Shown here: piece by piece, positions 1 to 64,000 of the stretch | How positions within the stretch are numbered: position 1 is the first letter of the stretch | Layout: the number at the start of each line of letters is the position of its first letter | Virus record (IMG/VR): IMGVR_UViG_3300046000_008568 | Coordinates: 94,501 to 158,500 of that record | Length of the DNA: 64,000 bases | Direction: 5' to 3' (one strand) | Origin: a virus | Taxonomy: Duplodnaviria > Heunggongvirae > Uroviricota > Caudoviricetes | Notes under the pieces: model-generated | Database searches by the model: none | Told to the model about the DNA's origin: nothing | The model's input: the letters and a program-made list of their open reading frames with translations, nothing else | Position numbers and translations under genes: made by a program

Positions 1-2
1 CT

Positions 3-179
3 CTTACAAGTGTTAAAGTACACGAAGAGTTATTCGACGACTTTAAAGTCGCTAGTATTAAAAACAAATTTAATCTACAAAAACTTACAAACCGCGCAAT
101 GCATCTTTATTTAAACAATGATGAATTTCGCAAACAATTACACAATCACACTGAGTTAGTGTTGAGTGGCAGTCTTTAA
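3..179 (+). CDS. C-terminal fragment of an upstream gene (5' end outside window), hypothetical
   Basis: Open frame 3 from the window edge to TAA at 177-179; the next gene starts 19 nt downstream. Confidence 0.25.
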   Translation, partial: LTSVKVHEELFDDFKVASIKNKFNLQKLTNRAMHLYLNNDEFRKQLHNHTELVLSGSL

Positions 180-197
180 TATCCTTTAAAATTTGTT

Positions 198-1640
198 ATG
201 AAAGAAAATTACATCCCGCAAGAGAAGCGGAAAAAAATCCTGCTATTATCCGATGACATTAGAACAACATCGGGGATAGCTACAATGGCCCGAGAAATCG
301 TATTAGGAACGTGCCATCACTACAATTGGGTAAATTTAGGAGCAACTATCCAAAATCCCGATGAAGGTAAAAAATTAGATTTAAGCGGAGATTCCAACAA
401 CTTTGCTCAAATCACAGATGCAAACGTTATACTCTACCCATCTTCAGGGTATGGTACTATTGAAAGAATTAGAGATCTTTTAAAAACGGAAAAACCAGAT
501 GCAATTATGTTGTTTACAGACCCTCGTTATTGGGAGTGGTTATGGATGCATGAAAGAGAAATACGTTCTCAAGTACCTATTTTATATCTTAATATTTGGG
601 ATTCATTACCTTATCCATTATACAATAAAGGATACTATGAATCCTGTGATCTACTAATGGCTATTTCAAAACAAACTGAAAATATCAACAGATCAGTATT
701 AGGAGAAGCAGCCCATGATAAAGTAATAGGATATGTTCCTCATGGAATTAATGAAAATGTATTTTTTCCTATTAATGAAGGGGATGAAAAATGGAATGAA
801 CTTCAAGAGTTTAAAAAGAATTTATTTGGGATTAAAGAATATGAATTCGTATTAATGTTTAATTCACGAAATATTAGACGTAAATCATTCCCTGATACTC
901 TTCTAGCATGGAAATTATTTGTTGACAGCCTCCCAGAGGACAAAAAAGATAAAGTAGCATTTATTGCCCACACTCAACCAGTAGATGAAAATGGAACAGA
1001 TTTACCAGCAGTAATCGAAATGATCTGGGGTAAAACACCACCTAATGTGTTTCTTACAGGATTAAACCGATTCATTCCCGAACAAATGAATTTATTGTTT
1101 AACTGTGCTGATGCTGGAATATTAATTTCATCAAATGAAGGTTGGGGATTATCATTAACTGAAGCTATGATGTGTGGTAAGCCTATTATTGCAAACGTTA
1201 CTGGAGGTATGCAAGATCAAATGCGTTTTGAAGACGAAAATGGAGATTGGATCAAGTTTACAGAAGAATTTGGATCAAACCATTTTGGAAAATATAAAAA
1301 ATGTGGAGAATGGGCCTTTCCTGTATTCCCTAGCAATATGAGCTTAATAGGCTCCGTACCAACGCCTTATATATTTGATGATAGAGCAGATTTTAGAGAT
1401 GCTGCTAATCAAATCCAAGCAATATACGATTTAAGTTCAGAAGAACGCAAACGTTTAGGAAATTTAGCACGTGAATGGACTTTATCTGATGAAGCTATGA
1501 TGACTTCAACTAATATGGGTAAAAATGTTATTAGATATATTGATCAAACGTTTGATACTTGGATACCAAGAAAATCTCATGATTTCCTTAAAATAGAAGA
1601 ATTAATCGCAAAACAAAATAAAACTGTAATTTCGTTATGA
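198..1640 (+). CDS. glycosyltransferase, GT-B fold (GT4-like)
   Basis: 480 aa; C-terminal EGWGLSLTEAMMCGKPIIA resembles the GT4 E-x7-E nucleotide-sugar binding motif. Confidence 0.55.
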   Translation: MKENYIPQEKRKKILLLSDDIRTTSGIATMAREIVLGTCHHYNWVNLGATIQNPDEGKKLDLSGDSNNFAQITDANVILYPSSGYGTIERIRDLLKTEKPDAIMLFTDPRYWEWLWMHEREIRSQVPILYLNIWDSLPYPLYNKGYYESCDLLMAISKQTENINRSVLGEAAHDKVIGYVPHGINENVFFPINEGDEKWNELQEFKKNLFGIKEYEFVLMFNSRNIRRKSFPDTLLAWKLFVDSLPEDKKDKVAFIAHTQPVDENGTDLPAVIEMIWGKTPPNVFLTGLNRFIPEQMNLLFNCADAGILISSNEGWGLSLTEAMMCGKPIIANVTGGMQDQMRFEDENGDWIKFTEEFGSNHFGKYKKCGEWAFPVFPSNMSLIGSVPTPYIFDDRADFRDAANQIQAIYDLSSEERKRLGNLAREWTLSDEAMMTSTNMGKNVIRYIDQTFDTWIPRKSHDFLKIEELIAKQNKTVISL

Positions 1641-2935
1641 GTAAACCAATTTGTATAGTAAGCTGTCCTATCGACACATTTAGTGGATATGGAGCTAGAT
1701 CACGTGATTTTGTAAGATCACTTATTGCCTCTAAAGGTGAAGAATGGGATATTAGAATTTTATCCCAAAGGTGGGGACAAACCCCATTTGGAGCATTAAA
1801 TGAAAACATTCCTGAGGAAAAAGATTTAAAAGATAGAATTGCAGGAGCATTAACTATGAATCTCCCATCACAACCTGATGTGTGGATTCAAATCACAGTA
1901 CCAAACGAGTTCCAACCAGTAGGAAAATTTAATATTGGAGTAACAGCAGGTATTGAAACTACAATTTGTGATCCTACTTGGATTGAAGGATGTAATAGAA
2001 TGAACCTAATCTTAACATCATCAGATCACTCTAAAAAAGTATTTCAAGCTAGCCGATTTGAACAAAGAAATCAAGCCGGGCAACAAACAGGAGTTACTGA
2101 ATTAAAAACACCAGTTGAAATTCTATTTGAAGGTGCTGATTTAAGTAAATACTTTAAAGCAACTAAAAAGTTAGATTATGATGTGTGTAAAGATTTAGAT
2201 ACCATTCCGGAAAATTTCTGTTATCTATTTGTTGGACATTGGCTTCAAGGTGAGTTTGGAGAAGATAGAAAAAATGTTGGATATACAATTAAAGCATTCT
2301 TAGAAGTATTTAAAAATAAAAAAAATAAACCTGCTTTAATATTAAAAGTATCTCAAGGTGCAACTTCTATTCTAGATAGAGATAGAATTTTAAAAAGAAT
2401 AGATGATGTTAGAAAAACAGTAGCTGGTAAAAATTTACCCAATATTTACGTAATACACGGCGATTTAAGCGATAGTGAAATAAATGCCATATACAATCAT
2501 ACAAAAGTAAAGGCAATGGTTAATCTCACCAAAGGTGAAGGATTTGGACGACCTTTATTAGAATTTAGCGTTGTTGGAAAACCTATTATTGCTTCTGGTT
2601 GGAGTGGTCATATTGATTTCTTACCTTCAGAATTCGCAGGTTTAGTTGGAGGTTCATTACAACAAGTTCACCCAAGTGCGCACGTTCCTAATGTTATACT
2701 ACAAAATAGCCAATGGTTTAAACCAGATGACAATCAAGTAGGACATGCTTTTAATGATGTGTTTGACAAATATAAAGATTATCAAGAAAAAGCAAAACGT
2801 CTTGCTTTTAGAAATAAACAAAATTTCTCATTAGATAAGATGACTGAATCTTTAAGCGAAACATTAGTTAAATATGTACCGGAATTTCCTAAACATATTG
2901 AACTTAAATTACCAAAACTGACAAAAATAAAATAA
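1637..2935 (+). CDS. glycosyltransferase, GT-B fold (GT4-like)
   Basis: 432 aa; EGFGRPLLEFSVVGKPIIAS motif; ATGA overlap with upstream gene. Confidence 0.5.
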   Translation: MSKPICIVSCPIDTFSGYGARSRDFVRSLIASKGEEWDIRILSQRWGQTPFGALNENIPEEKDLKDRIAGALTMNLPSQPDVWIQITVPNEFQPVGKFNIGVTAGIETTICDPTWIEGCNRMNLILTSSDHSKKVFQASRFEQRNQAGQQTGVTELKTPVEILFEGADLSKYFKATKKLDYDVCKDLDTIPENFCYLFVGHWLQGEFGEDRKNVGYTIKAFLEVFKNKKNKPALILKVSQGATSILDRDRILKRIDDVRKTVAGKNLPNIYVIHGDLSDSEINAIYNHTKVKAMVNLTKGEGFGRPLLEFSVVGKPIIASGWSGHIDFLPSEFAGLVGGSLQQVHPSAHVPNVILQNSQWFKPDDNQVGHAFNDVFDKYKDYQEKAKRLAFRNKQNFSLDKMTESLSETLVKYVPEFPKHIELKLPKLTKIK

Positions 2936-2936
2936 A

Positions 2937-3368
2937 ATGGAAGATAATTTAGTAAAATGTGCTCATTGCGATGCAGAAATGTGTTATGAATATCATAATC
3001 CTCAATTTATACAATGGATGTGTTTTAACTGTGGTTACGGAAGTACTTCACATATGGTTAAGGATAGTGACTTTGTAAAATCATCTAAAGAAATATTACC
3101 TGAATTAATTAAAGATTTAGAATTTATTGATGATGCTGGATTTGTTTGGTATCCTAGTACAATTAATGTACCTGAAAAAGGAATACTATTCCCTAATGGA
3201 ACAAGCAAAGATACATGGGGGTGGTCAGTAGCACCATTAACATTAATTAAAGATGAGGAAAAGGCTAAATTCCCTAAAAATCAAACGCATAAAGTTGATC
3301 TAGCAGGTATAGAATACTTTCCAAAAGAATCATATGCATCGGCCGTTACAAGATTAAACGCATTGTAA
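2937..3368 (+). CDS. hypothetical protein with N-terminal CxxC...CxxC zinc-ribbon
   Basis: 143 aa; CAHCDAEMC...CFNCGYG. Confidence 0.4.
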   Translation: MEDNLVKCAHCDAEMCYEYHNPQFIQWMCFNCGYGSTSHMVKDSDFVKSSKEILPELIKDLEFIDDAGFVWYPSTINVPEKGILFPNGTSKDTWGWSVAPLTLIKDEEKAKFPKNQTHKVDLAGIEYFPKESYASAVTRLNAL

Positions 3369-3371
3369 AAT

Positions 3372-3989
3372 ATGAAAATAAGTTATGCAATAACAGTTTG
3401 TAATGAATTAGAGGAAATAAAAAGACTAGTCAATTTCCTTCTTTTAAACAAACGAGAACAAGATGAAATAGTTATACTATTTGATAGTAAAGGTACCAAA
3501 GAAGTTTGGAATTATTTATTAGAGACAGAAGAAAAACTTACCTTTTTACATAAAGATCAATTTAATGATGACTTTGGTAAATGGAAAAATCTACTTACTA
3601 AATTATGTACTGGAGATTTTATCTTTCAAATAGATGCTGATGAGATTCCTTGCACACCTATTATAGAATCTTTACCTTTTATTTTAGAATCAAATCCTGA
3701 ATTAGATGTGTTATTAGTACCTAGAGTAAATACTGTAGAAGGACTTACACAAGAACATATACAAAAATGGGGATGGAATATAAATTCAGAAGGATGGGTT
3801 AACTGGCCAGATTATCAATGGAGAATTTATAGAAATACTTCAAAAATACAATGGGTTAATAAAGTTCATGAAAGATTAGAAGGATTTAAAAATTATACGA
3901 CTTTACCAATGGAAGAAGATTATTCGTTATATCATCCAAAGACAATCGATAGACAAGAAAAACAAAATAAATATTACGATACATTATGA
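3372..3989 (+). CDS. putative glycosyltransferase (GT2-like, DxD)
   Basis: 205 aa; N-term YAITVCNE resembles GT2 start; QIDADE DxD-like motif. Confidence 0.4.
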   Translation: MKISYAITVCNELEEIKRLVNFLLLNKREQDEIVILFDSKGTKEVWNYLLETEEKLTFLHKDQFNDDFGKWKNLLTKLCTGDFIFQIDADEIPCTPIIESLPFILESNPELDVLLVPRVNTVEGLTQEHIQKWGWNINSEGWVNWPDYQWRIYRNTSKIQWVNKVHERLEGFKNYTTLPMEEDYSLYHPKTIDRQEKQNKYYDTL

Positions 3990-4603
3990 AAGCATTAATA
4001 CCTTGTGCTGGATTCGGCACTAGAATGAGAATGGCCCCACATCAAGCTAAAGAATTAATTCCTGATGAAACTGGAGCTCCTACTATTGAATGGTCTTTAA
4101 ATATATGTAAAAAATATAATATAGAACCTATTATTATTACTCGCCCTGAGAAGGAAGAATTTAATAAGTATTTAGACCAAAAACAAATCACTTATGTGTT
4201 TGATGATGGAAACTCAGTAGGAGAATCATTATTAAAAACACAACCATATTGGGATGCAACAAATATTGTAATTCTTCCCGATACTCGTTTTGATTATCCT
4301 GAAAATTTCTTTTTAGACGTTGATAAATGTATGAAAGCAGGCAATGATTATGTATTTGGGTTATTTGAAGTATCAGATCACCAAAATTGGGGTATTATAT
4401 GTAATAATGTATTCTTTGAAAAACCTAAACATAAATTTACTGAGTATGATTATGCGTATGCTTGGGGGACTATAGCATTTAGGAAGTCTACAGGAAAATC
4501 ATTACTTGAAAATTATAATTTAGTTTCTAAACCTTTCGAATTAAAAAATGCAGGTTATCTGTTTATAGACAATTTTAGAGATATTAGTAGAAAATATATA
4601 TAA
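3986..4603 (+). CDS. sugar-phosphate nucleotidyltransferase
   Basis: 205 aa; N-terminal LIPCAGFGTRMR matches the G-x-G-T-R NTP-transferase signature; ATGA overlap. Confidence 0.5.
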   Translation: MKALIPCAGFGTRMRMAPHQAKELIPDETGAPTIEWSLNICKKYNIEPIIITRPEKEEFNKYLDQKQITYVFDDGNSVGESLLKTQPYWDATNIVILPDTRFDYPENFFLDVDKCMKAGNDYVFGLFEVSDHQNWGIICNNVFFEKPKHKFTEYDYAYAWGTIAFRKSTGKSLLENYNLVSKPFELKNAGYLFIDNFRDISRKYI

Positions 4604-4605
4604 CT

Positions 4606-5250
4606 ATGGCAAACGGAATTTATAAAATAACAGAAGACTTTGAAAAAGCTTTAGCCGATTATACCGGAGCAAAATATGTAGTTACTTTAGATAATATGAG
4701 TAATGGATTATTCTTAGCATTATATTATGAAAATTACGTAAAAAAGAGTATAACTTCTCCAACAATAAAAATACCTAATAGAACTTATCCTTCTGTACCG
4801 TGTGAAATTATTCACGCTGGTTTAAAAGTAGAATTTGAACCTGTTAAAGGAAAAACTATAAAAGGAGCATATAATTTAAAAGGAAGTAATGTTTGGGATT
4901 CTGCTTTATCTTTTACAGCAGATATGTACAAATCTAAAACTCATATGTGTGTTTCATTTACAGGGCCTTACAAACATTTTAAATTAAGTAAAGGAGGAGC
5001 TATCTTAACTGATGACTATGAAGCATATCTTTGGTTCAAACGAGCTAGATATAGTGGAAGAAGAGAATGTTCATATCATGATGATAATCTAGATATGTTA
5101 GGATGGAATTTCTACATGATGCCTGAACTAGCTGCTCGAGGAATACTCCTAATGAACCAGTTCTATAACATAGATGGGACTAAAAAACATAATGCTGATT
5201 TAGAATTACCTTATCCGGATCTATCTAAGTTTGAAATTTATACTAAATGA
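4606..5250 (+). CDS. short DegT/DnrJ/EryC1/StrS-like aminotransferase homologue
   Basis: 214 aa; LADYTGAKYVVTLDNMSNGLFLAL and a later K-containing segment parallel the DegT N-term and active-site regions, but the middle domain is missing. Confidence 0.35.
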   Translation: MANGIYKITEDFEKALADYTGAKYVVTLDNMSNGLFLALYYENYVKKSITSPTIKIPNRTYPSVPCEIIHAGLKVEFEPVKGKTIKGAYNLKGSNVWDSALSFTADMYKSKTHMCVSFTGPYKHFKLSKGGAILTDDYEAYLWFKRARYSGRRECSYHDDNLDMLGWNFYMMPELAARGILLMNQFYNIDGTKKHNADLELPYPDLSKFEIYTK

Positions 5251-5822
5251 AAAAAGCTTTAATAGGATTTGGAGGGCATGCTAGAGAAGTATTAGCTCAA
5301 ATAGGAGAGAATCTTATATGTTTTGTAGATGATGATTATATAATAGAAGGTACTCAACCTCTTTCTTCTTTTGACCCAACAGAATATGAAGTAATAATAG
5401 CAGTTGGGTCTTCTAAAGATAGATATGACATTGTTCAAAAACTTCCAAAACAAACAAAATACTTTACCTTTATACATCCTACAGCTCTTGTACTGGATAA
5501 TGTTGAAATAGGAGAAGGTAGTTTTATAGGAGCTTATTCAATCCTTACTACTAACATTAAAATAGGCAAACATGCTTTACTAAATAGGAGTAGTCAGATA
5601 GGACATGACTGTATAGTAGGAGATTATTTTAGTGCAATGCCTGGAGCTATTATATCCGGTAATGTAAGAATATATGATTGTGTGTATATGGGAACAAATG
5701 CTTCAATTAAAGAAAAAATAACAATACATAGTTTCACTACAATTGGATCTAATGCTGCTGTAGTAAAACACATTGAAGAACCAGGAACATACACAGGAAC
5801 ACCAGCTAAAAAAATAAAATGA
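5247..5822 (+). CDS. PglD/NeuD/PerB-like hexapeptide-repeat sugar N-acetyltransferase
   Basis: 191 aa; N-terminal LIGFGGHAREV Rossmann-like start followed by left-handed beta-helix hexapeptide repeats (IGEGSFIGAYSIL, IGHDCIVGDY). Confidence 0.55.
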   Translation: MKKALIGFGGHAREVLAQIGENLICFVDDDYIIEGTQPLSSFDPTEYEVIIAVGSSKDRYDIVQKLPKQTKYFTFIHPTALVLDNVEIGEGSFIGAYSILTTNIKIGKHALLNRSSQIGHDCIVGDYFSAMPGAIISGNVRIYDCVYMGTNASIKEKITIHSFTTIGSNAAVVKHIEEPGTYTGTPAKKIK

Positions 5823-6496
5823 TACACATAATATATAGACATACAAGCAATGCTAGTGGTATAGGAAAAAACAGACCACATTGGTTTTCCTACGAAAAAA
5901 GTTTAAATAATATTTTATCAACAATTGATGGAATAAATTTTGTTAAATTTCATCTAGTATATGATGGTGAATATAAAGGAAATGATTCTAGAATACACCA
6001 CATAGAAAATTTTCAAGGAGGATCAGATTGGTTATCCTATGTTCATGCTTGGAATTATGCTAAAACATTACTATTAGAAGATAATGATTTAATTTACTTT
6101 GTAGAAAATGATTATGCCTTTATCCCTAATTGGCCTTACAAAGTACAAGAATTATTTAACTTATATGAAGGACTAGACTATATCACACCATATGACCACC
6201 CAGACTTCTATAATCCTAATAATTACCCGGGATTGATGACTTATATGATAGTAACGAAAACTCATCATTGGAAAACTGTCCCTAGTTCAACTGGTAGTAT
6301 TATTATATCTAAAAGAATACTAAATGAAGACTTTGATATACATACTTCTAACCCAAGTGATAGAGGTCGATTTGAATTTTTAAGTGCTACTAAAGGCAGA
6401 AATGTACTAGCACCAATACCAAGCTTAACTACACATTGTGAAGTAGAATGGTTAGCTCCTGTAATTGATTGGGAAACAATTTATAAAAATTATTAA
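5819..6496 (+). CDS. hypothetical protein (glycosylation island)
   Basis: 225 aa ORF, ATGA overlap with upstream gene. Confidence 0.35.
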   Translation: MIHIIYRHTSNASGIGKNRPHWFSYEKSLNNILSTIDGINFVKFHLVYDGEYKGNDSRIHHIENFQGGSDWLSYVHAWNYAKTLLLEDNDLIYFVENDYAFIPNWPYKVQELFNLYEGLDYITPYDHPDFYNPNNYPGLMTYMIVTKTHHWKTVPSSTGSIIISKRILNEDFDIHTSNPSDRGRFEFLSATKGRNVLAPIPSLTTHCEVEWLAPVIDWETIYKNY

Positions 6497-6497
6497 T

Positions 6498-7226
6498 ATG
6501 AAAACATTAGTAGCAATACTTCAATACAACACTTATGAGCTAACAGATAGTTTATACGAAAATTTAAAACCATATGAAAAAGATATCTATGATCTAATAG
6601 TAGTAGATAACGGTTCTAACTCTGATAAAATAAGTAAATATACCACTCACGCCTTAGAACAAAATGTATTTTATGGAGGGGGTGTAAGTGTTATATTAGA
6701 TTTATTTCTTGAATCACCTCAATATGATTCTGTTATAATATTGAACAATGATTTACACTTACATGGTTATGATTATATTAAAACATTACGAGAAGAAATG
6801 TTTAAAGGTGATTTTAAGTTAATTTCCCCTTGCGTATTAGAACCTCATACAGGTGAACAGTCTATTTGGAAAACTATGAGACCTTGGCATACTGGAACTA
6901 CTCGAGAAGTATCGTACATTGATTATCAAGCTCCTATGTTCTCTAGAGAATTAGCTGAAAAAATCCATCCAATTCCTGAACAATTAATCTATGGGTGGGG
7001 TATTGACTTCCTTTCTAGTATAATATGTGAAGAAAATAATTGGAAAATGGGAGTATGTGATAAAACACCTACAATACATCTAATCAGCCAAACTCTTAAA
7101 CTAAATTCAGAATTATCCCAAGTTAGTAATTTAGCTGAAAGAAATATGTTCGAATATTTTGAAAAATCAGGAAAATTTAGTAAATTTATGGAGATCAGAA
7201 ATAAAACTCTTAATTATGAAATCTAA
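6498..7226 (+). CDS. glycosyltransferase family 2
   Basis: LVAILQYNTYEL...VVDNGSN GT2-A N-terminal signature; the ATG at 6498 is preferred over the track start at 6465, which overlaps the upstream gene. Confidence 0.5.
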   Translation: MKTLVAILQYNTYELTDSLYENLKPYEKDIYDLIVVDNGSNSDKISKYTTHALEQNVFYGGGVSVILDLFLESPQYDSVIILNNDLHLHGYDYIKTLREEMFKGDFKLISPCVLEPHTGEQSIWKTMRPWHTGTTREVSYIDYQAPMFSRELAEKIHPIPEQLIYGWGIDFLSSIICEENNWKMGVCDKTPTIHLISQTLKLNSELSQVSNLAERNMFEYFEKSGKFSKFMEIRNKTLNYEI

Positions 7227-8085
7227 CACATTAGCAACACTACATATAATGTGGTACGAAAGTCAAATGATTAACGAAACATTAGACTCAATACAACAAG
7301 CAATATCAAACGCAACTCAACCTGTAGATCTGGTACTATGTTTAAATTCCCAAACATATATTGAAAAACCAGACGAAGGATTTATCCCTGAACAAATGTT
7401 TGATATATTTTTAGATCACCCTGTATTAGAAAATGCTAGTATAATAAAAAAAACAGATAGTGAACCTTTCTATAATATAGGGGATTGGGCTCGAGAAGCA
7501 TATAAGAGTGAAGCAAAGTACACAGTATGGTTAGAGAGTGATTGTTTAGTTCCTGAAGATTATTTTTTCTTATTAGAAAATATTAATATAGAACAACCAC
7601 ATCTTGTATCTTTATCAAATAGAAAAATGTGGGACTCTACTTGGGACGAAGTAGAACACCCTATCGTACAGCAAATACCAAGAACAGGACCTCCTGAAGA
7701 ACCTCAGAGAAATACACCTGAACCATTTGGAGTAGGGCATTACATAAATCAAGAAGACCTAAATAAATTTAATCAGCAATACGAACCTGTTCTAGTTAAA
7801 TTATCTCAACCTAAAGTGGATGGAGCACTAGCTGCTGTATCTAGTGACTTTCCTTACCCTTTTATAGTAGAAGGTGTTCATTTAGGTGGTCATGATTACT
7901 ATATGGAGTTGTTTATGAAAAAGAATAATATTTCTCAATACCATATTCCTACTAGACTAAAAGGACACAATTGTACACATCCTAAAAAAAGATTAGGAAC
8001 TAGTACTGCTAGAGGAGGTGTAGTATATAAAAAATACGAAAAGCAATGTAATGAGCTTATTCATAAACTAGTAACTACTGCCTAG
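7216..8085 (+). CDS. hypothetical protein (glycosylation island)
   Basis: The ATG at 7216 is preferred over 7159, which lies inside the upstream gene. Confidence 0.4.
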   Translation: MKSNTLATLHIMWYESQMINETLDSIQQAISNATQPVDLVLCLNSQTYIEKPDEGFIPEQMFDIFLDHPVLENASIIKKTDSEPFYNIGDWAREAYKSEAKYTVWLESDCLVPEDYFFLLENINIEQPHLVSLSNRKMWDSTWDEVEHPIVQQIPRTGPPEEPQRNTPEPFGVGHYINQEDLNKFNQQYEPVLVKLSQPKVDGALAAVSSDFPYPFIVEGVHLGGHDYYMELFMKKNNISQYHIPTRLKGHNCTHPKKRLGTSTARGGVVYKKYEKQCNELIHKLVTTA

Positions 8086-8151
8086 TATACTGCTATATAA
8101 AATTTGGATAATTAAAAAATAATCATTATATTTAAAAATAAAATAAAATAA

Positions 8152-9315
8152 ATGAAAAAAATAGAGTTAATTCAAGACACAATAGATAATCAAGATATTG
8201 ATAATTTAGTAGATTGGTTAAAAACATATCCAAGATTAACAAAAGGGGATAGAACAATTGAATTTGAAAATAAGTGGAGTAATTGGTTAGGAACTAAACA
8301 CTCTATCTTTGTTAATTCGGGATCATCTGCAAATCTTTTAATGCTATACACTCTTAGAGTATTGGGAAAAATGAAAAATGATAAAGTATGCGTACCTTCA
8401 CTATGTTGGGCAACTGACCTATCACCTGTCTTACAATTAAATATGACACCTTTACTAATCGATTGTAATCTAGATAACTTATCAGTTGATTTAAATCATT
8501 TAGAAAACATATTTATTGAACAAAATCCTTCTGTTTTACTATTAGTTTCTGTTTTAGGTCTTTCTCCGGATATGGAAAAAATTGTAGAATTATGTAACAA
8601 ATATGATGTAATTCTGCTTGAAGATAATTGTGAGTCTCAAGGAACTAAATATAATGATGTTAAATTAGGTAATTTTGGATTAATGTCTTCATTTTCAACC
8701 TACTTTGGACATACAATGTCTACAATTGAAGGTGGTATTATTTCAACAAACGATGATGAAGTATATTATACATTACTTCAACTTAGAAGTCATGGATGGG
8801 ATAGAGATTTACCTAAAACTCAACAAACAAATCTTAGAGAAGAATGGAAAATATCCGAATTCTCTTCATTATATACATTTTATATTCCTGGTTTTAATTT
8901 AAGAAGTACTGATTTGCAAGCCTATCTTGGATTACTTCAATTAAATAAAGTAGATCAAATGATTAATAATAGAGCTGAGAATTTTCAATATTACAAATCA
9001 AAATTAGAAGGCAAAGTTTGGTTTCCTAAAACTTTTAAAAATGAATTTATTGCAAATTTTGCACTTCCATTTATAGCCAAAACTGCTCAAGATAGAGAAA
9101 ATCTAATCAAAGAATTAACAGATAATAACATTACCTGCAGACCTTTAATTTCAGGATCTATGGGAACACAACCTTTTTATAAAAAATTGTATGGTGAGAA
9201 AATATTACCAAACTGCTCAATTATAGATGAAAGAGGTATCTATGTACCAAATCATGATAAATTAGCTAAGGAAGATATTGATAAAATTTGTAACATTCTT
9301 TTAAAATATAAATAA
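8152..9315 (+). CDS. DegT/DnrJ/EryC1/StrS-family PLP-dependent sugar aminotransferase
   Basis: 387 aa; KWSNWLGTKHSIFVNSGSSANLL ... FSTYFGHTMSTIEGGII resemble the aminotransferase class-V/DegT fold with its lysine region. Confidence 0.6.
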   Translation: MKKIELIQDTIDNQDIDNLVDWLKTYPRLTKGDRTIEFENKWSNWLGTKHSIFVNSGSSANLLMLYTLRVLGKMKNDKVCVPSLCWATDLSPVLQLNMTPLLIDCNLDNLSVDLNHLENIFIEQNPSVLLLVSVLGLSPDMEKIVELCNKYDVILLEDNCESQGTKYNDVKLGNFGLMSSFSTYFGHTMSTIEGGIISTNDDEVYYTLLQLRSHGWDRDLPKTQQTNLREEWKISEFSSLYTFYIPGFNLRSTDLQAYLGLLQLNKVDQMINNRAENFQYYKSKLEGKVWFPKTFKNEFIANFALPFIAKTAQDRENLIKELTDNNITCRPLISGSMGTQPFYKKLYGEKILPNCSIIDERGIYVPNHDKLAKEDIDKICNILLKYK

Positions 9316-9316
9316 T

Positions 9317-10192
9317 ATGATAACATACGCACTATCTACATTCAATACTTTAAATTATTTAAAATTAGCAGTACAATCCGCTAGAGAAAACGGATATTAT
9401 AAAGACGCTTTATTCGTTATACATGCTGAGAATTGCACTGACGGTACTAATGAATGGTTAGAAGAAAATAAAGAACGATATAATTTAGAAATTTATATTG
9501 AAAAAAACGAAATACCAAGAGGTATTGGAGGTGGAATGAATTTCTGCGCTAGTAAAGTTAAAACTAAATATATTGGGTTTTTATCTTCAGATTTTTACAT
9601 GGCTAGAAATTGGGATAAAGAATTGGTAGATATATGCGAAAATAACTCACAAGACAAAATATGGTCATTTAGTTATAGAATAGAACCAGACATATTTAAT
9701 GATCCTAATAGCAGACCAGGAGTAGTAAAAGTTCCAGTTGATGCCTTTGGTGAATTTCATCATAATTTTAATAGTGACTTTTTTACAGAATGGAGTAATG
9801 AATTTGCTGCTTCAAATGATATAATGTTTGATGTTCCTCAAGGAGTAAGTGGAGTTATTAAAAAAGAAGATTGGGATTACATAGGAGGTAATGATGATAG
9901 ATTTGCACCAATGTATTGGGAAGACGCCGATATTTTTATTAGAATGTTAAATGAAGGTTTTAAATTTAAACTTACCAGTAAGTCTGTACTTTATCACTTC
10001 GCTTCTAGAACAAGCCGATTTCCCGATGATAATTTAAACCAAAGACCAGCTCATTTAGCAGCATATGAGCAAAGAAGTTTGCAACGTTTTGTAGAAAAAT
10101 ACGGAAAGTTACCATTACATGGACCTTTAGGTCAATATACGCCTATGCCTATTGCTGATAGTTCACCAAATAGAATAAATCAAAATAATTAA
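9317..10192 (+). CDS. glycosyltransferase family 2-like
   Basis: 291 aa; N-term MITYALSTFN, DxD-like region. Confidence 0.4.
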   Translation: MITYALSTFNTLNYLKLAVQSARENGYYKDALFVIHAENCTDGTNEWLEENKERYNLEIYIEKNEIPRGIGGGMNFCASKVKTKYIGFLSSDFYMARNWDKELVDICENNSQDKIWSFSYRIEPDIFNDPNSRPGVVKVPVDAFGEFHHNFNSDFFTEWSNEFAASNDIMFDVPQGVSGVIKKEDWDYIGGNDDRFAPMYWEDADIFIRMLNEGFKFKLTSKSVLYHFASRTSRFPDDNLNQRPAHLAAYEQRSLQRFVEKYGKLPLHGPLGQYTPMPIADSSPNRINQNN

Positions 10193-10193
10193 T

Positions 10194-11159
10194 ATGAAAA
10201 CAGCGTTAATAACAGGAATAAACGGAATGGATGGAAGTCATTTAGCTGACTTTTTACTAGAAAAGGGATATACTGTCTACGGATTAGAAAGACGTAGTTC
10301 TAGTGAAAACCGAACAAATATACTACATATACAAGATAAAATTAAATTTATAAAAGGAGACTTAACAGATCAAAATTCTCTTTTAAGAGCCCTAAAAGAA
10401 GCTAACCCCGATGAAGTATATAATCTGGCTGCTCAATCATTTGTGGGAGAAAGCTGGAACACCCCAGAACAAACTAGTGATGTAACAGGATTAGGAGTGT
10501 TAAGAATGTTAGAAGCCATTCGTGAATATGGCTCGGATAAAATTAAATTTTACCAAGCATCATCCTCAGAAATGTTTGGACGTATGGTTGAAAACCCAGC
10601 AACAGAAAATACACCATTTTACCCTCGTTCGCCTTATGGTGTAGCTAAATTATATGGACATTGGATAACTAAAAATTATAGAGAATCTTATGATATGTTT
10701 ACTTGTTCTGGTATACTATTTAACCATGAATCAGAACGACGTGGTTTAGAATTTGTAACTAGAAAAATAACTAATGGTGTAGCTAAAATTCATTTAGGAT
10801 TAGCAAATCATATTTCATTGGGTAATTTAGATGCAAAACGTGATTGGGGTTATGCTCCTGATTATGTTGAAGCGATGTGGTTAATATTACAACAAGATAC
10901 ACCAGATGATTATGTTATTGCTACTAACTGCACTTATTCTATTAGAGACTTCTTAGATGAAGCATTCATAGCAATCGGAATTGCAGATTGGGAACCATAC
11001 ATTCAAATAGATCCTCAATTTATAAGACCAGCAGAAGTAGATGTGTTAAGAGGAAATGCTACTAAAGCATATAAACAATTAGATTGGTCTCCAAAAACAG
11101 ATTTTAAACAAATGGTACATATAATGGTACAAAACGATATAAAATTATTAAGTAAATAA
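10194..11159 (+). CDS. gmd: GDP-mannose 4,6-dehydratase
   Basis: ALITGINGMDGSHLADFLLEKGYTVYG, YNLAAQSFV, SSSEMFG, SPYGVAKLYGHWIT, LFNHESERRG are textbook Gmd/SDR motifs. Confidence 0.8.
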   Translation: MKTALITGINGMDGSHLADFLLEKGYTVYGLERRSSSENRTNILHIQDKIKFIKGDLTDQNSLLRALKEANPDEVYNLAAQSFVGESWNTPEQTSDVTGLGVLRMLEAIREYGSDKIKFYQASSSEMFGRMVENPATENTPFYPRSPYGVAKLYGHWITKNYRESYDMFTCSGILFNHESERRGLEFVTRKITNGVAKIHLGLANHISLGNLDAKRDWGYAPDYVEAMWLILQQDTPDDYVIATNCTYSIRDFLDEAFIAIGIADWEPYIQIDPQFIRPAEVDVLRGNATKAYKQLDWSPKTDFKQMVHIMVQNDIKLLSK

Positions 11160-11160
11160 A

Positions 11161-11730
11161 ATGGCTCATAAAGAACAAATTGATTACGTTAACAAAATAA
11201 AAAATCAATTTCCTCAATTTTTTACCAATAAAAAAGTGTTAGGTATAGGTACCTTTAATGTATGTGGTACTGAAGATGAATATTTTGAAAATTGTGACTA
11301 TCAAGGATTAGATTTAGGACCAGGACCAGGAGTTAATATTGTTTGTCCCGCTCAAGAGTATGATGCTCCTGATAATACATTTGACATAATTATTTCATGT
11401 GAATGTTTTGAACACAATCCATTTTATAAAAAAACCATACAAAATGCTGTTAGAATGTTAAAACCAAATGGTATGTTTCTATTCACTTGTGCTACTACAG
11501 GAAGACCAGTTCATGGAATTAAATCATTAGAAGAAGAAAGTAAAAAGAAATTTACTAATTGGAAAACAATGCCCAATGTAGTTAAAGAAAACTGGGATAA
11601 TGAGTACTATAAAAATTTAACTGAAGAAGATATTAGAGAATGTCTTGATTTTGATAAAGAATTTCTTTTATATAAATTTGAAGTTGAACCTAACCATTGC
11701 GATTTATTTTTCTGGGGAATTAAAAAATAA
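11161..11730 (+). CDS. class I SAM-dependent methyltransferase
   Basis: VLGIGTFNVCG glycine-rich motif I, LKPNGMFLF post-II motif. Confidence 0.5.
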   Translation: MAHKEQIDYVNKIKNQFPQFFTNKKVLGIGTFNVCGTEDEYFENCDYQGLDLGPGPGVNIVCPAQEYDAPDNTFDIIISCECFEHNPFYKKTIQNAVRMLKPNGMFLFTCATTGRPVHGIKSLEEESKKKFTNWKTMPNVVKENWDNEYYKNLTEEDIRECLDFDKEFLLYKFEVEPNHCDLFFWGIKK

Positions 11731-11733
11731 TTT

Positions 11734-12774
11734 ATGATATCACTAATAATACCTGCTACAACATCTAATTCGAATTATAATACTAATATAGTTCGTAATA
11801 TTAGAGATTTATATCCAAATGAGAATGAAGTTGAAATTATCCTAGAAATAAATGACGAAGTTAGTTTAGGTATCAATTACAACAATGCCGTTGCTCGCGC
11901 TAATGGTGAGAAAATAATATTATTACATAATGATATGGTTCTACCTAAAGGTTTTATAGAAACCATGGATAAACATATAAGTAAACGCGTAATAACGACG
12001 TATACTCGCATAGAACCTCCTATTTATATGGACACATATCCTGGTAAGATTATTAAAGATTGTGGCTCGGATTTAGGTACATTTGATGAAAGATTATTTA
12101 GTCAACTTCAATTTGAAGAAAGTCTAGTAGATGGTGGTTCACAATTATTCTTTGGGTGTATGAAAGAAGATTACATTGGAATAGATGGATATACATTTAC
12201 TAAATTTTGTGAGGATGATGATTTACATTTAAGATACAAATTAGCAGGTTTTGAACATAAAGTATCATCAGCACATGTGTATCATTTTGTAAGCAAAACA
12301 TCTCGTGTGGGTGACTACCAGAGTATTGAAATGAAATCAAATAAAAATTTTATACGTAAATGGGGGTCTAGAACTCCTAGTGTAAAATATAACATTGCTT
12401 ATATTGTTCATAATTGCCAATTACAGGCTTTAGAAACATTAGAATTATTTTGTGATAGAATATATGTTAATGAGAAATTTGAAATTGGTAGAATGTGGGA
12501 TTATGTTGAATTAGAACAAGAAAATACGTCGTTTGATTTATCTAAACGAGTATTAACTATAAAAAATAATGATCCAATATTAGAAAATGATATTGTAGTT
12601 GAGTTTGATCTTTTAAAATTTAATCCTGAATCTTTTAATATTTTACAACAGTTGCCTAACATAATTAAAGAAAGTGGTGAGATTGGTACATTTGAATTAG
12701 ATATATTTACAATTACTATTAATTCAATGACTGAATACCAAAATGATCTAATATTTATATCAAAACAACAATAA
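11734..12774 (+). CDS. glycosyltransferase family 2-like
   Basis: 346 aa; MISLIIPATT N-term, DDDL motif. Confidence 0.4.
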   Translation: MISLIIPATTSNSNYNTNIVRNIRDLYPNENEVEIILEINDEVSLGINYNNAVARANGEKIILLHNDMVLPKGFIETMDKHISKRVITTYTRIEPPIYMDTYPGKIIKDCGSDLGTFDERLFSQLQFEESLVDGGSQLFFGCMKEDYIGIDGYTFTKFCEDDDLHLRYKLAGFEHKVSSAHVYHFVSKTSRVGDYQSIEMKSNKNFIRKWGSRTPSVKYNIAYIVHNCQLQALETLELFCDRIYVNEKFEIGRMWDYVELEQENTSFDLSKRVLTIKNNDPILENDIVVEFDLLKFNPESFNILQQLPNIIKESGEIGTFELDIFTITINSMTEYQNDLIFISKQQ

Positions 12775-13184
12775 TGAAAGAAATTAGTATATTAGAAGAA
12801 TTACAATTATTCTTAGAAGCAGAAGGTGAAGCAGATATTACAGCAGCCGATGCCGCTATAGAGTCAGATATGGAAAATCCTAGAACACCTAAATTAAGAT
12901 TAGATGTAAACCCAAACCCAACTAAAAAAGGTATTAAAGTACAATTTATATTACCTAAAGGATATTCTACAAATCAAAAAGAAGATTTAACTCAAAAGTT
13001 AAAAACCAAATTAAATGCAGGACTAGCTCCTCATATGTTAAGTGTAGATGTTGATTTAGATGTACCTTACGAAAATGTAATTGGATTTTTAATTAGATTA
13101 AGTAATATCAAAATGTTAGTTAAATCTGCTCTAGAAGGAGGAACAACATCTCCAAATTCAGGAGAAAATGTACCTCAAATATAA
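12774..13184 (+). CDS. hypothetical protein
   Basis: 136 aa ORF, ATGA overlap. Confidence 0.4.
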   Translation: MKEISILEELQLFLEAEGEADITAADAAIESDMENPRTPKLRLDVNPNPTKKGIKVQFILPKGYSTNQKEDLTQKLKTKLNAGLAPHMLSVDVDLDVPYENVIGFLIRLSNIKMLVKSALEGGTTSPNSGENVPQI

Positions 13185-13201
13185 ATTTTAATAAATTAGT
13201 T

Positions 13202-13630
13202 ATGGAAAACCAAGATCCACTAAAAAAGCTTCAAGATCAAATGAAAAATTTGATTGGATCGGATAGCACTGTTAAACGTCGTAAAAAAACTAAAGAAGAT
13301 ACTCAACGAGAATTATTTTTAACTAATATACCTTTATTAGAACATATTCTTGCTAGAGGTGTCATGTTGGATAGTGATTATGGTTTTAATACTATTAAAT
13401 ACGACGAACCTTTTTATCAGATTATTGATAGTTTAATTTATATGCATTTTGATGAAGATGCTGCTGAATTGATCATGTTCTATCTATACGAACGAATAAA
13501 CCCAGATGGAACACTTAATACTGTTACTGATATAAATGGGGATGAATTTCTTTTGGAGAACGCAGAAGATCTATGGTCATTTGTACAACAAATAACAGAA
13601 GAAAATAAAGCCGACGATGCCAGCGCCTAA
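13202..13630 (+). CDS. hypothetical protein
   Basis: 142 aa ORF. Confidence 0.4.
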   Translation: MENQDPLKKLQDQMKNLIGSDSTVKRRKKTKEDTQRELFLTNIPLLEHILARGVMLDSDYGFNTIKYDEPFYQIIDSLIYMHFDEDAAELIMFYLYERINPDGTLNTVTDINGDEFLLENAEDLWSFVQQITEENKADDASA

Positions 13631-14273
13631 ACCATTAAGTAAAGAAGATATATTACGAGCAATGCGGTTTACAAAATCAAATCGCGCTGCCGCTCGATAT
13701 TTAAGTGTATCTTATCAGCATTATAAACCTTGGGCTAAACAATATAAAATAAACGATGGTGATATAGAAGCATTAACTCTATTTGATCTTCATAAAAATC
13801 AGTGCGGTAAAGGTATTCCTAAATTTTTACCTAATAGACGAAAAGATCCTAATGTTAAAGATATAATTGAAACAGGAACAGGATGGGAATCATTTACACC
13901 TGAGAAAATTAAATCTAGATTAATAGCTGAGGCATATTTAAAAGATGAGTGTTATCAATGCGGGTTTAATGAACGTAGAGTAACAGATTATAAAACACCA
14001 TTACTACTCCATTTTAAAGATGGAAATAAATGCAATTATTTATTAGATAATTTAGATTTACAATGCTACAATTGTTACTTTCTATATGTTGCCGATCCAT
14101 TAACACCAGACCAGATCAGACATATCGAAGACAATACAGAAGTAAAAGCAACAGCATATGAATGGGATTTAACCCCAGAACAAATATCGGCCATGAAAGA
14201 ATCGGGTTTATGGGATGATAATAAAGCTGATGAAGACGAACCCGGATCAGAATTTATATCTTATATAAAGTAA
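13617..14273 (+). CDS. hypothetical protein with C-terminal Cys/His cluster
   Basis: 218 aa; CYQCG...H...CNYL...CYNC resembles a zinc-binding or HNH-like module. Confidence 0.4.
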   Translation: MPAPKPLSKEDILRAMRFTKSNRAAARYLSVSYQHYKPWAKQYKINDGDIEALTLFDLHKNQCGKGIPKFLPNRRKDPNVKDIIETGTGWESFTPEKIKSRLIAEAYLKDECYQCGFNERRVTDYKTPLLLHFKDGNKCNYLLDNLDLQCYNCYFLYVADPLTPDQIRHIEDNTEVKATAYEWDLTPEQISAMKESGLWDDNKADEDEPGSEFISYIK

Positions 14274-14301
14274 ATATTTATAAACAACCAAAATAAAGAT
14301 T

Positions 14302-14514
14302 ATGTACGAAAACAAGTATTACATCGTTAAAGTTGAATTTCAATCAATTGACGATAAAGGAAAAACAAAAAGACAAAAGCTAGACTATTTAGTAGATGCT
14401 GTGTCTGTAACAGAAGCCGAAGTTAAAATAACTAAATGGTTAACCGACAATGGTGAACGCAACTTTGAAATCAAAGCAGCAATAACTTCACCTATTGTAG
14501 AAGTAATAGAATAA
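14302..14514 (+). CDS. hypothetical protein
   Basis: 70 aa ORF. Confidence 0.35.
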   Translation: MYENKYYIVKVEFQSIDDKGKTKRQKLDYLVDAVSVTEAEVKITKWLTDNGERNFEIKAAITSPIVEVIE

Positions 14515-14519
14515 TAAAA

Positions 14520-14669
14520 ATGGCAGAACCTTGTTCAAATTGTGGAACCACATTATCTTGTGGTTGTCAAAAAAGAGTAGCTACGGATGGCTCCTTATGT
14601 TGTGATCAATGTATTCAATCCTATGAGCAACATCTTGTAGCAATTAAAGTAATCACAACAAATGGCTAA
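14520..14669 (+). CDS. small Cys-rich protein (49 aa), not in ORF track
   Basis: Eleven Cys in 49 aa (CSNCGTTLSCGCQ...LCCDQC); fills an otherwise empty gap. Confidence 0.3.
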   Translation: MAEPCSNCGTTLSCGCQKRVATDGSLCCDQCIQSYEQHLVAIKVITTNG

Positions 14670-15048
14670 AAAACACATTACATTTACTCCTCTACTTCTT
14701 CAAGTAGACAACCCTTCTGATGTTTTTGATAAACATAGATTGGAGTTATCAAAATCGGCTGTAGAGGCAGTATCGTATTGTGTTAATAATAAGCTAACTA
14801 ATATCGTATTTGTTGAAATTGAAACGATACCATCGTTATCAACTTTGCAATTACGTGTTGATCAACAATCCTTTTTAGATGTTTTAGATAAAAATTTAGA
14901 AACATTGGAAAAGTTTGAAGAATATGAGTTATGTGCCGAAATACTTAGATTAAAAGAAAAAATAGCTAAAGATGTGGCTAAAAAAACTCGTACACGAAGA
15001 AAAAATAGATCTATAGATGATTTAATTAATGTCATAAAAGATCTATAA
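14662..15048 (+). CDS. hypothetical protein
   Basis: 128 aa ORF. Confidence 0.4.
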   Translation: MAKKHITFTPLLLQVDNPSDVFDKHRLELSKSAVEAVSYCVNNKLTNIVFVEIETIPSLSTLQLRVDQQSFLDVLDKNLETLEKFEEYELCAEILRLKEKIAKDVAKKTRTRRKNRSIDDLINVIKDL

Positions 15049-15081
15049 TATTTATAATAAACTAATTTAAAATAATATATT

Positions 15082-15849
15082 ATGGCAAATAATCCTGGGC
15101 TTTGGCAACATTTCCTACAAAGAGCGGATAATATAGGTATTCCTGTAGATCAAGCTCAACGAAAATATTTAATTGAGGTAAATCAATTTGAAGAATCATT
15201 ATCTAACTTCTTAGCTTTTGGTGCCGGTGGGGGTACTGCTCATCCTAATCCAATTACAGTTGAAGAGGTATTAGCTCAACAAGCAGCATGGTCTCAAGCA
15301 GTAGTTAATATAGGAGCAGCATACACAAACACCTCTGGTAGTTATCTTACTAAACAAGCTGCTGCATCCGCTGTTGCTACTACTGTAATTGCTAGTGCTT
15401 ATAATTATGATTTAGGACCTTGTTTCTTTAGACCCACATTAACCAACACACCTTATACCTTTAGAAACACATCAGAAGGAGCTCTATCTTACTTCGTAGG
15501 ACCAGACAATGACCCAGCAGGACCAGCATCAGGTTCAAACCCAAACTACCCAGATGATACTGGATTTGCTTTGAATGGTTGGAATAATGTTGTATTTGAT
15601 AATGATCCAATGAATACTGGTAATCCATATGCCGGGATAAATTGTATGGGTAATATAGCATTAACTATGGGTTATGTTACTTTTAGTGGCAGTGCTTCAT
15701 TCCCAAGTGGATCTCAACCAGTTCAAGTAGATAAAACATTCGGATATTACAAATATCCAAGTGGAGAAATCAAAATTATACTTCACTTCTCAGCAATAAC
15801 CAATTTAACTGACCAAGCTCCAGATTACAACGATGTGGATCCCGTATAA
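15082..15849 (+). CDS. hypothetical protein (Gly/Asn/Pro-rich, possibly virion-associated)
   Basis: 255 aa ORF followed by a strong terminator. Confidence 0.45.
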   Translation: MANNPGLWQHFLQRADNIGIPVDQAQRKYLIEVNQFEESLSNFLAFGAGGGTAHPNPITVEEVLAQQAAWSQAVVNIGAAYTNTSGSYLTKQAAASAVATTVIASAYNYDLGPCFFRPTLTNTPYTFRNTSEGALSYFVGPDNDPAGPASGSNPNYPDDTGFALNGWNNVVFDNDPMNTGNPYAGINCMGNIALTMGYVTFSGSASFPSGSQPVQVDKTFGYYKYPSGEIKIILHFSAITNLTDQAPDYNDVDPV

Positions 15850-15871
15850 TATTTAAAAAATATAAATTTTC

Positions 15872-15902
15872 TTGGGGAGCTATTTGGCTCCCCAATTTAT
15901 TA
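15872..15902 (+). terminator. rho-independent terminator
   Basis: TTGGGGAGC-TATTT-GCTCCCCAA hairpin followed by a T-rich tail. Confidence 0.6.
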
Positions 15903-15951
15903 TTCATACATTTATATTGTTAAATTACCGTTCGTAAAAACAAATAAAATT

Positions 15952-16233
15952 ATGGAACAATTATTAGCATTTATTTTAGGGGCAGGTACAGGTCTCATTA
16001 TATGGGGAGTTGTGGTAGCGTTTAGAACAGCAAAGCAAGTAAAATTATTACAAGTAAATATAACTGACATTTACCAAGTTATAAATCAAAACGATGCAAT
16101 GGTTAACAGAAGAGTTGATCAAGAAATCAATAGAACAGATAGTGCAGTATCAAACATATACTCAGCTATGGACTCTAGGTTCGATAAATTAGAAGCAAAG
16201 ATTACAAAAGAAAAACAATTAATAAAAGGATAA
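15952..16233 (+). CDS. small membrane protein (N-terminal TM helix plus coiled coil)
   Basis: 93 aa; LAFILGAGTGLIIWGVVVAF TM segment. Confidence 0.4.
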   Translation: MEQLLAFILGAGTGLIIWGVVVAFRTAKQVKLLQVNITDIYQVINQNDAMVNRRVDQEINRTDSAVSNIYSAMDSRFDKLEAKITKEKQLIKG

Positions 16234-16298
16234 ATTAAATAGAACGGTAATTTAATTTTTTCATAATTTATATATATTTATAGACATAAAATAATAAA

Positions 16299-16439
16299 AT
16301 GCAAGCACTTCAAAACATACATCAACAACTGAGCACAGCGAGTAGAGCCAATAATATTTGGTCGGATTCGTTATGTGGAGATGTGATTATGGGCTTTACG
16401 TATAATAACGAACCGAAACAAACCAAAACCGGGATATGA
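16299..16439 (+). CDS. small hypothetical protein (46 aa), not in ORF track
   Basis: ATG 16299, TGA 16437-16439; followed by a terminator. Confidence 0.25.
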   Translation: MQALQNIHQQLSTASRANNIWSDSLCGDVIMGFTYNNEPKQTKTGI

Positions 16440-16475
16440 TGTAAAATTAATTACACATATAAATTCTAATAAGAA

Positions 16476-16509
16476 GCCCGGATCAAAAAAAGATTCGGGT
16501 TTTTTTTTA
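16476..16509 (+). terminator. rho-independent terminator
   Basis: CCCGGATC-A7-GATTCGGG hairpin followed by T9. Confidence 0.55.
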
Positions 16510-16599
16510 AATAAATTTGGTTACTTAAAATAACAATCGTATCTTTATAAAAGATTAAAAAGTATAAATTGTTCATTGACATATTGGATAAGATTAAAT

Positions 16600-16683
16600 G
16601 GAAGGCATCCGGCAGGATCAGGAGCTGCTCTTGAAAAGCAGTAGCGGGTTAAACCGTTGTGAGTTCGAGTCTCACGCCTTCTT
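16600..16683 (+). tRNA. tRNA-Ser (anticodon TGA), class II
   Basis: Acceptor GGAAGGC/GCCTTCT; anticodon stem CTGCT/AGCAG with loop CTTGAAA; long variable arm; T-arm GTGAG-TTCGAGT-CTCAC. Confidence 0.6.
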
Positions 16684-16689
16684 CAATAT

Positions 16690-16761
16690 TGGTCTATGGT
16701 ATAACGGTTATTACACTTGACTTTGACTCAAGCAATCGTGGTTCGATTCCACGTAGACCAA
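16690..16761 (+). tRNA. tRNA-Gln (TTG)
   Basis: Acceptor TGGTCTA/TAGACCA; anticodon stem CTTGA/TCAAG with loop CTTTGAC; T-arm CGTGG-TTCGATT-CCACG. Confidence 0.6.
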
Positions 16762-16771
16762 CAAATAATTT

Positions 16772-16847
16772 CTGGATGTAGAGGAGCCCGGTTTATCTCG
16801 CTGGCCTTGGACGCTAGAGCACGCAGGTTCGAATCCTGCCATCCAGA
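16772..16847 (+). tRNA. tRNA-Pro (TGG)
   Basis: Acceptor CTGGATG/CATCCAG; anticodon stem CTGGC/GCTAG with loop CTTGGAC; T-arm GCAGG-TTCGAAT-CCTGC. Confidence 0.55.
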
Positions 16848-17048
16848 CTATAGACTGTTACTAATTCATAGATCACTGCCTAATAAGCACCGACGCATAG
16901 AATTAGATTTTGCCCTTTAGGCTTTAAAGTGAAGCACGATACTTTTAATATCGGGAAGTAGGAGCATTACCTACAAGGGGTACAAATTAGACTGTTAAGG
17001 TAGGACGTCAGTCAAAGAGAGGTGAGCCATACCTAAACCTCTTACCAG

Positions 17049-17119
17049 CCCCACATGGCGTAATGGTAGCGTGATTGTTTTACATGCAATAGGCGGTGGT
17101 TCGATTCCACCTGAGGGGA
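17049..17119 (+). tRNA. tRNA-Val (TAC)
   Basis: T-arm GGTGG-TTCGATT-CCACC; anticodon stem ATTGT/GCAAT with loop TTTACAT; acceptor has one mismatch. Confidence 0.5.
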
Positions 17120-17167
17120 CAATCAAGTGGTTATCACTAAACAATGGATTAAAAAGGAAGTGAATAA

Positions 17168-17238
17168 GGGGACAACAGGCAAGGTGCCGAGCAGCTCTGT
17201 AAAAGCTCACTGGGTAGGTTCGATTCCTACTGGCCCCA
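17168..17238 (+). tRNA. tRNA-Tyr (GTA), class-I-like
   Basis: T-arm GTAGG-TTCGATT-CCTAC; anticodon loop CTGTAAA; acceptor GGGGACA/TGGCCCC with one mismatch. Confidence 0.45.
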
Positions 17239-17301
17239 CAAAGTATGGAATAACATCGCTCCCGTAATGCCATGGCTCGTATACGAGTGACGGGAGACAA
17301 T

Positions 17302-17374
17302 GGACCTTTTGTATAGCTGGTGCGTACGCTAGTCTGAAGAACTAGAGGAGTAGGTTCGATTCCTACAGGGTCCA
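17302..17374 (+). tRNA. tRNA-Phe (GAA)
   Basis: Acceptor GGACCTT/AGGGTCC; anticodon stem CTAGT/ACTAG with loop CTGAAGA; T-arm GTAGG-TTCGATT-CCTAC. Confidence 0.65.
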
Positions 17375-17382
17375 CAATAAAT

Positions 17383-17457
17383 TGGTCTGAAGCTTAAGAG
17401 GTATATAGCGGAGGTTTGTTAAACCTAGGATAGCAGGTTCGAGTCCTGTCAGACCAG
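17383..17457 (+). tRNA. tRNA-Asn (GTT)
   Basis: Acceptor TGGTCTG/CAGACCA; anticodon loop TTGTTAA; T-arm GCAGG-TTCGAGT-CCTGT. Confidence 0.55.
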
Positions 17458-17464
17458 CAAAAAT

Positions 17465-17538
17465 AGGTAATTAGCTCAATTGGTTAGAGCACTCGCCTGA
17501 TACGTGAGAGGTTATAGGTTCGATTCCTATATTACCTA
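17465..17538 (+). tRNA. tRNA-Ile (GAT)
   Basis: Acceptor AGGTAAT/ATTACCT; D-arm GCTC..GAGC; anticodon stem CTCGC/GTGAG with loop CTGATAC; T-arm ATAGG-TTCGATT-CCTAT. Confidence 0.65.
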
Positions 17539-17544
17539 CAAAAT

Positions 17545-17629
17545 GGAAAGTAAATCAACATGGTGTTGAGTCCGCCTGCTAAGCGAGGCGTTCGGGTAAC
17601 CGGATTCAGTTCGATTCTGATTCTTTCCT
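17545..17629 (+). tRNA. tRNA-Ser-like (GCT), class II, imperfect
   Basis: 85 nt; anticodon loop CTGCTAA; long variable arm; T-loop TTCGATT; mismatches in the acceptor and T stems. Confidence 0.35.
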
Positions 17630-17920
17630 CTTTAAAAACCTGGTCCCTGTCCTCATAACGTGTTTAAGGAACACAGGAGTTGAATGTGCAATCGGGGCGG
17701 ATAGTGGTGGGACACTGATAAATAAAATCTTAAGCACAAAGATAAGTTAACGGGTTCTTATCAAACTACCGACTTGATCTAGGATCGAGAATATTTCATA
17801 AGTATTCCCAGACAAGAGCGTAACTTGTAGTCGGTACAATATGGTGTTCGAAGCTTTTTAGTGAAGCGCAAGACTGTGAATCTTGAGAAGATGGGGCGGT
17901 ACCGTTCTTACACCCAAAAT

Positions 17921-17994
17921 GCCCCTATGGTGAAACTGGTAAACACAACGGTTTTAAGCGCCGTAAGCTGTAGGTTCGAGTCCTACTGGGGGCA
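17921..17994 (+). tRNA. tRNA with anticodon TAA (Leu codon UUA) but a short variable arm
   Basis: Acceptor GCCCCTA/TGGGGGC; anticodon stem ACGGT/GCCGT with loop TTTAAGC; variable arm AAGCT (5 nt); T-arm GTAGG-TTCGAGT-CCTAC. Confidence 0.5.
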
Positions 17995-17999
17995 CAACT

Positions 18000-18071
18000 G
18001 GTCTTATAGTTTAATTGGAAAAACTTATCGCTACGAACGATAGAACGTAGGTTCGACTCCTACTAAGACCT
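18000..18071 (+). tRNA. tRNA-Arg (ACG)
   Basis: Acceptor GGTCTTA/TAAGACC; D-arm GTTT..AAAC; anticodon stem TATCG/CGATA with loop CTACGAA; T-arm GTAGG-TTCGACT-CCTAC. Confidence 0.65.
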
Positions 18072-18231
18072 CAAAATATAATTACAAAGCGTAGGTAAGA
18101 AGACGTGGAGAGACGTTGCGCAAGGGTACACACTAAGGATAAGTATTTATACTCAACTCTCTAATGGTGTGTGAAGCACTAAGAAATTAGAACCCAGATT
18201 CCTGATAAAACTTACTAATTATATTTTACTT

Positions 18232-18303
18232 GCCCGTATAGTTTAATTGGAAGAACTAAACGCTTCTAACGTTTCAGTCCTGGTTCAAGTCCAGGTATGG
18301 GTT
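18232..18303 (+). tRNA. tRNA-Arg (TCT)
   Basis: Anticodon stem AAACG/CGTTT with loop CTTCTAA; T-arm CCTGG-TTCAAGT-CCAGG; acceptor has two G-U pairs. Confidence 0.55.
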
Positions 18304-18310
18304 CAAAAAT

Positions 18311-18381
18311 GCGGGTCACAGACAAGGTGTCGGTACGGTCTCCAAAACTGCTACGGGTAAGTTCGATTCTTACGGCCTGCG
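18311..18381 (+). tRNA. tRNA-Trp-like (CCA), atypical D-arm
   Basis: Acceptor GCGGGTC/GGCCTGC with G-U pairs; T-arm GTAAG-TTCGATT-CTTAC; anticodon loop CTCCAAA; D-arm is irregular. Confidence 0.4.
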
Positions 18382-18447
18382 CAAAATTATTAATTATGAA
18401 AAAGAAATTCGATATGCATTAAGTTTATTAACTTAAAATGCATAAAA

Positions 18448-18630
18448 ATGAGAATCAAAAATCATACTCAGAAAGAGTATAAAAAAGAAAAAAGAAAACA
18501 ATCCAAAGATGGTGGAATGTGGTTTGAAGACTATTGGAGTAAATGTAAATCCGGAATATGGGCCTTCAAGTACAGAGAATACAGAACCTGGAAGTATAAC
18601 AGAAAAACACAATACAAACCTTTAAAATAA
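18448..18630 (+). CDS. small basic protein
   Basis: 60 aa, Lys/Arg/Tyr/Trp-rich; sits between the tRNA sub-arrays. Confidence 0.3.
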   Translation: MRIKNHTQKEYKKEKRKQSKDGGMWFEDYWSKCKSGIWAFKYREYRTWKYNRKTQYKPLK

Positions 18631-18636
18631 GTTATC

Positions 18637-19143
18637 ATGAGTAAGTACCAAAGAACACTGGTAATTGATTCAAGCTTTATGGCAAGATCCATTATCTCTA
18701 CCGAAAGAGCTTTCGTGATTTCGTATAAGGGTAATGCAGAAGTTATAGCTGAACATCCAGAAACATTCGGATTAGTAAATCCAAAACTAGAAATTTTTAA
18801 ACCTTCAATCATTAGGGTTTACAAATACGTAAAACAAAACATTCAAAAAGTTCCTCTAACAAGAGAGAATGTTTATCGAAGAGATAACTATGAATGTGTT
18901 TATTGTGGATCAAGTTATTTAAAATCACTAACTTTAGATCACGTTATTCCACAATCAAAAGGTGGAGCAAATGCTTGGGATAATTTAGTAACAGCATGTA
19001 GAAGTTGCAATTCACAAAAAGCAGATTTAACACTGGAGGAATATGGTAAAGAAATAGTAGAACCAAAAAGACCTCATTACTTAATGCTTATGAAACAACT
19101 AACATATGTTCCAAAAGAATGGGAAACATTTTTATTCTTTTAA
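18637..19143 (+). CDS. HNH homing-type endonuclease
   Basis: 168 aa; CVYCGSSY...LDHVIPQSKGG...WDNLVTACRSCNSQK is the classic HNH C-x2-C / H-N-H / C-x2-C pattern. Confidence 0.7.
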   Translation: MSKYQRTLVIDSSFMARSIISTERAFVISYKGNAEVIAEHPETFGLVNPKLEIFKPSIIRVYKYVKQNIQKVPLTRENVYRRDNYECVYCGSSYLKSLTLDHVIPQSKGGANAWDNLVTACRSCNSQKADLTLEEYGKEIVEPKRPHYLMLMKQLTYVPKEWETFLFF

Positions 19144-19190
19144 TTGGTTATTAAAAATATTGTTCGTATATTTAAGTATAATAAAGAGAT

Positions 19191-19376
19191 ATGAAAACCG
19201 AACAACAAATTAGAGAAAAGTACGAAGAGATGCTAAAGCATACAGAAGACTTGGATGATATGGTTCAAAACCCAAGTAAATATAGTGGTATTAATATTGA
19301 CAATATTCAAGATCATATAAAAGTAAGGGAAGAACAATATAAAATGAATACTCTGATTGAGTGGATTTTAAAATAA
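19191..19376 (+). CDS. hypothetical protein
   Basis: 61 aa ORF. Confidence 0.3.
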   Translation: MKTEQQIREKYEEMLKHTEDLDDMVQNPSKYSGINIDNIQDHIKVREEQYKMNTLIEWILK

Positions 19377-19453
19377 TAAATCACCTACTACATAACACGG
19401 CGCCAAATTAATTGTGACATGTACTGTCTGGAAGGTCAGGCTAGGTGATAAAT

Positions 19454-19523
19454 GGGCAGGATGGTTATGGAGACCGGCGGGATTGCAAACTCCGCAGAGT
19501 AAGTTCGATTCTTACCTTGCCCT
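19454..19523 (+). tRNA. tRNA-Cys (GCA)
   Basis: Acceptor GGGCAGG/CTTGCCC; anticodon loop TTGCAAA identical to canonical Cys; T-arm GTAAG-TTCGATT-CTTAC. Confidence 0.55.
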
Positions 19524-19618
19524 CATTTAAGGTTCGACCTTCTACCAAATGTGTTACACCCACAGATGGACATCGAGAGGGAGCTACCGATTGATAAGTG
19601 ACCGCACATGCGGTAAAT

Positions 19619-19692
19619 GCCCGAGTAGCCGAATTGGTATAGGCGCTAGACTTAGGATCTAGATTTTGCGAGTTCGAGTCTCGCCTTGGGTA
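19619..19692 (+). tRNA. tRNA with anticodon TAG (Leu codon CUA) but a short variable arm
   Basis: Anticodon stem CTAGA/TCTAG with loop CTTAGGA; variable arm ATTTT; T-arm GCGAG-TTCGAGT-CTCGC; acceptor GCCCGAG/CTTGGGT. Confidence 0.5.
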
Positions 19693-19851
19693 CGATAGTA
19701 GGACCGGGTTACCGGATATGGGTTCCTTAATTGGGCAGAAGGATTGGACGCCAAGCGCCTGGCCGCCTACAGATAAAATTAGAGTTAGCTTATAGTAAAG
19801 CAGCAGGGGCTAACCTGCAGAACGGATACGAAAACCGACTCTAATTTACTT

Positions 19852-19925
19852 GCTCTCGACGCACAAATGGTGGTGCACCGGATTTGTAACCCGGAATAGA
19901 GCCAGTTCGATCCTGGCCGAGAGCT
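19852..19925 (+). tRNA. tRNA-Thr (TGT)
   Basis: Acceptor GCTCTCG/CGAGAGC; D-arm GCAC..GTGC; anticodon loop TTTGTAA; T-arm GCCAG-TTCGATC-CTGGC. Confidence 0.6.
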
Positions 19926-19933
19926 CAATAATT

Positions 19934-20006
19934 GCGAATGTCGTATAACGGCTAATTATTCTTGACTTCCAATCAAGGGATGAGGGTTCGATTCCCTCCA
20001 TTCGCT
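19934..20006 (+). tRNA. tRNA-Gly (TCC)
   Basis: Acceptor GCGAATG/CATTCGC; anticodon stem CTTGA/TCAAG with loop CTTCCAA; T-arm GAGGG-TTCGATT-CCCTC. Confidence 0.65.
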
Positions 20007-20012
20007 CAAAAT

Positions 20013-20084
20013 GGCCCTATCGTCTATCGGTTAGGACACATGGTTTTCATCCATGAAAGTCGGGTTCGACTCCCGGTGGGGCTA
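20013..20084 (+). tRNA. tRNA-Glu (TTC)
   Basis: Anticodon stem CATGG/CCATG with loop TTTTCAT; T-arm TCGGG-TTCGACT-CCCGG. Confidence 0.6.
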
Positions 20085-20089
20085 CAATT

Positions 20090-20161
20090 GGGGCTATAGT
20101 ATAACGGCTATTACAATGGTTTTGCAAATCATAAATTGGAGTTCGATTCTCCATAGCTCCA
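20090..20161 (+). tRNA. tRNA-Ala (TGC)
   Basis: Acceptor GGGGCTA/TAGCTCC; anticodon stem ATGGT/ATCAT with loop TTTGCAA; T-arm TGGAG-TTCGATT-CTCCA. Confidence 0.6.
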
Positions 20162-20235
20162 CAAAATCGATCATAAGAGGATTGACCTATGAGGCTAATA
20201 GGTAAGTGATTGACAACTTGGAAAGACAGGTAACT

Positions 20236-20310
20236 GGTCCTATCGTTCAACGGCTAGGATGTAAGCTTGTCACGCTTATGATGAGGGTTCGATTCCCTCT
20301 AGGACCGCCA
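20236..20310 (+). tRNA. tRNA-Asp (GTC), with encoded 3' CCA
   Basis: Acceptor GGTCCTA/TAGGACC; anticodon stem TAAGC/GCTTA with loop TTGTCAC; T-arm GAGGG-TTCGATT-CCCTC; discriminator G followed by CCA. Confidence 0.65.
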
Positions 20311-20313
20311 TAT

Positions 20314-20387
20314 TGCGGGTTGGTAGAAGTTGGTATCTCGTGAGCCTCATAAGCTTAAGGTCGGGGGTTCGAGTCCCTCACCCGCTA
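20314..20387 (+). tRNA. tRNA-Met (CAT), with unpaired 1:72
   Basis: Anticodon stem TGAGC/GCTTA with loop CTCATAA; T-arm GGGGG-TTCGAGT-CCCTC; first acceptor base pair is a T-T mismatch. Confidence 0.5.
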
Positions 20388-20394
20388 CTAAATC

Positions 20395-20468
20395 GTCCTT
20401 TTAGCTCAGTTGGTCAGAGCAGCTCGCTCATAACGAGAAGGTCACAGGTTCGAGCCCTGTATAGGACA
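20395..20468 (+). tRNA. tRNA-Met or tRNA-Ile2 (CAT)
   Basis: D-arm GCTC-AGTTGGTCA-GAGC; anticodon loop CTCATAA; T-arm ACAGG-TTCGAGC-CCTGT. Confidence 0.55.
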
Positions 20469-20531
20469 CTAAATTTATTCAATATGAGGTCAATTCCTTC
20501 ATCTCCAATGTAGGTTAGCTATTGCTAACTT

Positions 20532-20765
20532 ATGACTCAAAAATTGAGAATTTGGAGAGTAGTCCCTACCAGTATGACTGGTGTTCAGGCTCCCACGTTT
20601 TTTGTAGAAACTACAGAAAATGGTAGAGAAGAAGCAGTAAGATCTGCAAACCTACAGGCTAGACAAAAATCTGGCTTGGGTAAGTTTAACCATTGGAATT
20701 TCGAATTGACTAAAATGAATGTCCGAGTTGACAGACATGGAAAGTATATTCGTCATCACCAATAA
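20532..20765 (+). CDS. hypothetical protein
   Basis: 77 aa ORF directly after the tRNA array, followed by a hairpin. Confidence 0.35.
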   Translation: MTQKLRIWRVVPTSMTGVQAPTFFVETTENGREEAVRSANLQARQKSGLGKFNHWNFELTKMNVRVDRHGKYIRHHQ

Positions 20766-20848
20766 GAAAGTATTTGAAGAGAGGTTTGGATACCTGAACC
20801 TTTCTTCTTATATTTAGATAAGAAATAAAAACAACAAAAATCATAGTT

Positions 20849-21760
20849 ATGAAAAATTCATTAGCATCAAAAGGGTTATCAATGTCACAAGCAGCATCAA
20901 TCTCTAACTTGTGTAATCAACGTTCAAAAGATATTACAGCACAATTAGCTGATATTAATAACGTTTCTAAAGAATTAGTAATAGGTACCGAAACCTATAT
21001 AGAAACTCAGGCTAATCCAATCCCCTTAAACGTAGTACAATTACTACAAGACAAAGCAAGATTATCTGCTACTCAAGCATTCTTGATGGAGAATATTAAG
21101 GCTAAGGATGAATTAATCAATAAAATCAAATACGAAGGATTCGAATATGATATAGAGGTTCCAATACGCCCTACAATCATCTCAGAAACACTTCCAAGTC
21201 AAGTGGATGAAGATTTTGGTTGGGATACTTTAACCACAGCCGAGTACAATGAATTCATAGAAGCAGAGGCTTATGCTTCACATATTGGACAATTTATCCA
21301 TAAAGGAGGTAAATTAGATAAGTTGAGAGCAGAACTTCCTACCATTAAAACTTTAGAGTTTATGGAAATTGAAGTAGGAAAGAAAACTCCTATGAAAGTA
21401 TCTATTCACCATACACCTGAGCAATTGCTTATAATTCACGAAGAGTTAGCAGCACTTCATAGAGGGTATGAGCAAAAAGTAAATTACTTTAAATCTAAAG
21501 TAAAAAATGCTACTACCTCTGAGAACGCTAGAGTTCAGAAAGAAAGAGGTGAGATCCAAGCAAGAGTAAATCAACAAAATGCAGATCTAGCAAATGCTTA
21601 TAAATTAGCATATGAGCAATGGACGGCTGAGCAACGTAAAGCTCAACACGATTTTGAAGAAAAACGTCAAAATAAAATTCAAGATGCTGTTAATTTAAAA
21701 ATTGAAGTAGCAGAAAGATTCCAAGACGTAGTAAATGAATTCTTGAATCAATTAAAATAA
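20849..21760 (+). CDS. hypothetical protein
   Basis: 303 aa ORF with phage-like composition. Confidence 0.5.
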   Translation: MKNSLASKGLSMSQAASISNLCNQRSKDITAQLADINNVSKELVIGTETYIETQANPIPLNVVQLLQDKARLSATQAFLMENIKAKDELINKIKYEGFEYDIEVPIRPTIISETLPSQVDEDFGWDTLTTAEYNEFIEAEAYASHIGQFIHKGGKLDKLRAELPTIKTLEFMEIEVGKKTPMKVSIHHTPEQLLIIHEELAALHRGYEQKVNYFKSKVKNATTSENARVQKERGEIQARVNQQNADLANAYKLAYEQWTAEQRKAQHDFEEKRQNKIQDAVNLKIEVAERFQDVVNEFLNQLK

Positions 21761-22146
21761 TTTGGTGCTAAGAAGGTAAGCACAAGCTGATCCTTTAGAG
21801 CTTTATGCTGGGGTAGTGGAGTTTTAAAAAAACTATATAAAAATGACTTTTAATCATTCTATGACAGACATAAATGGCCCCGTGCCCTTTGTAAACCGCT
21901 TCCCTACAAACTTAAACCCAAACTGAGATAGAACTCAACAGCTAGACAGGTTACATCCCATAATGGGTGATTGGTTAGCGAAACTGAGACTTAGTTTTTG
22001 TCCTTGCCCTTGTGGTAGTGGAAGGTTTTTGACTTTGATTTTGCATTTGACCTAGTCTATATGCTTTACACCCCAGTAACAAAATAATTAATAAAAAGCT
22101 TGCTTATGCAGGCTTTTATTTGTATATTTATAAAAAATTTAAAAGT

Positions 22147-22224
22147 TATGAAACAGATTAAAACATTTGCAATTACATTTGTAGCAATGCTAATACTAAT
22201 GATTATTGTAGTAAATTTAAGATA
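22147..22224 (+). CDS. tiny hydrophobic peptide (25 aa), not in ORF track
   Basis: MKQIKTFAITFVAMLILMIIVVNLR, a single TM helix. Confidence 0.25.
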
Positions 22225-22226
22225 AC

Positions 22227-22346
22227 ATGGAAACATATTTAGAATTTTTAGCAGTAACGCTAATGACATCAACTACCTTAGGGGTAGTTATTATAATAGT
22301 AGCAGGAGGTTATATGATTTACAAATATATTAAAGAAGAGTATTAA
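22227..22346 (+). CDS. tiny hydrophobic peptide (39 aa), not in ORF track
   Basis: METYLEFLAVTLMTSTTLGVVIIIVAGGYMIYKYIKEEY; its stop overlaps the start of the next gene (TAATG). Confidence 0.3.
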   Translation: METYLEFLAVTLMTSTTLGVVIIIVAGGYMIYKYIKEEY

Positions 22347-22963
22347 TGGAAGATTTTTTTGAAGAATTAAGCAACAGACCAAGACCAAACTTCTTTAGAA
22401 GAATATATCTTTGGTGGGAACATGACGGAAAGTATTACTATAAGTACTTTAAACAAGGAGTAAAAAACATTTGGTACTGGTTTCCAGTTATCTGGAAAGA
22501 TAGAGATTGGGATGGACATTATATTTTTGAAATACTACAGCATAAATTAACAGCACAAGCCAATTATATTGGTAGAAGAGATTTTCATACTAGAGCACAA
22601 CAAGATGCTCGTAGAATGAGACTATGTGTTAAGTTGATTAAAAAAGTACAAGAAGAAGACTATACAATGGAGTACATGGATTATCATAAAGACAGAGTAT
22701 GGTTTACAGATGTTGAAGACAGACCAGGAAATTCTTTATATAATTCGGAAGAGGTATGGGAAAAGTATGATGATTATTTTGCTAAATATCCTTTAGTTTA
22801 TAAAAAGGTATTAAAAGGTGAAGGAGTATTTACTTTGGATGGTAAAAATGAAGCTGATATGAAAAGAGTTATAGCAATGAATATTGCACATTTGAATCAC
22901 GATCGAGCAAGAAAATTGCTATTTAAAATAATGGAAGAAAATATAGAAGGATGGTGGGATTAG
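22346..22963 (+). CDS. hypothetical protein
   Basis: 205 aa ORF. Confidence 0.45.
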   Translation: MEDFFEELSNRPRPNFFRRIYLWWEHDGKYYYKYFKQGVKNIWYWFPVIWKDRDWDGHYIFEILQHKLTAQANYIGRRDFHTRAQQDARRMRLCVKLIKKVQEEDYTMEYMDYHKDRVWFTDVEDRPGNSLYNSEEVWEKYDDYFAKYPLVYKKVLKGEGVFTLDGKNEADMKRVIAMNIAHLNHDRARKLLFKIMEENIEGWWD

Positions 22964-23062
22964 TATGTGGTATAATGGGACTGCTAGTTGCAGTCGCAGT
23001 ATGGGTAGAAGGGATTGATTCTATGAATAAAAATTATCCTGACTATAAAGGAGAAGAATTGT

Positions 23063-23503
23063 TTGGAGAAGACGAAGAAAAAAAAGAAAAAGATGAGCAA
23101 GATTAAAATATACTTAGATGATGTAAGAACACCAGTTGATCCATCTTGGACTGTAGTAAGAAACTACGAACAATTTGTTGATACTGTTACTTATATTAGG
23201 TTGGAAAACATAGATGTAATCTCTTTAGATCACGATTTAGGTGATTCAGCAATGGCTGAATGGCATAAGAATGTTTACCATAATTACGAATTAAATTATG
23301 ATAATATTACAGAGAAGACTGGAATGGATTGCACAAAATGGTTGGTTAATCAATGGTTGGATGGAGCTTGTGTTGTTGATGTTGTAATACATTCGGCAAA
23401 TGCCGTTGGTAGTGCAAATATGATGGGATATATAAACAACTACAGGCATATTCATAGATTACCTCAAAACTGTGTAAGAGTACAAATTGAACATACAGTA
23501 TGA
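23063..23503 (+). CDS. hypothetical protein
   Basis: 146 aa; an alternative ATG at 23093 follows a Lys run. Confidence 0.4.
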   Translation: MEKTKKKKKKMSKIKIYLDDVRTPVDPSWTVVRNYEQFVDTVTYIRLENIDVISLDHDLGDSAMAEWHKNVYHNYELNYDNITEKTGMDCTKWLVNQWLDGACVVDVVIHSANAVGSANMMGYINNYRHIHRLPQNCVRVQIEHTV

Positions 23504-24051
23504 AAGTAATATTTCTAGATAATGACGGAGTAATCTGCCTAGCCAATAATTGGGGTAGTAGATTTAAAAAGCAGACAAAAAGCATAGCTAAAACTGTTGC
23601 TGACAAAGATCTACCTGTTGAACTTCGTTTTGATAACTTTGACCAAAAAGCAATTAAAGTACTAAATCAAATCCTAGAAGAAACAGGAGCAGAAATAGTA
23701 ATATCCTCAGATTGGAGAACATGGGCTACATTAGAGGAATTAGGAGAGTTTTATTTATCACAAGGGATAATAAAAAAACCAATAGCACTTACTCCGTTAT
23801 TGAAAAACTTTGATGATAGTGCTTTTCAATTATTTTGGTATAAAAGGTGGTTGGAGAAAATTAGAATCTTAGAAATCCAAGAATGGTTAGAAAATAATCA
23901 AGTTGATAAATGGGTAGCTATTGATGATTTAAACATGAGTCTACAATTTAATGGAGGTTATGGATTAGAGAATTTTGTTTTAACTCCTCGTTCAACTGAA
24001 GGAATAAAACAGTCAGGAATAAAAGAACAAATACTACAATATTTAGAATAA
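23500..24051 (+). CDS. HAD-superfamily phosphatase (candidate polynucleotide 3'-phosphatase)
   Basis: N-terminal FLDNDGVI matches the HAD motif I DxDG(T/V); ATGA overlap. Confidence 0.4.
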   Translation: MKVIFLDNDGVICLANNWGSRFKKQTKSIAKTVADKDLPVELRFDNFDQKAIKVLNQILEETGAEIVISSDWRTWATLEELGEFYLSQGIIKKPIALTPLLKNFDDSAFQLFWYKRWLEKIRILEIQEWLENNQVDKWVAIDDLNMSLQFNGGYGLENFVLTPRSTEGIKQSGIKEQILQYLE

Positions 24052-24146
24052 AATGAAATATTTTCTAATTTGGGTAGGGTATGAATTTATAAGACCAAAA
24101 TTTATTTGGTTGTGGTATTATTTAATAAAAAAAGGATCAGAATAAA

Positions 24147-24863
24147 GTGAGAATAACAGTATTATCAGACACACATACAAGACATGGATTAATTCCTATG
24201 GAAGATCTACCAGGTGGAGATTTATTACTCCATGCTGGAGATTTAATGAACTCAGGGTATAATAAACATGATATTCATAGTTTCTGTACCTGGTTTCAAT
24301 CATTGAAACAATATGAAGATAAAGTATTCATAGCAGGTAATCACGATCGTTTATTTGAAAATGAACCACATGAAGTAGAAGGATACTTAAAAGATTATCC
24401 GCTAATCGATTACCTTCAAGATGCTGAGTTAGTTTTGTATGGAGATGGTCCAAATGGAGATATGCCTGAAAATAACATTCGCATTTACGGATCACCTTGG
24501 CAACCGGAATTCTATTCTTGGGCATTCAATTTACCAAAAAATGGAATTGAAATAGCAGGTAAGTGGGAAGGTATTCCTAACAACACAGACATTCTTATCA
24601 CACATGGTCCTGCATTTGGAACTTTAGATACAGTAGCAGGAAGACCTTGGGACGGATTAGGATGCGAGTTATTAGCTCAAAGAATTGAAGTCGTAAAACC
24701 AAAAATTCACATCTGTGGTCACATTCATTCAGGATATGGTTATGAGTTTAAAGATGGTACTCACTTCTTCAATGCATCAGTATTGGACGAGGCTTACGAA
24801 TACACTCAAAAACCAATGACGTTTGATTGGGATAAAGAAACAAATACAATAAATTTCATTTAA
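24147..24863 (+). CDS. calcineurin-like metallophosphoesterase
   Basis: GTG start; VLSDTH, GDL, GNHD, ITHGP, CGHIH metal-binding motifs. Confidence 0.6.
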   Translation: MRITVLSDTHTRHGLIPMEDLPGGDLLLHAGDLMNSGYNKHDIHSFCTWFQSLKQYEDKVFIAGNHDRLFENEPHEVEGYLKDYPLIDYLQDAELVLYGDGPNGDMPENNIRIYGSPWQPEFYSWAFNLPKNGIEIAGKWEGIPNNTDILITHGPAFGTLDTVAGRPWDGLGCELLAQRIEVVKPKIHICGHIHSGYGYEFKDGTHFFNASVLDEAYEYTQKPMTFDWDKETNTINFI

Positions 24864-24921
24864 AATTAGGCTTATAAGTATATAGGTTGTAATTTTATAA
24901 AAGATTTAAAAATATAAGGTT

Positions 24922-25572
24922 ATGAGAATTACATTAGAAAAAGGACAAAGATTGTTCTTCACATCAGACACACATTACGCTCACTCAAACATTTGTAGTG
25001 CTACTACAAACTGGTCTGTGAACGATGGATACGCTCGTACATTCAATTCACTTGATCATATGAATGCTACTCTAATTAATAACATTAATTGTATGGTTGG
25101 TGAAGATGATATCTTAATTCACTTAGGAGATTGGTCATTTGGAGGATTTGATAAAGTACAAGAATTTAGAGATAGAATACTTTGTAAAAATATTCACTTG
25201 ATATTTGGAAATCACGATCACCACATTGAAAGAAACAAAGAAGGTATCCAATCATTATTTTCTTCAGTACAAAACTACTTGAGATTAGAAGTAAAAAGAC
25301 CAATCAATAAAGCAACAACTGAAAAGTTTACTTTCGTTTGTATGCACTATCCAATTGCGTCCTGGCATGATATGAACCAAGGAGTAATTCACTTACATGG
25401 TCACGTTCATCTACCACCACATCTAAGATTAGCAGATGGTAAAGCAATGGATGTTGGAGTAGATGGAAACGGTTTAGAGCCTTTATCAATGAATGAGATA
25501 TTATCGATAATGAAAGATCGTCCAATTAAAAAATTAGCCTTACCAAAGGATCACCATGAGCAAAGAATCTAA
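24922..25572 (+). CDS. metallophosphoesterase (second copy)
   Basis: TSDTHYAH, HLGDW, GNHDHH, HGHVH motifs. Confidence 0.55.
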   Translation: MRITLEKGQRLFFTSDTHYAHSNICSATTNWSVNDGYARTFNSLDHMNATLINNINCMVGEDDILIHLGDWSFGGFDKVQEFRDRILCKNIHLIFGNHDHHIERNKEGIQSLFSSVQNYLRLEVKRPINKATTEKFTFVCMHYPIASWHDMNQGVIHLHGHVHLPPHLRLADGKAMDVGVDGNGLEPLSMNEILSIMKDRPIKKLALPKDHHEQRI

Positions 25573-25822
25573 TATAAAATATGGAATAATTTTTACAAGT
25601 GCTTTAATTATAGAGATTTGTTCAACGTTCTATATTCGCTTTACAGCAGAAGCCAATACAATGGGGATGGTATTCTTTGCTTTTATTGGCCCGTTTTTAG
25701 CTTTACCATTTGCAGGTTATATGGTAGAATCTAAATTTTGGAATGAACGTATAAGAATGGCTTTTGCTTTAGCATTAGGTTACGCTCTTGGAGCATTAGT
25801 AGTTAATATTATAAAAATATAA
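25556..25822 (+). CDS. small membrane protein
   Basis: 88 aa with 3 predicted TM helices. Confidence 0.35.
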   Translation: MSKESNIKYGIIFTSALIIEICSTFYIRFTAEANTMGMVFFAFIGPFLALPFAGYMVESKFWNERIRMAFALALGYALGALVVNIIKI

Positions 25823-25825
25823 GAT

Positions 25826-26209
25826 ATGAAAGAGTTATTTTTATTAAGAGGATTACCTGGATCAGGAAAATCAACATTGGCAGAATCATTAGGAAATATG
25901 ACTATAGAAGCAGACCAATATTTTACATATAATGGTAAGTATGAATTTGATGCCTCTAAATTAAAAGATGCACATGCTTGGTGTCAAAATACTGCGAAAG
26001 TTTGGATGACAAATGATGTTAAGAAAATAATAGTATCAAATACATTTACTCAGACTTGGGAAATGGACTACTACTTTGACTTAGCAGAAAAGTACGGATA
26101 CAGAGTTTATTCTTTGATTGTAGAAAATAGACATGGAGGAGTAAATGAGCATGGAGTACCAGAAGAGAAATTAGTACAAATGAAAGATAGATTTGAAATA
26201 AAATTATAA
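25826..26209 (+). CDS. P-loop kinase (polynucleotide 5'-kinase-like)
   Basis: LLRGLPGSGKST Walker A at the N-terminus; 127 aa; sits immediately upstream of the RNA ligase. Confidence 0.5.
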   Translation: MKELFLLRGLPGSGKSTLAESLGNMTIEADQYFTYNGKYEFDASKLKDAHAWCQNTAKVWMTNDVKKIIVSNTFTQTWEMDYYFDLAEKYGYRVYSLIVENRHGGVNEHGVPEEKLVQMKDRFEIKL

Positions 26210-26212
26210 AAA

Positions 26213-27358
26213 ATGGAAAACAATAATTCAGTTTGCTTTATAGCAAAAATAAATGAAGTAAAAGCAATCGAAGGTGCTGATAACATCGAACTTGTAATCG
26301 CAGGTGGATGGAATGCTATCACTAGAAAAGGAGAATTTAAAGTAGGTGATGAGACAATCATTGCAACTACTGATGCAGTTATACCAGAAAAACTTTCTGA
26401 AGAAATGGGAGTTACTTCTTACCTAAGAAAAGGAGGTAGAGTAAGAACTGTAAAACTAAGAGGAGTTTATTCTGAATGTTTAATCATTCCAATGAAATAC
26501 CTTAGTGGTAAAACCACTATGGGTGACTTTGATTTGAAAGAAGGAAGCGACTGTATGGAGTTCTTAGGAATTATCAAATACGAACCACCAGTTAAACAAA
26601 TTCAACTTGCTTCAGGTAGAAAGATTAAATGGAGAGACAATCAGAACTTCCATATCTATTACAAATTCCCAAACCTTAAAAACGTTGAAGGAATGTTTAC
26701 ACCAGAAGATACAGTAGAGATTTCTCGTAAGATTCATGGTACAAATGCTAGATACGGTATTGTAAAAAAATCTAAATTGTCATTCTGGGATAAAGTAAAA
26801 AAATTCTTTAGACTAGCTGATAAGTGGATTGACTATGAATACATTTACGGTTCACATAATTGTGAGAAAGGATCTGACTCTCAAGGATTTTATTCTGAAG
26901 ATGTTTGGAAAACAATAGCTGAGAAGTATGATATTAAAGCTAAGCTTTGGGATGAAGTTAAAAATGGAGTAGCTAGTCTTGTAGATATTGGAAGTGGATT
27001 TGTAATCTATGGAGAAATTTATGGAGCAGGTATTCAAAAGAACTATGACTATGGATTAGATGATATTAGATTTATAGGATTTGATACAACTATTAGAGGT
27101 GCTTACAACTCACCAGCTGGTACTTTCGGTACATTTCATTCACTAGACTTACCTTATATTGAAGTACTTTATTTTGGACTTTGGAATCAAGAAGTACAGG
27201 ATAGGTTTACATTTAACAACTTCATTGAAGGAACAAAAGTACCACATGAAGGAATTGTAATTAAACATTCATCAGGTGATAGAAAGAAAGTAGCAAAGGT
27301 AATCAATCCCGACTATTTGATCTACGGAGAGAAGAATGATGTAGGAGATTCACATTAA
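26213..27358 (+). CDS. Rnl2-family RNA ligase
   Basis: RKIHGTN (motif I, cf. T4 Rnl2 EKIHGTN), IYGEIYGAGIQKNYDY (cf. T4 VFGEFAGPGIQKNVDY), EGIVIK, KVINPDY. Confidence 0.75.
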   Translation: MENNNSVCFIAKINEVKAIEGADNIELVIAGGWNAITRKGEFKVGDETIIATTDAVIPEKLSEEMGVTSYLRKGGRVRTVKLRGVYSECLIIPMKYLSGKTTMGDFDLKEGSDCMEFLGIIKYEPPVKQIQLASGRKIKWRDNQNFHIYYKFPNLKNVEGMFTPEDTVEISRKIHGTNARYGIVKKSKLSFWDKVKKFFRLADKWIDYEYIYGSHNCEKGSDSQGFYSEDVWKTIAEKYDIKAKLWDEVKNGVASLVDIGSGFVIYGEIYGAGIQKNYDYGLDDIRFIGFDTTIRGAYNSPAGTFGTFHSLDLPYIEVLYFGLWNQEVQDRFTFNNFIEGTKVPHEGIVIKHSSGDRKKVAKVINPDYLIYGEKNDVGDSH

Positions 27359-27373
27359 AATAATTGATAAAAG

Positions 27374-27400
27374 GCTTGTTTACACGAGCCTTTCTTCGTA
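27374..27400 (+). terminator. hairpin terminator
   Basis: AAGGCT-TGTTTACACG-AGCCTT followed by a T-rich tail; same architecture as the one at 32460. Confidence 0.4.
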
Positions 27401-27429
27401 ATTTTATATCAAAGTTAAAAATAAAAGTT

Positions 27430-27774
27430 ATGTTTAAAAGATTTTTTAAGTACACACCAACATCTCAAGAGCAACAATTCATAGACATTATATCTAAATT
27501 GCTGGAGCATCCTAAAACATCGTTACGGATGACACCTCTAACGGATAAATATTTTCTTATTAATGAACAGAAACATTATTACATTTTACTTCAAAATACA
27601 GGTATTCAACTAACAAATACAAAATTCTCCTTTTGTAAATCGTTGCATCCAAAAGCATATGATATGGTTATAGAAAATATCCACGCTCATATTGAAGCAA
27701 ACAGACAAGCCCTAGAAGCTAAATTATTTAAAAACGAAACAACTATGCTGGATACAGTATTAAACAATTTATAG
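27430..27774 (+). CDS. hypothetical protein
   Basis: The ATG at 27430 is preferred because the track start at 27364 lies inside the upstream terminator. Confidence 0.4.
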   Translation: MFKRFFKYTPTSQEQQFIDIISKLLEHPKTSLRMTPLTDKYFLINEQKHYYILLQNTGIQLTNTKFSFCKSLHPKAYDMVIENIHAHIEANRQALEAKLFKNETTMLDTVLNNL

Positions 27775-27775
27775 A

Positions 27776-27994
27776 ATGGAACAATTCACAGCATCAGTTA
27801 TTGTAAATGGTAATGAAATTAGATTAGTAACAAAAGATAATGGATATTTTATTTATTGGGGTGAAGAAGGTAAAGCAAGAGCGGTAAAGGAATTATTAAC
27901 ACCGACGGGAAAAAAACCATCACAAGAAAACGCTCATAAACAATTTTTAGAAGCAGTAGAAGCAACCCGACACCTAAAATTCAGTAAATTGTAA
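27776..27994 (+). CDS. hypothetical protein
   Basis: 72 aa ORF. Confidence 0.35.
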   Translation: MEQFTASVIVNGNEIRLVTKDNGYFIYWGEEGKARAVKELLTPTGKKPSQENAHKQFLEAVEATRHLKFSKL

Positions 27995-28179
27995 TGGCAG
28001 CACTAACAGACAACAAGTACGATGTATACAAGTGGATTCAAAAAGTAATAGATTCATGTAAAACATTCCACCATTTCCACAAAGTACATAGACTTATAGA
28101 TAATTTCTATAACAGGTATAAAGATATGGAAATGTCCGGACGACTAAGAGACCATGCACATCATCGAGAATTCAAATAA
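27994..28179 (+). CDS. hypothetical protein
   Basis: 61 aa ORF, TAATG overlap. Confidence 0.35.
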   Translation: MAALTDNKYDVYKWIQKVIDSCKTFHHFHKVHRLIDNFYNRYKDMEMSGRLRDHAHHREFK

Positions 28180-28180
28180 A

Positions 28181-28270
28181 ATGAAAAAAGATTATACAAA
28201 AGCAATAGTTTGGATCTCATTAGGGATCATTACAATTGCAATATGGACAACAATTTACAATTTAATATTT
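28181..28270 (+). CDS. tiny membrane peptide (29 aa), not in track
   Basis: MKKDYTKAIVWISLGIITIAIWTTIYNLIF. Confidence 0.25.
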
Positions 28271-28277
28271 TAAGGTT

Positions 28278-28424
28278 ATGGCAACAGAAACAAAGAAAAA
28301 AACAACAAAACCGTTTTGGGAACTAAATTTAAACCCTATTACAATGTATCCTCCTATTAAAGAGAGTTACAAAGAAAATAGCACCAAACGATATTATACT
28401 AAAACACAACCTGACGTAAAATGA
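28278..28424 (+). CDS. small hypothetical protein (48 aa), not in track
   Basis: AAGGTTATG leader; its stop overlaps the next start (ATGA). Confidence 0.3.
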   Translation: MATETKKKTTKPFWELNLNPITMYPPIKESYKENSTKRYYTKTQPDVK

Positions 28425-28618
28425 GAGATTTAATTACATTAAAAAATAGTCAAATTGAAGAGCTACAAGCTCAATTAGGTAAGGCAAACAGTAAAATAAC
28501 TCAATTAGAGACTTACATATTTGAATTATGTGATAAGAAATGTCCTGAAGCATATAAAGAAGTAATTCAAAGTGAAGTATTCAAGCATTTAAAAAAACAT
28601 AACATATACAATGGATAG
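28421..28618 (+). CDS. hypothetical protein
   Basis: 65 aa coiled-coil ORF. Confidence 0.35.
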   Translation: MRDLITLKNSQIEELQAQLGKANSKITQLETYIFELCDKKCPEAYKEVIQSEVFKHLKKHNIYNG

Positions 28619-28820
28619 TATAGTAGCAAGCGTCATTAGTAAGTTTAGACATAGAGCTGAATTTGGAAAGAAAAAATATGGTGTTGATTTAGATCGTACT
28701 GATTTAGATTTGGAAGATTACTTACAACATGCGTTGGAAGAGCATATGGATGCTATTTTATATTTAACTAAAGCATTAAAGTTAGAAAGAGAAAGAAAAG
28801 AGCGAGAAAAGCTTGGTTAG
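28611..28820 (+). CDS. hypothetical protein
   Basis: 69 aa ORF. Confidence 0.35.
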   Translation: MDSIVASVISKFRHRAEFGKKKYGVDLDRTDLDLEDYLQHALEEHMDAILYLTKALKLERERKEREKLG

Positions 28821-28832
28821 GCGATTTCTCTA

Positions 28833-28860
28833 TCGTAAATTTATAGCATAATTTAAAACA
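28833..28860 (+). promoter_or_regulatory. conserved early promoter cassette, copy 1
   Basis: TCGTAAATTTATAGCATAATTTAAAACA, then TATAAAGGTTATG 11 nt before the ORF start. Confidence 0.5.
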
Positions 28861-28870
28861 TATAAAGGTT

Positions 28871-29662
28871 ATGAAAATTACAAATCAAAGAATACCCATG
28901 GTGCTTCCCGAAGTACAAGCAGTTTGCCCAAGTGCGTTCACAACTACCGTAGCGCCTCATTTATCCCAAAATTATACTCATATCCCTACCTCACAGGTAG
29001 TAATGGATATGATTGAGTTGGGTTGGACACCAGTTAGTGCCCAAGAAGTTAGATCCCGTAAGTCAATAGGGTTCCAAAAACACATTATTAGATTCCAAAA
29101 TCAAAACATCACTATTAAAGGTGCTAATAATGATGATGTGTTTCCGGAATTGTTATTAACTAATTCACACGATGGTAAAAATGCATTTCATTTACGAGTA
29201 GGATTATATAGAACGGTATGTTCTAATGGTCTAGTAGTAGCTGATGCTGAATTTAGTAACGTAGCAATTCGTCATTCGGGTTATACGTTTGAACAATTGC
29301 GTGCCCAAGTATTAGTTATGATTGAAAATTTACCTAATCTAGTAAATAAAATCAACTCATTCAGAGATGTATCATTGTCAGATGAGCAACAAATTGAATT
29401 TGCTATAAGAGCAGCCCAAATCAGATGGAAAAACCAAGACATAACAGTAAATGCTGATGAATTACTATTAGCTGAACGTAACTTAGATATGGGTTCAGAT
29501 TTATGGGCAGTATTTAATAGAGTGCAAGAGAAGTTAGTAAATGGTGGGATTAGCTACAATAAGGGTAGAAAAACACGTAAAGTACGAGCTTTAAAAAATT
29601 TCACCGCAGATATGTATTTCAATGGTGAATTATGGCAATTAGCAGAAGAATATATTAACTAA
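28871..29662 (+). CDS. hypothetical protein
   Basis: 263 aa ORF behind cassette 1. Confidence 0.5.
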   Translation: MKITNQRIPMVLPEVQAVCPSAFTTTVAPHLSQNYTHIPTSQVVMDMIELGWTPVSAQEVRSRKSIGFQKHIIRFQNQNITIKGANNDDVFPELLLTNSHDGKNAFHLRVGLYRTVCSNGLVVADAEFSNVAIRHSGYTFEQLRAQVLVMIENLPNLVNKINSFRDVSLSDEQQIEFAIRAAQIRWKNQDITVNADELLLAERNLDMGSDLWAVFNRVQEKLVNGGISYNKGRKTRKVRALKNFTADMYFNGELWQLAEEYIN

Positions 29663-29676
29663 AATAAAATAGAGAA

Positions 29677-29931
29677 ATGGATATTTACGATCAATTATTT
29701 GAAATTCACTCACAGTTAGAAAACGATGAGATGTGGTTAACCATTATTGAAGGTTACTTTGAAGAATATGAAGTAGACAATATAGATGACTTTATAGATA
29801 AGTTAGCTGAAGCCGAAATAGAAGGTGTTGTTTATACTTTAATCAACGAAGGTGAAAATTTACTATCACTTAAAGAAACAGACGAGTGGTTTGATGACGA
29901 TTATGGTAATGACGATTACGACAACTATTAA
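29677..29931 (+). CDS. acidic hypothetical protein
   Basis: 84 aa, Asp/Glu-rich. Confidence 0.4.
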   Translation: MDIYDQLFEIHSQLENDEMWLTIIEGYFEEYEVDNIDDFIDKLAEAEIEGVVYTLINEGENLLSLKETDEWFDDDYGNDDYDNY

Positions 29932-29940
29932 AACAAACTT

Positions 29941-29962
29941 GGAGGCGCAAGCCTCCTTTTGT
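29941..29962 (+). terminator. rho-independent terminator
   Basis: GGAGGC-GCAA-GCCTCC followed by TTTTG. Confidence 0.55.
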
Positions 29963-29986
29963 AATTTTATAGCATAATTTAAAACA
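29959..29986 (+). promoter_or_regulatory. conserved early promoter cassette, copy 2
   Basis: TTGTAATTTTATAGCATAATTTAAAACA + TATAAAGGTTATG. Confidence 0.5.
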
Positions 29987-29996
29987 TATAAAGGTT

Positions 29997-30299
29997 ATGA
30001 ATAAAGAAATCAAATCAATAGCATACACATTTTTATTTTTATTAATATACTTTTGGGCATCAAAAGGTATTGTTAAACTATTTTTTAATACTAATGATAA
30101 ACGTAAATTTGATAACCAAGTCAAGTTTCTTAATTATTGTTTTGTATTATTTTCATTAGTCTATCTTATAGGAATTTACCACATAGTAGGCCCCTTCCAC
30201 ACAGCAGGTTTTTATAAAGCATTTGTTATATTTAATCTTATTTACTTAACTTTAGGAAATATATTTAACTCATTACCAATAAACAACTTTAAAAATTAA
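29997..30299 (+). CDS. membrane protein
   Basis: 100 aa with 3 TM helices. Confidence 0.4.
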   Translation: MNKEIKSIAYTFLFLLIYFWASKGIVKLFFNTNDKRKFDNQVKFLNYCFVLFSLVYLIGIYHIVGPFHTAGFYKAFVIFNLIYLTLGNIFNSLPINNFKN

Positions 30300-30303
30300 T
30301 ATT

Positions 30304-30585
30304 ATGACAAAACGTATCCAAATTGAGTCAACATTAGCTAAAATAGCAAATGTAGTATTTGAAACTAAAGATTTCAAATTAGCACAACAAACTGCACTTG
30401 ATCACTTAGCTGAAAGTAGTATTAAAGAATCGGATAGATTAAAAATGATCGAAGAGATATCTAAAGCTAAAAACCTACAACGCTTACAAATATATTGTGC
30501 TAATGCATTATTAAAGTATGAAGGATTAGGTGTAGGTAGACCACAATCAAATAAAACAGAACCAACCGATGATAGTGAAATATAA
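30304..30585 (+). CDS. hypothetical protein
   Basis: 93 aa ORF. Confidence 0.4.
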   Translation: MTKRIQIESTLAKIANVVFETKDFKLAQQTALDHLAESSIKESDRLKMIEEISKAKNLQRLQIYCANALLKYEGLGVGRPQSNKTEPTDDSEI

Positions 30586-30720
30586 AACCATAGAACATTC
30601 ACTTGTGGCTCGTTTAGATGATGAGATAACACAACACCTCCAATTAGGTTGGGAATTATACGGAGCACAATATTATACAGGGTTCCGTTATGTGCAAGTA
30701 GTAACTTTAAAAGAAGAATA

Positions 30721-30921
30721 ATGAATAAATTAGAAGTAGTATTAACAGCATTAGGAGTATTAGCAGTAACAGCAGTTATTTTAGCTTGGCCAACACAATG
30801 GCTTTGGAATAACGCTCTAGTAGGAGCTATAGATGGGATCAATCCAATAGGATTTTGGCAGGCATTAGGTATTAATTTCTTATTTGGAATTTTAATAAAA
30901 AATAATTCAAATAGCAATTAA
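30721..30921 (+). CDS. small membrane protein
   Basis: The internal ATG at 30721 (MNKLEVVLTALGVLAV...) is preferred over the track start at 30649. Confidence 0.35.
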   Translation: MNKLEVVLTALGVLAVTAVILAWPTQWLWNNALVGAIDGINPIGFWQALGINFLFGILIKNNSNSN

Positions 30922-30922
30922 A

Positions 30923-31177
30923 ATGAAGACAAAAACAATTTTAAAGACAATTGGATTTTTAATAGGATGGATAGTATCTTTCCAATTGATAGGTGTGGGA
31001 ACATCCTTAATGAATCAACCAAGCAATCTTTCATTTACATTTGGGGTAATATGCTTCCTATTGATTGTGATATCAATTTTTACATGTGCCTATAAATTCT
31101 CACAGGCCGCAGTACAATTAATAACAGAGTATAGAGAGAGTAAAGAAGTTAAACAAGAAAAAGAAGAAAAGTTATGA
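30923..31177 (+). CDS. small membrane protein
   Basis: 84 aa with 2 TM helices. Confidence 0.4.
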   Translation: MKTKTILKTIGFLIGWIVSFQLIGVGTSLMNQPSNLSFTFGVICFLLIVISIFTCAYKFSQAAVQLITEYRESKEVKQEKEEKL

Positions 31178-31536
31178 TATTATTAATAATAATTTTAGTA
31201 GCGTTAGTAATTATATCCTTAATAGTACTAGGAATGTTTCTATCTGAGTATGATGGTATATTAAATGATCAAATTATAAAAGATTATCTAGATAAATTAG
31301 GAGATAAGTATACTGTGTACATTGGAGAATATACTCAGAGAATACAACCTACTTACTCAGCAACTGTAAAAAAGGATATTGAAAGGTCTCCTGCATTCAT
31401 TCGATTAGTTTTTCCATATCACATAGAGTATGTAGGAGTAATTCCAGCCTGGAGTAAGTCAAAGTCTAGAATTGATGCAATGTTTGGACAAGGAACAAAA
31501 AGTAATTGGAAGAGAAAAAAATTAGGATTAGAATAA
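31174..31536 (+). CDS. membrane-anchored protein
   Basis: 120 aa with an N-terminal TM helix; ATGA overlap. Confidence 0.4.
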   Translation: MILLIIILVALVIISLIVLGMFLSEYDGILNDQIIKDYLDKLGDKYTVYIGEYTQRIQPTYSATVKKDIERSPAFIRLVFPYHIEYVGVIPAWSKSKSRIDAMFGQGTKSNWKRKKLGLE

Positions 31537-31579
31537 TAAATAAAAATAAACAATTAAATCAATTTAAACAAAAGTAGTT

Positions 31580-32437
31580 ATGAACAGAATTTTAGTAGCA
31601 GTAGCAGTAGTTTTAGTAGTGTTAGGATTAGCAGGATCATGTAAGATTGCCGATTCGGCAGAAGTAGCATTGGTAGTAGATCAGATTGGAACCAATAAAG
31701 GAGTTCCCAACATTGAAATGGCAAGTGGATTTATCTTCTATTTCCCACCAACACAGGACGTGTTTATGTATCCAACATCAGTTCAGCATAAAGTATGGAC
31801 AGCAGATTCAAATGAAGACTCTCCAACAGATGAACATATTGATGTAACGTCGGCAGATGGAGCTACATTTGGATTAGATGTATCTATTAACTTACAATTG
31901 CAGAGAGCAAGAGCAGCTGAGTTATTTATCAAGTATAGAGTTGATATGGAAGATTTAATCAATTCAAGAGTAAGAACTATAGTTAGAAAAGAGTTACTAG
32001 ACAATGCAGTTAACTTCGCTTCAGATAGCTTATTACAGCACAGAAATGTGTATGAAGGTAATGTAACAAGATCTTTAACAGCTTCTTTAGAGAAGGAAGG
32101 ATTTACATTAAACAATATTGCAATTCTTAAAATGCAATTGCCTAAATCATACAAAGCAGCTATTGAAAGAAAGATTGCAGTACTACAAGAAACAGCAACT
32201 ATTATATCACAAACTAAACAAGCTGAACAAACCGCATTAAAGAAAGTAGCATTAGCAAAAGGTAACTACGAAGCAGCACAGTATGATGCTAAAACAAAAG
32301 AAATCTTATCACAACCTAAATTACTTGAATTATATAAAGCAGAGACAGCACGTATCAGAGCAACAAATGGTACATCTGAATATGGTTCAAACAACGTATT
32401 TGGTTCAGCAGGTAATATTTTGCTAAATAGAAATTAA
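31580..32437 (+). CDS. SPFH/band-7 (prohibitin/HflKC-like) domain protein, probable lipoprotein
   Basis: Signal peptide ending LAGSC (lipobox-like); central region matches the SPFH pattern followed by a coiled-coil tail. Confidence 0.45.
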   Translation: MNRILVAVAVVLVVLGLAGSCKIADSAEVALVVDQIGTNKGVPNIEMASGFIFYFPPTQDVFMYPTSVQHKVWTADSNEDSPTDEHIDVTSADGATFGLDVSINLQLQRARAAELFIKYRVDMEDLINSRVRTIVRKELLDNAVNFASDSLLQHRNVYEGNVTRSLTASLEKEGFTLNNIAILKMQLPKSYKAAIERKIAVLQETATIISQTKQAEQTALKKVALAKGNYEAAQYDAKTKEILSQPKLLELYKAETARIRATNGTSEYGSNNVFGSAGNILLNRN

Positions 32438-32459
32438 AATATTCAAAGATAATTGATTG

Positions 32460-32485
32460 AAGGCTTGCTAACGCGAGCCTTTTTT
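32460..32485 (+). terminator. rho-independent terminator
   Basis: AAGGCT-TGCTAACGCG-AGCCTT followed by TTTTTCAT. Confidence 0.55.
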
Positions 32486-32508
32486 CATATCTTTATAAAA
32501 AATTAGAT

Positions 32509-32703
32509 ATGGCAGGATTATACAACATGATGGATAACGGTATCGCAAATGAATTGGGAGTTGATCTTTATACTTACATTAAAATAATAGAACATAAATG
32601 TACTGAAGACGAAGCAGGTTTTATTATTATGACTATTTTAACAGAAGATAAAGATAATCTAGAAAAAGCAAAAGAAACATTTAATAAGTATTTAGATAAA
32701 TAA
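32509..32703 (+). CDS. hypothetical protein
   Basis: 64 aa ORF. Confidence 0.35.
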   Translation: MAGLYNMMDNGIANELGVDLYTYIKIIEHKCTEDEAGFIIMTILTEDKDNLEKAKETFNKYLDK

Positions 32704-32706
32704 CAC

Positions 32707-33045
32707 ATGAATTTTATACTAGGATTATTATACGGAGCGTTTGCTCAAATACTTACATTTATACAACTACAAGGTCAATTCAAATACACTTGGATGAAAG
32801 ATAATCCATTAATAATGGCAGCATTTGGTTTTCCATTATCGCTATTGTATTTACTATCTGTAAAACATATGGTTGCTTATTTTGAGGGAAATTTATGGCC
32901 TTCTCGTTTAGTAGGTTTTGCTGTCGGAGCTATTGTATTTACCTTTATGTCTTGGATTTGGTTCCGAGAACCAATTACATTAAAAACAGGGATATGTCTA
33001 ATCCTATCTCTAGCGATAATGGGGGTGCAAATATTTTGGAAATGA
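32707..33045 (+). CDS. membrane protein
   Basis: 112 aa with 4 TM helices. Confidence 0.4.
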   Translation: MNFILGLLYGAFAQILTFIQLQGQFKYTWMKDNPLIMAAFGFPLSLLYLLSVKHMVAYFEGNLWPSRLVGFAVGAIVFTFMSWIWFREPITLKTGICLILSLAIMGVQIFWK

Positions 33046-33263
33046 TAAATTTAGAGTATATTATAGATGGAGTATATGTTGTATATTTCAATACAAAAAA
33101 GATAGGTGAGTTCACAGTACAGGATGATGGATTCTTTGGATTTTACCCTAATGAACTTTCAGGGTATTGGAGCTCGTATGCTTTAAGACTTATAGCAGAT
33201 AAGCTAGATGAACTAAATAAAGAATGGGACGAACACATTAAGAAAAATTTAGGAAATGAGTAA
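33042..33263 (+). CDS. hypothetical protein
   Basis: The ATG at 33042 (ATGA overlap) is preferred over the track start at 32895, which overlaps the upstream gene. Confidence 0.4.
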   Translation: MINLEYIIDGVYVVYFNTKKIGEFTVQDDGFFGFYPNELSGYWSSYALRLIADKLDELNKEWDEHIKKNLGNE

Positions 33264-33561
33264 ACTAGAAAAATGTCACCACTGCGGTGAAGAAAAAGAA
33301 GATTGTTATCACGGATTCATAGCAATGTGTCTTCCTATTCCGGAAGCAGAAGATAAAATCAAGAAGTGGGGTGGAGAAGGTTGGTGGAAGAATTTAGAAC
33401 GAACCGATCTTACAGATGAGGAAGCAAAAGAATTAGATGATCTTTGCTCATACGACCAATTTCTAAACACAGTTGGACGAGGCATTCAATGTGATGATTG
33501 TGGTAAATTAGAAGCGGAATTATATGCAAAATACTATCCGGAACAATATAAGTCCGAATAA
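33256..33561 (+). CDS. Cys-rich hypothetical protein
   Basis: 101 aa; CHHCGEEKEDC...C...CDDCGK zinc-ribbon-like. Confidence 0.4.
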   Translation: MSKLEKCHHCGEEKEDCYHGFIAMCLPIPEAEDKIKKWGGEGWWKNLERTDLTDEEAKELDDLCSYDQFLNTVGRGIQCDDCGKLEAELYAKYYPEQYKSE

Positions 33562-33616
33562 AGCATAAACAAAGCTTGCAGTAACACAACACAATACAAA
33601 CATACGTATATACGAG

Positions 33617-33808
33617 ATGATAAGAAAATTATATTACAAACTAGTTAGATTTATTGGATACTCAATTTTAATACACGATTATTACAATCCAGAGACATTT
33701 GAGTTGGAAAAGAAATATGCTTATGTGGGACTTTATAAGTACTTAGGCAATTACAAGCACGATGGTAGTTTAAAAATGATTCAAATTTGGGAAATTAAAA
33801 TCAGATAA
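33617..33808 (+). CDS. hypothetical protein
   Basis: 63 aa. Confidence 0.3.
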   Translation: MIRKLYYKLVRFIGYSILIHDYYNPETFELEKKYAYVGLYKYLGNYKHDGSLKMIQIWEIKIR

Positions 33809-33811
33809 GAT

Positions 33812-34003
33812 ATGGTAAAAGTTAGAATGGTTATAATGAGACAGGGTCATGAGGATTATGATTTCGAAACAGAGATAATAAAGCCTAGAATAGGAGAGTT
33901 AATCTCCATAGGAGGTAATCATTATGAAGTACGGTTTATACAATACCTTTTCGATGATGAGAAACAATTCAAACACTTACTTGTAACAGCAATAAAAGTA
34001 TAA
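33812..34003 (+). CDS. hypothetical protein
   Basis: 63 aa. Confidence 0.3.
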   Translation: MVKVRMVIMRQGHEDYDFETEIIKPRIGELISIGGNHYEVRFIQYLFDDEKQFKHLLVTAIKV

Positions 34004-34005
34004 AA

Positions 34006-34143
34006 ATGAAACTAACACAAAAAGCAAGGAAAATTCTAGAGATGTTAAGTGATAGAAGTGGATTCGGAGATGTAATAAGTAATCTTGATGAGGATATCTT
34101 AGATGAAATTGTAGAAGAAATTGTAGACATAATTAAACAATAA
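34006..34143 (+). CDS. small acidic protein (45 aa), not in track
   Basis: ATG 34006, TAA 34141. Confidence 0.25.
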   Translation: MKLTQKARKILEMLSDRSGFGDVISNLDEDILDEIVEEIVDIIKQ

Positions 34144-34146
34144 ATC

Positions 34147-34380
34147 ATGACAGTAAAACAACTAATCGAGCAACTAAGCACTATTGAAAATCAAGATGTA
34201 TTTATAATGACTCCAGGGTATGAAGGAGGATACAATGATGTTGATAATATAAATACATTACAAGTAGATATAGCTTTGAATGTAAATACAGAATGGTATT
34301 ATGGTAATCATGAAAGAGCAGAAATGTTAATATATGAAGATAGAGAAAAATACCAAGTAGTAAAAGCAATCATAATTTAG
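34147..34380 (+). CDS. hypothetical protein
   Basis: 77 aa. Confidence 0.35.
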   Translation: MTVKQLIEQLSTIENQDVFIMTPGYEGGYNDVDNINTLQVDIALNVNTEWYYGNHERAEMLIYEDREKYQVVKAIII

Positions 34381-34400
34381 GTTGGCTTATAGGAATTGTA

Positions 34401-34429
34401 TTCGTAAATTTATAGCATAATTTAAAACA
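34401..34429 (+). promoter_or_regulatory. conserved early promoter cassette, copy 3
   Basis: TTCGTAAATTTATAGCATAATTTAAAACA + AAGGTTATG. Confidence 0.5.
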
Positions 34430-34435
34430 AAGGTT

Positions 34436-34819
34436 ATGGATAAGTTTCAATTACTAGAAAAAATAAAAGCAGGTAAATACAACCCAGAACAACTAATGTC
34501 ATGGGTAGGTTGTTTACCAGTACCATCAGAGAAGAGAAAGCCTAAATTTAATAAAGTAGGAGATGTTTATATGCATACAATATTTAATCATCCCTATATC
34601 CTATTGGAGAAACGAGATGACTTTTGGGTATGTGGATTAATGACAAGTGAAAGTAAATGCCCCGAAATATTAGAAGAATGTCATTCTAGATTCTTTCAAG
34701 GATATATAACAAAGACATTATTTACAGCAAGTGAAATCTCAGGTAGCTTTATAAACAGCTATGACAATACAAGGCACTTGAAAAAAGTATTAGCTAAATT
34801 AAGAGAAACATTAAAATAA
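34436..34819 (+). CDS. hypothetical protein
   Basis: 127 aa. Confidence 0.45.
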   Translation: MDKFQLLEKIKAGKYNPEQLMSWVGCLPVPSEKRKPKFNKVGDVYMHTIFNHPYILLEKRDDFWVCGLMTSESKCPEILEECHSRFFQGYITKTLFTASEISGSFINSYDNTRHLKKVLAKLRETLK

Positions 34820-34825
34820 AAGGTT

Positions 34826-35098
34826 ATGATAGTAGACAGATCAGAATTAGTAGTAGGTAAAAAGTATTACATAGACAATAGAAAAGATATAATCGGTACA
34901 CTTGTAGATAAAAATGAAGATTCACTTTATTTTGATTGTGGAAAGCAAGACAGATACACACCGTCTAATATTAGAGAGGGATTAATTCCATTCCATAATG
35001 TAGGAGGAGAGGGATTTGATGAGGTATTGATTGGAGATGATCTTACAGATGAAAATCTAGAATTGATAGAATCTATATTAGAAGACACTAAAAAATAA
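34826..35098 (+). CDS. hypothetical protein
   Basis: 90 aa. Confidence 0.4.
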   Translation: MIVDRSELVVGKKYYIDNRKDIIGTLVDKNEDSLYFDCGKQDRYTPSNIREGLIPFHNVGGEGFDEVLIGDDLTDENLELIESILEDTKK

Positions 35099-35128
35099 TT
35101 GTTACATATTCTCTTACATTGTAAGGTC

Positions 35129-35197
35129 TGTTGTGAGGCGTATTGGTATACGCACCGATCGAAAGGGAGATAGTAGGTTCGATTCCTACCACAACAT
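35129..35197 (+). ncRNA. isolated degenerate tRNA-like element
   Basis: Acceptor TGTTGTG/CACAACA; D-arm GCGT-ATTGGTAT-ACGC; T-arm GTAGG-TTCGATT-CCTAC; no foldable anticodon arm; lies 15 kb from the tRNA array. Confidence 0.4.
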
Positions 35198-35214
35198 CAA
35201 ATAATTTAAAACAA

Positions 35215-35532
35215 ATGGTTATGGAAATTCACGAAAAGTATGATTGCGTTAGAGAAGTGGTTAGAGAATATTTCACTCAAAACGGAACACCAGAAAATTT
35301 AGGTAGCATGTTTCAAAGCGATGATGAAATAGAACACATCATTGAGATAGGAACAAGCATATTAATGACTAAATGGGGTATAGGTTATCCGGGAGGTAGC
35401 TTTGTACAAGCGATTGTGGATAATGACTTACAAGAAGCAATTGGTAGAGCAGATAGTGTTAATATTAAAGCACTTAAATTCTATGTTCAATTGAAGTACA
35501 ATACAGGAATGCCTCGAGCAATAATGAATTAA
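35215..35532 (+). CDS. hypothetical protein
   Basis: The ATG at 35215 is preferred; the track start at 35143 lies inside the tRNA-like element. Confidence 0.4.
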   Translation: MVMEIHEKYDCVREVVREYFTQNGTPENLGSMFQSDDEIEHIIEIGTSILMTKWGIGYPGGSFVQAIVDNDLQEAIGRADSVNIKALKFYVQLKYNTGMPRAIMN

Positions 35533-35541
35533 AATAAGGTT

Positions 35542-35700
35542 ATGGAGGAAATCAAAGAAATACATTCTATACTTCAAGAAGCCAAAAAATATGGTTTAGA
35601 GACCGAAGTAATTTGGTCGGCACTAAACTCACTAAAAAACAATCCTACTCAAACAATAATTGAGGCGATGGAGAATGGAATGAACGAATGGATAAAATAA
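35542..35700 (+). CDS. small hypothetical protein (52 aa), not in track
   Basis: AAGGTTATG leader. Confidence 0.25.
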   Translation: MEEIKEIHSILQEAKKYGLETEVIWSALNSLKNNPTQTIIEAMENGMNEWIK

Positions 35701-35948
35701 GACAAATGGATACTCAGCTAAATAAAATAGATACAGAAAGAATTGTGTATAAGGGTAAACAATATATAATTGACATACCGATGAGAGATCTAGTTGAAGC
35801 ACCACATCAAACTAATAAATGGCAACGACAACAAATGGAACACGCTATAGCGAGACAGGATTGGGTAACGGTGGATAATAGAATAATAAATGGACTGAGA
35901 TTTATGTGGTTATGGGAGTTGGATGATAATGGGAATAGGGTACCGTAG
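35688..35948 (+). CDS. hypothetical protein
   Basis: 86 aa. Confidence 0.35.
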   Translation: MDKIRQMDTQLNKIDTERIVYKGKQYIIDIPMRDLVEAPHQTNKWQRQQMEHAIARQDWVTVDNRIINGLRFMWLWELDDNGNRVP

Positions 35949-35949
35949 G

Positions 35950-36700
35950 TTTTTTTTGTTTAACGCATTGTTTTTTTGTTGTACACAACGCCATGTATAA
36001 TTGGAGTTCATTGAAACTATCGCGTATTTTTGCGCAATAAACGCGGTTTTTTTGTTGCTTAAGCAGTATAGTAACGTTTGTAGAACAAGACGCAAGTAGG
36101 TCAAACAGTTTGTGTGGTAATGGTTTTTTTGTAACAAATGCATTATAGTATATGGAATGCTATATAATAATGGGTATTGTGGTTTGTTGTGTAGGGGCAA
36201 ATCCCCGCCCCGCTCCGTCCCGTTTCCTTCGAAACCAAAACGTATATACAACGTTTCGTAACGCTTTGTTCAATATTTGTGCGATGTTTTGTTGTTTTAT
36301 TGCAGTATCCTCAGTCGCCACACGCGGAAGGAATTCTCATTCACAATGAAGTGGCGATTTTGTTGTGAACAATGCAATTTCGGCGACAAATTTGGTTACC
36401 TCAAGTTTTTTTTGTATATTATATTAAACATAAAATAAATTTTATATGCCTATTATCGTACCGTTTCCCGTTTATGGATTGCTTTTTGGAATACAATATG
36501 TCGCTGGCGACGTAGATGAGAATTTTGATCTAGACGACGACGTCCACATGGTCCAAATTGCACTTGGTTTTTTTGGTTTATCCATTATGTGGTAAGACCG
36601 TAGTGTTTTTTTTTTGTTCACAACTTTTTTTGCTAGAAATTTGGCTACGTTATTTTTGTGTCGTAATTTTATAGCAGAGTTAAAATAAACAAATATTAAC
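35950..36700. other. 750-bp non-coding region with iterated T7-8G(T) tracts and CACAA/TTGTG inverted repeats
   Basis: At least eight TTTTTTTGT copies, some after short hairpins (e.g. CGCGT...ACGCG at 36026-36055); the track ORFs in this region are short with odd composition. Confidence 0.4.
36661..36686 (+). promoter_or_regulatory. conserved early promoter cassette, copy 4
   Basis: TCGTAATTTTATAGCAGAGTTAAAAT + AAAGGTTATG. Confidence 0.5.
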
Positions 36701-36716
36701 ATTAAATTTAAAGGTT

Positions 36717-37040
36717 ATGACACGTAATGAAATCATTGCAACAGTAAAAGAAATGGGTATCAAAACGCAACGCCCAGCACATCAAATGAAAACAGAAGCT
36801 CTTCAAGCGCTGTTAGACGCCCACACAAGCGAGACAAAAGCTCGTGGACGTAAAATTAATTTGGGTAGCGCCCGCCAAGCCAGATTAGCTGCCAGAGCGG
36901 CTCTTGAGCTAGAGGGACCAGTCCAAAAAGGCCGACGCGTCAATACAGCTAGTGCTCGTCAACAACGATTAGCTGCTTTTGAGGCACGCAAGGCGAATGG
37001 TGAGACCATCAAGCGAGGAAGACCGGCTCTGGCAATGTAA
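36717..37040 (+). CDS. basic protein with SAP/Rho_N-like N-terminus and internal repeats
   Basis: 107 aa; two copies of (K/R)GR(K/R)xNxxSARQxRLAAxxA; higher GC than its neighbours. Confidence 0.45.
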   Translation: MTRNEIIATVKEMGIKTQRPAHQMKTEALQALLDAHTSETKARGRKINLGSARQARLAARAALELEGPVQKGRRVNTASARQQRLAAFEARKANGETIKRGRPALAM

Positions 37041-37068
37041 AAGCCACTCAAACGCACTCATGAGGATT

Positions 37069-37097
37069 GACCCGACAGAAATGTTGGGTCTTTTTTT
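37069..37097 (+). terminator. rho-independent terminator
   Basis: GACCC-(12 nt)-GGGTC followed by TTTTTTTG. Confidence 0.5.
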
Positions 37098-37263
37098 GTC
37101 GTACATAATATTTTTGTTCGTAATTGTTCATAAGCAATTTTTGTTTTACTAGGATATATCAGAAATTTTTCGTACCTTTACCCCAATTTAAAGAAGAAAA
37201 AAACAACACAATAAAACAAAGCGAAAATGAATTGAGAAAAACTTGGTTGCCGGGTAAAAAGAT

Positions 37264-37290
37264 ATTAATTTTATGCCTGAGTTAAAAACA
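37264..37290 (+). promoter_or_regulatory. early promoter cassette variant
   Basis: ATTAATTTTATGCCTGAGTTAAAAACA + AAGGTTATG. Confidence 0.4.
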
Positions 37291-37321
37291 ACAATTAAAA
37301 ATTAAATTAAAAATTAAGGTT

Positions 37322-37636
37322 ATGAAAAAACAAGACGTATTAAACCGTGTATTGAATTCTGAGAGTTCTATTTTTAGCAAAGACGACGTCGTTCGTTTAA
37401 TTGAGTCTCTAGACGATGTGACAAACGTTACGGTAACAGAAATCGGAGCAGCAATTGATAGAATAATAGATACTCTTGCCCGCATGGGAGATGATTTGTT
37501 AGATCTGAGCACGGCTGAGTTTGATTTGAATGGAAACGAGATTCAATTAATCAATGTAGATGTAGATTTAGATTGCATCAGGGAACAAATGGAAGATAAG
37601 TTGATGCCGTTGGGTGAGGTTGATCAGAATAATTAA
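37322..37636 (+). CDS. acidic hypothetical protein
   Basis: 104 aa. Confidence 0.4.
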   Translation: MKKQDVLNRVLNSESSIFSKDDVVRLIESLDDVTNVTVTEIGAAIDRIIDTLARMGDDLLDLSTAEFDLNGNEIQLINVDVDLDCIREQMEDKLMPLGEVDQNN

Positions 37637-37639
37637 TTA

Positions 37640-37664
37640 AAGCGCTTCGGCGCTTTTTTTTTAT
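37640..37664 (+). terminator. rho-independent terminator (AGCGCTTCGGCGCT family)
   Basis: AGCGC-TTCG-GCGCT tetraloop hairpin followed by T10. Confidence 0.65.
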
Positions 37665-37690
37665 CTATGTTTGGTTTATAGAAATACAAT

Positions 37691-37717
37691 TCGTAATTTT
37701 ATAGCAGAGTTAAAAAC
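37691..37717 (+). promoter_or_regulatory. conserved early promoter cassette, copy 5
   Basis: TCGTAATTTTATAGCAGAGTTAAAAAC. Confidence 0.5.
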
Positions 37718-37743
37718 AATAATAACAATTAAAAAATTAAATC

Positions 37744-38016
37744 ATGAAGGGATTAGAAGACATTTTAAACAAAGTACACCAGAGAGCAGGCTTATTAGCA
37801 GTTATAACTGGTGTTTTACAGACGTCTAGCTGTGAGGCAACTAAAAAATCAATCGCAAGCACTTTAAAGCACATTTTTGATGAGTACTCAGTGAATGATG
37901 ACATTGAAAGAATGACTAAACGTGCTATGAATGAAGTGCTGGAACAGAAAGAAGACAGTGCTGAGGACCAGTTAAAATTAATGATTAATATGATGAGAGA
38001 AGCTTTAAAAGATTAA
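37744..38016 (+). CDS. hypothetical protein
   Basis: 90 aa. Confidence 0.4.
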   Translation: MKGLEDILNKVHQRAGLLAVITGVLQTSSCEATKKSIASTLKHIFDEYSVNDDIERMTKRAMNEVLEQKEDSAEDQLKLMINMMREALKD

Positions 38017-38020
38017 GGTT

Positions 38021-38194
38021 ATGAAAAACGAAATTAAAAATTTAGCTGATGATCTAGAATTAGGAGACGATACTATCGAAAGAGATGCGTTTATTAGAGA
38101 ATTTGAAGAAGCTGTAGATTTAATGAGAGAAGACGATTGGGATCAGTTTTATGCTTTCGCCGACATTATAATGCAGAAATATTAATTAAAGCGC
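38021..38194 (+). CDS. small acidic protein (57 aa), not in track
   Basis: AAGGTTATG leader; followed by a terminator. Confidence 0.3.
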
Positions 38195-38197
38195 TTC

Positions 38198-38220
38198 GGC
38201 GCTTTTTTTTGTTTACACGA
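38198..38220 (+). terminator. rho-independent terminator (AGCGCTTCGGCGCT family)
   Basis: Identical hairpin followed by T8G. Confidence 0.65.
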
Positions 38221-38227
38221 GATATGA

Positions 38228-38256
38228 TTCGTATCTTTATATCATAGTAATTTAAA
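38228..38256 (+). promoter_or_regulatory. conserved early promoter cassette, copy 6
   Basis: TTCGTATCTTTATATCATAGTAATTTAAAA + AAGGTCATG. Confidence 0.45.
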
Positions 38257-38267
38257 AAATTAAGGTC

Positions 38268-38462
38268 ATGAAAGAAACAGTTAGAGATGTTATTGATTAT
38301 TTTGATAAGGAATATCCTTACGTTGATTTAGGAATGTTATCTGAAAATTCTATAAGTGGGTTTTTGGTACAAGATTATATAGTAAATTTATCGTTTGAAC
38401 GAAAGATGGATTGTTTGTATGATTACATTCTCTCACAAGATTTGTGTGGTGTAGAAGAATAA
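38268..38462 (+). CDS. hypothetical protein
   Basis: 64 aa. Confidence 0.35.
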   Translation: MKETVRDVIDYFDKEYPYVDLGMLSENSISGFLVQDYIVNLSFERKMDCLYDYILSQDLCGVEE

Positions 38463-38465
38463 ATA

Positions 38466-38516
38466 AAGCGCTTAGGCGCTTTTTTTGTCCCAACGTGTTT
38501 GGGACATTTTTTTGTC
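38466..38516 (+). terminator. tandem pair of rho-independent terminators
   Basis: AGCGCTTAGGCGCT+T7 followed immediately by GTCCCAACGTGTTTGGGAC+T7. Confidence 0.6.
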
Positions 38517-38540
38517 GTACATTTATAGCCTAATTTAAAA
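38515..38540 (+). promoter_or_regulatory. conserved early promoter cassette, copy 7
   Basis: TCGTACATTTATAGCCTAATTTAAAA. Confidence 0.45.
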
Positions 38541-38549
38541 TTGAATAAA

Positions 38550-39110
38550 ATGAAAACATTAGTTATACACCCTAAAGACAAATCAACTGATTTCCTCAAG
38601 CCAATCTACGCCGGCCTAGATGAGGTCACTCTAGTGACTGGGGGCCTGAACCAAGAAGATATACTTCAGGCAATCCAGACGCACGATCAAGTGATGATGA
38701 TGGGGCATGGGAGTCCAAGCGGGTTGTTTGCCGTGGGGCAATTTCCATTCGCCCGGCCCTATTCGGGCTATGTGATCGGGGCTGATCTAGTTGAGGCGCT
38801 GAGCCAGAAGGACAACAACATTTTTATCTGGTGTAACGCAGACCAGTTTGTCAACCGACATGAGCTCAAGGGCTTCTATAGCGGGATGTTTGTCTCTGAG
38901 ACCGGCGAGGCTTTTTATTGCGGCGTCAAGACATTTGATCAGGTGTCCGTAACCGAATCGAATGACACGTTCGCCCGCCTGCTCGGGGAGTGTCTTCAGG
39001 CCACGCGCGCGCCAGAAGAGATCCACAGCCAGATAAAAGAACAGTATGGCTCTCTAGCCGGCACTAACCTTATAGCGGCATATAATCATCAACGTCTTTA
39101 TTTGAATTAA
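38550..39110 (+). CDS. GC-rich (about 50%) horizontally acquired gene of unknown function
   Basis: 186 aa from the ATG at 38550 (the track start at 38541 is TTG); uses GGG/GCC/CGC codons rare elsewhere in the window; flanked by cassette promoter 7 and a normal terminator. Confidence 0.5.
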   Translation: MKTLVIHPKDKSTDFLKPIYAGLDEVTLVTGGLNQEDILQAIQTHDQVMMMGHGSPSGLFAVGQFPFARPYSGYVIGADLVEALSQKDNNIFIWCNADQFVNRHELKGFYSGMFVSETGEAFYCGVKTFDQVSVTESNDTFARLLGECLQATRAPEEIHSQIKEQYGSLAGTNLIAAYNHQRLYLN

Positions 39111-39141
39111 TTTATGTTTTGTTTTGTTGTGTTATAATTTA

Positions 39142-39170
39142 TTCGTATCTTTATAACAGAGTTAATAACA
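39142..39170 (+). promoter_or_regulatory. conserved early promoter cassette, copy 8
   Basis: TTCGTATCTTTATAACAGAGTTAATAACA + AAAGTTATG. Confidence 0.45.
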
Positions 39171-39189
39171 ACAATTAAAAATTAAAGTT

Positions 39190-39429
39190 ATGTTAAAATT
39201 TAAAGAAAATGTTTATGGTTTTGTTTATGATTCAAGTATTGGTAGTGTAAAGAAAATTTACAATAGACAATTAACTGAAGATGAAATAGAATTAATAAAT
39301 GAAGTAATTAGTGAAGATGATGTTTTACTTACAAACATTGAAGATGTAAGAGAATTATTTGAAATAACATCTAAAGAACATTTAACAAGTGATGAAGAAG
39401 GTTTAAATGAAGTATTTGATTTTGTTTAA
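39190..39429 (+). CDS. acidic hypothetical protein
   Basis: 79 aa. Confidence 0.4.
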   Translation: MLKFKENVYGFVYDSSIGSVKKIYNRQLTEDEIELINEVISEDDVLLTNIEDVRELFEITSKEHLTSDEEGLNEVFDFV

Positions 39430-39438
39430 TTAAAATTT

Positions 39439-39465
39439 AAAGACTCTTAATTGAGTCTTTTTTTG
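39439..39465 (+). terminator. rho-independent terminator (AGACTCTTAATTGAGTCT family)
   Basis: AGACTC-TTAATT-GAGTCT followed by T7G. Confidence 0.6.
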
Positions 39466-39491
39466 TCTCTATTTGGTTTATAGAAATACAA

Positions 39492-39520
39492 TTCGTATCT
39501 TTATATAAGAGTTAAAAACA
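39492..39520 (+). promoter_or_regulatory. conserved early promoter cassette, copy 9
   Basis: TTCGTATCTTTATATAAGAGTTAAAAACA. Confidence 0.45.
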
Positions 39521-39547
39521 TAATAATAACAATTAAAAAATTAAATT

Positions 39548-39850
39548 ATGAATGAAGATCAAAACCCAGAAACAGACGAGAACGTATTAGAAGATTGTTT
39601 GTTTCATTTAACAGTAAAAGACGGTGTAACGTCTCTTAAAGTAGAAGGTACATTAGGAGGTATATCAGAAGCATTTGCTAATGCCGCCTTACAGAGCCCT
39701 CAACTAGATGAGGTACTTAAAATGGTTACTTATATGTTGTTTGAACATCATATGGAAAATAAAGACGAGCCAAATGATAATGAAGATGATGTACCAGCTG
39801 AAGCAACAGAAATGTTAAAGAAACTGTTTGGTCAAATGGGTGAAGCTTAA
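39548..39850 (+). CDS. acidic hypothetical protein
   Basis: 100 aa. Confidence 0.4.
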   Translation: MNEDQNPETDENVLEDCLFHLTVKDGVTSLKVEGTLGGISEAFANAALQSPQLDEVLKMVTYMLFEHHMENKDEPNDNEDDVPAEATEMLKKLFGQMGEA

Positions 39851-39881
39851 TTAAAGTAGATTTGGTGGGGCGAAAGCCTCA

Positions 39882-39907
39882 CCGTATCTTTATATCAAAG
39901 TTAAACA
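39882..39907 (+). promoter_or_regulatory. conserved early promoter cassette, copy 10
   Basis: CCGTATCTTTATATCAAAGTTAAACA preceded by a GTGGGGCGAAAGCCTCAC hairpin. Confidence 0.4.
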
Positions 39908-39920
39908 ACAAATAAAAGTT

Positions 39921-40133
39921 ATGAAAGCAAAAATTAAAATCAAAAACGGTTATTGGACGTACAATGGAGTTCCTGTTAAGAACTGTTCATTTCCAATTCA
40001 AACATTAGTTGCCTCGTTTATTAAAACACAAGTGTTCAATAATGAGGTTAAAGCAGTGCAGGTGTCTAGACCGACTGAGATAAATTTAGGTCAGGTTTTT
40101 TGTTCCACACCAGTTTTTATACCAGTACAATAA
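39921..40133 (+). CDS. hypothetical protein
   Basis: 70 aa. Confidence 0.35.
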   Translation: MKAKIKIKNGYWTYNGVPVKNCSFPIQTLVASFIKTQVFNNEVKAVQVSRPTEINLGQVFCSTPVFIPVQ

Positions 40134-40525
40134 TGTCAACGAGATCATACATTGGGACTCTTAAAGAGGATAAACAGGTGTTTTTTGTGTACTGTCATTT
40201 CGACGGTTACCCTACAGGTGTAGGTAGAATATTAAGAGAGTATTATGACAGACCTGAGCGTGTAATTAAATTGCTTTCTTTTGGTAACATAAGTTCATTA
40301 GCTACCTTAATTGATGATACTGTCTTTTACGGGCGTGACAGAAATGAGCCAAACCAAGAACAACAACAAACAACCATTTATGAATACCTCCCAAGTGCGG
40401 GATCAGAAGATTCTGGAGTGGATTACAAATACTTGTTTGATGAATATAGTGAAGAGTGGTCTTGTTACAACATGCGAGGCGACCTAATTGAAATACCTAC
40501 TGATGATCTAGACATAATCAGGTAG
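40133..40525 (+). CDS. hypothetical protein
   Basis: ATG at 40133 (TAATG overlap), 130 aa. Confidence 0.4.
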   Translation: MSTRSYIGTLKEDKQVFFVYCHFDGYPTGVGRILREYYDRPERVIKLLSFGNISSLATLIDDTVFYGRDRNEPNQEQQQTTIYEYLPSAGSEDSGVDYKYLFDEYSEEWSCYNMRGDLIEIPTDDLDIIR

Positions 40526-40596
40526 TTATGCTTTAATTTTTTAATGTTGTTTTGAGACGGCTCATCAGAAATGGTGAGCCGCCTCTATTTATAGCC

Positions 40597-40803
40597 ATGA
40601 AGTACAAGACATTTATTACATTTTTGATCGTCTGGATCGCTGAGAATCTGGCGGTGCCATTTTGGGTGGTAGGGCATGTCCATCTTACAATGAACATTTA
40701 TAAGGACATTCATGAGGTGATTGCCTCATTTGGGATGAACATTATAGTGCTTATAGGGATATGGCTTGGGTGGAAAAAAAATTTAAAAGAAAATGAAAAA
40801 TAA
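40597..40803 (+). CDS. small membrane protein
   Basis: ATG at 40597 (MKYKTFITFLIVWIAENL...), 2 TM helices. Confidence 0.35.
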   Translation: MKYKTFITFLIVWIAENLAVPFWVVGHVHLTMNIYKDIHEVIASFGMNIIVLIGIWLGWKKNLKENEK

Positions 40804-40833
40804 TTATAATAATGTTTGGTTATATTATGTTTA

Positions 40834-40863
40834 GTTTATATCTTTATATAAGAGTTAAAAACA
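40834..40863 (+). promoter_or_regulatory. conserved early promoter cassette, copy 11
   Basis: GTTTATATCTTTATATAAGAGTTAAAAACA + AAGGTTATG. Confidence 0.45.
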
Positions 40864-40890
40864 ACAATTAATAATTAAAAAATTAAGGTT

Positions 40891-41196
40891 ATGGAAATTA
40901 AATTAATGAATTTTACAGACAATTTAAACGATGTTAATAAATTTAACAGTAAAAAGTTTAATTGTGAAATTGACGATGCAGTAAATAATGTTTACTGTTG
41001 TGAGTTACAATTAAAAGATTGTGATGGTAGCTGTTTAGAGAGTATATTAGCTGATATAGTTTATAGTGAGTTAAGTTGTATAGTTGTTATAAATAATAAT
41101 GATCATTATACTGTAAATAATGATAATGATCGTGATAATGTTTATAATGAAATTAAATTAAAATATAATTTAACTGATTTGGAAATTTGGAGTTAA
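40891..41196 (+). CDS. Asn/Asp-rich hypothetical protein
   Basis: 101 aa, very C-poor coding sequence. Confidence 0.4.
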   Translation: MEIKLMNFTDNLNDVNKFNSKKFNCEIDDAVNNVYCCELQLKDCDGSCLESILADIVYSELSCIVVINNNDHYTVNNDNDRDNVYNEIKLKYNLTDLEIWS

Positions 41197-41210
41197 AAAT
41201 AATAAAAATT

Positions 41211-41236
41211 AAAGACTCTTAATTGAGTCTTTTTTA
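41211..41236 (+). terminator. rho-independent terminator (AGACTCTTAATTGAGTCT family)
   Basis: Same hairpin followed by a T-run. Confidence 0.6.
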
Positions 41237-41325
41237 ATCTATATTAACCCAAAGCTATATTTAGTTATTTAGAATGAATATAAATGGTAAAATAATTGTA
41301 AATATATTTTGTTATGTTGTGTTTT

Positions 41326-41352
41326 ATTATTATCTTTATAGTGTTAAAATAA
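41326..41352 (+). promoter_or_regulatory. early promoter cassette, C-depleted variant (copy 12)
   Basis: TTATTATCTTTATAGTGTTAAAATAA + AAGGTTATG. Confidence 0.4.
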
Positions 41353-41376
41353 ATAATTAATTAAAAAATTAAGGTT

Positions 41377-41616
41377 ATGAAAAAATTAAGTTTTGGGTTT
41401 TGCTTTTATGGTAGTAAAAAAGGTTTAAAAGATTGTGAGAAATGTGAGAATGTTTTATTAGAAAATAATATTGAATTTGAAAGAAATGATAGAATGTATA
41501 ATTTTAAAAGTTTCTTTAAAAGTAAAGATTTATTAAATGATAAAATTAATAATGTTAGAAATTTAATGTTAGAAAATGATATAATAAAATATGTTATTTT
41601 TGAGGGTGAGAAATAA
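41377..41616 (+). CDS. hypothetical protein lacking Ala/Thr/Pro/His/Gln
   Basis: 79 aa; only 2-3 cytosines in the gene. Confidence 0.4.
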   Translation: MKKLSFGFCFYGSKKGLKDCEKCENVLLENNIEFERNDRMYNFKSFFKSKDLLNDKINNVRNLMLENDIIKYVIFEGEK

Positions 41617-41652
41617 ATAAATTAAAATAAGGTTGGAGGTGTAAGCCTCCTT

Positions 41653-41680
41653 CCTTAATTTTATATCAGAGTTTAAAACA
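41653..41680 (+). promoter_or_regulatory. conserved early promoter cassette, copy 13
   Basis: CCTTAATTTTATATCAGAGTTTAAAACA preceded by a GGAGG-TGTAA-GCCTCC hairpin. Confidence 0.4.
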
Positions 41681-41705
41681 ACAATTAATAATTAAAATTA
41701 AAGTT

Positions 41706-41906
41706 ATGAAAAATTATTTAGTAATTAGTATTGAAGACGTAAATGACACTTTTGAAGTTAATGATTTAGATGAATTAATTAAAGATATGTACTCACAAGA
41801 ATTATTTGATGGTTCATTTGAAACAGTTAAAAAGTGGTTTTTTAATAATTACAATGTTTATGAAAGTGAAAGTGAAATTAAATTATTAAAATTAGAAGAC
41901 TCTTAA
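41706..41906 (+). CDS. acidic hypothetical protein
   Basis: 66 aa. Confidence 0.4.
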   Translation: MKNYLVISIEDVNDTFEVNDLDELIKDMYSQELFDGSFETVKKWFFNNYNVYESESEIKLLKLEDS

Positions 41907-41920
41907 TTGAGTCTTTTTTT
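41896..41920 (+). terminator. rho-independent terminator (AGACTCTTAATTGAGTCT family)
   Basis: Same hairpin followed by T7G. Confidence 0.6.
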
Positions 41921-41974
41921 GTCTAATAATATATTAAAAATATTTTGTGATTTGTTTGTTTATATGGAATTAAT

Positions 41975-42000
41975 ATGTTAATTTTATAGTGTTAAAATAA
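41975..42000 (+). promoter_or_regulatory. early promoter cassette, C-free variant (copy 14)
   Basis: ATGTTAATTTTATAGTGTTAAAATAA. Confidence 0.4.
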
Positions 42001-42027
42001 TTAAATAATAATTAAAAAATTAGTGTT

Positions 42028-42444
42028 ATGGAAAAGTATTTAGGTAAAATGTTAGGTAAAGAAGTTAAGTTAGAATTAGAGAATGTTTATGAGAAGTATT
42101 GTTGGAATGATTTAGGTGTTGGGGATGATAGTAGAATGGATAGAGATGAGTGGAGTAAAATGTTGGAGAAGTTTGTTGATTTTAGATTATATGTTAGTGG
42201 GGGAAGGTATGGTTGTAGTATGGGAAGTGTTGGTTGTGAGAGTGTAAGTGGGTTTTTAAATGAGATATTTTTATTTGATAATATGATGTGTGATTGGGGT
42301 GGGTGTTATAGAGGTGATTTTAGTTATGAGTGTTTAGATGGGTTAATTGAATTATTAAATGAAAGTAGTTTAAGTGATGATATTAAGGAGATGATAATTG
42401 ATGGGTATAAAGAAGAGAATGGATTAAATGATGATGAAGAATAA
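42028..42444 (+). CDS. hypothetical protein encoded without any C-containing codon
   Basis: 138 aa with no Ala, Thr, Pro, His or Gln; Gly/Asp/Glu/Cys-rich. Confidence 0.45.
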   Translation: MEKYLGKMLGKEVKLELENVYEKYCWNDLGVGDDSRMDRDEWSKMLEKFVDFRLYVSGGRYGCSMGSVGCESVSGFLNEIFLFDNMMCDWGGCYRGDFSYECLDGLIELLNESSLSDDIKEMIIDGYKEENGLNDDEE

Positions 42445-42520
42445 AAATAAATAATGTAAGTATAAATGATGAAATAGTTTGAAAATAATTTATATTTAGT
42501 TAGGTTATGTTGAATTAAAG

Positions 42521-42547
42521 TTGTAATTTTATAGTGTTAAAAAATAA
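42521..42547 (+). promoter_or_regulatory. early promoter cassette, C-free variant (copy 15)
   Basis: TTGTAATTTTATAGTGTTAAAAAATAA. Confidence 0.4.
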
Positions 42548-42572
42548 TATTAATAATTAAAAATTAGAAAAA

Positions 42573-42824
42573 ATGGAAGAAATTTTAATTGATTTATTTG
42601 GTTGTGGAAATGATAATGAGTATGAAAGTGGAGAAAGAGTTGAATGTTTATTTGAAGATGAGGAGTATAATGATAGAGAAAATTATGATGATGAGTTTGT
42701 AGATGATTGGATTGAGTTAAAGAATAGGTTAAAAAATGGAATGATTGTAAATAAAGAATTTAATGGTGATATTAATTTTGAATTAGTAGGTGAAGATATA
42801 TTAATGTGGTTTATAGAAGAATAA
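42573..42824 (+). CDS. acidic hypothetical protein encoded without any C-containing codon
   Basis: 83 aa with no Ala/Thr/Pro/His/Gln. Confidence 0.45.
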   Translation: MEEILIDLFGCGNDNEYESGERVECLFEDEEYNDRENYDDEFVDDWIELKNRLKNGMIVNKEFNGDINFELVGEDILMWFIEE

Positions 42825-42895
42825 TTTAGTATAAGTATAAATGATGAAATAGTTTGAAAATAATTTATATTTAGTTTGGTTTATAGATTTATAGT

Positions 42896-42924
42896 TTGTA
42901 ATTTTATATCTGAGTTTAAAACAA
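42896..42924 (+). promoter_or_regulatory. conserved early promoter cassette, copy 16
   Basis: TTTGTAATTTTATATCTGAGTTTAAAACA. Confidence 0.45.
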
Positions 42925-42951
42925 CAATTAACAATTAAAACAATTAAAATT

Positions 42952-43122
42952 ATGTCTACATTAAAATTTAGTGACGGAGAAGAATTCGATTTAACAGGCG
43001 AATTAAGAACAGAAGAACGATACGACGGATGGTATGTGTTAGGAGAAAACCAAATGATACCTGTATGCGATGAAGAAGATGCATTACGTACGATTGATAA
43101 ATTAAACATGCTAAAGCAATAA
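42952..43122 (+). CDS. small acidic protein (56 aa), not in track
   Basis: ATG 42952 behind cassette 16; TAA 43120. Confidence 0.3.
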   Translation: MSTLKFSDGEEFDLTGELRTEERYDGWYVLGENQMIPVCDEEDALRTIDKLNMLKQ

Positions 43123-43149
43123 CGCTATGAAAAGACAAGACATAAATGC

Positions 43150-43560
43150 AGGAATATTCATTATCATATGGATATCAGCAATAGTAACAGCTATAGCGTT
43201 CACTTAATAGGATACGCGCGTACACTAAACAACAACACACAACACGATAGAGGCGGCCAAATGGTCGCCTTCGTTAATCTAGCGCGCGCGCGCATGCCTG
43301 AAATAAAAGAGACACGGGAGCCGGGCCTGCGACAAAAAAGATCGCCGGATCTGGGGCTCTGGAGGGAGGAAGGTCTTTTCTGATCCGCTAGCGCTGCGCG
43401 CGCGCTGCGACGGCGAAATGGCCCCACGGTAATTGCGGTCCATCGACGCTGCGCTACAAAAATGTGAGAAGGCCCCGTCCCTACAGATAAACGACAAAAA
43501 CCCGCCCGCGCATTTCATATATACAAATATACCATAAAAATCATTATAACCCCTTTAGCC
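43150..43560. other. GC-rich (about 60%) non-coding island with alternating (GC)n tracts
   Basis: CTAGCGCGCGCGCGCATG at about 43277 and CTAGCGCTGCGCGCGCGCTGCG at about 43388; the track ORFs here overlap one another on both strands. Confidence 0.6.
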
Positions 43561-43666
43561 ACAAAATCCGAGGGGGTGAACTCCTTCTCTCTACAAAATT
43601 TCTTTCAAAGCCGAAACGTATATACGAGAGTGTGGATTATAAAAAGACTATTCGTATATTTAGAGC

Positions 43667-43918
43667 ATGAAAATAAGAACTATGGAAGAACAAGGTATAT
43701 TATTAGAACACGCATCATTTAGTTTCTCACAAGACGCCAATTGTCTATCAGATCAAGACGAATATGAATTTTTAGAGATAAAAGCACATTCAAGTATAGG
43801 AATAGATAGAGATGAAGATTGTTTCTTTGTATTAAAAACAGAGAAATGGTCAGTAGATTCGGCAAAAGACCTAGAAGAGTTATTTGATAGAATAAGACAA
43901 GTAGTAATAAAAAAATAA
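43667..43918 (+). CDS. hypothetical protein
   Basis: 83 aa; upstream TTCGTATATTTAGAGC is a promoter-cassette variant. Confidence 0.4.
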   Translation: MKIRTMEEQGILLEHASFSFSQDANCLSDQDEYEFLEIKAHSSIGIDRDEDCFFVLKTEKWSVDSAKDLEELFDRIRQVVIKK

Positions 43919-43921
43919 ATT

Positions 43922-44263
43922 ATGTCAACACTAGAATCACAATACAAAGAGTTCATTAAATTAAACCCAAGGGCCGACTTATCGTTTGAAGAATGGGAGA
44001 AGATAAATGCTAGATTAATTAAACAAGCTCTAATCAATATGATGAAAGCGGATGAGGATTTAGGATTGTATGACGAAACAACTAAATGTTATTGTGGGCA
44101 TACTACAACTTGTGATTGTGGACCCGAAGAACCTAAACAAGAAACACTTTATAGTGAGGAAGAAGTTATAGACATAGCAAAACAAGCTTTTGTACTTGGA
44201 AAAGATTTTGGATTAATAGGTACATTTAAAGAATGGTTTGACACAGTTAAAAAGAAATCATGA
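43922..44263 (+). CDS. hypothetical protein with Cys cluster
   Basis: 113 aa; CYCGHTTTCDC. Confidence 0.4.
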   Translation: MSTLESQYKEFIKLNPRADLSFEEWEKINARLIKQALINMMKADEDLGLYDETTKCYCGHTTTCDCGPEEPKQETLYSEEEVIDIAKQAFVLGKDFGLIGTFKEWFDTVKKKS

Positions 44264-44509
44264 TAATATACATGAACGCTACCATAGAATGGGCCGGTCC
44301 TCTTTATCCGGAATATTTTAAAAAAATAATGGCCGAGGGTGAATTACGCCACACAAAAGATGATGTACCATACTTAGTGTTAGAGGATAAACCGGCGCAA
44401 ATAACGCAAGTATAGCGCAAATTCGCGCGTGTCAAGTATTTTTACACGGTCTTATATTCATATGGTTTCAATATATTTATACCCAGCATTTAATATAAAT
44501 TAAAAAATA

Positions 44510-44992
44510 ATGACCAATAACTTTGATTTAAAATCGTTTTTAATAAAAAATAAAATGACCCGCAATTCAAAGCTTCTAGCTGAGGGTTCTGATAGTTTCA
44601 ATGAGCAAGATGAGGAAATAATAGTTGAACTTGACGATTACTTAATTAATAAAGCTTTAGATTTTAATGATGTAGATTGTGACGAGAAAGTTGAATTTCG
44701 TAAAACTCATTTTAAATGTACATATAGAGTAGAGACATCTGAATTGAATTACTCTTTAATACTTAGTACTACTTTTCTTTTTGATGGTGATGAAGATGGT
44801 GGTTTTCAAGGAGATTATATTACACTTACTGATTTTGACAAAATAGGTCCTTCATGGGAAGAATATGAAGATGAGTTGATAGATTTTGATGATGTTGATA
44901 TCGAATCATTAAATCGTAAAACACAAAATAGATTAGAACAAATTTTTGAGGAATTAAAAACCGATTGGTACGACGATCAATTTAATAATTAA
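44510..44992 (+). CDS. acidic hypothetical protein
   Basis: 160 aa. Confidence 0.45.
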   Translation: MTNNFDLKSFLIKNKMTRNSKLLAEGSDSFNEQDEEIIVELDDYLINKALDFNDVDCDEKVEFRKTHFKCTYRVETSELNYSLILSTTFLFDGDEDGGFQGDYITLTDFDKIGPSWEEYEDELIDFDDVDIESLNRKTQNRLEQIFEELKTDWYDDQFNN

Positions 44993-44994
44993 TT

Positions 44995-45279
44995 ATGGCA
45001 GAATATATATTACAAGATAAAGATAAAGCAGCATTTATAAATCGTATGAATAAAGTCCTATCTCAAATCGGATCTGGATTTGGTTTAGATCAAAGTAGCT
45101 TTGTTGACGTACCAGAGACGGAAGATGATGATAAATGTATCTTTATTGCTTCAACTGATGTTGAGGAAAAAGTAGTTGATTCTATGATCGACAAAAATGC
45201 GTTCACATATAAAGTAAAGAAAATTAGTGTAAACGAGATATTGAGAGAAATTAAACAACAACTACAAACTAAAAAATAA
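44995..45279 (+). CDS. hypothetical protein
   Basis: 94 aa. Confidence 0.4.
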   Translation: MAEYILQDKDKAAFINRMNKVLSQIGSGFGLDQSSFVDVPETEDDDKCIFIASTDVEEKVVDSMIDKNAFTYKVKKISVNEILREIKQQLQTKK

Positions 45280-45575
45280 TGAAAAAACAATTTATAACTG
45301 AAGCTAAACGCCTTCAAAAACTAGCTGGTATTATTACTGAATCCAAAGTGTTAAGCGAAGCTGTAACATTAGATGGAAAACAAGTAGATATTAATTCAAT
45401 TGAAATTGATAATATTGAAATGGAAGATTTTCCGGATTTTTCTGATGCTCAAATATCATATGCTGAATTTAAAGATGGTACTCCATTATCTGAAGATGAA
45501 TTAATGAGATTAGAAGATGAAAATTATGGTATCACTAATGAGTTAATTCACGATAAACAATTATACGATAGATAA
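45279..45575 (+). CDS. hypothetical protein
   Basis: 98 aa, ATGA overlap. Confidence 0.4.
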   Translation: MKKQFITEAKRLQKLAGIITESKVLSEAVTLDGKQVDINSIEIDNIEMEDFPDFSDAQISYAEFKDGTPLSEDELMRLEDENYGITNELIHDKQLYDR

Positions 45576-45608
45576 GAAATCTCCCCTTTGCGTTCTATTG
45601 CATTGGCT

Positions 45609-45637
45609 AACCCGTCCCTAAAAAGACGGGTTTTTTT
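45609..45637 (+). terminator. rho-independent terminator
   Basis: ACCCGTC-CCTAAAAA-GACGGGT followed by T7G. Confidence 0.6.
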
Positions 45638-45771
45638 GTCTTGCATCGTCTTGTATATATGTATTTATTGATGATGTATTGTGTCTGCTGCTCCTAAAAA
45701 TAATTTGGAAAAAACGTGGTTGCTCCAATTCCGCTTCGTATATTAAATTAAACCTTATAAATAATAAAAAA

Positions 45772-45957
45772 ATGAAATACAAAGAACAAGCCCTTAGAAA
45801 AATTGAAAAAATTGATCACAAAGTTGCTGCTTTAGAGAGTACAATTAGTCGTAGTGAAGATATGAGCGTTATCGCTGGTGCCTTTAGAGAAATGAGAGAA
45901 GCTGTGGCTAGCTTAAGAGATACTATCTCTATCGAGAATGATGAAATGAATTACTAA
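45772..45957 (+). CDS. hypothetical coiled-coil protein
   Basis: The ATG at 45772 is preferred over the track start at 45679; 61 aa. Confidence 0.35.
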   Translation: MKYKEQALRKIEKIDHKVAALESTISRSEDMSVIAGAFREMREAVASLRDTISIENDEMNY

Positions 45958-45959
45958 AT

Positions 45960-46241
45960 ATGATTACCTTTATTATTATATTAATCCTTTTAGCAGGTGT
46001 ATTAGGTTATACTTCCTATAACTTATTTAAAAAAGTAGAGACACTAGAGAAAATGGTTGATGGTCAAGATAGATACATCCAACAGTTTTCTAATGCTGTT
46101 GACGTTACTAATAGAAGATTGGGAGAAATTGATGACAAGGGAACATTTCAATCTGATGATGAAATAGGATGGTTTTTCGAAAGCATTAAAACACTTCAGA
46201 ATGAACTAAACGACTTTAACCTTAATGGAACTAGAAACTAA
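45960..46241 (+). CDS. membrane-anchored protein
   Basis: 93 aa with an N-terminal TM helix. Confidence 0.4.
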   Translation: MITFIIILILLAGVLGYTSYNLFKKVETLEKMVDGQDRYIQQFSNAVDVTNRRLGEIDDKGTFQSDDEIGWFFESIKTLQNELNDFNLNGTRN

Positions 46242-46980
46242 TATACCCGTTATCGAGCTGACCAAATCTGGTCAGCCTCGTAAACGTAAACCCAAAACAT
46301 CCAATACTTACTTTACTGAAGATACTCAAAATGCTATTTTAGAATATGTGGCTTCAACTAACCAGGACTTTAGAGATAAGGTGTATCGTGAGCGTATAGA
46401 ATATGGGTTCTTTAAATTAACACAAAATATCATACATACTTTTAAGTTTTACTATACTGATGGTGAATCTATAGAAGATGTGCAGCAGGAAGTAATTGCT
46501 TTTTTACTTGAAAAACTTAGATTATATAAACCGGAGAAAGGTAAAGCATATTCCTATTTTGGAACCATTACTAAACGTTATTTAATTCTTAAAAATAAGA
46601 AAAATTATCAAAAACTTCAAAACAAAGGTGACTTACTTGAAGTAGATGAGGATAAAACTATTAAAGAAGAAATTATAAACGATTATTACGGTAAAGATTA
46701 TAGCGTAAGTGAATTTATGGGTTTGTATATCAAATATATTGATAAACATCTTAATAGATTATTTCCTAAAGACCTTGATGCTAAAACAGCAGACGCTATT
46801 GTTGAACTGTTTCGTAAATGTGAATCGCTAGATATATTTAATAAAAAAGCACTTTACATATACATCCGTGAAATAGTAGATGTCGATACTCCCCAGATCA
46901 CTAAAATTATCAAAAAATTAAAAGTCACTTACGTTGAGCTATACAGCCAGTATTATTCAGACGGATATGTAAGAATATAG
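46225..46980 (+). CDS. late-transcription sigma factor, T4 gp55-like
   Basis: KGKAYSYFGTITKRY parallels the gp55 KKYSYFVHNVY core; it sits directly upstream of the baseplate genes. Confidence 0.45.
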   Translation: MELETNIPVIELTKSGQPRKRKPKTSNTYFTEDTQNAILEYVASTNQDFRDKVYRERIEYGFFKLTQNIIHTFKFYYTDGESIEDVQQEVIAFLLEKLRLYKPEKGKAYSYFGTITKRYLILKNKKNYQKLQNKGDLLEVDEDKTIKEEIINDYYGKDYSVSEFMGLYIKYIDKHLNRLFPKDLDAKTADAIVELFRKCESLDIFNKKALYIYIREIVDVDTPQITKIIKKLKVTYVELYSQYYSDGYVRI

Positions 46981-47017
46981 AGTTTTATAGCTTTTATATT
47001 TATAACCAAAAATAATT

Positions 47018-47374
47018 ATGGATTTTGAACAAGTAATGTGGGGTAATAAGAAATTTTCTGATTTACTCAAGGACATTTATAATAACTCAAAAGAGAAGGA
47101 AAAACAAATCAAAGAATTAATTGAGACATTAAAACCATTAGTTACTAATTCTCAATCAGCTCTTATGATTGTTCCTTTAATCGCCGAACATCTTAATATA
47201 AGCGTAAAGAATGATGACCAATTAATTAAATTGGCTAGTATAGTACAACGCGCTATGAATACTTCTTCTTCAGATGAAGCTGCTCATATGATTTTAAGCG
47301 AAGCAGAAAAACAACAACTATTCTCAGCGGTAAACGAAATCGGAGGTACTATTAACGGACCTAAAGCAGAGTAA
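47018..47374 (+). CDS. hypothetical protein
   Basis: 118 aa. Confidence 0.4.
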   Translation: MDFEQVMWGNKKFSDLLKDIYNNSKEKEKQIKELIETLKPLVTNSQSALMIVPLIAEHLNISVKNDDQLIKLASIVQRAMNTSSSDEAAHMILSEAEKQQLFSAVNEIGGTINGPKAE

Positions 47375-47376
47375 CT

Positions 47377-48576
47377 ATGAGAGTAAGAGATGGTTTAGCT
47401 CCTATTACGGCTAATATGGGGAATAACAATTACCAAACCCCTCAGGGATATAAAGTTGGTAAGGTTTATGCTGTTATGTTAAGTCCTTCTAGCGTTCCTA
47501 AAAAAATATGGGAAGATAACGGTGGTTGGGGTGGTATAGGTACTATTATTTATCAAGAATACAGAGAAGATATTGAGATATCTTTAAAAGATTTAACAGA
47601 TGAAGTGTTACTTACATTTAATACGGCTCTTCCTTTTTATCCTAATCAAAAATATTTTCCTTTACCCGGAGAAATAGTGTTATTGATGGATTTACCTTCT
47701 GCGCCATCCCCAATAACTAATAAAACAAATGAGACATACTACCAAAGTCCCATTAATGCTTGGAACAGTCCGCAATTTAACGGATTATTCTTAGATGATG
47801 ATAAAAATATACTTTATAATTCATTTATTGAAGATGGTGAATTTAGAGGTTTACAAACATTTGAAGGCGATTATATATTAGAAGGTCGATTTGGAAACTC
47901 AATTCGTTTCGGAAGTACAAATAAATCAGGAAATGAAGACTTATCTCCATGGTCTACTAACCCTATTGAATTAGCCAGTAACCCTATCATACTTCTATCC
48001 AACCAGCATAATTTTAAATTACCTGATTCTGAGTTGAATGTTGAAGATATTAATAAAGATGGGTCATCCATCTACCTAACATCCGACCAATCTATACCAT
48101 TAAACATAGGGAATGTTGCTCTAAGCAGTATAACCAACCCTATTAACTTAGCCGATTATACGAGCCCACAAGTTATTATAAATGCTGATAGGACGGTAAT
48201 TTCTTCTAAATCAGATGAAATTTTAATGTTTGGTAAGACGGGTATTGAATTATACTCACAAGGTCCTGTATATCTACAGAGTGCTAACGTCGGGTTAACA
48301 ATGCAGGATAATCAAATATATTTGGGTCCTTTTAGTAACAATTCAACAAGTCCGGAGCCTTTAGTTTTAGGACTCCAACTTCAAGAATGGCTTTCCGATT
48401 TAACAGTAGCCTTAAGTACGTTTGCTACCGTTTTAGGACCAACATTTTCTCAAGCAGAAGGAACTCTTCTTGAATCAGTAAATTCAGCCGCTAGTGCTCT
48501 CCAAGATTCTGTGGATAAATTGAATACAAGAATAGTAAAAGAAACCTTAATATCTAAAGTAACATATACAACATAA
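47377..48576 (+). CDS. putative baseplate hub/spike protein
   Basis: 399 aa; assigned from position at the head of the baseplate module, no motif-level support. Confidence 0.35.
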   Translation: MRVRDGLAPITANMGNNNYQTPQGYKVGKVYAVMLSPSSVPKKIWEDNGGWGGIGTIIYQEYREDIEISLKDLTDEVLLTFNTALPFYPNQKYFPLPGEIVLLMDLPSAPSPITNKTNETYYQSPINAWNSPQFNGLFLDDDKNILYNSFIEDGEFRGLQTFEGDYILEGRFGNSIRFGSTNKSGNEDLSPWSTNPIELASNPIILLSNQHNFKLPDSELNVEDINKDGSSIYLTSDQSIPLNIGNVALSSITNPINLADYTSPQVIINADRTVISSKSDEILMFGKTGIELYSQGPVYLQSANVGLTMQDNQIYLGPFSNNSTSPEPLVLGLQLQEWLSDLTVALSTFATVLGPTFSQAEGTLLESVNSAASALQDSVDKLNTRIVKETLISKVTYTT

Positions 48577-49919
48577 TGGCTGAAATTACTAAAGAACAAA
48601 AAATTGCTGCTGCTAAAAAGGCTCTAGAGGAAGCCAAAAAGGTATCCGATACTGCTCAGGCGCAATATACTAAAGCAGAAGCCTTATATAATAAAGCTAA
48701 AGTTGCGGCTTTGGCTATTCAAGCATTAGCCGCGGGAGCTGCCGCGGGTGTTGCTAGTGCGGCTAGTGGTCTTGCCTCTTCGGTTTCAAATGCCGCTGTT
48801 GCTAGTCAAGGAGCCGCAGCCGCTGCAGGATCTGCTATCGGTTCAGGTATAGGAGCCGCTCTTAGTCTTTTATCCCCGGAGGAAAGAGATAAAGAGATAA
48901 AGAAATATAAAGATGAGGCTAAAAAATTAGAAAGAAAAGCTCAAAAGGAATTAGAAAAAGCTAAAAAAGCTTATGATGGTGCCAAAAAACGTATTATTGT
49001 AATACAAGAGCAACTTAATATTTTATTTACTAAACGAACATTAAAAGAAAAAGCCGAACAGCAAAAAATATTATCTAAACAAAAAAATAAAAGAAATGGT
49101 GAAAAAGTAAAAAGGAATAAAGCTAAATTAAAAAAAGGATTAAAAAAAGTTCTTAAAGCAGCAGGCCCAATAGCTATTATATTTGCATTTGGAAAAATTT
49201 TAAATATTTATGTTACTCGATTATCTGATACGGTTTCTCAATTAAGTATATTAGTAGATAAAACTAACGATATTATACAAGCCGCTATAACTAAGCAAGA
49301 TATTCAAAAAGCAAAAGTATCACGAGACGCTGCTTTAGCTACTCTATCCGCTGCCGAGTCTCAGGTAAAAAGTTTTGAAAAGACTATTGAATCCATGGGA
49401 TTAGTAATTAATGTTATAACATTATTATTAAATATCGTGGCGGCTCTACCTACAGCCCCTTATCAAACAGCTACTATTGGTATATTAGCTACTCGAATAT
49501 TAGCTAAATTTAACCCTATTTTATTATCATTAAGTATTCTATTACAAGTATCTCAAGTTACCCTTGATAGTTTTTTATCTAGTATTGCCTACGAACGTTC
49601 TAGATTACTTCCTTTAAATGATGTTTTAGAACAAGCAGATGCTCAAGACCTAACACCAGAAGAAGTACGTGGATTATTAGCAGCCGCTAATAGTGGATTA
49701 GGTCCTGTGGTAGGAGTTGAATATAATGGATTTACTTTTTCTATAATTGAAGAAGAAGACCCTAACTTTGTGGTAGCAGGTAATAAACGTAGATACGCTG
49801 TTGCTCTAGATCGAAGTGGATTTGTAGTACTACAGTCTCCTCCGTCATTTACATTAGATCCTAATGTACTTATTGAAGAATTAAAATTAGAAATTAATAA
49901 ACGAAATCTTGAAGCTTAA
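48576..49919 (+). CDS. coiled-coil/transmembrane virion protein (tape-measure-like or internal protein)
   Basis: 447 aa; Ala/Lys-rich coiled coils and two hydrophobic segments; ATGA overlap. Confidence 0.35.
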   Translation: MAEITKEQKIAAAKKALEEAKKVSDTAQAQYTKAEALYNKAKVAALAIQALAAGAAAGVASAASGLASSVSNAAVASQGAAAAAGSAIGSGIGAALSLLSPEERDKEIKKYKDEAKKLERKAQKELEKAKKAYDGAKKRIIVIQEQLNILFTKRTLKEKAEQQKILSKQKNKRNGEKVKRNKAKLKKGLKKVLKAAGPIAIIFAFGKILNIYVTRLSDTVSQLSILVDKTNDIIQAAITKQDIQKAKVSRDAALATLSAAESQVKSFEKTIESMGLVINVITLLLNIVAALPTAPYQTATIGILATRILAKFNPILLSLSILLQVSQVTLDSFLSSIAYERSRLLPLNDVLEQADAQDLTPEEVRGLLAAANSGLGPVVGVEYNGFTFSIIEEEDPNFVVAGNKRRYAVALDRSGFVVLQSPPSFTLDPNVLIEELKLEINKRNLEA

Positions 49920-49930
49920 TATTTATAGAC

Positions 49931-50305
49931 ATGAAAACAAACGAATTAAAAAATCTTATTAAAGACGCCGTAAGAGAAGTTCTTAAGGAAGAATTAGCAG
50001 AATTAGGTAAACAAAAAATTAATGAATCTCTATCTAGAGGATTACCTTACAATCAAGTCCAATCTAATAACGGTAATGAGGCTTGGCCTACTATGAATTT
50101 CAATTCTAGTAACATTAATCCGGCTGCTAGTAAAGAAAGTATTCGCCAAACATTAATGGATCAAATGGGTATTGACGCACCACCTACGGCAGCTCCAACA
50201 ACATTCCAAGAAAAACAGAATGTTTATCAAAGCTTGCTTGCTCAAGTAGCAAATGATATGAGAAATAATCCTGCTGATTTAAGCAATTTTAGAAACGTTC
50301 AATAA
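49931..50305 (+). CDS. hypothetical structural protein
   Basis: 124 aa. Confidence 0.35.
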   Translation: MKTNELKNLIKDAVREVLKEELAELGKQKINESLSRGLPYNQVQSNNGNEAWPTMNFNSSNINPAASKESIRQTLMDQMGIDAPPTAAPTTFQEKQNVYQSLLAQVANDMRNNPADLSNFRNVQ

Positions 50306-50715
50306 TGGCTTATATAAGAAGTAATAGGGTTGACCCTAGGGATTTCCAAATCAATACTGCTATTGGGGTTGCATTACCTTTTAGTGCTCCTGGTGTCTTT
50401 AGTAGTGTATATTCTACTAGGGATCAAGTCAAATACAATCTTATAAACCTAATAATGACCTCTCAAGGAGAAAGAATTGAAAATCCTAATTTTGGTACAA
50501 TTCTAAAACAACAATTATTTGAGCAAATCTCAGAGCAAACATTTCCTATTATTAAAAGTAGTATAACCAATGCTGTTGAACAATATATGCCCGAAGTTGC
50601 TATAGATTCTATTGACATAGTACCATATGCCGATGATAATACTTTAGTAGTAACAATAAATTATAGAATACTTCTTTCTAATCAACCCGATATTATAACA
50701 ATTAACCTAGTATAA
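50305..50715 (+). CDS. baseplate wedge protein, gp25/GPW-like
   Basis: 136 aa; TSQGERIENPNFGTILKQQLFEQ fits the gp25-family core; ATGA overlap. Confidence 0.55.
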   Translation: MAYIRSNRVDPRDFQINTAIGVALPFSAPGVFSSVYSTRDQVKYNLINLIMTSQGERIENPNFGTILKQQLFEQISEQTFPIIKSSITNAVEQYMPEVAIDSIDIVPYADDNTLVVTINYRILLSNQPDIITINLV

Positions 50716-52526
50716 TGGCTCAAAACAAAAATATATCTTATCTAAATAAGAATTTTCTTCAATATAAAGCATCTCTTATTGAGTTTGCTAAAAATTACTT
50801 TCCGAACACATATACTGACTTTTCAGAAGCATCACCTGGTACTATGTTTATTGAAATGTCTTCATATGTTGGGGATGTTTTGTCATTTTATACAGATACC
50901 CAAATACAAGAAAATTTTGTATTAACGGCTAAAGAAAAGGAAAACTTATTGAATATGGCTTATTCTTTAGGATATCGTCCTAAGGCATCATATGCTTCTG
51001 TTACTACAGTTGATTTTTATCAAAGAGTTCCTATTTTAAATGGTGCTCCTAATTTAGATTACGCATTAATTATTCCTGAGAATACTCCTTTACAATCTAA
51101 TTCTTCTCAAACCAACTTTATAACTACTAAAAAGGTTGATTTTACTGACACGGGTTCGGTAAGTATTAGTTTGTATGATGGTAACAATTACTTATTTAAA
51201 AAATCAGTTAAAGCTATTTCTGCTACTATACAAACTGCAACTTTCTCATTTGGAGCTCCTGTAAAATTTAATTCTGTTGAAATAAATGATCCTAACTTTC
51301 TTCAAGTACTTCAAGTTACAGGAAGTGATGCTAGTCAGTGGTATGAAGTACCTTATTTAGCTCAATCTAATATAATAAATAGAACTACTAATACTGGTCC
51401 TTCACTTAACCAAGTACCTTATTTGCTAAGTTTATTAGAAACTCCTAATAGATATGTATCAAGAATTAGAACGGATGATATTATAGAATTACAATTTGGT
51501 TCAGGTATGTATGTAAACGACCCAGATAATGTACTTATTCCTACCCCAGATGCAATTCAATTAGGAATGGTTCCTTCTGTTGATACTTCTGATTTGATTA
51601 ATAACTACAATCAAGCTGCTGTATTTTACACTAAACAATATGGTACGGTGCCATCAAATATATCATTAACAGTTCAATATCTTTCAGGTGGTGGAGTTGG
51701 TGCTAACGTGACAGCAAATGATATTACTATAGTTGCTTCTAATGCTGGTATAACTGCTCTTAACCCAACATATACCAATGCGTCTCTCGCGACTTTACTC
51801 GTGAATAACGCAATACCTGCTACAGGTGGTAGAAGTGGTGATACAGTAGAAGAAATACGTTTAAACACGCTAAATGCATTTTCGGCACAATTAAGAGCTG
51901 TAAGTAAAGATGATTATATGAATCGTGCTTTAAGTATGCCTTCTGATTTTGGTACTATATCTAAAGTGTATGTTGAGCAAGCTTCTGCATTATCTGTTAA
52001 TACTGGTAATGATCCTTTAATTGATAATAATCCTTTAGCGTTATCAATGTATGTGTTGGCTTATGATGATAATAAAAAATTAGTTAACGCAACTACGGAT
52101 TTAAAAACTAACTTAAAAGAATATTTAGAACCATTTAGAATGGTTACAGATGCGGTTATTATTAAAGATGCCTATTATATTAATTTAGGTTTAAACTTTG
52201 ATATAACAGTTATTCCTGGGTTGAGTAATAATCAAATATTAACAGATTGTATAACTGCATTAGTTAACTATTTTGATATAGATAAATGGCAAATTAATCA
52301 ACCTATTATACTATCAAATATTAATGCTCTATTATTACAAATAAAAGGAGTACAATCATTAGTAAAACTTGAATTTACGAACAAATCCGGAGGTAATTAT
52401 TCTCCATATAGTTATGATGTTTCTGGTGCTTTTAGAAGTGGAGTTTTATATCCTTCTTTAGATCCGGCTACATTTGAAATAAGATACCCTGATTTAGACA
52501 TACAAGGTAGAGTTGTAACTTTTTAA
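50715..52526 (+). CDS. baseplate J/gp6-like protein
   Basis: 603 aa immediately after the gp25-like gene, with a TAATG overlap. Confidence 0.4.
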   Translation: MAQNKNISYLNKNFLQYKASLIEFAKNYFPNTYTDFSEASPGTMFIEMSSYVGDVLSFYTDTQIQENFVLTAKEKENLLNMAYSLGYRPKASYASVTTVDFYQRVPILNGAPNLDYALIIPENTPLQSNSSQTNFITTKKVDFTDTGSVSISLYDGNNYLFKKSVKAISATIQTATFSFGAPVKFNSVEINDPNFLQVLQVTGSDASQWYEVPYLAQSNIINRTTNTGPSLNQVPYLLSLLETPNRYVSRIRTDDIIELQFGSGMYVNDPDNVLIPTPDAIQLGMVPSVDTSDLINNYNQAAVFYTKQYGTVPSNISLTVQYLSGGGVGANVTANDITIVASNAGITALNPTYTNASLATLLVNNAIPATGGRSGDTVEEIRLNTLNAFSAQLRAVSKDDYMNRALSMPSDFGTISKVYVEQASALSVNTGNDPLIDNNPLALSMYVLAYDDNKKLVNATTDLKTNLKEYLEPFRMVTDAVIIKDAYYINLGLNFDITVIPGLSNNQILTDCITALVNYFDIDKWQINQPIILSNINALLLQIKGVQSLVKLEFTNKSGGNYSPYSYDVSGAFRSGVLYPSLDPATFEIRYPDLDIQGRVVTF

Positions 52527-52559
52527 TAACTCTATATTTATAGCAAATAAATAATATAA

Positions 52560-53696
52560 ATGGCCGTTTATAAAATATTTCCCGAAAAGGACACAACTAT
52601 CTATTCTGAATTTCCTGATCTTAATACAGGATTGGATTCTATATTAGAAGTAAAGAATACTGTTCCTACTTTAAATAGTGATACTCAAGTATCTAGAACA
52701 TTAATTCAATTTCCTTCTGATAAGATGTTAGAAGTTTCTGCTTTAATTTTTAATACAAATACTATCCCTGTTGTTGGTCCTGTTCCTCCATCTACTCCTA
52801 CGGGAATGTATAGTGCCTCTTTAAAATTATTCATAGCAGAAGCATATAACCTACCAGATAATTATACTTTATATTGCTACGCAACTTCACAATCATGGCA
52901 AGCAGGAACAGGAAGATATTTATATGATCCTCCTTATACTCAAGATTGTAATTGGTATAATAGAGATAACAGTAATGCGTGGCCTACTTCTAGTTTCTTT
53001 ACTGATACTACTGCTTCCTTTAACTTTAATACTCCTGGGGGTGGTGTTTGGTGGGATATATATTTTGGATCTCAATCGTTTATAATAAACACTACTAAAG
53101 ATACTAATATAAATGTTACTGATATTGTAGAGACATTTAATACTCCTGGTTTTTTAGAGAATAATGGATTCCTATTAAAATTTGAAGACCTGTATGAATT
53201 TAATGCTTCGTCTTCTTATTCATTAAAATTTTTTTCTAAAGACACTCATACTATATATCTTCCTCAACTTGAATTTGGTTGGGATGATAGTGTTTATAAT
53301 ACGGGATCATTATCTGTATTAGGAGATCAAAATGTAGCCGTTACTTTAGGTAATAATGTAGGGTTTTATAATGTAAATGATGTATGCCAATTCAGAGTAA
53401 ATGCACGACCTATTTATCCTCCTCGTCAATTTACAACCCAATCGGTATTTACTCTAAATAGTGCTTTACCTTCATCTTCTTATTATGCTATACAGGATTT
53501 AGACACAGAAGAATATGTTGTAAATTTTAGTGAAGAACATACCAAAATAAGTTGTGATACCGCAGGGAACTTTTTTACGTTATACACTGCTGGGTTTCAA
53601 CCCGAAAGATATTATAAAATATTGATTAAATCTACATTTAGTAATGGTTCATCTGTTATATATAATAACGATTATATTTTTAAAATAAATAAATAA
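52560..53696 (+). CDS. baseplate/tail-fibre-associated structural protein
   Basis: 378 aa, Asn/Thr/Ser-rich. Confidence 0.35.
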   Translation: MAVYKIFPEKDTTIYSEFPDLNTGLDSILEVKNTVPTLNSDTQVSRTLIQFPSDKMLEVSALIFNTNTIPVVGPVPPSTPTGMYSASLKLFIAEAYNLPDNYTLYCYATSQSWQAGTGRYLYDPPYTQDCNWYNRDNSNAWPTSSFFTDTTASFNFNTPGGGVWWDIYFGSQSFIINTTKDTNINVTDIVETFNTPGFLENNGFLLKFEDLYEFNASSSYSLKFFSKDTHTIYLPQLEFGWDDSVYNTGSLSVLGDQNVAVTLGNNVGFYNVNDVCQFRVNARPIYPPRQFTTQSVFTLNSALPSSSYYAIQDLDTEEYVVNFSEEHTKISCDTAGNFFTLYTAGFQPERYYKILIKSTFSNGSSVIYNNDYIFKINK

Positions 53697-54046
53697 TGGC
53701 TGAAATAATTCCGGTTCAGAATTTAATTTACAATAAGGGGACATTTACTAGAGTGATTAATACACAATTTAGTGAATTAAATTCTCCTCCAATTGTTATT
53801 CCTGAGACAACAGTAGATGCCTTTTTTGAATTATATGATGAATTATTTCCTATTATACCTAATGAAGGTGATATAAATTCGCATAGAGCAATTTTATTAA
53901 GAGAAGCTGAGTATTTAAATGTGCAATTAGCCGATGAAGCTGAAGTACAGGCTTTGCTACAGGAAATAACAGATTTAAGACAACAATTATTAGAAGCTGA
54001 AGTAAACACTGTTACAACATTAGCTCAAAATAATTTAAACATATAA
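53696..54046 (+). CDS. coiled-coil structural protein
   Basis: 116 aa with a C-terminal heptad coiled coil. Confidence 0.35.
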   Translation: MAEIIPVQNLIYNKGTFTRVINTQFSELNSPPIVIPETTVDAFFELYDELFPIIPNEGDINSHRAILLREAEYLNVQLADEAEVQALLQEITDLRQQLLEAEVNTVTTLAQNNLNI

Positions 54047-54063
54047 TAAACAAATAACTGTTA

Positions 54064-55668
54064 ATGGCAGATAATATAAAAATAATAGGACAAGTTTTAG
54101 ATACAAGCCGAGTAAATCGTTATGATTTACAGGATGAACAACTACTTCTTCCTATTGTACAACAAGAAACCTTCGGGAAACCAGAAGACTATGTTGAATA
54201 CTTTGTATTTGATCTAGGAGGAAATGTATTAAATTCAAATTATAACTATAATTCATATAAATTACCTTCAAATTACGGTTATTCCCAAAGTTATCTCCCT
54301 ACACTAGAAATAGACCCAATCCAGGATATTGAAAATTTAGGATATGAATCCGGTGAAGTTACCTCTAGATATAATTTCTTTAGAAAAGTATCAGGAGAGC
54401 CTTTTAGTTCCCAACTCTTTATATCCCAAATATCATCAGACCGAACTGAATTAAGAGTAGGCTCTACTGAGTTAGATGATATTGCTTTAATTGATGTTGC
54501 TAGTAATTTTGCTGATAAGCAATTGGCTGTTCCTTATTATTATTACGTTATACTTAATTTTGGTAATAATAACCAAGTAGTAGCAGTTAATGTATTAAGT
54601 GAAGTAAATGCTTTAGGAGAAGCAAGTTTATTATTTAAATTATACGAAGCACTTCCATCTAATATTACATTAAAAGATAAATTTTGGATTGTAGAAGAGA
54701 TAGTTAATCCTTATATCTATGACCTTAGTTTAAGTAAAGTAATTACTCCTTTACCTCAACCTTATTTAAAAGGACCTAATTTTAATATTGATTTAGAATT
54801 TAAAGATGTAGTACCTACCCAATATAGCAATTTAAATCAATTAATTAACCCATCTGCTGGTCCTTCTTATCCAGTAACACCATCAATAAGTGTTACTCCT
54901 AGTGTAACTATTACTCCTAGTGTAACTGTTACCCCTAGTGTAACACCATCTATAACAGTCAGTGTTACTCCTAGTGTAACTATTACTCCTAGTGTAACAC
55001 CAACAATTTCAGTAAGTGTTACTCCTAGTGCATCACCAGGAAATTCAGTAAGTGCTACTCCTAGTATAACACCGTCAATATCGATTTCGTCTACTCCTAG
55101 TATAACACCGTCAATATCGATTTCGTCTACTCCAAGTGTAACACCGTCAATAACAATCAGTGCTACTCCTAGTGTAACGCCTACAATTTCAATTAGTGCA
55201 ACACCAAGTGTAACACCATCAATATCGATTTCGTCTACTCCTAGTATAACGCCTACAATTTCAATTAGTGCAACACCAAGTGTAACACCATCAATATCGA
55301 TTTCGTCTACTCCTAGTATAACACCTACAATAACAGTAAGTGTTACTCCTAGTATAACACCGTCTTCTTCTGAACCACCAGCAATATTGTTGAAAGAATT
55401 TTTAATATCAAATCTTTCAGATGAGTCTAATGCCTGTAGTCTTCCTATTTCAAACACAGTTTATGTCACTAATACTACTATTGATGGAGGAAATACTACT
55501 GCAACAACTACCTCAGAAATTTATACAAATCCAGCAGGTACAATAACTTTTACTGGTGATGGTGATTATTATGCTCTTTTTTGTGATGACTTAACCAATA
55601 CATTGACAACAAATCAAAGGATTACTCCAGTAGGTACAATAAATGGTAGTGTTGGTGTATGTCTTTAA
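54064..55668 (+). CDS. tail fibre/adhesin protein with a (T/S)PS(I/V)T linker array
   Basis: 534 aa; residues 270-440 consist of TPSVTPSITISATPSV repeats. Confidence 0.5.
   Translation: MADNIKIIGQVLDTSRVNRYDLQDEQLLLPIVQQETFGKPEDYVEYFVFDLGGNVLNSNYNYNSYKLPSNYGYSQSYLPTLEIDPIQDIENLGYESGEVTSRYNFFRKVSGEPFSSQLFISQISSDRTELRVGSTELDDIALIDVASNFADKQLAVPYYYYVILNFGNNNQVVAVNVLSEVNALGEASLLFKLYEALPSNITLKDKFWIVEEIVNPYIYDLSLSKVITPLPQPYLKGPNFNIDLEFKDVVPTQYSNLNQLINPSAGPSYPVTPSISVTPSVTITPSVTVTPSVTPSITVSVTPSVTITPSVTPTISVSVTPSASPGNSVSATPSITPSISISSTPSITPSISISSTPSVTPSITISATPSVTPTISISATPSVTPSISISSTPSITPTISISATPSVTPSISISSTPSITPTITVSVTPSITPSSSEPPAILLKEFLISNLSDESNACSLPISNTVYVTNTTIDGGNTTATTTSEIYTNPAGTITFTGDGDYYALFCDDLTNTLTTNQRITPVGTINGSVGVCL
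54880..55380 (+). repeat. in-frame tandem DNA repeats (about 60-nt units) encoding the Thr-Pro-Ser linker
   Basis: Near-identical 60-nt units at 55141-55200, 55201-55260 and 55261-55320; the same unit family recurs at 62880-63470. Confidence 0.6.
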
Positions 55669-55708
55669 TATTAATTAGGAAATTGTTCATTTGAAAATAA
55701 AATAAAAT

Positions 55709-58700
55709 ATGTCAATATACGCAACTTTAAACTCACTTACCAATCAAGAAATAAACATAAATATAGATTATAGTTTATTAAACGATTTTATTCATTATAG
55801 CTCAGCTGTAAGTAGAATAAATAATTTTATGTATAAGATTGGGGAGATTGAAGGGTATCAATATGAAATTACTACTTTTTCTCCTTTAACATCAAGTAAT
55901 GCTTCTTTAATAAACCAAATAAATAAAGCAAGTTCTAGTTTAAACACAACTATTGCGAATTTTGATGGGTTTGAATCTTATTTATATTTTAATTCTAGTT
56001 CATTAACCTCTTCTATTATACAATATACTTTAGATACGGGTTCATATTTAACATATAATATAGCTCCTTATCCTAAATCAAATCTTGTTCAACCATATAT
56101 TTTATATCCATCATCATCTGTTACTGTTACAAATTGGTATCAAGATGCCATTGAAGTAGCAAGTAATTATGATATAGAAAATAAAGACATATTAATTAAT
56201 ACTATACCTTCCTATATCCTAGATGACCCAGGTAATTATTTACCTTATATTGTTTTTGTTAATATGATAGGCCAATATTTCGATAACATTTGGGTTTACA
56301 TCGATAAAGTAACTGATGTATGGGATAATAATAATAATTTAAACGAAGGTATATCTCAAGATTTAGTATATGATTGGTTGAGATCATTTGGGATGAAATT
56401 ATATAATTCTCAGGGTGACCAAAGTGTATTGGATTATAATGTTGGTGGGTATAGTGGTAGTGTTGAATTTGCTCCAAATTGTCGTACTTACGAATTTACT
56501 AATATTACTAGTTCTCCTTTAACTCAAACTTGGATTAATTGTAATAATACTTTAGGAAGCGCAAATATTTCTGGTTTATTTGCAAGTGTACAAGCCTGTG
56601 CTATATCGGGAAGTTATTCTCCTTTAACCGCAGGTATAACAGTAACAGATTTAGGTCCTTGTTATGATGGAAATTATTCACCATCGAGTAGTTTCTTAAA
56701 TAATATTCCTAAAAAAGAATTAGTATTAGATACTTATAAAAGACTTTATCATAATTTACCTTATTTATTTAAAGGAAAAGGTGCCCATGGTGGTTTACAA
56801 GGACTAATTACATTATTTGGTATTACAGGTTCAATTCTTCCTATTAAAGAATATGGTGGAACAAATGATTATCAAGATTTAAAAGGATATTCACTAAACA
56901 AAATATCATTAGGATCAAATAATCTTACAGGAAGTATATTATCTCCTATAAAACGATTTGAAACTACTACAACATCATCTAGAGCAGTTAAAAGTCAAGA
57001 TTTACATTTTATTGATGTATCTTTTTCTCCTCAAACCCAAATTGATAGCGAAGTATCTGCTTCTATCACAGCAGTAAACCCTAATTGGGTCATTGATGAT
57101 TATATTGCCTACCCAGAAGCGCTTTATTTAGATACTTATCCTTCACTATCATTTCAACGAGATTATTGGTTTGGGCAAACCTTTACACACCCAAATGAAG
57201 GATTTGATTATGCTGGGTTTATTAGATTAATTCAATTCTTTGATAATTCATTATTTAAAATGGTCAAAGATTTTACTCCGGCTAGAGGTAATACTTGGAC
57301 TGGGGTATCTATTAAGTCACCTGTGTTAGAACGTCCTAAGGTACCGGAAGCTAAGCCTATATTTACTGCTTATCCTGATTTGGAAGGTGAAGTTACAGGG
57401 GCTGCTTTAATACCCGTTTATGATCCTTACTATTTTTATTTAGCAGGAGATAAAGAACCTTACTACAATGGTAATATTACAGGATCATTTATTGACACTT
57501 ATGCTCAATTTGAAGAATTAAACAGAAACCCATATTTAGTAAACAATACAGTTGGATATATCCCACCAGGATTTGTTAATGGTAATACAGATTTTATTTT
57601 AGACACTACAGCACCAGCATACGAAAATTTCTTTATTAATTCAGATTTTAATGCCTTACAAAATAATGAATTTGTAAGTTTAACTTCTAAATATAGAAAA
57701 AAATTAATTCCTATATTATCTACAGATTCTTTAGGAAGAGCATTTACTTCTTATTCAATAACAGGAGCTGTTCAACTTCAAGATTCATATTTAAGTGATA
57801 CATCATATGTTAATTCAAGATATAATGGTGTACAACTTTATAGCACTATTTATAATACATGGACTGAGGGAGACCGATCATATGGTCTTACCCCAGTAAT
57901 AAATTATAATACTAAAAAACTTGGTTTATTTACTGAGGTTGTAGATAGTGTATTGCCTTATAAAAGTAATGTTACTTTAAAATATTTAGTTGATGAAGAC
58001 GGAAAACTTACTGAATTGAATCAACGTAATAGAAACTGGTGTGAGGTTCAAAATACATTTGAAACTGGGGAAACATTAAATGTATCTTTATTTAATACAC
58101 AACAATATTCAAATCAATATGCTACTAATGGTAATAGAGTAATCCATGAAAGCGGGTATGCTTACTACCCAGTACTATATTTTTTTGGTGCTTCTGCACC
58201 AACTGCATCTCAATTTATACCTTTTTATAATCCAACAGGCCAATTAGGAGTATTAGGTACTAATTTCTTTAATAATCATCCCTCAGGAGGTAACTTTATT
58301 CCTGCTGCAAATTATACTTCTGCTAGTAATGGGGGGTCATATGAAGTATGGAATATGTTTAATATAACAGGTTCACCAGGAGCCCAACCAATTTCACTAT
58401 TTTCTCAAGTTAATTTCCCTACAAGTTATTTTGGTGATTCATTCTTTACAGGTTCTGGGCCTGGTGTTGTTGATGATAATGGATTAAGAGTTACTTCTTC
58501 ATATTATATAGTTCCAAGTACTGGAGTTTATGATTTTTCACATGATTTTGAAGTAACTGTAACTGGAGATGTTGGGGCTATTTTTACAGGTAGTATGGAA
58601 ATCTGGTTGAGTAGTTCAATAAATCAAACATTTTCTAAACAAATTTCTACTGAATTATCAGTTAAAATAGAGCCGGGAGTATGGAATGGATTATTAGGCA

Positions 58701-59782
58701 ATCAAAACTGGCTGGCATCCTCTCAAAATTCTTACATTGTAGATACTGGGGAGTTTGTTACTATATTTAACCAGTATGTTATAAATGAATATGGTGGAAT
58801 ATCTGCAACTTGTGGACAATCTCCTGATAGTACATTTCTAGTAAACCCTTCAGATACTATATATAGAAAATATAATGCATATTTTGATAGAGATTACCAA
58901 GCTGTACTTTGGGGTACTTTTTGGATAGCTGATGATCTTAATCCTCTTCAAAATGATAATTGGAGAACATGTAAAAAATATAAAGACTTATCTCTATGTT
59001 CTGGAAACCCAACATCAACATTAAGATTTACAAATAACTGGCTACTTGATACTAATCAATCTGCTACATTTGGGGTTGGAGATATTGTATCTTTTAGATT
59101 TTTATGCCAAACTACATCCTCAGGGGCTAATAAAATAGAATCAGCATCGTTAAGTTCATTTATTGAAAGTACAGCATATACTCCTTTTTGGGTATTTTCT
59201 GGGACTAGTTATTCTCCCGGAGTATTAAAAGTTACTCCTACTAATAATGCTCAAGTAGCAACAGCTTCTATTTGTACAGATCAACCCAATAATTCATTTG
59301 TTTTAGGACAGAATTTATCTAATTTTTATTCCCCAGATTATTTTTTCAATCCATTAGCTACAAACTACTCAGCATCATATGCTACCTTATATCAAGAATA
59401 TGGTTATATTGCTTATCCTTTTCAATTAGAATCTTATGATAAAATATTAATTCAAATTGAAGGAGCTAATGGTTTTCTATTTGAATATAATATAGATCAA
59501 GTAGCTATTGATGGTAATGGTAATCTTAATATATTAATAAAGGAAGATATAAATGGGTATTTTAGAGACAAAACATGTAATACATTTTATAAAATAGTAT
59601 TTTTAAAACGAGTCCCTGATGAAACTAGTATTTTTATTAATCTAATAAAACCACCAGGAAAAACATCTTATGGATTTATAATTCCCGAAAATATATCCTT
59701 AGATGTAATGAATAACATAGATAACATTACTAAAAACGTTAAATTACAGTTATTAGATGCTGGAAGTAATGTAATTGTATAA
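55709..59782 (+). CDS. large tail fibre/baseplate structural protein
   Basis: 1357 aa, Asn/Ser/Thr/Tyr-rich. Confidence 0.5.
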   Translation: MSIYATLNSLTNQEININIDYSLLNDFIHYSSAVSRINNFMYKIGEIEGYQYEITTFSPLTSSNASLINQINKASSSLNTTIANFDGFESYLYFNSSSLTSSIIQYTLDTGSYLTYNIAPYPKSNLVQPYILYPSSSVTVTNWYQDAIEVASNYDIENKDILINTIPSYILDDPGNYLPYIVFVNMIGQYFDNIWVYIDKVTDVWDNNNNLNEGISQDLVYDWLRSFGMKLYNSQGDQSVLDYNVGGYSGSVEFAPNCRTYEFTNITSSPLTQTWINCNNTLGSANISGLFASVQACAISGSYSPLTAGITVTDLGPCYDGNYSPSSSFLNNIPKKELVLDTYKRLYHNLPYLFKGKGAHGGLQGLITLFGITGSILPIKEYGGTNDYQDLKGYSLNKISLGSNNLTGSILSPIKRFETTTTSSRAVKSQDLHFIDVSFSPQTQIDSEVSASITAVNPNWVIDDYIAYPEALYLDTYPSLSFQRDYWFGQTFTHPNEGFDYAGFIRLIQFFDNSLFKMVKDFTPARGNTWTGVSIKSPVLERPKVPEAKPIFTAYPDLEGEVTGAALIPVYDPYYFYLAGDKEPYYNGNITGSFIDTYAQFEELNRNPYLVNNTVGYIPPGFVNGNTDFILDTTAPAYENFFINSDFNALQNNEFVSLTSKYRKKLIPILSTDSLGRAFTSYSITGAVQLQDSYLSDTSYVNSRYNGVQLYSTIYNTWTEGDRSYGLTPVINYNTKKLGLFTEVVDSVLPYKSNVTLKYLVDEDGKLTELNQRNRNWCEVQNTFETGETLNVSLFNTQQYSNQYATNGNRVIHESGYAYYPVLYFFGASAPTASQFIPFYNPTGQLGVLGTNFFNNHPSGGNFIPAANYTSASNGGSYEVWNMFNITGSPGAQPISLFSQVNFPTSYFGDSFFTGSGPGVVDDNGLRVTSSYYIVPSTGVYDFSHDFEVTVTGDVGAIFTGSMEIWLSSSINQTFSKQISTELSVKIEPGVWNGLLGNQNWLASSQNSYIVDTGEFVTIFNQYVINEYGGISATCGQSPDSTFLVNPSDTIYRKYNAYFDRDYQAVLWGTFWIADDLNPLQNDNWRTCKKYKDLSLCSGNPTSTLRFTNNWLLDTNQSATFGVGDIVSFRFLCQTTSSGANKIESASLSSFIESTAYTPFWVFSGTSYSPGVLKVTPTNNAQVATASICTDQPNNSFVLGQNLSNFYSPDYFFNPLATNYSASYATLYQEYGYIAYPFQLESYDKILIQIEGANGFLFEYNIDQVAIDGNGNLNILIKEDINGYFRDKTCNTFYKIVFLKRVPDETSIFINLIKPPGKTSYGFIIPENISLDVMNNIDNITKNVKLQLLDAGSNVIV

Positions 59783-59827
59783 AAGACATAAAACACAAAT
59801 ATTTATAAACAAATAATTAATTAATAA

Positions 59828-60490
59828 ATGGCTATATTAAATAACAATACTGTAACAATTGATGCAGTTTTAACAGCTAAAGGTAGAGAATTGCTAGCTA
59901 GAAACGATGGTTCTTTTAGAATTACACAATTCTCTTTGGCAGACGACGAAGTGGATTATACATTATATAATCCATCGCAACCATCAGGATCTGCGTTTTA
60001 CGGACAAGCAATTGAAGCTATGCCTGTAATGGAAGCATTCCCAGATGATACGCAAATTATGATTTATAAATTAGTAACTTTACCTAGAGGTACAGCTAAA
60101 TTACCTGTAATTAATGTTGGATACAATAGTATCTCATTAAAACAAGGAGCTACATTAACCATTACTCCTCAAACATTAAATTACTTAGGTGCTACTAGTA
60201 CATTTGAAGCTAATGGGTACGCTATTACAATTGCTGATGTTAGATTCTTATCTACATTCTCGGCAACAGGCGTCCCAGGCTCAACAACTACACCAACAGG
60301 TGTTACGTCAACAGTAGGTTCACAATTAAGCCAAACTATTATAGGTACTTCGTTTACATTAACTGGTACTACAATTAATACATTATTTGGTTCTGGTTTA
60401 AATCAAATTACAACTACTTTAACAGTACTAGGTAGAGATTCAGGAGCCAGAATTACAATTCCAGTAACAATCACAAAATCAAATTCATAA
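59828..60490 (+). CDS. virion structural protein
   Basis: 220 aa. Confidence 0.4.
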   Translation: MAILNNNTVTIDAVLTAKGRELLARNDGSFRITQFSLADDEVDYTLYNPSQPSGSAFYGQAIEAMPVMEAFPDDTQIMIYKLVTLPRGTAKLPVINVGYNSISLKQGATLTITPQTLNYLGATSTFEANGYAITIADVRFLSTFSATGVPGSTTTPTGVTSTVGSQLSQTIIGTSFTLTGTTINTLFGSGLNQITTTLTVLGRDSGARITIPVTITKSNS

Positions 60491-60496
60491 TAATAT

Positions 60497-61519
60497 ATGT
60501 CATTCGTAAGATATAACCCAGAAGACTCAGTAGTAAGTACAGAAACCGTAGTAAGACCAATGTGGAGTGGTGACCTTAACACATTAACTACTTTTTATAC
60601 TTCTAGTGTAATTACTAGCTCATTTTATATAAATGTATATAGTGCATATCCCGGAGCCCTAAATGCTACTACAGAATCGGTTCAAATGGCCATTCAATAT
60701 GGAAACAAATATGGTAGTGGTTCATCCTATATAAACCCCGCTGCAACTACTATAATGCCGGATGGTTCATCTTTAACTACTTCTAGAGTTGTTTACGGAC
60801 AATATAGAACATTATTGTTAGGAACAGAAAGTGGAAGTTTTGATTTTGGAAATGATAATCCAAATGATATTTATATTATAAATGTTGCTAGAAATAGATA
60901 TAAAGAACACCTTCAACCGGGTTCTATGACATTAAATCTAAAAAATGGTGCCGCAACAATTGTTTTAACAGATAATAGTCAAATAACATCTACAACTAAC
61001 TACACAACTGCTGGTACTTTATATTATACTTTAATTTCAGGTAGTGCCGGGGCTGCGGCTACGGCGGCTAATTCAGCCTCTATTTATGGTTATATGTATC
61101 CGGACAGTGATATTATTATTCTTAATCCAACAGCATTAAGCAAATCAATACCAGATGGTGGTTTAGCTTTTACTCCAACCGTATCCTCTCCGGGGACTAA
61201 TAATAGCATTCAACAAGGATTTTATCAAATAATGTCCGCTAGTGCTAATTTTGCTCTTCAATCAGCTGAAAATGTATCTGCTCATTATTTCTTTACAAGA
61301 GTAAAAAATCAAGATTTTAACTATACCACTAATCCTTCTATTATAGATGCTAATGGTAATTTAATTTATACTACATTAATTAATAATCCACAAACGTTTA
61401 TAACAACTGTTGGATTATATAATGATACTAATGAATTGTTAGCCGTAGCTAAATTAAGTAGACCGTTAGTAAAAGACTTTACTAAAGAAGCCCTTATAAA
61501 AGTAAAATTAGACTATTAA
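60497..61519 (+). CDS. virion structural protein
   Basis: 340 aa. Confidence 0.4.
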   Translation: MSFVRYNPEDSVVSTETVVRPMWSGDLNTLTTFYTSSVITSSFYINVYSAYPGALNATTESVQMAIQYGNKYGSGSSYINPAATTIMPDGSSLTTSRVVYGQYRTLLLGTESGSFDFGNDNPNDIYIINVARNRYKEHLQPGSMTLNLKNGAATIVLTDNSQITSTTNYTTAGTLYYTLISGSAGAAATAANSASIYGYMYPDSDIIILNPTALSKSIPDGGLAFTPTVSSPGTNNSIQQGFYQIMSASANFALQSAENVSAHYFFTRVKNQDFNYTTNPSIIDANGNLIYTTLINNPQTFITTVGLYNDTNELLAVAKLSRPLVKDFTKEALIKVKLDY

Positions 61520-61540
61520 TCTAAATAATAATGTTACTAC

Positions 61541-64000
61541 ATGGGATCATTCAAACAGTTAAAATCATCAGATGTTATAACAGTACCCGTTATAGCCAAT
61601 AAAACTTGGAATTTTAACTACTGTCCTATTCCATCTACTGATCCTTATATTTCAGTGTATAATGGGACTAACTATACTAATTCTTTTAATCCGGGTAATG
61701 AGCCTTCGACTAATACACATTACGATAGGTTAACCTATAGACAAATTAATCAGTTATTTTATCATCAATACTCAGGAAGTCTAAATACGGCTTCCTTGGC
61801 TTCTTCTATTCATTATTTATCTGCTAGCAGTCAACATCCATCGGCTTCGTTTTTTAATTTTAATAACGATCCTGCTTTTATTTCATATTTTCCTACAGGA
61901 GCAAATGAAACTATTAGGGTAATTCAGATATCTCCGGATGCTTATGGTAATAAGGTTTTACCATATTCATTTCAAATGTCATCGTCTCAATATAGTTTTT
62001 ATGATGATGGTAAAGGAAATATTTATGATAATTTTAGTGGTCCTACTCCTATTTTTGTAGGTAATATATTTTATCCTGAAGGTACTATTGTTATTACAAG
62101 TCAAACTTATCAGAATGTATTTGTTTTACCGGCAGTTGCTTATGATGATGTTTACACTATAGTAAGAAATGATTATCTAAATCCTGCTACATTTTCTTTT
62201 TATCCATTAATAAATGATGATTTACGAGGAAATACACTAGTAAATAATTCAATTCAAATATTTGGAGGTAATGCTAGTTTCTTTAGTACGGGTTCAAATA
62301 ATTCCGTGTCTTTATCTTTCTCTGGTCTAGGCATAGGAACATATCAGACATTTTATACATTTTTTACTACAGGCTCTTATTGTGCTCCCTTAATGAGTAG
62401 CACAGCTAGTATTACTGTTAATGTAACTGATCCTGATTGTGAATTTGAAATTAAAATTATAATTCCTCCCCCATATCCACCTAGTTTATCTCCTAGCCCA
62501 ACAGTTACACCATCAATAACAGTAACTCCATCAATTACCGTTACTCCTAGCTTAACACCTAGTAGAACAATAACACCAACAGTTACACCATCAATAACAG
62601 CAACGCCAACAGTAACACCAACACCATCTCCTTCAACACCATTTGAATTTAGAGATGCTAAAGGATGTTGTGATGGATCGTATCAAGTAATATCTATACC
62701 GGCAGCCTATGGTGGTGGGTGGTATGTTACCACTACTGGTCAATGTTATAGTGTAGGAGATGATCCAACACCAGGGCCAGCAACTATTATTTGGGATGGA
62801 GGAACATTATATGCTGATTGTGCTGCTTGTACAAGTGTTAATTTATGTCCTTCACCATCACCAACACCTACAAAATCAGCTACTCCAAGTGTAACGCCAT
62901 CTATAACAGTGTCTCCTAGTGTAACACCATCTAAAACACCAAGTGTAACGCCTACAATATCAATTAGTAGAACACCTAGTGTAACTCCGTCTTCTTCGCC
63001 ACCGGTTGATTGTAATTGTTATGAATATGAATTTGAAGCACTTTCAGATGGGTATGTTTGTTATACAGATTGTATTAGTGGAGATAATATTTGTGATTTC
63101 TATGCTGCTGGAACTTATACATCTAATTGTGTAAGGGCAAATACTTTAGGTGGAAATATTTCAATTGAAACCGCTACGCTTTGTGGTAATTGGTGTGTTT
63201 CCTCAAGTCCAACTCCAACACCAACTAAGACTCAAACACCATCAATTTCAATAACACCTACTATTTCGATTAGTAGAACACCTAGTGTAACGCCTACAAT
63301 TAGTATAACTCCGTCTATATCAATTAGTATAACACCGACAGTAACGCCAACAATTTCAATTAGTGCTACTCCTAGTATAACACCGTCAATAACAATCAGT
63401 GCTACTCCAAGTGTAACGCCTACAATTTCAATTAGTGCTACTCCTAGTGTAACGCCTTCTCCTTCTACAACTACTATATCCTCTCCAACCTCACTAAATA
63501 TAGGAGAAACCAGTAACCAAGCTTGTTCTGGAACTGGGGGAGCAGCACTTGTTTGTTTTGTTGGTGGTATTGATTTATGTACTGCTACTTCATTAAGAGA
63601 TAGTGATGGAGTTATTTGTTTCTTAACTCCTCCTCAAGATGGGTGGTATTCAGATGGGTTTGATGTTCGATATTGGGACGGGTCAGCATTTACAACAAGT
63701 TGTACTGTATGTTTATCACCATCACCATCACCAACACCAACACCAACAAAAACTGTCACACCAACCCCTAGTATAACACCATCTCCATCAGGGCCAGCAT
63801 GTGAAATTATTACATTTAACTTTGGTGTAACTAAAACTGGGGCTTGCTCAGAATTTGCAGACTTTGCTGATTTTGGTTTATTAGATGGAGATTTTTTATG
63901 TAGTGGAGGAATGACTTTACTAAATAGTAATGGAGTCAGTTGTTTGGGGGTTGCTAGCTCTATTTGGATAGCTACTCTTGGTGGTGGTTCGGGTGCTGAT
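61541..64000 (+). CDS. large modular adhesin/fibre protein, 3' end outside window
   Basis: Frame open from the ATG at 61541 to the window end (820 codons); not in the ORF track because it has no stop; four Cys-rich modules separated by PTPT/TPSITPS linkers. Confidence 0.5.
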   Translation, partial: MGSFKQLKSSDVITVPVIANKTWNFNYCPIPSTDPYISVYNGTNYTNSFNPGNEPSTNTHYDRLTYRQINQLFYHQYSGSLNTASLASSIHYLSASSQHPSASFFNFNNDPAFISYFPTGANETIRVIQISPDAYGNKVLPYSFQMSSSQYSFYDDGKGNIYDNFSGPTPIFVGNIFYPEGTIVITSQTYQNVFVLPAVAYDDVYTIVRNDYLNPATFSFYPLINDDLRGNTLVNNSIQIFGGNASFFSTGSNNSVSLSFSGLGIGTYQTFYTFFTTGSYCAPLMSSTASITVNVTDPDCEFEIKIIIPPPYPPSLSPSPTVTPSITVTPSITVTPSLTPSRTITPTVTPSITATPTVTPTPSPSTPFEFRDAKGCCDGSYQVISIPAAYGGGWYVTTTGQCYSVGDDPTPGPATIIWDGGTLYADCAACTSVNLCPSPSPTPTKSATPSVTPSITVSPSVTPSKTPSVTPTISISRTPSVTPSSSPPVDCNCYEYEFEALSDGYVCYTDCISGDNICDFYAAGTYTSNCVRANTLGGNISIETATLCGNWCVSSSPTPTPTKTQTPSISITPTISISRTPSVTPTISITPSISISITPTVTPTISISATPSITPSITISATPSVTPTISISATPSVTPSPSTTTISSPTSLNIGETSNQACSGTGGAALVCFVGGIDLCTATSLRDSDGVICFLTPPQDGWYSDGFDVRYWDGSAFTTSCTVCLSPSPSPTPTPTKTVTPTPSITPSPSGPACEIITFNFGVTKTGACSEFADFADFGLLDGDFLCSGGMTLLNSNGVSCLGVASSIWIATLGGGSGAD
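62460..63480 (+). repeat. Thr-Pro-Ser linker repeats homologous at DNA level to those at 54880-55380
   Basis: AGTGTAACGCCTACAATTTCAATTAGTGCTACTCCTAGT units shared with the gene at 54064-55668. Confidence 0.55.

What the first reader, a model, noticed from the sequence alone, without database searches (positions are those of the whole stretch)
38550..39110. Gene of about 50% GC embedded in the 30% GC cassette array, probably a recent import and a candidate anti-defence moron
The ORF is rich in GGG/GCC/CGC/CTG codons such as GGGGCCTGAACCAAGAAG and CCACGCGCGCGCCAGAAGAG, unlike every neighbour. Yet it is driven by a standard cassette promoter at 38515-38540 and follows a double terminator. The protein (MKTLVIHPKDKSTDFLKPIYAGL...MMMGHGSPSGLF...) has no motif I can assign. 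Position in the hyperplastic early region and a foreign composition are typical of accessory anti-defence or host-takeover genes.
Basis: partly seen in the sequence, partly recalled or inferred. Interest (0 to 1): 0.6.

Follow-up and report, generated by a model that had tools for sequence, protein, structure and literature searches.

The report
Phage mini caspase-fold protease gene, GC-rich
The GC-rich gene is real, but it is an old, conserved resident of this phage lineage, not a recent import, and it encodes a previously unannotated, very compact caspase-fold enzyme with an invariant His/Cys pair that is widespread in uncultured large phages.

Summary
ORF 38550-39110 (186 aa) is the GC maximum of the whole 64-kb window: 49.9% against 32.2%, with GC3 0.58 against 0.13-0.23. 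It sits in an array of single-gene cassettes, behind two intrinsic terminators and a cassette-type promoter/leader motif.

"Recent import" is not supported. All 16 distinct syntenic relatives examined (62-89% protein identity) carry the gene with raised GC (41-50% against 29-35% flanks). Synonymous changes within the clade are balanced (47 GC-to-AT, 43 AT-to-GC). Contigs found through the flanking genes always carry it.

No Pfam, PHROG, NCBIfam or PADLOC model matches it. The family has about 1,000 clusters at 50% identity, almost all from uncultured phages.

The most likely function is an early-expressed cysteine peptidase. Its substrate is unknown, and an anti-defence role is untested.

Noticed in passing: a 986-nt stretch with no cytosine at all, 2.8 kb downstream, recurs in related phages.

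The parts
38465..38482 (+). First intrinsic terminator (AAAGCGCTTAGGCGCTTT followed by a T-run). It closes the upstream 64-aa cassette.
   Evidence: The same hairpin family recurs at 37639 and 38188.
38486..38506 (+). Second intrinsic terminator (TGTCCCAACGTGTTTGGGACA followed by TTTTTTT).
   Evidence: Its 3' arm overlaps the place where a -35 element would be.
38512..38549 (+). Cassette-type promoter-like element and leader: sigma70-like TTGTCG-18-TAAAAT, then the recurring motif CGTACATTTATA at 38516-38527, then the leader gcctaatttaaaattgaataaa.
   Evidence: The motif recurs before + strand small genes at 16538, 27397, 28834, 34403, 36662, 37692, 38230, 39144, 39494 and 39883, among others. 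Function as a promoter is inferred, not shown.
38550..39110 (+). CDS of 186 aa: predicted compact caspase-fold (clan CD-like) Cys/His hydrolase. GC 49.9%, GC3 0.58.
38590..39060 (+). GC-rich core of the CDS (47-68% GC in 60-nt windows). The 5' ~40 nt and 3' ~60 nt of the gene have phage-like AT-rich codons. Relatives show the same GC3 profile along the gene.
38703..38711 (+). Codons for Gly52-His53-Gly54. These residues are invariant and lie directly after strand β3 (residues 47-51). His53 is the predicted catalytic His.
   Evidence: The insignificant hhalign alignment places this His on caspase-3 His121.
38829..38834 (+). Codons for Trp94-Cys95, directly after strand β4 (residues 90-93). Cys95 is invariant and is the predicted nucleophile.

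Best explanation
The ORF encodes a stand-alone, very compact (186 aa) member of the caspase-haemoglobinase fold (MEROPS clan CD-like). It would use His53 as general base and Cys95 as nucleophile. It is probably transcribed from its own cassette promoter in the small-gene region of a ~166-kb myovirus that is distantly related to Flavobacterium phage 'immuto'.

The most likely activity is cysteine endopeptidase action on a host protein, or less likely a phage protein, soon after infection. The conserved acidic residues near the predicted pocket (Asp10, Glu117, Glu120) hint at a basic P1 residue.

The gene is a conserved, vertically inherited component of this locus in its phage clade. Its unusual composition is an old, persistent property of the gene. 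It could be an ancient acquisition that has not ameliorated, or a composition that is actively maintained. It is not the mark of a recent transfer.

Shown: the composition, the cassette anatomy, synteny and GC in relatives, the predicted fold, and the invariant residues with their positions. Inferred: catalysis, peptidase activity as opposed to another amidase, P1 preference, early timing, and the kind of substrate.

For: Active site. In 69 diverse members, G52-H53-G54 and C95 are invariant and W94 is at least 90% conserved. They lie right after β3 (47-51) and β4 (90-93). This gives the clan CD order His then Cys, each after a hydrophobic strand. Several other invariant or near-invariant residues (D10, T13, M113, S116, E117, E120) also lie just after strands β1 and β5, where the active site of this fold is formed.

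Family. There are 1,856 hits in 5.8 billion proteins and 1,006 representatives at 50% identity. All are labelled 'hypothetical'. 65 IMG/VR loci carry it, including T4-like contexts and contigs of 300-480 kb. The MAG hits examined lie next to phage-type genes.

Cassette.

Age. Searches with flanking genes recover only carriers. Inferred changes at 54 synonymous sites are balanced, 47 GC-to-AT against 43 AT-to-GC.
Against: There is no sequence-level link to any peptidase family. Pfam gives nothing for 69 members. A PDB profile search gives nothing relevant. hhalign against caspase-3 has probability 2%.

Foldseek against PDB has no hit at E<=0.001 and mixes flavodoxin-like and receiver folds with gingipain. 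BFVD gives nothing.

The protein lacks much of what corresponds to the caspase p10 subunit. Helices replace it, so substrate binding may differ.

No substrate, partner gene or informative domain fusion was found.

The evidence that GC is maintained is weak. The counts are parsimony-based, and the flank control shows a bias of the method.
Confidence: 0.62

Rival explanations
1. One reading: a recently imported foreign gene that acts as an accessory anti-defence or host-takeover moron.
For: The composition and codon usage are unlike the phage. The gene is a stand-alone cassette in a mosaic small-gene region. Neighbouring cassettes show very different divergence between the window and L013 (67-98%). 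Family-wide, 40 of 119 distinct genes are more than 5 GC points above their flanks and none is more than 5 below, which fits transfers into AT-rich phages. A protease would be a plausible tool against host proteins.
Against: All 16 distinct syntenic relatives (62-89% identity) keep the gene at this locus with raised GC. The contigs found through the flanking 107-aa gene (5 of 5) and through close matches to the 130-aa gene (3 of 3) all carry it. There is no net GC-to-AT decay. No GC-rich donor was found: the copies in GC-rich phages (L057, L062, L075, L077) are not sister to the window clade. There is no similarity to any PADLOC or PHROG family. No anti-defence-specific library was available.
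Confidence: 0.12
2. A Cys/His hydrolase or transferase on the caspase fold that does not cut proteins. Examples would be an amidase or deamidase acting on a small molecule or a modified nucleotide, or a transpeptidase/ligase like GPI transamidase, legumain-type ligases or PorU.
Confidence: 0.15
3. A flavodoxin-like or NAD(P)H-quinone-reductase-like α/β protein, or another non-catalytic Rossmann-like protein. On this reading the His and Cys would be structural or metal-binding.
Confidence: 0.06
4. The high GC reflects a nucleic-acid-level function embedded in the gene, such as a structured RNA, an antisense gene or a protein-binding DNA element, rather than the history of the protein gene.
For: The GC3 profile along the gene is similar in all clade members. 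An antisense ORF of 79 aa exists at 38787-39026.
Against: The RNA folding energy is no better than shuffles (z -0.38). There is no Rfam hit at gathering threshold anywhere except tRNAs. Orthologues at 49-58% identity have ordinary AT-rich composition (for example L024: 30% GC, GC3 0.17), so the protein does not need it. Antisense ORFs are expected by chance in GC-rich sequence.
Confidence: 0.05

Closest known systems
CHAT-domain proteases of bacterial immune systems (SAVED-CHAT of type III CRISPR, PDB 8tl0; TPR-CHAT/Csx29 'Craspase', 7y83 and 7y9x; anti-sigma DdvA, 8rot)
   Different: There is no sequence similarity (11% identity; no PF12770 hit). The protein has no sensor or partner domains (SAVED, TPR). 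It is 186 aa against 480-900 aa, and it is encoded by phages rather than by defence loci.
Gingipains R and K (MEROPS C25) of Porphyromonas gingivalis
   Different: Gingipain catalytic domains are more than twice as long and are secreted with pro-domains and Ig-like domains. There is no detectable sequence relationship.
Caspases, metacaspases and paracaspase (MEROPS C14)
   Different: No PF00656 match. There is no p20/p10 organisation, no QACxG pentapeptide (WCNAD here), and the C-terminal third is helical. The conserved pocket residues are acidic, not the basic Arg pair that defines Asp specificity.
Gene cassettes of the hyperplastic early regions of T4-like phages
   Same: A small gene with its own promoter-like element in a long same-strand array of such cassettes, with cassette-level mosaicism between relatives.
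   Different: This gene is not variable within its clade, and it belongs to a very large family.

Membership tests
MEROPS clan CD (caspase-haemoglobinase fold cysteine peptidases) | α/β/α sandwich of the caspase-haemoglobinase fold | tested here: met
MEROPS clan CD (caspase-haemoglobinase fold cysteine peptidases) | Catalytic dyad in the order His then Cys, each directly after a hydrophobic β-strand, with His followed by Gly | tested here: met
   VMMMG-H53-G after β3 (47-51) and IFIW-C95 after β4 (90-93). H53, G54 and C95 are invariant in 69 sequences. The residue before Cys is Trp rather than the usual Ala.
MEROPS clan CD (caspase-haemoglobinase fold cysteine peptidases) | Spatial juxtaposition of His and Cys at the active site, superposable on a known member | not testable with these tools
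MEROPS clan CD (caspase-haemoglobinase fold cysteine peptidases) | Peptidase activity with strict P1 specificity | not testable with these tools
   This needs biochemistry. Only an inference from the conserved residues D10, E117 and E120 is available.
CHAT domain (Pfam PF12770) | Significant match to the family profile | tested here: not met
   No Pfam hit at E<=1 for the window protein. No CHAT (PF12770) match is listed for the 69 members, each scanned at E<=10.
Peptidase C14 (caspase / metacaspase, PF00656) | Significant match to the family profile; p20/p10 organisation | tested here: not met
   Searches give no match. hhalign against caspase-3 has probability 2%. Secondary structure after β5 is mainly helical.
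Peptidase C25 (gingipain), C13 (legumain), C50 (separase), C11 (clostripain) | Significant match to any of these family profiles | tested here: not met
   One of 69 members touches Peptidase_C50 at E 0.095, which is noise level.
Flavodoxin-like fold proteins (flavodoxin, WrbA, NQO) | Profile match to a flavodoxin or FMN-reductase family; best structural neighbours of that fold | tested here: not met
Recently transferred gene (compositional island) | Absent from, or compositionally normal in, close relatives at the same locus | tested here: not met
   Present with 41-50% GC in all 16 distinct syntenic relatives examined.
Recently transferred gene (compositional island) | Ongoing amelioration: excess of GC-to-AT over AT-to-GC synonymous changes | tested here: inconclusive
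   47 against 43 at 54 synonymous sites. This is less skewed than neutral decay would predict, but the parsimony method is biased, as the flank control shows (49 against 71).
Phage anti-defence proteins | Homology to a described anti-defence family, or genetic linkage or variability pointing to one | tested here: inconclusive
   No PHROG or PADLOC match and no literature. PADLOC models defence proteins, not anti-defence proteins, and no anti-defence library was available. No conserved partner gene.

The most novel reading that the evidence does not exclude
A phage-specific 'mini-caspase': a 186-aa stand-alone clan CD-type protease family, carried by many lineages of uncultured large phages. 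It would be made early in infection to cleave a host protein, for example an immune effector or a regulator. In several AT-rich phage lineages its cytosine- and GC-rich codon usage would be actively maintained, in the middle of an early region where neighbouring genes are purged of cytosine, some of them completely. If both parts hold, the gene would link a new viral protease class to a nucleotide-level selective regime on early transcripts that has not been described.
Probability: 0.15. Interest if true: 0.8.

Novelty: new variant of a known kind. Interest (0 to 1): 0.55.

Why it matters
Caspase-fold proteases (CHAT, prokaryotic caspases, metacaspases) are now known as effectors of bacterial immunity. 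A large, unannotated, phage-borne family with the same fold and dyad would be the viral side of that picture. It would also be one of the smallest versions of the fold, which is useful for understanding the minimal catalytic unit.

About 1,000 clusters at 50% identity currently carry no annotation in Pfam, PHROGs or NCBIfam, so a fold assignment improves the annotation of many aquatic and gut phage genomes.

On the evolutionary side, the case is a caution. A striking GC island in a phage need not be a recent import. Here it is conserved across a clade and shows no clear decay.

Tried and rejected
**Sequence and profile searches**
- Pfam, PHROGs, NCBIfam and PADLOC with the window protein gave nothing.
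- Pfam on each of the 69 family members gave only scattered noise.
- PDB sequence and profile searches gave nothing relevant.

**Structure searches**
- BFVD viral structures gave no hit.
- Foldseek against PDB was weak and ambiguous.
- The afdb50 library was not available.

**Context and fusions**
- Megablast of 4 kb around the gene against GenBank phages gave no match.
- tblastn against GenBank phages found only a faecal phage contig and the Lak megaphages, at 26-32% identity.
- Longer homologues with extra sequence are low-complexity tails, loop insertions or probable gene-call fusions. One carries a PCI domain. None is informative.
- A search for a conserved neighbouring gene produced a large 'cluster' that turned out to be the gene itself under different ORF boundaries. 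No true partner exists.
- The search for related loci with the alignment failed for lack of a conserved stretch, so the single protein was used.

**Composition and origin**
- An RNA-structure explanation for the GC was rejected (z -0.38).
- Assembly chimera was rejected: 21 independent contigs carry the identical protein.
- A single origin for all GC-raised alleles could not be shown. They fall in at least three or four places in neighbour-joining trees of low resolution.

**Literature**
- Four searches found nothing on this family.

Full report
**1. What is in the sequence**

The ORF runs from ATG 38550 to the stop ending at 39110 on the + strand and encodes 186 aa. A TTG at 38541 would add three residues, but the homologues start at MKTL.

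GC of the gene is 0.499 against 0.322 for the whole window. The 561-nt window over the gene is the maximum of all 63,440 such windows (mean 0.322, sd 0.046).

The deviation is in codon choice as well as amino acids. GC at codon positions 1, 2 and 3 is 0.57, 0.36 and 0.58. GC3 in eight large ORFs of the same phage is 0.13-0.23. All 16 Gly codons are GGC or GGG, against 14% in the large ORFs. CAG is used for 8 of 12 Gln codons, against 9%.

The base composition of the gene is almost uniform (A .26, C .24, G .26, T .24). The neighbouring small genes are depleted in cytosine on the sense strand (C 0.00-0.16), so about two thirds of the contrast with the immediate neighbours is cytosine.

The first ~40 nt and last ~60 nt of the gene use the phage's ordinary AT-rich codons. 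The same GC3 profile along the gene is seen in all relatives of the clade.

Upstream there are two good intrinsic terminators, at 38465-82 and 38486-506. They are followed by CGTACATTTATAgcctaatttaaaa. This matches a motif, CGTAnnTTTATA plus an A/T-rich leader, that recurs in front of many small + strand genes between 16 and 44 kb.

The TTGG-type upstream element of the other cassettes is not at the usual spacing here and is overlapped by the second terminator. 'Standard cassette promoter' is therefore only partly right.

The ORF is not the only GC-rich spot. The 107-aa ORF at 36717-37040 is 49% GC, but its GC3 is only 0.35, so amino-acid composition drives it. A non-coding stretch at 43.2-43.5 kb reaches 55% GC. 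The tRNA clusters at 16.6-20.5 kb account for the other peaks.

The identical protein is found on 21 contigs from independent samples with the same neighbours, so it is not an assembly chimera.

**2. What the genome is**

The window contains two glycosyltransferases, an aminotransferase, an RNA ligase, baseplate wedge proteins and 19 tRNAs.

The best match of the baseplate protein among GenBank phages is Flavobacterium phage vB_FspM_immuto, at 42% identity over the full length. Megablast of the region finds nothing. The longest contig carrying the identical protein is 165,861 bp.

Homologues in species-representative genomes are all in MAGs, six of nine from Bacteroidota. Three of the six MAG contigs examined (L080, L083, L086) have neighbours with strong matches to phage-specific PHROG families (E 1e-86 to 1e-211), and a fourth (L078) shares its neighbour gene sizes with the T4-like locus L007, so these four look like phage contigs.

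The window is therefore part of an uncultured large myovirus whose host is probably in the Bacteroidota. The host assignment is an inference.

**3. Is it a recent import?**

No. The family is very large: 1,856 hits in the 5.8-billion-protein set and 1,006 representatives at 50% identity.

In the window's own clade the gene sits at the same locus. The 49-aa and 107-aa genes lie upstream and the 100-aa, 130-aa and 68-aa genes downstream in L011 and L013-L015 (80-83% identity). L012, L016 and L069 (63-65%) and L031 (52%) share most of this neighbourhood.

The gene's divergence is within the range of its neighbours (58-98%). This fits vertical inheritance in a mosaic region.

In all 16 distinct clade members at 62% identity or above, GC is raised: 41-50% against flanks of 29-35%. 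The more distant L031 is at 37% against 30%.

Searching IMG/VR with the flanking 107-aa gene returned five contigs, and close matches to the 130-aa gene were on three. These are five contigs in all, and every one also carries the gene.

I then asked whether the GC is decaying. At fourfold sites the window differs from its closest relatives at 28-44% of positions, so synonymous sites have turned over a great deal.

On a neighbour-joining tree of 16 clade members plus two outgroups, Fitch parsimony at 54 strictly synonymous sites gave 47 GC-to-AT and 43 AT-to-GC changes. A gene at GC3 near 0.5 drifting towards the phage's GC3 near 0.2 should show a clear excess of GC-to-AT.

The flank-gene control gave 49 against 71 at GC3 0.2-0.33. 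That shows the known parsimony bias towards common-to-rare changes, so I treat the result as suggestive only. It indicates no detectable net amelioration.

Family-wide, the difference between gene and flank GC is bimodal in 119 distinct genes. Most lie at 0 to +4 points. Forty lie more than 5 points above the flanks, 25 more than 10 points above, and none more than 5 below. The window's lineage is the extreme, at +19-20 points.

GC-raised alleles occur in at least three or four places in the tree. Copies in GC-rich phages (52-59% GC) match their flanks and are not sister to the window clade.

An old acquisition from a GC-richer source therefore remains plausible. It predates the divergence of the clade, and no donor is identified.

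A nucleic-acid-level explanation is not supported. The mRNA folds no better than shuffles (z -0.38), and orthologues at 49-58% identity are ordinary AT-rich genes (GC3 down to 0.17).

**4. What the protein is**

No Pfam, PHROG, NCBIfam or PADLOC model matches it, and no PDB sequence does.

An alignment of 69 diverse members (33-82% identity to the query) has 13 invariant positions: T13, G52, H53, G54, G58, L59, C95, M113, S116, E120, N138, Y166 and N179. Near-invariant positions include H7, P8, D10, W94, A97 and E117.

AlphaFold2 with this alignment gives a confident model (pLDDT 96.8, pTM 0.92). Its topology is β1(3-6)-α-β2(26-29)-α-β3(47-51)-[short strands 58-60 and 74-76]-α-β4(90-93)-α-β5(108-111), then a helical C-terminal third and a final strand at 183-185.

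- gingipains R and K, 10.8 and 10.7
- separases, 9.1-9.8
- another CHAT protein, 9.6
- asparaginyl endopeptidase/ligase, 9.3
- MALT1, 9.2
- caspase-4, 8.8
- Craspase CHAT, 8.8
- legumain, 8.8
- Raptor's caspase-like domain, 8.7 (fold assignment from my own knowledge)
- metacaspase-9, 8.6
- further caspases

His53, in the motif hhhhG-H-G, follows β3. Cys95, in hhhW-C, follows β4. This is the order and placement that define the clan CD dyad, according to established descriptions of the clan.

Several further conserved residues also sit just after strands β1 and β5, on the edge of the sheet where the active site of this fold lies.

A non-significant hhalign alignment to caspase-3 nevertheless puts H53 on the catalytic His121 with the preceding helices and strands in register.

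Weaknesses remain. Foldseek finds no PDB hit at E<=0.001, and its weak list mixes quinone reductases and receiver domains with gingipain R, although gingipain has the best TM-score, 0.50. BFVD has nothing. I could not inspect coordinates.

I put the caspase-fold Cys/His hydrolase assignment at about 0.75-0.8. Including the functional and evolutionary parts, the full explanation is at about 0.6.

**5. How it probably works**

Shown: the gene is a single cassette with its own promoter-like element behind two terminators. No terminator follows it, so transcription probably continues into the next cassette at 39190.

Inferred: it is transcribed early by host RNA polymerase and makes a small soluble enzyme. 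Cys95, activated by His53, would attack a peptide bond of a host or phage protein.

The conserved acidic residues near the predicted pocket (D10 after β1; E117 and E120 after β5) suggest a basic P1 residue, as in gingipains, metacaspases and separase. This is a guess from analogy and was not tested.

No conserved neighbour, fusion partner or described relative points to a substrate. A role in host takeover or counter-defence is reasonable for an early phage protease but is not supported by any direct evidence here.

**6. Comparison with known families**

The protein works like a clan CD peptidase. By fold and dyad it passes the clan-level tests that could be run.

It is not a member of any described family: CHAT, C14, C25, C13, C50 and C11 profiles all fail.

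It is much smaller than any of them, lacks the p10-type part and any accessory domain, and is phage-borne. I class it as a new variant of a known kind.

**7. Verdict**

The 'recent import' interpretation is contradicted. 'Anti-defence moron' is untested, and the 'moron' part is unlikely within this clade.

The useful result is the fold and active-site assignment for a large unannotated phage protein family, together with the finding that its odd composition is old and persistent. Interest is moderate, at 0.55.

**8. Seen in passing**

The same early region contains 986 consecutive bases without a single cytosine on the coding strand (41924-42909). Similar cytosine-free cassettes, holding different genes, occur in related phages. 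Cytosine depletion is graded across the neighbouring cassettes. This looks more unusual than the assigned finding and deserves its own analysis.

Noticed in passing
window 41924-42909 (also 41515-41645); related loci L107 2259-3792, L157 3390-4236, L092 6990-7643, L069 11799-12426, L012 7618-8157, L095 3945-4458, L090, L044, L024, L041, L058: The + (coding) strand has 986 consecutive bases with no cytosine; about 1e-57 such runs are expected at C = 14.4%. The stretch spans two complete cassettes (ORFs 42030-42445 and 42574-42822). The translation of the first ORF contains no Pro, His, Gln, Thr or Ala, as any cytosine-free ORF must. Cytosine-free runs of 250-1,534 nt, never guanine-free, occur on the same strand in many related phage loci and contain different, non-orthologous small genes, so the property is recurrent and presumably selected. 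Neighbouring cassettes show graded C depletion (C 0.01-0.07). Untested ideas: transcripts that need no CTP or cannot incorporate ddhCTP (viperin products), that cannot load Rho (which binds C-rich RNA), or that escape C-requiring endoribonuclease toxins. One literature search found no description.
   Followed up: partly
window 43150-43560: A GC-rich stretch (up to 57% GC) that appears to be non-coding is conserved at the DNA level at 70-90% identity in most clade members and in more distant loci (L017, L032, L042). By eye this is more than some nearby protein genes. There is no Rfam match even at E<=1, and the folding energy of the + strand is not exceptional (z -0.79). It could be an unrecognised RNA (the minus strand was not tested), a small GC-rich gene (ORF 43168-43383, 71 aa) or a DNA-level element.
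   Followed up: partly
window 36717-37040: A 107-aa ORF of 49% GC but GC3 only 0.35, so amino-acid composition drives its GC. It has repeats of the type (R/K)GR(K/R)xNxxSARQxRLAA and ends in RGRPA, which looks like a basic, histone-like or AT-hook-like DNA-binding protein. It gives a weak hit to phrog_6331 (unknown function). It is conserved 1.5-2 kb upstream of the protease gene in the window clade, and also lies near GC-raised copies of the protease gene in a second clade (L055, L056, L058, L063, L074).
   Followed up: partly
window 33000-46000: A long array of single-gene cassettes, all on the + strand. Each has a recurring promoter-like motif (TTGG..., about 17-21 nt, then CGTAnnTTTATA and an A/T-rich leader). 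Many have near-identical hairpin terminators: AAAGCGCTTCGGCGCTTT at 37639 and 38188, with a one-base variant (AAAGCGCTTAGGCGCTTT) at 38465; and AAAGACTCTTAATTGAGTCTTT at 39439, 41211 and 41896. There are 21 terminator-like sites against 3.9 expected. Divergence between the window and L013 changes abruptly from cassette to cassette (67-98% protein identity), which indicates cassette-level recombination.
   Followed up: partly
window 16600-20469 and 35129-35198: There are 19 tRNA genes in two clusters plus a solitary tRNA-Ser(CGA). They include tRNAs for GC-ending or GC-rich codons that are rare in this phage: Leu-TAG, Arg-ACG and Ser-CGA. They account for the GC peaks at 17-18 kb and 19-21 kb.
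   Followed up: no
loci L056 2987-3847, L058 8001-8882, L063 3227-4075, L074 8001-8879: In one clade the protease ORF runs on, without a stop, into a roughly 100-aa extension that contains a lipoprotein-like signal (hydrophobic stretch followed by SSC or ASC). It is followed by one to three paralogous small lipoprotein-like genes (MKK...C). This may be a real fusion, a read-through, or a sequencing or gene-call artefact.
   Followed up: no
proteins P0144, P0253; loci L057, L075, L077, L086: Some family members carry insertions of 60-150 residues, often low-complexity, in the loop after the catalytic His (query residues ~61-73, the least confident part of the model). This loop is therefore a tolerated insertion site and possibly a specificity or regulatory element.
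   Followed up: no

Follow-up and report, generated by a model that had tools for sequence, protein, structure and literature searches.

Two protein-coding cassettes without cytosine on the sense strand in a relative of Flavobacterium phage immuto

What would keep one of the four bases out of nearly a kilobase of protein-coding phage DNA? The question is raised by a stretch of 64,000 nt (hereafter the window) from a tailed-phage contig, in which base counting of the + strand revealed no C over the 986 nt from 41924 to 42909 (A 378, T 377, G 231); since the sense strand has no C, the transcribed strand has no G. With a window content of 14.4% C, about 142 C would be expected in 986 nt (log10 P = -66.6). 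A preliminary description, made from the sequence alone, had correctly reported the zero and excluded chance; its figures of roughly 10% C nearby and about 100 expected C were too low, and the exclusion of chance holds even when C is set at 10% (log10 P = -45). The run was 7.5 times longer than the next-longest C-free run in the window (131 nt), and the other long runs (131, 110, 78, 76 and 68 nt) all fell within 40766-41645, the sole long one elsewhere being 79 nt at 12438-12516. The longest runs in the window without A, G and T were 30, 53 and 34 nt, respectively. The flank at 40766-41923, also described earlier as C-depleted, contained 4.3% C.

The identical C-free sequence was present in at least 8 independent assemblies from JGI and Logan, derived from different samples, and the sequencing or assembly artefact against which the preliminary description had advised a check is thereby ruled out. 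A negative control of 1.01 Mb, made up of AT-rich viral contigs unrelated to the window, had a single run of at least 150 nt without C or G, and it belonged to a relative of the window phage (L079). This control consisted of the contigs matched when viral contigs were scanned with a 15-mer promoter variant described below, 117 of the 118 matches being unrelated; as a finder of relatives the scan was too unspecific, yet it yielded L079. No nucleotide match to the window was found among known phages.

Organization of the C-free segment

The C-free segment and its neighbors are arranged as follows, "early" being used here in a predicted sense.

39190..39429, + strand: outlying C-depleted early ORF, 79 aa, 4.6% C; four normal-C ORFs lie between it and the block
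40891..41196, + strand: C-depleted early ORF, 101 aa, 4.6% C, with a normal promoter-like motif and a G-C hairpin terminator (41211-41232)
41335..41616, + strand: neighboring cassette with motif TTTATAGTGTTAAAA (41335-41349) and a 79-aa ORF (41377-41616) having only 2 C (0.8%)
41706..41906, + strand: C-depleted early ORF, 66 aa, 5.5% C; its terminator (41894-41917) is the 5′ edge of the C-free segment
41924..42909, + strand: C-free segment of two complete expression cassettes, beginning directly behind the T-tract of the preceding terminator (last C, 41923)
41983..41997, + strand: C-free promoter-like motif TTTATAGTGTTAAAA, a 15-mer, of cassette 1
42028..42444, + strand: C-free ORF, 138 aa, acidic, predicted five-helix bundle
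42457..42562, + strand: C-free spacer, the first of two copies of a repeat (about 110 nt, core GATGAAATAGTTTGAAAATAATTTATATTTAG), holding the second promoter-like motif and no G-C hairpin terminator
42528..42542, + strand: C-free promoter-like motif TTTATAGTGTTAAAA, a 15-mer, of cassette 2
42573..42824, + strand: C-free ORF, 83 aa, very acidic
42832..42940, + strand: copy 2 of the spacer repeat, extending into a C-containing promoter-like motif (42903-42920)
42910, + strand: 3′ limit of the C-free segment, the first C of the following cassette's promoter-like motif

The motif TTTATAGTGTTAAAA, at 41335, 41983 and 42528, precedes exactly the three most C-poor ORFs. The preliminary description had noted a C-free promoter variant, which is real, and had regarded it as a C-to-T shifted form; compared with the normal form TTTATAnnnGAGTTAAAA, however, it is 3 nt shorter and no pure C-to-T copy. 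The normal form had 20 matches vs 4.3 expected. A sigma-70 promoter scan of this AT-rich DNA gave 30 candidates vs 24 expected in shuffled background and thus did not exceed it. Position and repetition suggest that the motifs act as promoters, and from the same sequences putative transcription start sites and an early timing may be assigned to the cassettes.

Absence of C was not limited to the ORFs. Leaders of the C-free cassettes had 0% C vs 7.9% in normal cassettes, and the spacer that separates the promoter-like motif from the terminator before it had no C in the window phage and in four relatives (L009, L079, L016 and L010), vs about 13% in normal cassettes. Consensus promoter Cs were substituted in those cassettes that are depleted most; promoter-like motifs inside C-free polycistrons lose their Cs, whereas those preceded by a terminator often retain them. 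Downstream of the stop codon, Cs return in the terminator hairpins. It was also noticed that depleted and normal-C genes are interleaved. The terminator at 41894-41917 folded with z = -5.1; no intrinsic terminator was found within the C-free segment, and a C-free terminator sought in the 3′ repeat gave no significant fold (z = -0.2). The two spacer-repeat copies are 84.8% identical, and recombination between them accounts for a natural variant (L005) without cassette 2. The C-free mRNAs were predicted to be the least structured of the region (-0.08 and -0.11 kcal/mol per nt vs -0.12 to -0.28). In an Rfam scan, tRNAs were the sole matches in the window, and 35.8-43.8 kb gave none at E <= 1.

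Both ORFs are intact, and the residues they use are exactly the 15 amino acids having C-free codons; the lack of Ala, Thr, Pro, His and Gln stated in the preliminary description was seen in the 138-aa as well as the 83-aa ORF. The probability of these five being absent was 1e-15 for the former and 1e-9 for the latter, and that of all remaining codons being C-free, given the protein, was 1e-14 and 1e-5.5, respectively. Neither ORF had a significant match in Pfam, PHROGs or solved folds of known function, and no protein homologue of the 138-aa ORF was found in deposited phage genomes. The 83-aa protein had nine homologues of 70-93% identity, all without the same five amino acids. In depleted genes, Glu (1.85-fold), Asp (1.47-fold), Cys (2.4-fold) and also Met were enriched, and the residues expected as deamination products were at 1.26-fold (Val), 1.02-fold (Ile) and 1.07-fold (Tyr).

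Conservation of the C-free state among relatives

Homologues of both proteins, with 45-93% identity, were found in other phages within C-free runs of 477-977 nt; around those at 45-76% identity the runs measured 650, 577, 977, 477 and 757 nt. At synonymous sites of the C-free homologues, A and G differed in 166 of 518 comparisons (32%), whereas T and C differed in none of 540. Since A/G have diverged at synonymous sites while T/C never differ, these comparisons indicate that the C-free state of both genes and their counterparts has been kept by long-term purifying selection. Two origins had been offered in the preliminary description. The first, C-to-T hypermutation of one strand, does not agree with a C-free state found in homologues as distant as about 45% protein identity, with the T/C count or with the kinds of substitution: differences from relatives were not exclusively C-to-T as it would predict, and where relatives hold a C-containing codon, others show Gly, Ser, Lys, Val, Tyr or Asn codons and not solely the T-for-C product. 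The second, taken in the general form of selection for a C-free unit, is favored by the contrast between the T/C and A/G sites. Related phages having normal C content with the same proteins had been named as the observation that would speak against the idea, and the opposite was found, the homologues being C-free or nearly so. In depleted ORFs, about half of the lost C was replaced by G, which rose as much as T (about 7 points). At synonymous sites, however, compensation by G varied between homologues (0.05-0.52) and is no general feature.

The surroundings of the C-free genes were conserved as well. The exact 15-mer TTTATAGTGTTAAAA also precedes C-free genes in L009 and L079, a C-free variant TTTATAATGTTAAAA precedes the C-free gene in L010, and the spacer-repeat element lies 3′ of the C-free genes in all three. 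In L079, an unrelated C-free protein of 134 aa occupies the same slot, with the same promoter variant and 3′ element. Conversely, an RGRP-repeat protein is encoded with 24% C in the window phage vs 5.6% in L022. Homologues of the neighboring ORFs were also low in C: 1.9% for that of 40891..41196 (L024), 1.0% for that of 41706..41906 (L015), and 2.9% and 3.7% for those of 39190..39429 (L015 and L024, respectively). A homologue in L012 was C-depleted though inside a C-containing operon; the contig of this weakly depleted type of phage was recovered no further than 10 kb either side. Comparison of these genomes showed that the C-free trait is a property of the cassette and of particular gene families, not of a genome region, and that it is graded (0-6% C) across the early-gene block in related phages. 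Translational selection is ruled out by reasoning on tRNA decoding: NNC and NNT codons are read by the same G34 tRNAs, and the remaining Asp, Asn and Tyr codons need tRNAs that are attacked by the anticodon nucleases we are aware of. In the literature searched, genes that naturally do without C were not found described.

Guanine modification and possible causes of C loss

Among cultured phages, Flavobacterium phage immuto is the closest to the window phage: the two baseplate wedge proteins share 42% identity over 100% of the length, and the gene order GroES/GroEL, sugar cluster, DUF932, small early genes and baseplate is common to both; the C-free region lies mid-genome, in synteny with immuto. 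With Cpn60 at only about 57% identity and a polymerase of family B, not A, sequence comparison places the window phage in a sister clade of immuto, not in the same genus. The host is probably Flavobacterium. Immuto encodes FolE, QueC, QueD, QueE, QueF and DpdA, and all dG in its DNA is replaced by fdPreQ1 (PMC10516641); by members of the DpdA family in immuto, phiST and CP220, every genomic G is replaced by a 7-deazaguanine derivative. Contig L148 is 100% identical to window positions 1-4709, and L318, which is 97.3% identical to L148 over 5.9 kb, carries QueD, DpdA, QueC, QueE and FolE. Its FolE, QueD, QueE and QueC are 62-95% identical to the immuto proteins, and its DpdA (2034-2819) aligns end to end, at 33% identity, with DpdA3 of immuto and the CP220 group and has matches in DpdA3-family phages alone. 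These similarities show that a strain of the window phage (97% identical, L318) encodes preQ0 genes and a DpdA3-like, predicted DNA-guanine transglycosylase; replacement of G in the window phage itself is putative, the complete replacement having been measured in immuto. A G-free template and 7-deazaguanine machinery in one phage open a reading at the level of DNA. The link proposed between C-free genes and G modification stems from two rare features being found together in one clade.

We tentatively propose, giving it somewhat less than an even chance, that the C-free cassettes are pioneer genes whose template strand is free of the modified base. In an injected genome they would be the only genes with a template of canonical bases alone, so that host RNA polymerase could transcribe them at once and completely even where modified G in the template is a liability. 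The liability may be 1) a modification-dependent host defence that nicks or excises the modified base, given that a lesion stops RNA polymerase when it lies in the template strand but not when it lies in the other, or 2) stalling of an unadapted polymerase at a bulky 7-substituted deazaguanine. The small acidic products would then lift the block for the remaining genome. Start (ATG) and stop codons between them use A, T and G, which leaves C as the sole base that a coding strand can spare; thus only a G-modifying phage could build a gene with an unmodified template, which would explain why the trick is seen here. Stated more broadly, and again as a tentative notion, the cassettes may be natural three-letter genes, i.e. 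the only genes readable from a wholly unmodified template or, equivalently, the only messages needing no CTP.

Several observations touch on this template reading. At the DNA level, the C-free pre-promoter spacers, the substituted promoter Cs, a purge of C that depends on context and gp143 of immuto hint in its direction; gp143 has 1.4% C vs 8-14% in the other early genes of immuto. Against it, Gs of the sense strand, which would be modified too, persist in the promoter-like motifs. We know of no defence that damages only the strand bearing 7-deazaG, and GrwAB is a type IV enzyme acting on double strands. In vitro, 7-vinyl, 7-ethynyl and 7-phenyl-7-deazaG block the RNA polymerases of E. coli and B. 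subtilis, whereas unsubstituted and 7-methyl deazaG are tolerated, the reported inhibition being mainly at initiation (PMC4838386). A GmrSD-like system restricts 7-deazaG phages, with escapers mapping to dpdA (PMC12137116). No C-free genes were found in Cellulophaga phage phiST (100% dDG) or, over 200 kb scanned, in a CP220-group Campylobacter phage of the dADG-modified clade. Since these phages and most immuto early genes are without the trait, an intrinsic block of transcription by the modification alone is unlikely, and a lineage-specific host factor must be assumed.

A second explanation, the main rival, which we consider only a little less probable, places the selection on RNA: the transcript must hold no C, so that it could be made without CTP and would be immune to chain-terminating CTP analogues (ddhCTP from prokaryotic viperins), to CTP shortage and to C-requiring endoribonucleases (toxins of the MazF, ChpBK and MqsR type, some Cas13b or HEPN collateral RNases), and its products would be countermeasures still makeable when all other messages are truncated or cut. 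A cost per C accounts for both the strict zeros and the graded depletion. It also fits with the C-free leaders, with the return of Cs in hairpins past the stop codon, where they would be harmless, and with the loss of Cs from motifs within polycistrons but often not from those behind a terminator. Pressure by RNA-targeting defences is suggested by the RNA ligase, phosphoesterase and 19 tRNAs that the phage encodes, and a precedent exists in engineered systems, in which ACA-less mRNAs escape MazF (PMC9102682). On the other hand, C is also missing from promoter positions ahead of the start and from 60-100 nt of spacer that is apparently not transcribed, the L012 homologue is depleted despite its C-containing operon, and it is left without an account why the trait was seen only in a G-replacing clade. 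Examination of the residual Cs in partly depleted neighbors and relatives revealed over-representation of ACA (1.72-fold), ACT (2.41-fold) and TAC (1.38-fold), with Cs purged hardest beside G; on the template, GT is tolerated and GC and CG are purged. A chain terminator predicts no such variation with the neighboring base. ACA and UAC being the best tolerated is contrary to common MazF specificities, so that avoidance of these sites is ruled out, and the escape from ACA- or UAC-specific MazF-type RNases suggested in the preliminary description is not supported. Bacterial viperins, moreover, often make ddhUTP and ddhGTP too, and phages using the host polymerase may be poor targets.

It is improbable, in our judgement, that mutation erased the Cs and that selection merely preserves what the proteins tolerate, the candidates being a host cytidine deaminase acting on ssDNA or RNA, or transcription-associated deamination of the exposed non-template strand in heavily transcribed early genes. 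Such a strand-specific C-to-T process would agree with the graded depletion being confined to early cassettes with strong promoter-like motifs, with the gain in T and with a general excess of G over C on the sense strand of early genes. It would have to bring C below about 0.5% at synonymous Y sites vs 20% in neighbors with the same promoter a few hundred bases off, for which we estimate that the local rate must rise at least 25- to 75-fold, and to do so where depleted and normal genes alternate. Half of the lost C went to G, enrichment is seen for Glu, Asp and Cys and not for Val, Ile, Leu and Tyr, the C-containing columns show more than simple C/T changes, and five amino acids are wholly gone from conserved, foldable proteins.

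There is similarly little likelihood that the benefit lies in a weakly structured, Rho-proof RNA, which would have neither G-C pairs nor YC dinucleotides for Rho loading and would combine escape from Rho-dependent termination of poorly translated foreign transcripts with efficient translation in a Bacteroidota host, where start regions need to be unstructured. The low predicted structure of the C-free mRNAs, the lack of intrinsic terminators inside the segment, the gradation over early genes and the probable Flavobacterium host are in line with it. However, the last 1-2% of C need not go for this purpose, and still several lineages have stretches of 477-986 nt with strictly no C; the apparently untranscribed spacers are C-free as well, and C is at normal levels in other early cassettes that share the promoter-like motif.

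Least probable of all is that the DNA is restriction-proof, all G on one strand leaving no G:C palindromic site and no site with G and C on the same strand so that an anti-restriction gene would be uncuttable before expression: promoter, spacers and ORFs are all affected as this would require, the products are small and acidic like Ocr and ArdA-like DNA mimics, and GC and CG are the dinucleotides purged most strongly, but protecting 1 kb leaves a 150-kb genome cuttable elsewhere, that genome is probably already shielded by modification from G-recognising enzymes, the mid-genome position syntenic with immuto gives no sign of first entry, and observed/expected G/C-containing palindromes were 0.81 in both low-C and normal genes, extra palindrome avoidance thus not being seen in the partly depleted genes.

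Protein-coding genes kept by selection without one of the four bases, across divergent phages, represent a constraint on gene sequence that we did not find described in the literature, and suggest that a hazard tied to a single base can suffice to remove five amino acids from a protein family. Composition alone flags a small set of orphan early proteins which the phage would have to make under the worst conditions, and which are prime candidates for new anti-defence or host-takeover factors. If the proposal of pioneer genes on an unmodified template is true, the cassettes may be the first sign of a gene-expression cost of genome-wide guanine replacement, or of a dedicated host counter-measure to it; a host activity disabling 7-deazaguanine templates, or polymerase stalling on them, would form a new layer of the arms race, and counter-defence genes would be findable from base composition alone. 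A cultured system is at hand in Flavobacterium sp. LMO8 and phage immuto with its low-C gp143. For engineering, C-free cassettes might offer expression in the absence of CTP or resistance to C-dependent nucleases.

Comparison with known systems

Small, very acidic early inhibitors that act before a host enzyme destroys a modified genome include Ugi of PBS2, directed against uracil-DNA glycosylase, and Arn and IPI* of T4, directed against McrBC and GmrSD. By analogy, it is possible that the 138-aa and 83-aa products play such a role; the known inhibitors, however, are encoded with ordinary base composition, and no sequence or fold similarity between them and the two proteins was found. Phages also avoid restriction sites and palindromes and have site-free leading regions, as in the gene 0.3 region of T7 and the first-step-transfer DNA of T5. 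There too, DNA composition is edited, in early genes foremost, to deny host enzymes a target, but that avoidance is normally site-specific, whereas the C-free cassettes ban one base from one strand and are without additional palindrome avoidance. Footprints of the APOBEC type in eukaryotic viruses resemble the cassettes in strand-specific loss of viral C; they are partial, tied to motifs and biased to the T product, whereas the loss in the cassettes is total, conserved at synonymous sites over deep divergence, and offset by G and acidic residues.

The enzyme family and pathway of DpdA-dependent 7-deazaguanine modification (Hutinet 2019, PMC6884629; Cui 2023, PMC10516641) are the same as those in the 97%-identical strain. 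These studies deal with chemistry and protection, the modification being understood as protection from restriction (PMC6884629, PMC10516641); neither an effect on gene composition nor strand-asymmetric, modification-free genes were found in them, and phiST and the CP220 group, though fully modified, differ in lacking the C-free trait. Closer in principle are the ACA-less mRNAs used with MazF (PMC9102682), from which the target is removed by synonymous recoding so that a protein is made while other mRNAs are destroyed. These are man-made, lose one trinucleotide and keep all 20 amino acids, whereas the phage cassettes are natural and conserved, lose a whole nucleotide and five amino acids, include their non-coding flanks and have ACA as the best-tolerated context. 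Finally, by the principle of nucleotide omission, a template can be transcribed to its end with one NTP absent (PMC8969151). Synthetic G-less and C-less cassettes share with the segment described here this capacity for full transcription without one NTP, but they are non-coding laboratory constructs, whereas the phage cassettes are natural and encode proteins.

The cytosine-free segment and its cassettes

The + strand was found to contain no cytosine (C) from 41924 to 42909, as the preliminary description had claimed, the 986 nt consisting of 378 A, 377 T and 231 G. At the window's C content of 14.4%, a run of this length would arise with a probability of about 1e-67; the maximum runs without A, G and T are 30, 53 and 34 nt, respectively. 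The C-free runs that rank next in the window are 131, 110, 79, 78, 76 and 68 nt long, and all but one lie directly upstream of the segment, within 40766-41645. An artefact was rejected because the identical run was recovered in JGI and Logan assemblies of several samples, and the C-free run is thus confirmed. Among unrelated AT-rich viral contigs totalling 1.01 Mb, the sole run of at least 150 nt without C or G came from a relative of the window phage. The segment carries two open reading frames (ORFs), both intact as had been stated:

42028-42444, + strand, ORF of 138 aa
42573-42824, + strand, ORF of 83 aa

The residues of each are exactly the 15 with C-free codons, in agreement with the reduced alphabet described earlier. 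With the phage's own codon usage as baseline, the probability of having no Ala, Thr, Pro, His and Gln is 1e-15 for the 138-aa ORF and 1e-9 for the 83-aa ORF, and that of having no C-containing synonymous codons among the remaining residues is 1e-14 and 1e-5.5, respectively. Four adjacent early ORFs contain 0.8-5.5% C, versus 12-16% in the ORFs interleaved with them.

The region of about 36.7-43.1 kb is a string of small one-gene cassettes, in which a repeated promoter-like motif (TTTATAnnnGAGTTAAAA; 20 matches versus 4.3 expected) is followed by a leader that is rich in A and ends in AAGGTTATG, then by a short ORF and in most cases by a G-C hairpin terminator. A C-free motif variant three bases shorter, TTTATAGTGTTAAAA, precedes the three most C-poor ORFs (41377, 42028 and 42573), whose leaders have T in place of the normal C (AACAACAATT to AATAATTAAAT). 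Both strictly C-free cassettes lack the hairpin terminator, and 3' of each is a conserved C-free spacer with a predicted structure that is not significant. The segment begins 1 base past the T-tract of the upstream terminator and stops at the first C of the next promoter-like motif. Its complementary strand, which is the one read by RNA polymerase, has no G and is therefore unable to start an ORF. In a natural variant (contig L005, Logan SRR35487087, compared with window 42457-42940) the 83-aa cassette is missing, and the deletion end points fall in two copies of a 110-nt spacer repeat. Recombination between the two repeats accounts for this loss, which shows that such exchange between conserved flanks adds and removes cassettes.

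It was also noticed that a basic repeat protein (RGRP-x-N-x-x-S-x-RQ-x-R repeats) at 36717-37040 is encoded by unusually G+C-rich DNA (49% G+C, 24% C). A relative in a related phage (L022:297-620) has only 5.6% C versus 24% in the window, and the pair provides a natural test of the effect of C depletion on one protein family. A 186-aa ORF at 38550-39110 (50% G+C and 24% C, in a 32% G+C genome) has its own cassette promoter-like motif and no Pfam or PHROG match; it may be a recent acquisition.

Downstream of the C-free cassettes, and separated from them by a single small gene, lies a G+C-rich (49%) non-coding element in this AT-rich genome (43224-43662), with 74-76% identity to two related contigs (L010:1150-1615 and L079 minus strand 967-1379). 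Its core, GCGCTAGCGCTGCGCGCGCGCTGCGACGGCGAAATGGCCCCACGGTAATTGCGGTCCATCGACGCTGCGCTA, is nearly invariant and is followed by a G-poor, C-rich stretch; it had no Rfam match, and its predicted structure has little covariation support, from three sequences only. The element may serve as a structured RNA, as an origin of replication or as a packaging signal, and would be the most densely modified spot if the genome is G-replaced. A second non-coding stretch (35950-36700), which borders the series of early cassettes on its upstream side, contains long T-runs and only spurious short ORFs, with no Rfam match and no detected similarity to the 43.2-kb element.

Elsewhere in the window, a cluster of 18-19 tRNA genes, a calcineurin-like phosphoesterase and a T4-Rnl-like RNA ligase (PHROG 968, E = 1.6e-50) were located (16600-20469, 24198-24863, 26213-27358). 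Taken together, these genes resemble a kit for repairing RNA and replacing tRNAs, and suggest RNA-cutting defences in the host. A 12-kb sugar-nucleotide/glycosyltransferase cluster (198-12774), syntenic with 49-60 kb of phage immuto, encodes GDP-mannose 4,6-dehydratase, two DegT-type aminotransferases, GT1 and GT2 transferases, an acetyltransferase and a methyltransferase; its targets may be DNA, the virion or the host surface. Directly upstream of the baseplate genes, a 251-aa ORF (46225-46980) without a PHROGs match contains the motif KAYSYFGTITKRYL, which, judged by eye, resembles sigma-factor region 2, and the product may be a late sigma factor.

Homologues and distribution of cytosine depletion

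The 138-aa protein has 26 close homologues, within a wider family of 42 cluster representatives, and many homologues are wholly without Ala, Thr, Pro, His and Gln. C-free runs around them measure 650 nt in L009 (66% identity), 577 nt in L010 and L011 (58%), 977 nt in L016 (49%), 477 nt in L025, and 757 and 490 nt in L022, all contigs of related phages; the remaining homologue genes recoverable as DNA have 1-13 Cs. Likewise, 9 of 9 homologues of the 83-aa protein are without the five residues. At positions of conserved amino acid among seven C-free homologues, a difference is seen in 166 of 518 pairwise comparisons (32%) of two-fold A/G sites and in 0 of 540 of two-fold T/C sites, indicating that the lineages are old enough for synonymous turnover and that C was excluded throughout. 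In columns where one relative has a C-containing codon, the others use codons for Gly, Ser, Lys, Val, Tyr or Asn, not merely the T-for-C product. T and G make up for the lost C about equally in depleted genes, and the residues enriched (Glu 1.85x, Asp 1.47x, Cys 2.4x, Met 1.55x) differ from those that deamination would yield (Val, Ile, Leu and Tyr). The C-to-T hypermutation proposed earlier is thus contradicted by homologues that are C-free or nearly so at 45-76% identity, by the invariant T/C sites and by the mixed substitutions, and these comparisons argue that the C-free state is kept by selection. A purely mutational bias is regarded as untenable, as it would need an at least 25- to 75-fold excess over neighbours a few hundred bases away, and neighbours with normal C have the same kind of promoter-like motif.

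In L079, the same promoter variant and 3' spacer flank an unrelated 134-aa protein, with a C-free run of 628 nt. L015 has 14 small genes of 0.3-5% C in a 4-kb block, similar blocks are present in L016, L020, L022 and L024, and several phages have depleted homologues of window ORFs 39190, 40891 and 41706. The trait is thus a property of a cassette and of a set of gene families. Since one family can be C-rich in one phage and C-poor in another, as the RGRP-repeat protein is (24% C in the window, 5.6% in L022), the strength of the pressure varies by lineage, as expected of something host-dependent. The proteins are orphans belonging to no Pfam or PHROG family. The 138-aa protein, predicted to be a five-helix bundle (confident model, pLDDT 82), had no informative neighbour in a structure search and no homologue among deposited phage genomes.

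In the cultured Flavobacterium phage immuto, the early gene gp143 (NC_055915.1 68330-68686; L146:28331-28687) has 5 C in 357 nt (1.4%). Its product begins MKKYLKVD, its family is also depleted in L015 and L022, and it offers a ready experimental handle. Window-wide and in the immuto early region, the sense strand of early genes has about 21% G versus 12.6% C, and late structural genes have about 15-17% of each, with no skew; the extreme C-free cassettes may lie at the far end of a gradient of early-gene skew.

Guanine modification and the exclusion of cytosine

The nearest cultured relative is Flavobacterium phage vB_FspM_immuto, whose baseplate wedge protein shows 42% identity along its full length and whose genes follow the same order (GroES/GroEL, sugar cluster, DUF932, small early genes, baseplate). 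Immuto encodes FolE, QueC, QueD, QueE, QueF-like, formyltransferase and DpdA, and its DNA has 7-(formylamino)methyl-7-deazaguanine in place of every dG, complete replacement being a property of the DpdA3 subfamily (PMC10516641). The window stops short of the corresponding part of the genome; its positions 1-4709 are 100% identical to contig L148, which overlaps L230/L318 at 97.3% identity over 5.9 kb. Modification genes, including QueD, DpdA, QueC, QueE and FolE upstream of the polymerase, sit on L318 about 17-25 kb upstream of window position 1:

L318 (IMGVR_UViG_3300024346_008111; 97%-identical strain) 1106-10387, QueD, DpdA3-like transglycosylase, QueC, QueE, FolE and phosphoribosyltransferase

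The DpdA of L318 matched solely DpdA3-family phages. Judging from these genes, G is very probably replaced in the genome of the window phage or of a strain with 97% identity to it. Neither QueF nor a formyltransferase was detected in the examined part of L318, so the final modification may differ from the fdPreQ1 of immuto.

We tentatively favour the explanation that the C-free cassettes are pioneer genes with a modification-free template. A sense strand without C is a template strand without G, and these cassettes would be the only genes in the injected genome with a template entirely of canonical bases. As C is the only base dispensable to a coding strand, genes of this kind are open only to phages that modify G. 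It is plausible that modified G carries a cost: bacterial RNA polymerases are blocked in vitro by mid-sized 7-substituents on 7-deazaG (PMC4838386), and 7-deazaG phages are restricted by a GmrSD-like system, with escape via dpdA mutations (PMC12137116). C is missing from the whole spacer, from upstream terminator to promoter-like motif, in five lineages, and also from consensus promoter positions, which fits a requirement at the DNA level. No depleted genes were found in Cellulophaga phage phiST (all G replaced by 7-deazaguanine) or in a CP220-group Campylobacter phage of the dADG-modified clade, and gp143 is the sole strongly depleted gene of immuto. Complete replacement of G is thus not sufficient for the trait, so that an additional lineage-specific factor must be assumed, and no factor is known to damage only the strand bearing the modified base.

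The main rival, which we regard as only somewhat less probable, is that the transcript itself must contain no C. Such a message would need no CTP, would be uncut by RNases requiring C and would not be terminated by ddhCTP from viperins. This explanation is built on known host weapons and accounts for the C-free leaders and for the Cs tolerated in terminators; however, it gives no account of the apparently untranscribed C-free flanks, of the context dependence of C loss or of its confinement to a G-modifying clade. In 51 depleted genes, residual Cs are spread evenly along the ORFs, yet are over-represented after A (ACA 1.7x, ACT 2.4x, TAC 1.4x, GAC 3.6x) and under-represented beside G or C; at synonymous third positions, C is retained at 0.15-0.46 of its level in normal genes when it follows A, at 0.06-0.11 when it follows T and at 0-0.11 when it follows G. 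The enrichment in ACA and TAC speaks against the escape from ACA- or UAC-specific MazF-type toxins suggested in the preliminary description. Whether modification-free template or C-free message, the shared logic is that of pioneer genes immune to a base-specific block.

The remaining probability is shared by mutational bias, effects of Rho or of structure, avoidance of restriction, and causes not thought of. The C-free messages have the lowest predicted structure in the region, but neither weak structure nor Rho invisibility demands removal of the last Cs. Depleted genes avoid G/C-containing palindromes no more than normal genes do (0.81 for each), so restriction-site avoidance has left no particular mark. 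Translational selection was ruled out on reasoning, since NNC and NNT codons are read by the same tRNAs.

The papers on 7-deazaguanine (PMC10516641, PMC12137116) do not mention a compositional consequence for genes. The literature on genes free of or poor in cytosine, on CTP depletion, on strategies against viperins and on ACA-less messages, covered incompletely, yielded only ACA-less mRNAs made by engineering and nucleotide-omission cassettes for laboratory use; within that coverage, natural C-free genes are not described.

Follow-up and report, generated by a model that had tools for sequence, protein, structure and literature searches.

The window analyzed here, 64,000 nucleotides of viral DNA with 32% GC, holds a GC-rich non-coding island where its early gene cassettes end. 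The island core, at 43208–43512, is 57.7% GC and contains the highest 300-nt GC value anywhere in the window (0.58 at 43211, against a mean of 0.322 and an sd of 0.055), with a CpG observed/expected ratio of 1.42 compared to 0.70 for the window. Elsewhere in the window, tRNA genes account for the non-coding GC peaks. A first-pass annotation had placed a GC-rich non-coding island at 43150–43560 (50.1% GC). The island exists and lies within this interval, but the left end takes in a real small ORF (43127–43207) and the right edge is too short, as the conserved element to which the island belongs spans 43208–43666 in the window.

The early region upstream is partly free of cytosine and includes a run of 986 nt (41924–42909) with zero C on the + strand. 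The island had been described as following this C-free region immediately. Instead, an early cassette (ORF 42952–43122) and a small ORF for 26 hydrophobic amino acids (MKRQDINAGIFIIIWISAIVTAIAFT; 43127–43207, + strand) intervene. No early coding sequence lies between this small ORF and the island, and the ORF itself is outside the element. In a close relative that is 96% identical (L065), it carries two synonymous changes, two I→V replacements, and one stop-to-stop change; other relatives have a different small ORF at this position.

At the 3′ edge of the element, a scan with the core pattern detected the last of 15 early-type promoter cores in the window (TTCGTATATTTAGAG; 43651–43665, + strand), with none in the remaining 20 kb. 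This core is predicted to drive the ORF at 43667–43918, whose true start is probably the ATG at 43682. Homologues of the encoded protein (p43667) align from residue 4–6 on, and two relatives (L066 and L068) have a similar promoter core upstream. Further downstream, the gene that starts at 46225 (w46225) matches Sigma70_r2 and is followed by baseplate genes. The earlier placement of the island at the early/late boundary is supported by the position of the last early-type core, at 43652, and its placement ahead of the sigma and baseplate block is also borne out. In our reading, the element lies where the early region, driven by host promoters, gives way to the genes running up to the phage's own sigma factor.

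Conservation and anatomy of the element

A search of the homologous position in related phages, which the first-pass annotation had proposed, recovered the same element, syntenic with the sigma gene. An island-derived 18-mer had homologues in 10 viral contigs, and one neighboring protein had 1187 metagenome homologues. In an unbiased sample based on the sigma gene, 31–33 of 80 loci contained the element, and its most conserved part, a 33-bp box, was present in at least 120 further metagenome contigs. Overall, the element was found in 152 phage and metagenome sequences. nhmmer detected one full copy per locus, and in sigma-oriented viral loci this copy is always on the gene strand, 1.7–3.3 kb upstream of the sigma gene. 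The immediate flanking genes vary among members; the block toward the sigma gene is conserved. We found no similarity to cultured phages or plasmids, and no element within 6–8 kb of the sigma-like gene in the nearest cultured relatives, Flavobacterium phage immuto, Microcystis phage Mel-JY01, and LR756508.

A recent lineage-specific insertion was initially inferred, as the island is missing from 13 of the 14 contigs that carry a p43667 homologue. This was rejected, since it is p43667 that moves, whereas the element keeps its synteny with the sigma gene. An attP site was also rejected, as the box is absent from bacterial genomes apart from two contigs and no integrase was noticed when the loci were read by eye. 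These two contigs, the only ones with a 20-base box pattern among the genomes of 185,579 species, are a chance match in a 62% GC contig and a 2.9-kb phage-like contig in a Bacteroidetes bin. The latter contig, together with TTTG/TAnnTTTA promoters and A-rich leaders without a Shine-Dalgarno sequence, suggests a Flavobacteriia host.

A hairpin on the + strand at 43252–43269 (GGCGGCC-AAAT-GGTCGCC, then TTCGTTAA) is found only in the window's subgroup (10 of the 112 members with enough upstream sequence), with changes confined to the loop and tail. It is probably a weak terminator of the last early cassette, which failed a terminator scan because its T-run is too short. The hairpin is followed by a variable GC-rich segment (43279–43386), in which most differences from L065 fall, including a 10-nt indel. 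This segment contains an A-loop hairpin (GCGACAAAAAAGATCGC; 43329–43345) that is one copy of a repeated TGYGACAAAAA motif; TGCGACAAAAA or TGTGACAAAAA is present twice in L080 and L084–L086.

Adjoining the variable segment are three tandem 11-bp iterons (43387–43419; GCTAGCGCTGC, GCGCGCGCTGC, and GACGGCGAAAT). Across the family, the iterons follow the consensus GATAGCGGnnY in 3–4 units with an 11-bp period (register from 28 sequences), in spellings that include GATAGCGG, GCTAGCGC, GTGTGCGG, and GATTGCGG. Mean self-identity was 0.47 at lag 11 compared to ~0.25 at other lags; the peak fell at lag 11 in 30 of 35 sequences. Lag-11 identity in the window was 0.43, a value reached by 88 of 10,000 shuffles, and Tandem Repeats Finder reported three 11-nt units in L082 (GATAGCGGAAT).

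In phase with the iterons is the nearly invariant box (43420–43452; GGCCCCACGGT / AATTGCGGTCC / ATCGACGCTGC), which occurs once in the window. Alignments gave the 33-bp consensus GCTCCCAYGnn AATtGCGGTCC ATCGACGGgGC (also given as GCTCCCAYGnn AATTGCGGTCC ATCGACGG), in which the middle unit is iteron-like. Since the aligned sequences were found via the neighboring sigma gene, conservation of the box was not selected by the search. With its three in-phase units added to the 3–4 iterons, the array totals 6–7 units of 11 bp, one per helical turn.

Downstream of the box, a spacer (43453–43516) consists of ~25 variable nucleotides and a C-rich conserved stretch (CTACAGATAAACGACAAAAACCCGCCCGCGC; 43481–43511). 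Its total length is fixed, as the distance from the start of the box to the site that follows the spacer, site f, is 91–94 nt in 126 of 130 sequences. Site f (43517–43532; ATATATACAAATATAC) is conserved in all subgroups and is a palindromic AT-rich site with the family consensus GTATATAC-nn-ATATAC, also written GTATATACnnATATAC. It is followed by a 3′ module (43533–43625), conserved across subgroups, that comprises ATTATAACCCCTTT, a CCCCT/AGGGG hairpin, and a CT-rich tract. A 27-nt motif within this module (TTTCTTTCAAAGCCGAAACGTATATAC; 43599–43625) ends in site h (43618–43625), the second GTATATAC of the element. Among 50 members, 26 have a second GTATATAC 95–117 nt past site f. A further copy of the 3′ module lies at 36190–36249 of the window.

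Coding, RNA, and Z-DNA readings of the island

Long open frames near the box are expected from GC richness, and a stop-codon census was uninformative, since chance alone keeps frames open in GC-rich DNA. The 10-nt indel in L065 falls within all three long island ORFs and splits the + strand ORF into two frames. No Pfam match was found for island ORFs on either strand. Across 28 relatives, 3-nt periodicity of column conservation was absent (4196 of 5000 permutations), while 11-nt periodicity was strong (14 of 5000 permutations). With its frames broken in L065, no Pfam match, and no codon periodicity, a protein-coding gene was rejected.

It is also extremely improbable that the island is the decaying remnant of a horizontally acquired GC-rich gene, without a function of its own. 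Two GC-rich genes in the same early region (36717–37040 and 38541–39110) are acquired coding genes, and the absence of the island from the 13 other contigs with a homologue of the downstream gene could be read in the same way. However, absence beside p43667 homologues shows only the mobility of p43667. The remnant reading is already contradicted by family-wide conservation, as the element keeps its position among phages with sigma factors no more than 55–60% identical and retains contiguous invariant runs of 10–15 nt, 11-nt phasing, and fixed spacing.

The island might instead encode a non-coding RNA or a cis-acting RNA, read from the + strand at the 3′ end of the last early transcript; it could act in antitermination, for example, or as a protein sponge through its repeated GAUAGCGG motifs. 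Structured RNAs often form GC-rich islands in AT-rich phages, as the tRNAs of the window do, the orientation of the element is conserved, and the + strand of the window island folds somewhat better than shuffles (z = −2.6; minus strand, z = −0.2). However, for 28–35 diverse members RNAalifold gave a consensus of −1.7 kcal/mol on the + strand (−1.72, with a covariation term of −0.36 and a compensatory double change in 1 of 11 predicted pairs) and −1.2 kcal/mol on the − strand. There is no conserved hairpin in the spacer, and hairpins near the box were barely above shuffles (33% of members compared to 25%). Rfam gave no gathering-score match in the window or eight relatives and none that was credible at E ≤ 10, where the sole match was a 15-nt chance match to ssnA. 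Moreover, an exact 11-nt phase, and a spacer whose length is constant while its sequence is free, are what a duplex DNA site would show. As no Rfam family, no consensus fold, and essentially no covariation were found on either strand, we rejected a structured RNA, and we regard an RNA-level role as very unlikely.

The first-pass annotation had emphasized alternating (GC)6–7 tracts, which could favor Z-DNA or cruciforms, in two related elements that we located at 43279–43298 and 43388–43413. Alternating tracts are present, but their actual lengths are (GC)6 (43282–43293) and (GC)5 (43396–43405); 11-nt perfect inverted repeats coincide with these two tracts, which are able to pair mutually. The (GC)6 is lost in L065, the (GC)5 is a lineage-specific spelling of the 11-bp iteron (family consensus GATAGCGG), and a core tract of (GC)4 or longer is present in only 28 of 132 family members. 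A Z-DNA/cruciform element is not supported on these grounds, nor are the two strings as functional units. Comparison of family sequences shows that conservation in the island does not reside in its alternating GC tracts. Rather, they would be one iteron in this lineage's spelling plus an unconserved neighboring tract, and the high GC of the island may arise because GCG-rich binding units sit in an AT-rich genome. A third alternating tract, (CG)4C at 39004, is inside a coding GC-rich gene.

Since the repeats occur once per helical turn, the island is probably a protein docking site, rather than an RNA gene or a Z-DNA signal. We consider it very probable that the island is a copy of a conserved DNA-level protein-binding element. 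The candidate roles listed earlier (packaging site, terminal-repeat boundary, replication origin, and host-factor site) are all roles of a cis-acting DNA site, and this class is favored over RNA or gene.

Origin and terminus readings and comparison with known systems

One role for such a site is an iteron-type replication origin, possibly promoter-coupled as in phage T4. A phage or host initiator would oligomerize on the repeats and box, the AT-rich palindromic GTATATACnnATATAC and the 3′ module would melt, and the transcript from the nearby promoter may prime synthesis. An origin would account for evenly spaced direct repeats (3–4 GATAGCGGnnY units at an 11-nt period, plus the three in-phase box units) beside AT-rich palindromes and a promoter, for the single full copy per locus, for the very strong conservation of the box sequence, and for conservation that is independent of the flanking genes. 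The array is followed by an AT-rich palindromic stretch (43512–43547) and the 3′ module, although such a stretch is not distinctive in a 32% GC genome. At the island, GC skew, which the first-pass annotation had proposed to examine, neither changed sign nor reached a cumulative minimum; it was positive on both sides in the window and in 17 relatives (mean in the relatives, +0.21 upstream and +0.10 downstream), and an origin could not be derived from skew. Genes on either side are all on the same strand. No initiator-like gene was recognized adjacent to the element, when part of the window ORFs were compared to family libraries and relatives were read by eye. DnaA-box-like 9-mers were present in only 16 of 105 members, and the lack of plasmid or cultured-phage similarity also weighs against an origin. 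Classical replication iterons are 17–22 bp; tandem 11-bp units are shorter and more tightly packed, which argues in the same direction. We therefore view an origin as possible but doubtful.

Comparison with established iteron systems gave partial likenesses. The origins of lambda and theta plasmids share direct repeats, an AT-rich neighbor, and A-tracts with the element, which is present in one copy per locus examined here. In those origins, however, the iterons are 17–22 bp and lie approximately two turns apart, and the initiator gene usually overlaps or adjoins the origin; neither the repeat length and spacing nor the adjoining initiator gene holds here. T4 oriE, like the element, has short direct repeats that recur at roughly each helical turn, lies in non-coding DNA of a large myovirus, is syntenic in relatives, and is near an early-type promoter, and in both cases the binding protein is unassigned. 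There is no sequence similarity between the two, the period is 11 nt rather than 12, and here the repeats run into an invariant box that is locked 91–94 bp from a palindrome. The oriE iterons are themselves without a demonstrated role in replication, which further weakens the case for an origin.

In plasmid R1 parC, two sets of five 11-bp iterons flank the par promoter and act as its operator, with one ParR dimer bound per iteron (PMC2241845). The element resembles parC in having tandem 11-bp direct repeats on one helix face beside a promoter-like sequence. By analogy, a small dimer would be expected to bind each repeat, giving a continuous array that doubles as an operator. Unlike parC, there is one array of 3–4 good iterons and three box units instead of two sets of five, and sites f and h lie 91–94 bp and ~190–210 bp away, not between two repeat sets. 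Further, no ParM-, ParR-, ParA-, or actin-like gene was noticed nearby when loci were read by eye, and there is no sign of plasmid maintenance in these phages.

One candidate for the binder was a ~60-aa protein whose gene directly follows the element in 27 of 74 members. Its sequence pattern is RHH-like by eye. We detected no RHH match and no Pfam or PDB sequence match, and an AF2 model (pLDDT 69) had no Foldseek match with E < 3. Its gene is missing from the window, and its presence is independent of iteron quality. As the gene is absent from 47 of 74 members with equally good iterons, an RHH iteron-binder/autoregulator was rejected.

The element could also be a packaging or entry signal, that is, a pac site that wraps around the small terminase, the boundary of a terminal repeat, or an injection stop signal like that of T5. 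Such a signal would fit a single, highly conserved phased-repeat site that ends early host-takeover-like cassettes. The T5 injection stop signal (iss) is likewise a repeat- and palindrome-rich cis site in a large untranslated region after the pre-early genes, within the left terminal repeat, and that region has eight conserved DnaA boxes (bioRxiv 10.1101/866236). In both cases, a conserved untranslated region closes off a block of small genes, pre-early or early, on its distal side. However, the T5 region is larger and is defined by its DnaA boxes, a conserved pattern that is absent here; the window has two DnaA-box-like 9-mers with one mismatch each, and such 9-mers are not conserved among members.

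Contig ends bear on the same question. Among 80 loci, contig breaks were more frequent upstream of the sigma gene than downstream (61 compared to 22), seven metagenome contigs end 18–32 nt past the box (1.1 expected), and three viral contigs begin 71–90 nt ahead of it. However, the upstream breaks are evenly spread over 0–6 kb with no pile at the element, and they are explained by the repeated promoter/terminator cassettes; one 162-kb contig ends inside an ordinary repeated early cassette. The ends 18–32 nt past the box coincide with the point where the invariant core meets the hypervariable spacer, and they would fit a branching there of assembly graphs from mixed strains. The window continues for 43 kb further upstream without a break. 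No terminase was recognized within ~6 kb downstream in relatives, with ORFs read by eye, and the element is followed by the sigma gene and then baseplate genes. With diffuse contig ends and no terminase seen, nothing singles out the packaging site or terminal-repeat boundary proposed in the first-pass annotation, and a signal of this kind is unlikely.

Possible transcription control at the early-to-middle boundary

For the protein-binding element, we tentatively favor a role as a transcription switch at the early-to-middle boundary, acting through a phased protein-binding platform. An oligomeric sequence-specific protein would bind the phased repeats along one helix face and, from this fixed position, activate or block transcription at the GTATATAC sites. 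As a result, the middle block, consisting of w44995-, w45772-, and w45960-like genes and the sigma factor, would be timed after the early cassettes. Outside the element, 30 of 35 GTATATAC sites are intergenic, compared to 18.9% of bases (p = 2.5e-17), an enrichment that overstates the number of independent events because the sites were counted on related sequences with AT-rich intergenic DNA. The intergenic sites are mostly 71–114 nt upstream of an ATG. As the palindrome recurs upstream of genes, transcription control, which was not among the roles listed earlier, is favored. The switch reading also draws on the last early-type core at the 3′ edge of the element, on the Sigma70_r2 match of w46225, and on the R1 parC iterons as a precedent for an operator.

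Several observations weigh against a switch. The 64-kb window has only three GTATATAC sites, approximately the number expected by chance from base composition. The flavobacterial sigma-A −7 box is TAnnTTTG (PMC9723704), and the palindromic GTATATAC does not resemble it. A dedicated promoter region would not usually have a variable first gene downstream, as the element does. Also, a 15-nt invariant stretch in phages with sigma factors 55–60% identical is more conservation than most operators show, and an origin or packaging signal would explain it no less well.

Two specific promoter types were rejected. GTATATAC is not a late promoter, as it is absent before the late genes, which carry TATATTTATA about 25–30 nt upstream of the ATG. 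By eye, the box contains a sigma-54 promoter look-alike (TCCCACG-N4-TTGC compared to TGGCACG-N4-TTGC). It was rejected, since every member has CC in place of the obligatory GG and the TTGC varies.

A further possibility, to which we assign little probability and less than to a packaging or entry signal, is that the protein array keeps two phases of infection physically apart, as a clade-wide gate at the end of the early region, holding back transcription or, as in T5, DNA entry until an early phage product releases it. The same site could double as an origin at which replication starts. To our knowledge, no helically phased iteron gate of this kind has been described for any Bacteroidota phage.

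Conserved non-coding DNA is rare in phage genomes and is usually an origin, a packaging signal, or a master regulatory region. The element, with its iterons, box, and palindromes at fixed spacing, is a precise landmark in an abundant, so far uncultured clade of aquatic phages. Its invariant 26-nt box is a specific probe for clade members in metagenomes, and its conservation would explain why assemblies of these phages tend to break there. If the element is an origin, it would be a second example of the unexplained phased iterons of the T4 oriE type, and one far easier to compare. If it is an early-to-middle switch, it would be the cis side of a new regulatory circuit controlling the phage sigma factor.

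Distribution of a GC-rich non-coding element

The window, a phage genome segment of 32% GC whose + strand carries all genes, reaches its highest 300-nt GC content at 43208-43512 (57.7% GC; 0.58 compared to a mean of 0.322, sd 0.055, across the 64 kb), inside the GC-rich island noticed in the first-pass annotation. The CpG observed/expected ratio is 1.42 in 43208-43512 vs. 0.70. The interval originally delimited, 43150-43560, averages 50% GC; at its left it takes in the last part of a small ORF, and at its right conserved sequence that is AT-rich. The two strings quoted for the island are both present (43279-43298 and 43388-43413), as are the alternating tracts, although their lengths are (GC)6 and (GC)5 rather than (GC)6-7.

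An exact 18-mer from the island retrieved ten viral contigs with a recognisably homologous region. A sample of 80 loci was also gathered by way of a conserved gene with a Sigma70_r2 match (46225-46980), so that there was no selection on the element itself. By a nucleotide profile, 31-33 of the 80 carry the element, in every case on the strand of the genes and at 1.7-3.3 kb upstream from the sigma gene, the homologous position at which a search had been suggested; nhmmer revealed a single full copy per locus. Most element-negative loci had short upstream sequence, while a minority lacked the element although their upstream flank spans 3-6 kb. A metagenome scan for the box, a nearly invariant 33-bp part of the element, recovered at least 120 contigs, bringing the element-bearing sequences to at least 152. 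The element was not found near the sigma-like gene of the cultured relatives Flavobacterium phage immuto (42% protein identity in the baseplate and sigma-like gene), Microcystis phage Mel-JY01 and LR756508, phage and plasmid collections held no similar sequence, and bacterial genomes had the box in only two contigs, one with 62% GC, where the match is due to chance, and one that is phage-like and sits in a Bacteroidetes bin. Since the genes directly beside the element vary between subgroups, the conservation belongs to the element itself. It represents a new family, of an already known kind, of cis-acting DNA elements with iterons, from an abundant clade of uncultured phages.

One comparison gave a misleading picture. 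The 83-aa gene p43667 (43667-43918), whose true start is likely the second ATG at 43682, has homologues of 66-98% identity in 14 viral contigs, and in 13 of these its neighbours are unrelated. Because 13 of the 14 contigs have no GC-rich island, the island could have been taken as a recent lineage-specific insertion; instead, p43667 itself is a mobile small gene.

GC richness is general to the element core (51.6% +/- 3.8%), but a (GC)4 or longer tract occurs in just 28 of 132 members and the (GC)6 tract is not kept in L065, a relative 96% identical over the region. We therefore dropped the idea that alternating GC favours Z-DNA or cruciforms. The island is a real conserved feature, but not on the grounds first offered.

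Anatomy of the element and its probable action as duplex DNA

From 5′ to 3′ on the gene strand, the region begins with a hairpin at 43252-43269 (GGCGGCC-AAAT-GGTCGCC, then TTCGTTAA) that only the window's subgroup has and that probably terminates the last early cassette. A variable GC-rich stretch (43279-43386) follows, which contains the (GC)6 tract and a hairpin with an A loop; most differences from L065 are located here. Next are three 11-bp iterons at 43387-43419 (GCTAGCGCTGC, GCGCGCGCTGC and GACGGCGAAAT; family consensus GATAGCGGnnY, 3-4 repeats). From this register, the second (GC)n tract reads as iteron 2 as spelt in the window's lineage. The iterons of one relative, L082, are near-perfect, with Tandem Repeats Finder reporting 3.0 copies of GATAGCGGAAT. 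The box (43420-43452) consists of three units in phase with the iterons (consensus GCTCCCAYGnn AATtGCGGTCC ATCGACGGgGC), the middle one iteron-like. The spacer (43453-43516) is free in sequence for its first ~25 nt and then has a conserved C-rich stretch, while its total length is fixed: box start and site f, the first of two palindromic sites, lie 91-94 nt apart in 126 of 130 sequences. Site f (43517-43532) reads ATATATACAAATATAC in the window and GTATATACnnATATAC in the family. The 3′ module (43533-43625) contains ATTATAACCCCTTT, a CT-rich tract and a 27-nt motif ending in a second GTATATAC, which is site h (43618-43625); the distance from site f to site h is 95-117 nt in 26 of 50 members. 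An early-type promoter core at 43651-43665 forms the 3′ edge.

The claim that the island is non-coding was confirmed. Its three ORFs (71-79 aa), which overlap on both strands, had no Pfam match, and a 10-nt insertion in L065 hits all three, splitting the + strand ORF into two frames. Column conservation across 28 diverse members had no 3-nt periodicity (4196 of 5000 permutations) and was strongly 11-periodic (14 of 5000 permutations reached the observed value). A decayed gene remnant is poorly supported, and we give it almost no credence.

A structured RNA is likewise poorly supported and very improbable. Simple hairpins close to the box are only slightly commoner than in shuffles. The window's + strand island folds somewhat better than shuffles (z = -2.6), but GC-rich palindromic repeats alone can yield such a value. 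The RNAalifold consensus was about -1.7 kcal/mol on the + strand and -1.2 on the - strand, with essentially no compensatory change. Rfam matched only tRNAs elsewhere in the window, leaving the island empty even at E <= 10, with no match in eight relatives either, and ARAGORN found no tRNA or tmRNA in the island.

Three independent measurements instead point to an element that acts as duplex DNA. Over the 57 nt that run up to just inside the box, self-identity stands at 0.47 for lag 11, 0.37 for lag 22 and ~0.25 elsewhere, with lag 11 the peak in 30 of 35 sequences; conservation has the same 11-nt period; and the spacer is fixed in length and free in sequence. An 11-bp period, which places equivalent contacts on one helix face, is the signature of an oligomeric protein array.

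The early region and contig ends

Fifteen early promoter cores (T[CT]GTA[AT]nTTTA[TG]A) lie across 16.5-43.65 kb (16537-43664), several with TTTG ~19-20 nt before them. The last is at the 3′ edge of the element (43652), and the remaining 20 kb has none. The -7 part of the core resembles the flavobacterial sigma-A box TAnnTTTG (PMC9723704). From sequence, the TTTG-plus-core pattern fits Bacteroidota sigma-A promoters, and A-rich leaders without Shine-Dalgarno likewise fit a Bacteroidota host. Many intrinsic terminators accompany the cores, with near-identical AAAGCGCTTCGGCGCTTT and AAAGACTCTTAATTGAGTCTTT recurring.

The island had been placed directly after a C-free region. The run is real (41924-42909, 986 nt with zero C on the + strand), but two ORFs come between it and the island: one at 42952-43122 in an early cassette of the usual kind, and a hydrophobic one of 26 aa (43127-43207, MKRQDINAGIFIIIWISAIVTAIAFT). 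L065 keeps the latter with two synonymous and two I->V changes, and it is probably a real small membrane peptide. Within the C-free run lie two small ORFs, 42028-42444 and 42573-42824, together with the promoters of both; the wider stretch 41000-42950 has 45 C vs. 375 G. Three close relatives (L065, L080 and L087) lack the block. Marked C depletion directly before the element also occurs in other relatives, with a GC skew of 0.55 in L140 and 0.48 in L118.

A ~500-nt conserved non-coding region at 35950-36450, with its first ~330 nt largely identical in L080 and L087, carries repeated TTTTTTTGT motifs and, at 36190-36249, has the hairpin plus TTTCYTTCRAARCCRAAACGTATATAC module once more. Since the densest early-cassette run starts here, the module copies bracket that 7-kb region (4.9 kb in L080 and L087). 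Two GC-rich (52-60%) genes at 36717-37040 and 38541-39110 (107 and 189 aa), each with its own early promoter and kept by relatives at 80-83% identity, look like acquisitions from a higher-GC source; Pfam did not match their products. The window's other non-coding GC peaks are explained by tRNA genes, nineteen within 16600-20469 and 35129-35198; an HNH endonuclease ORF (18637-19143) separates the two clusters that contain eighteen of these genes.

We consider a packaging, terminus or injection-stop signal improbable. Contig ends are commoner upstream than downstream of the sigma gene (61 vs. 22 of 80), but the upstream ends are scattered over 6 kb and a 162-kb contig ends within an ordinary repeated cassette. 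Among the metagenome contigs listed (L173-L292), seven end 18-32 nt after the box (1.1 expected). However, since these ends fall exactly where the invariant core meets the hypervariable spacer, they probably reflect assembly-graph branching among co-occurring strains. Three viral contigs begin 71-90 nt before the box; for these starts too, branching at the core edges is the probable cause and a physical nick or end the less likely one. Separately, relatives' contig breaks coincide with the repeated early promoter/terminator cassettes.

Proposed transcription control at the early-to-middle boundary

The roles first listed were all at the DNA level, and some of them may hold; the list omitted transcription control, which we place at its head. 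Four features would fit an iteron-type replication origin: the repeats, the single copy per locus, the very strong conservation and the lack of dependence on adjacent genes. A direct analogue is T4 oriE, with evenly spaced 12-nt repeats that are syntenic in relatives and early-promoter dependent and whose role is still undefined (PMC3016281). Against an origin, the inflection check first proposed revealed no sign change of GC skew in the window or 17 relatives, no initiator gene was recognised among the neighbouring ORFs scanned or read by eye, and DnaA boxes were not conserved. We regard an origin as rather unlikely; because T4 origins are promoter-coupled, it is compatible with transcription control.

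Downstream, relatives share an ordered block of genes like w44995 and w45772, a w45960-like membrane protein gene and the sigma factor gene, followed by baseplate genes. As to function, the palindrome GTATATAC gives the strongest hint. Outside the element, 30 of 35 GTATATAC occurrences (30 non-identical loci) are intergenic, where only 18.9% of bases lie (p = 2.5e-17, with the caveats that related sequences are not independent events and intergenic DNA is AT-rich). Most precede the next start codon by 71-114 nt, and the gene concerned is typically w44995-like or w45772-like. The window's three copies (33606, 36242 and 43618) are about the number expected by chance from base composition. Nevertheless, the conserved synteny of the intergenic sites speaks for GTATATAC being a control site that lies ahead of genes in the middle block.

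The motif in front of late genes is a different one, TATATTTATA, and lies ~25-30 nt ahead of the ATG in several genes downstream of the element (44470-44510, 46990-47018, 52530-52560 and 59795-59828). By sequence it may serve the phage sigma factor as a promoter, and its position is comparable with that of the T4 late promoter, TATAAATA.

A ~60-aa protein (LTKEAFEQYARQLREE..G.TLEEW; 1187 metagenome homologues) is encoded by the first gene 3′ of the element in 27 of 74 members (for example, L113 1582-1761 and L118 4207-4392), and a T5orf172-like gene is often next (41 of 74). The gene is absent from the window. A pattern seen by eye had marked the protein as a ribbon-helix-helix-like binder; neither sequence, model nor iteron comparison supported this. 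Pfam and PDB sequence searches returned no domain or match, its AlphaFold model (pLDDT 69; an unstructured N-terminus and three helices) had no significant Foldseek match, and iteron quality was independent of the gene (22.8 of 32 with it, 20.9 without).

Our preferred reading, held tentatively, is that the element is a transcription control region at the early-to-middle boundary. The nearest mechanistic precedent is R1 parC, in which 11-bp iterons each bind one dimer and act as operator of the promoter beside them (PMC2241845). In this reading, sites f and h belong to the same class of control site as the gene-upstream GTATATAC copies, and the iteron/box array keeps a constant spacing upstream of site f. 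By activating or blocking the GTATATAC sites, a phased protein array would time the block that holds the phage sigma factor.
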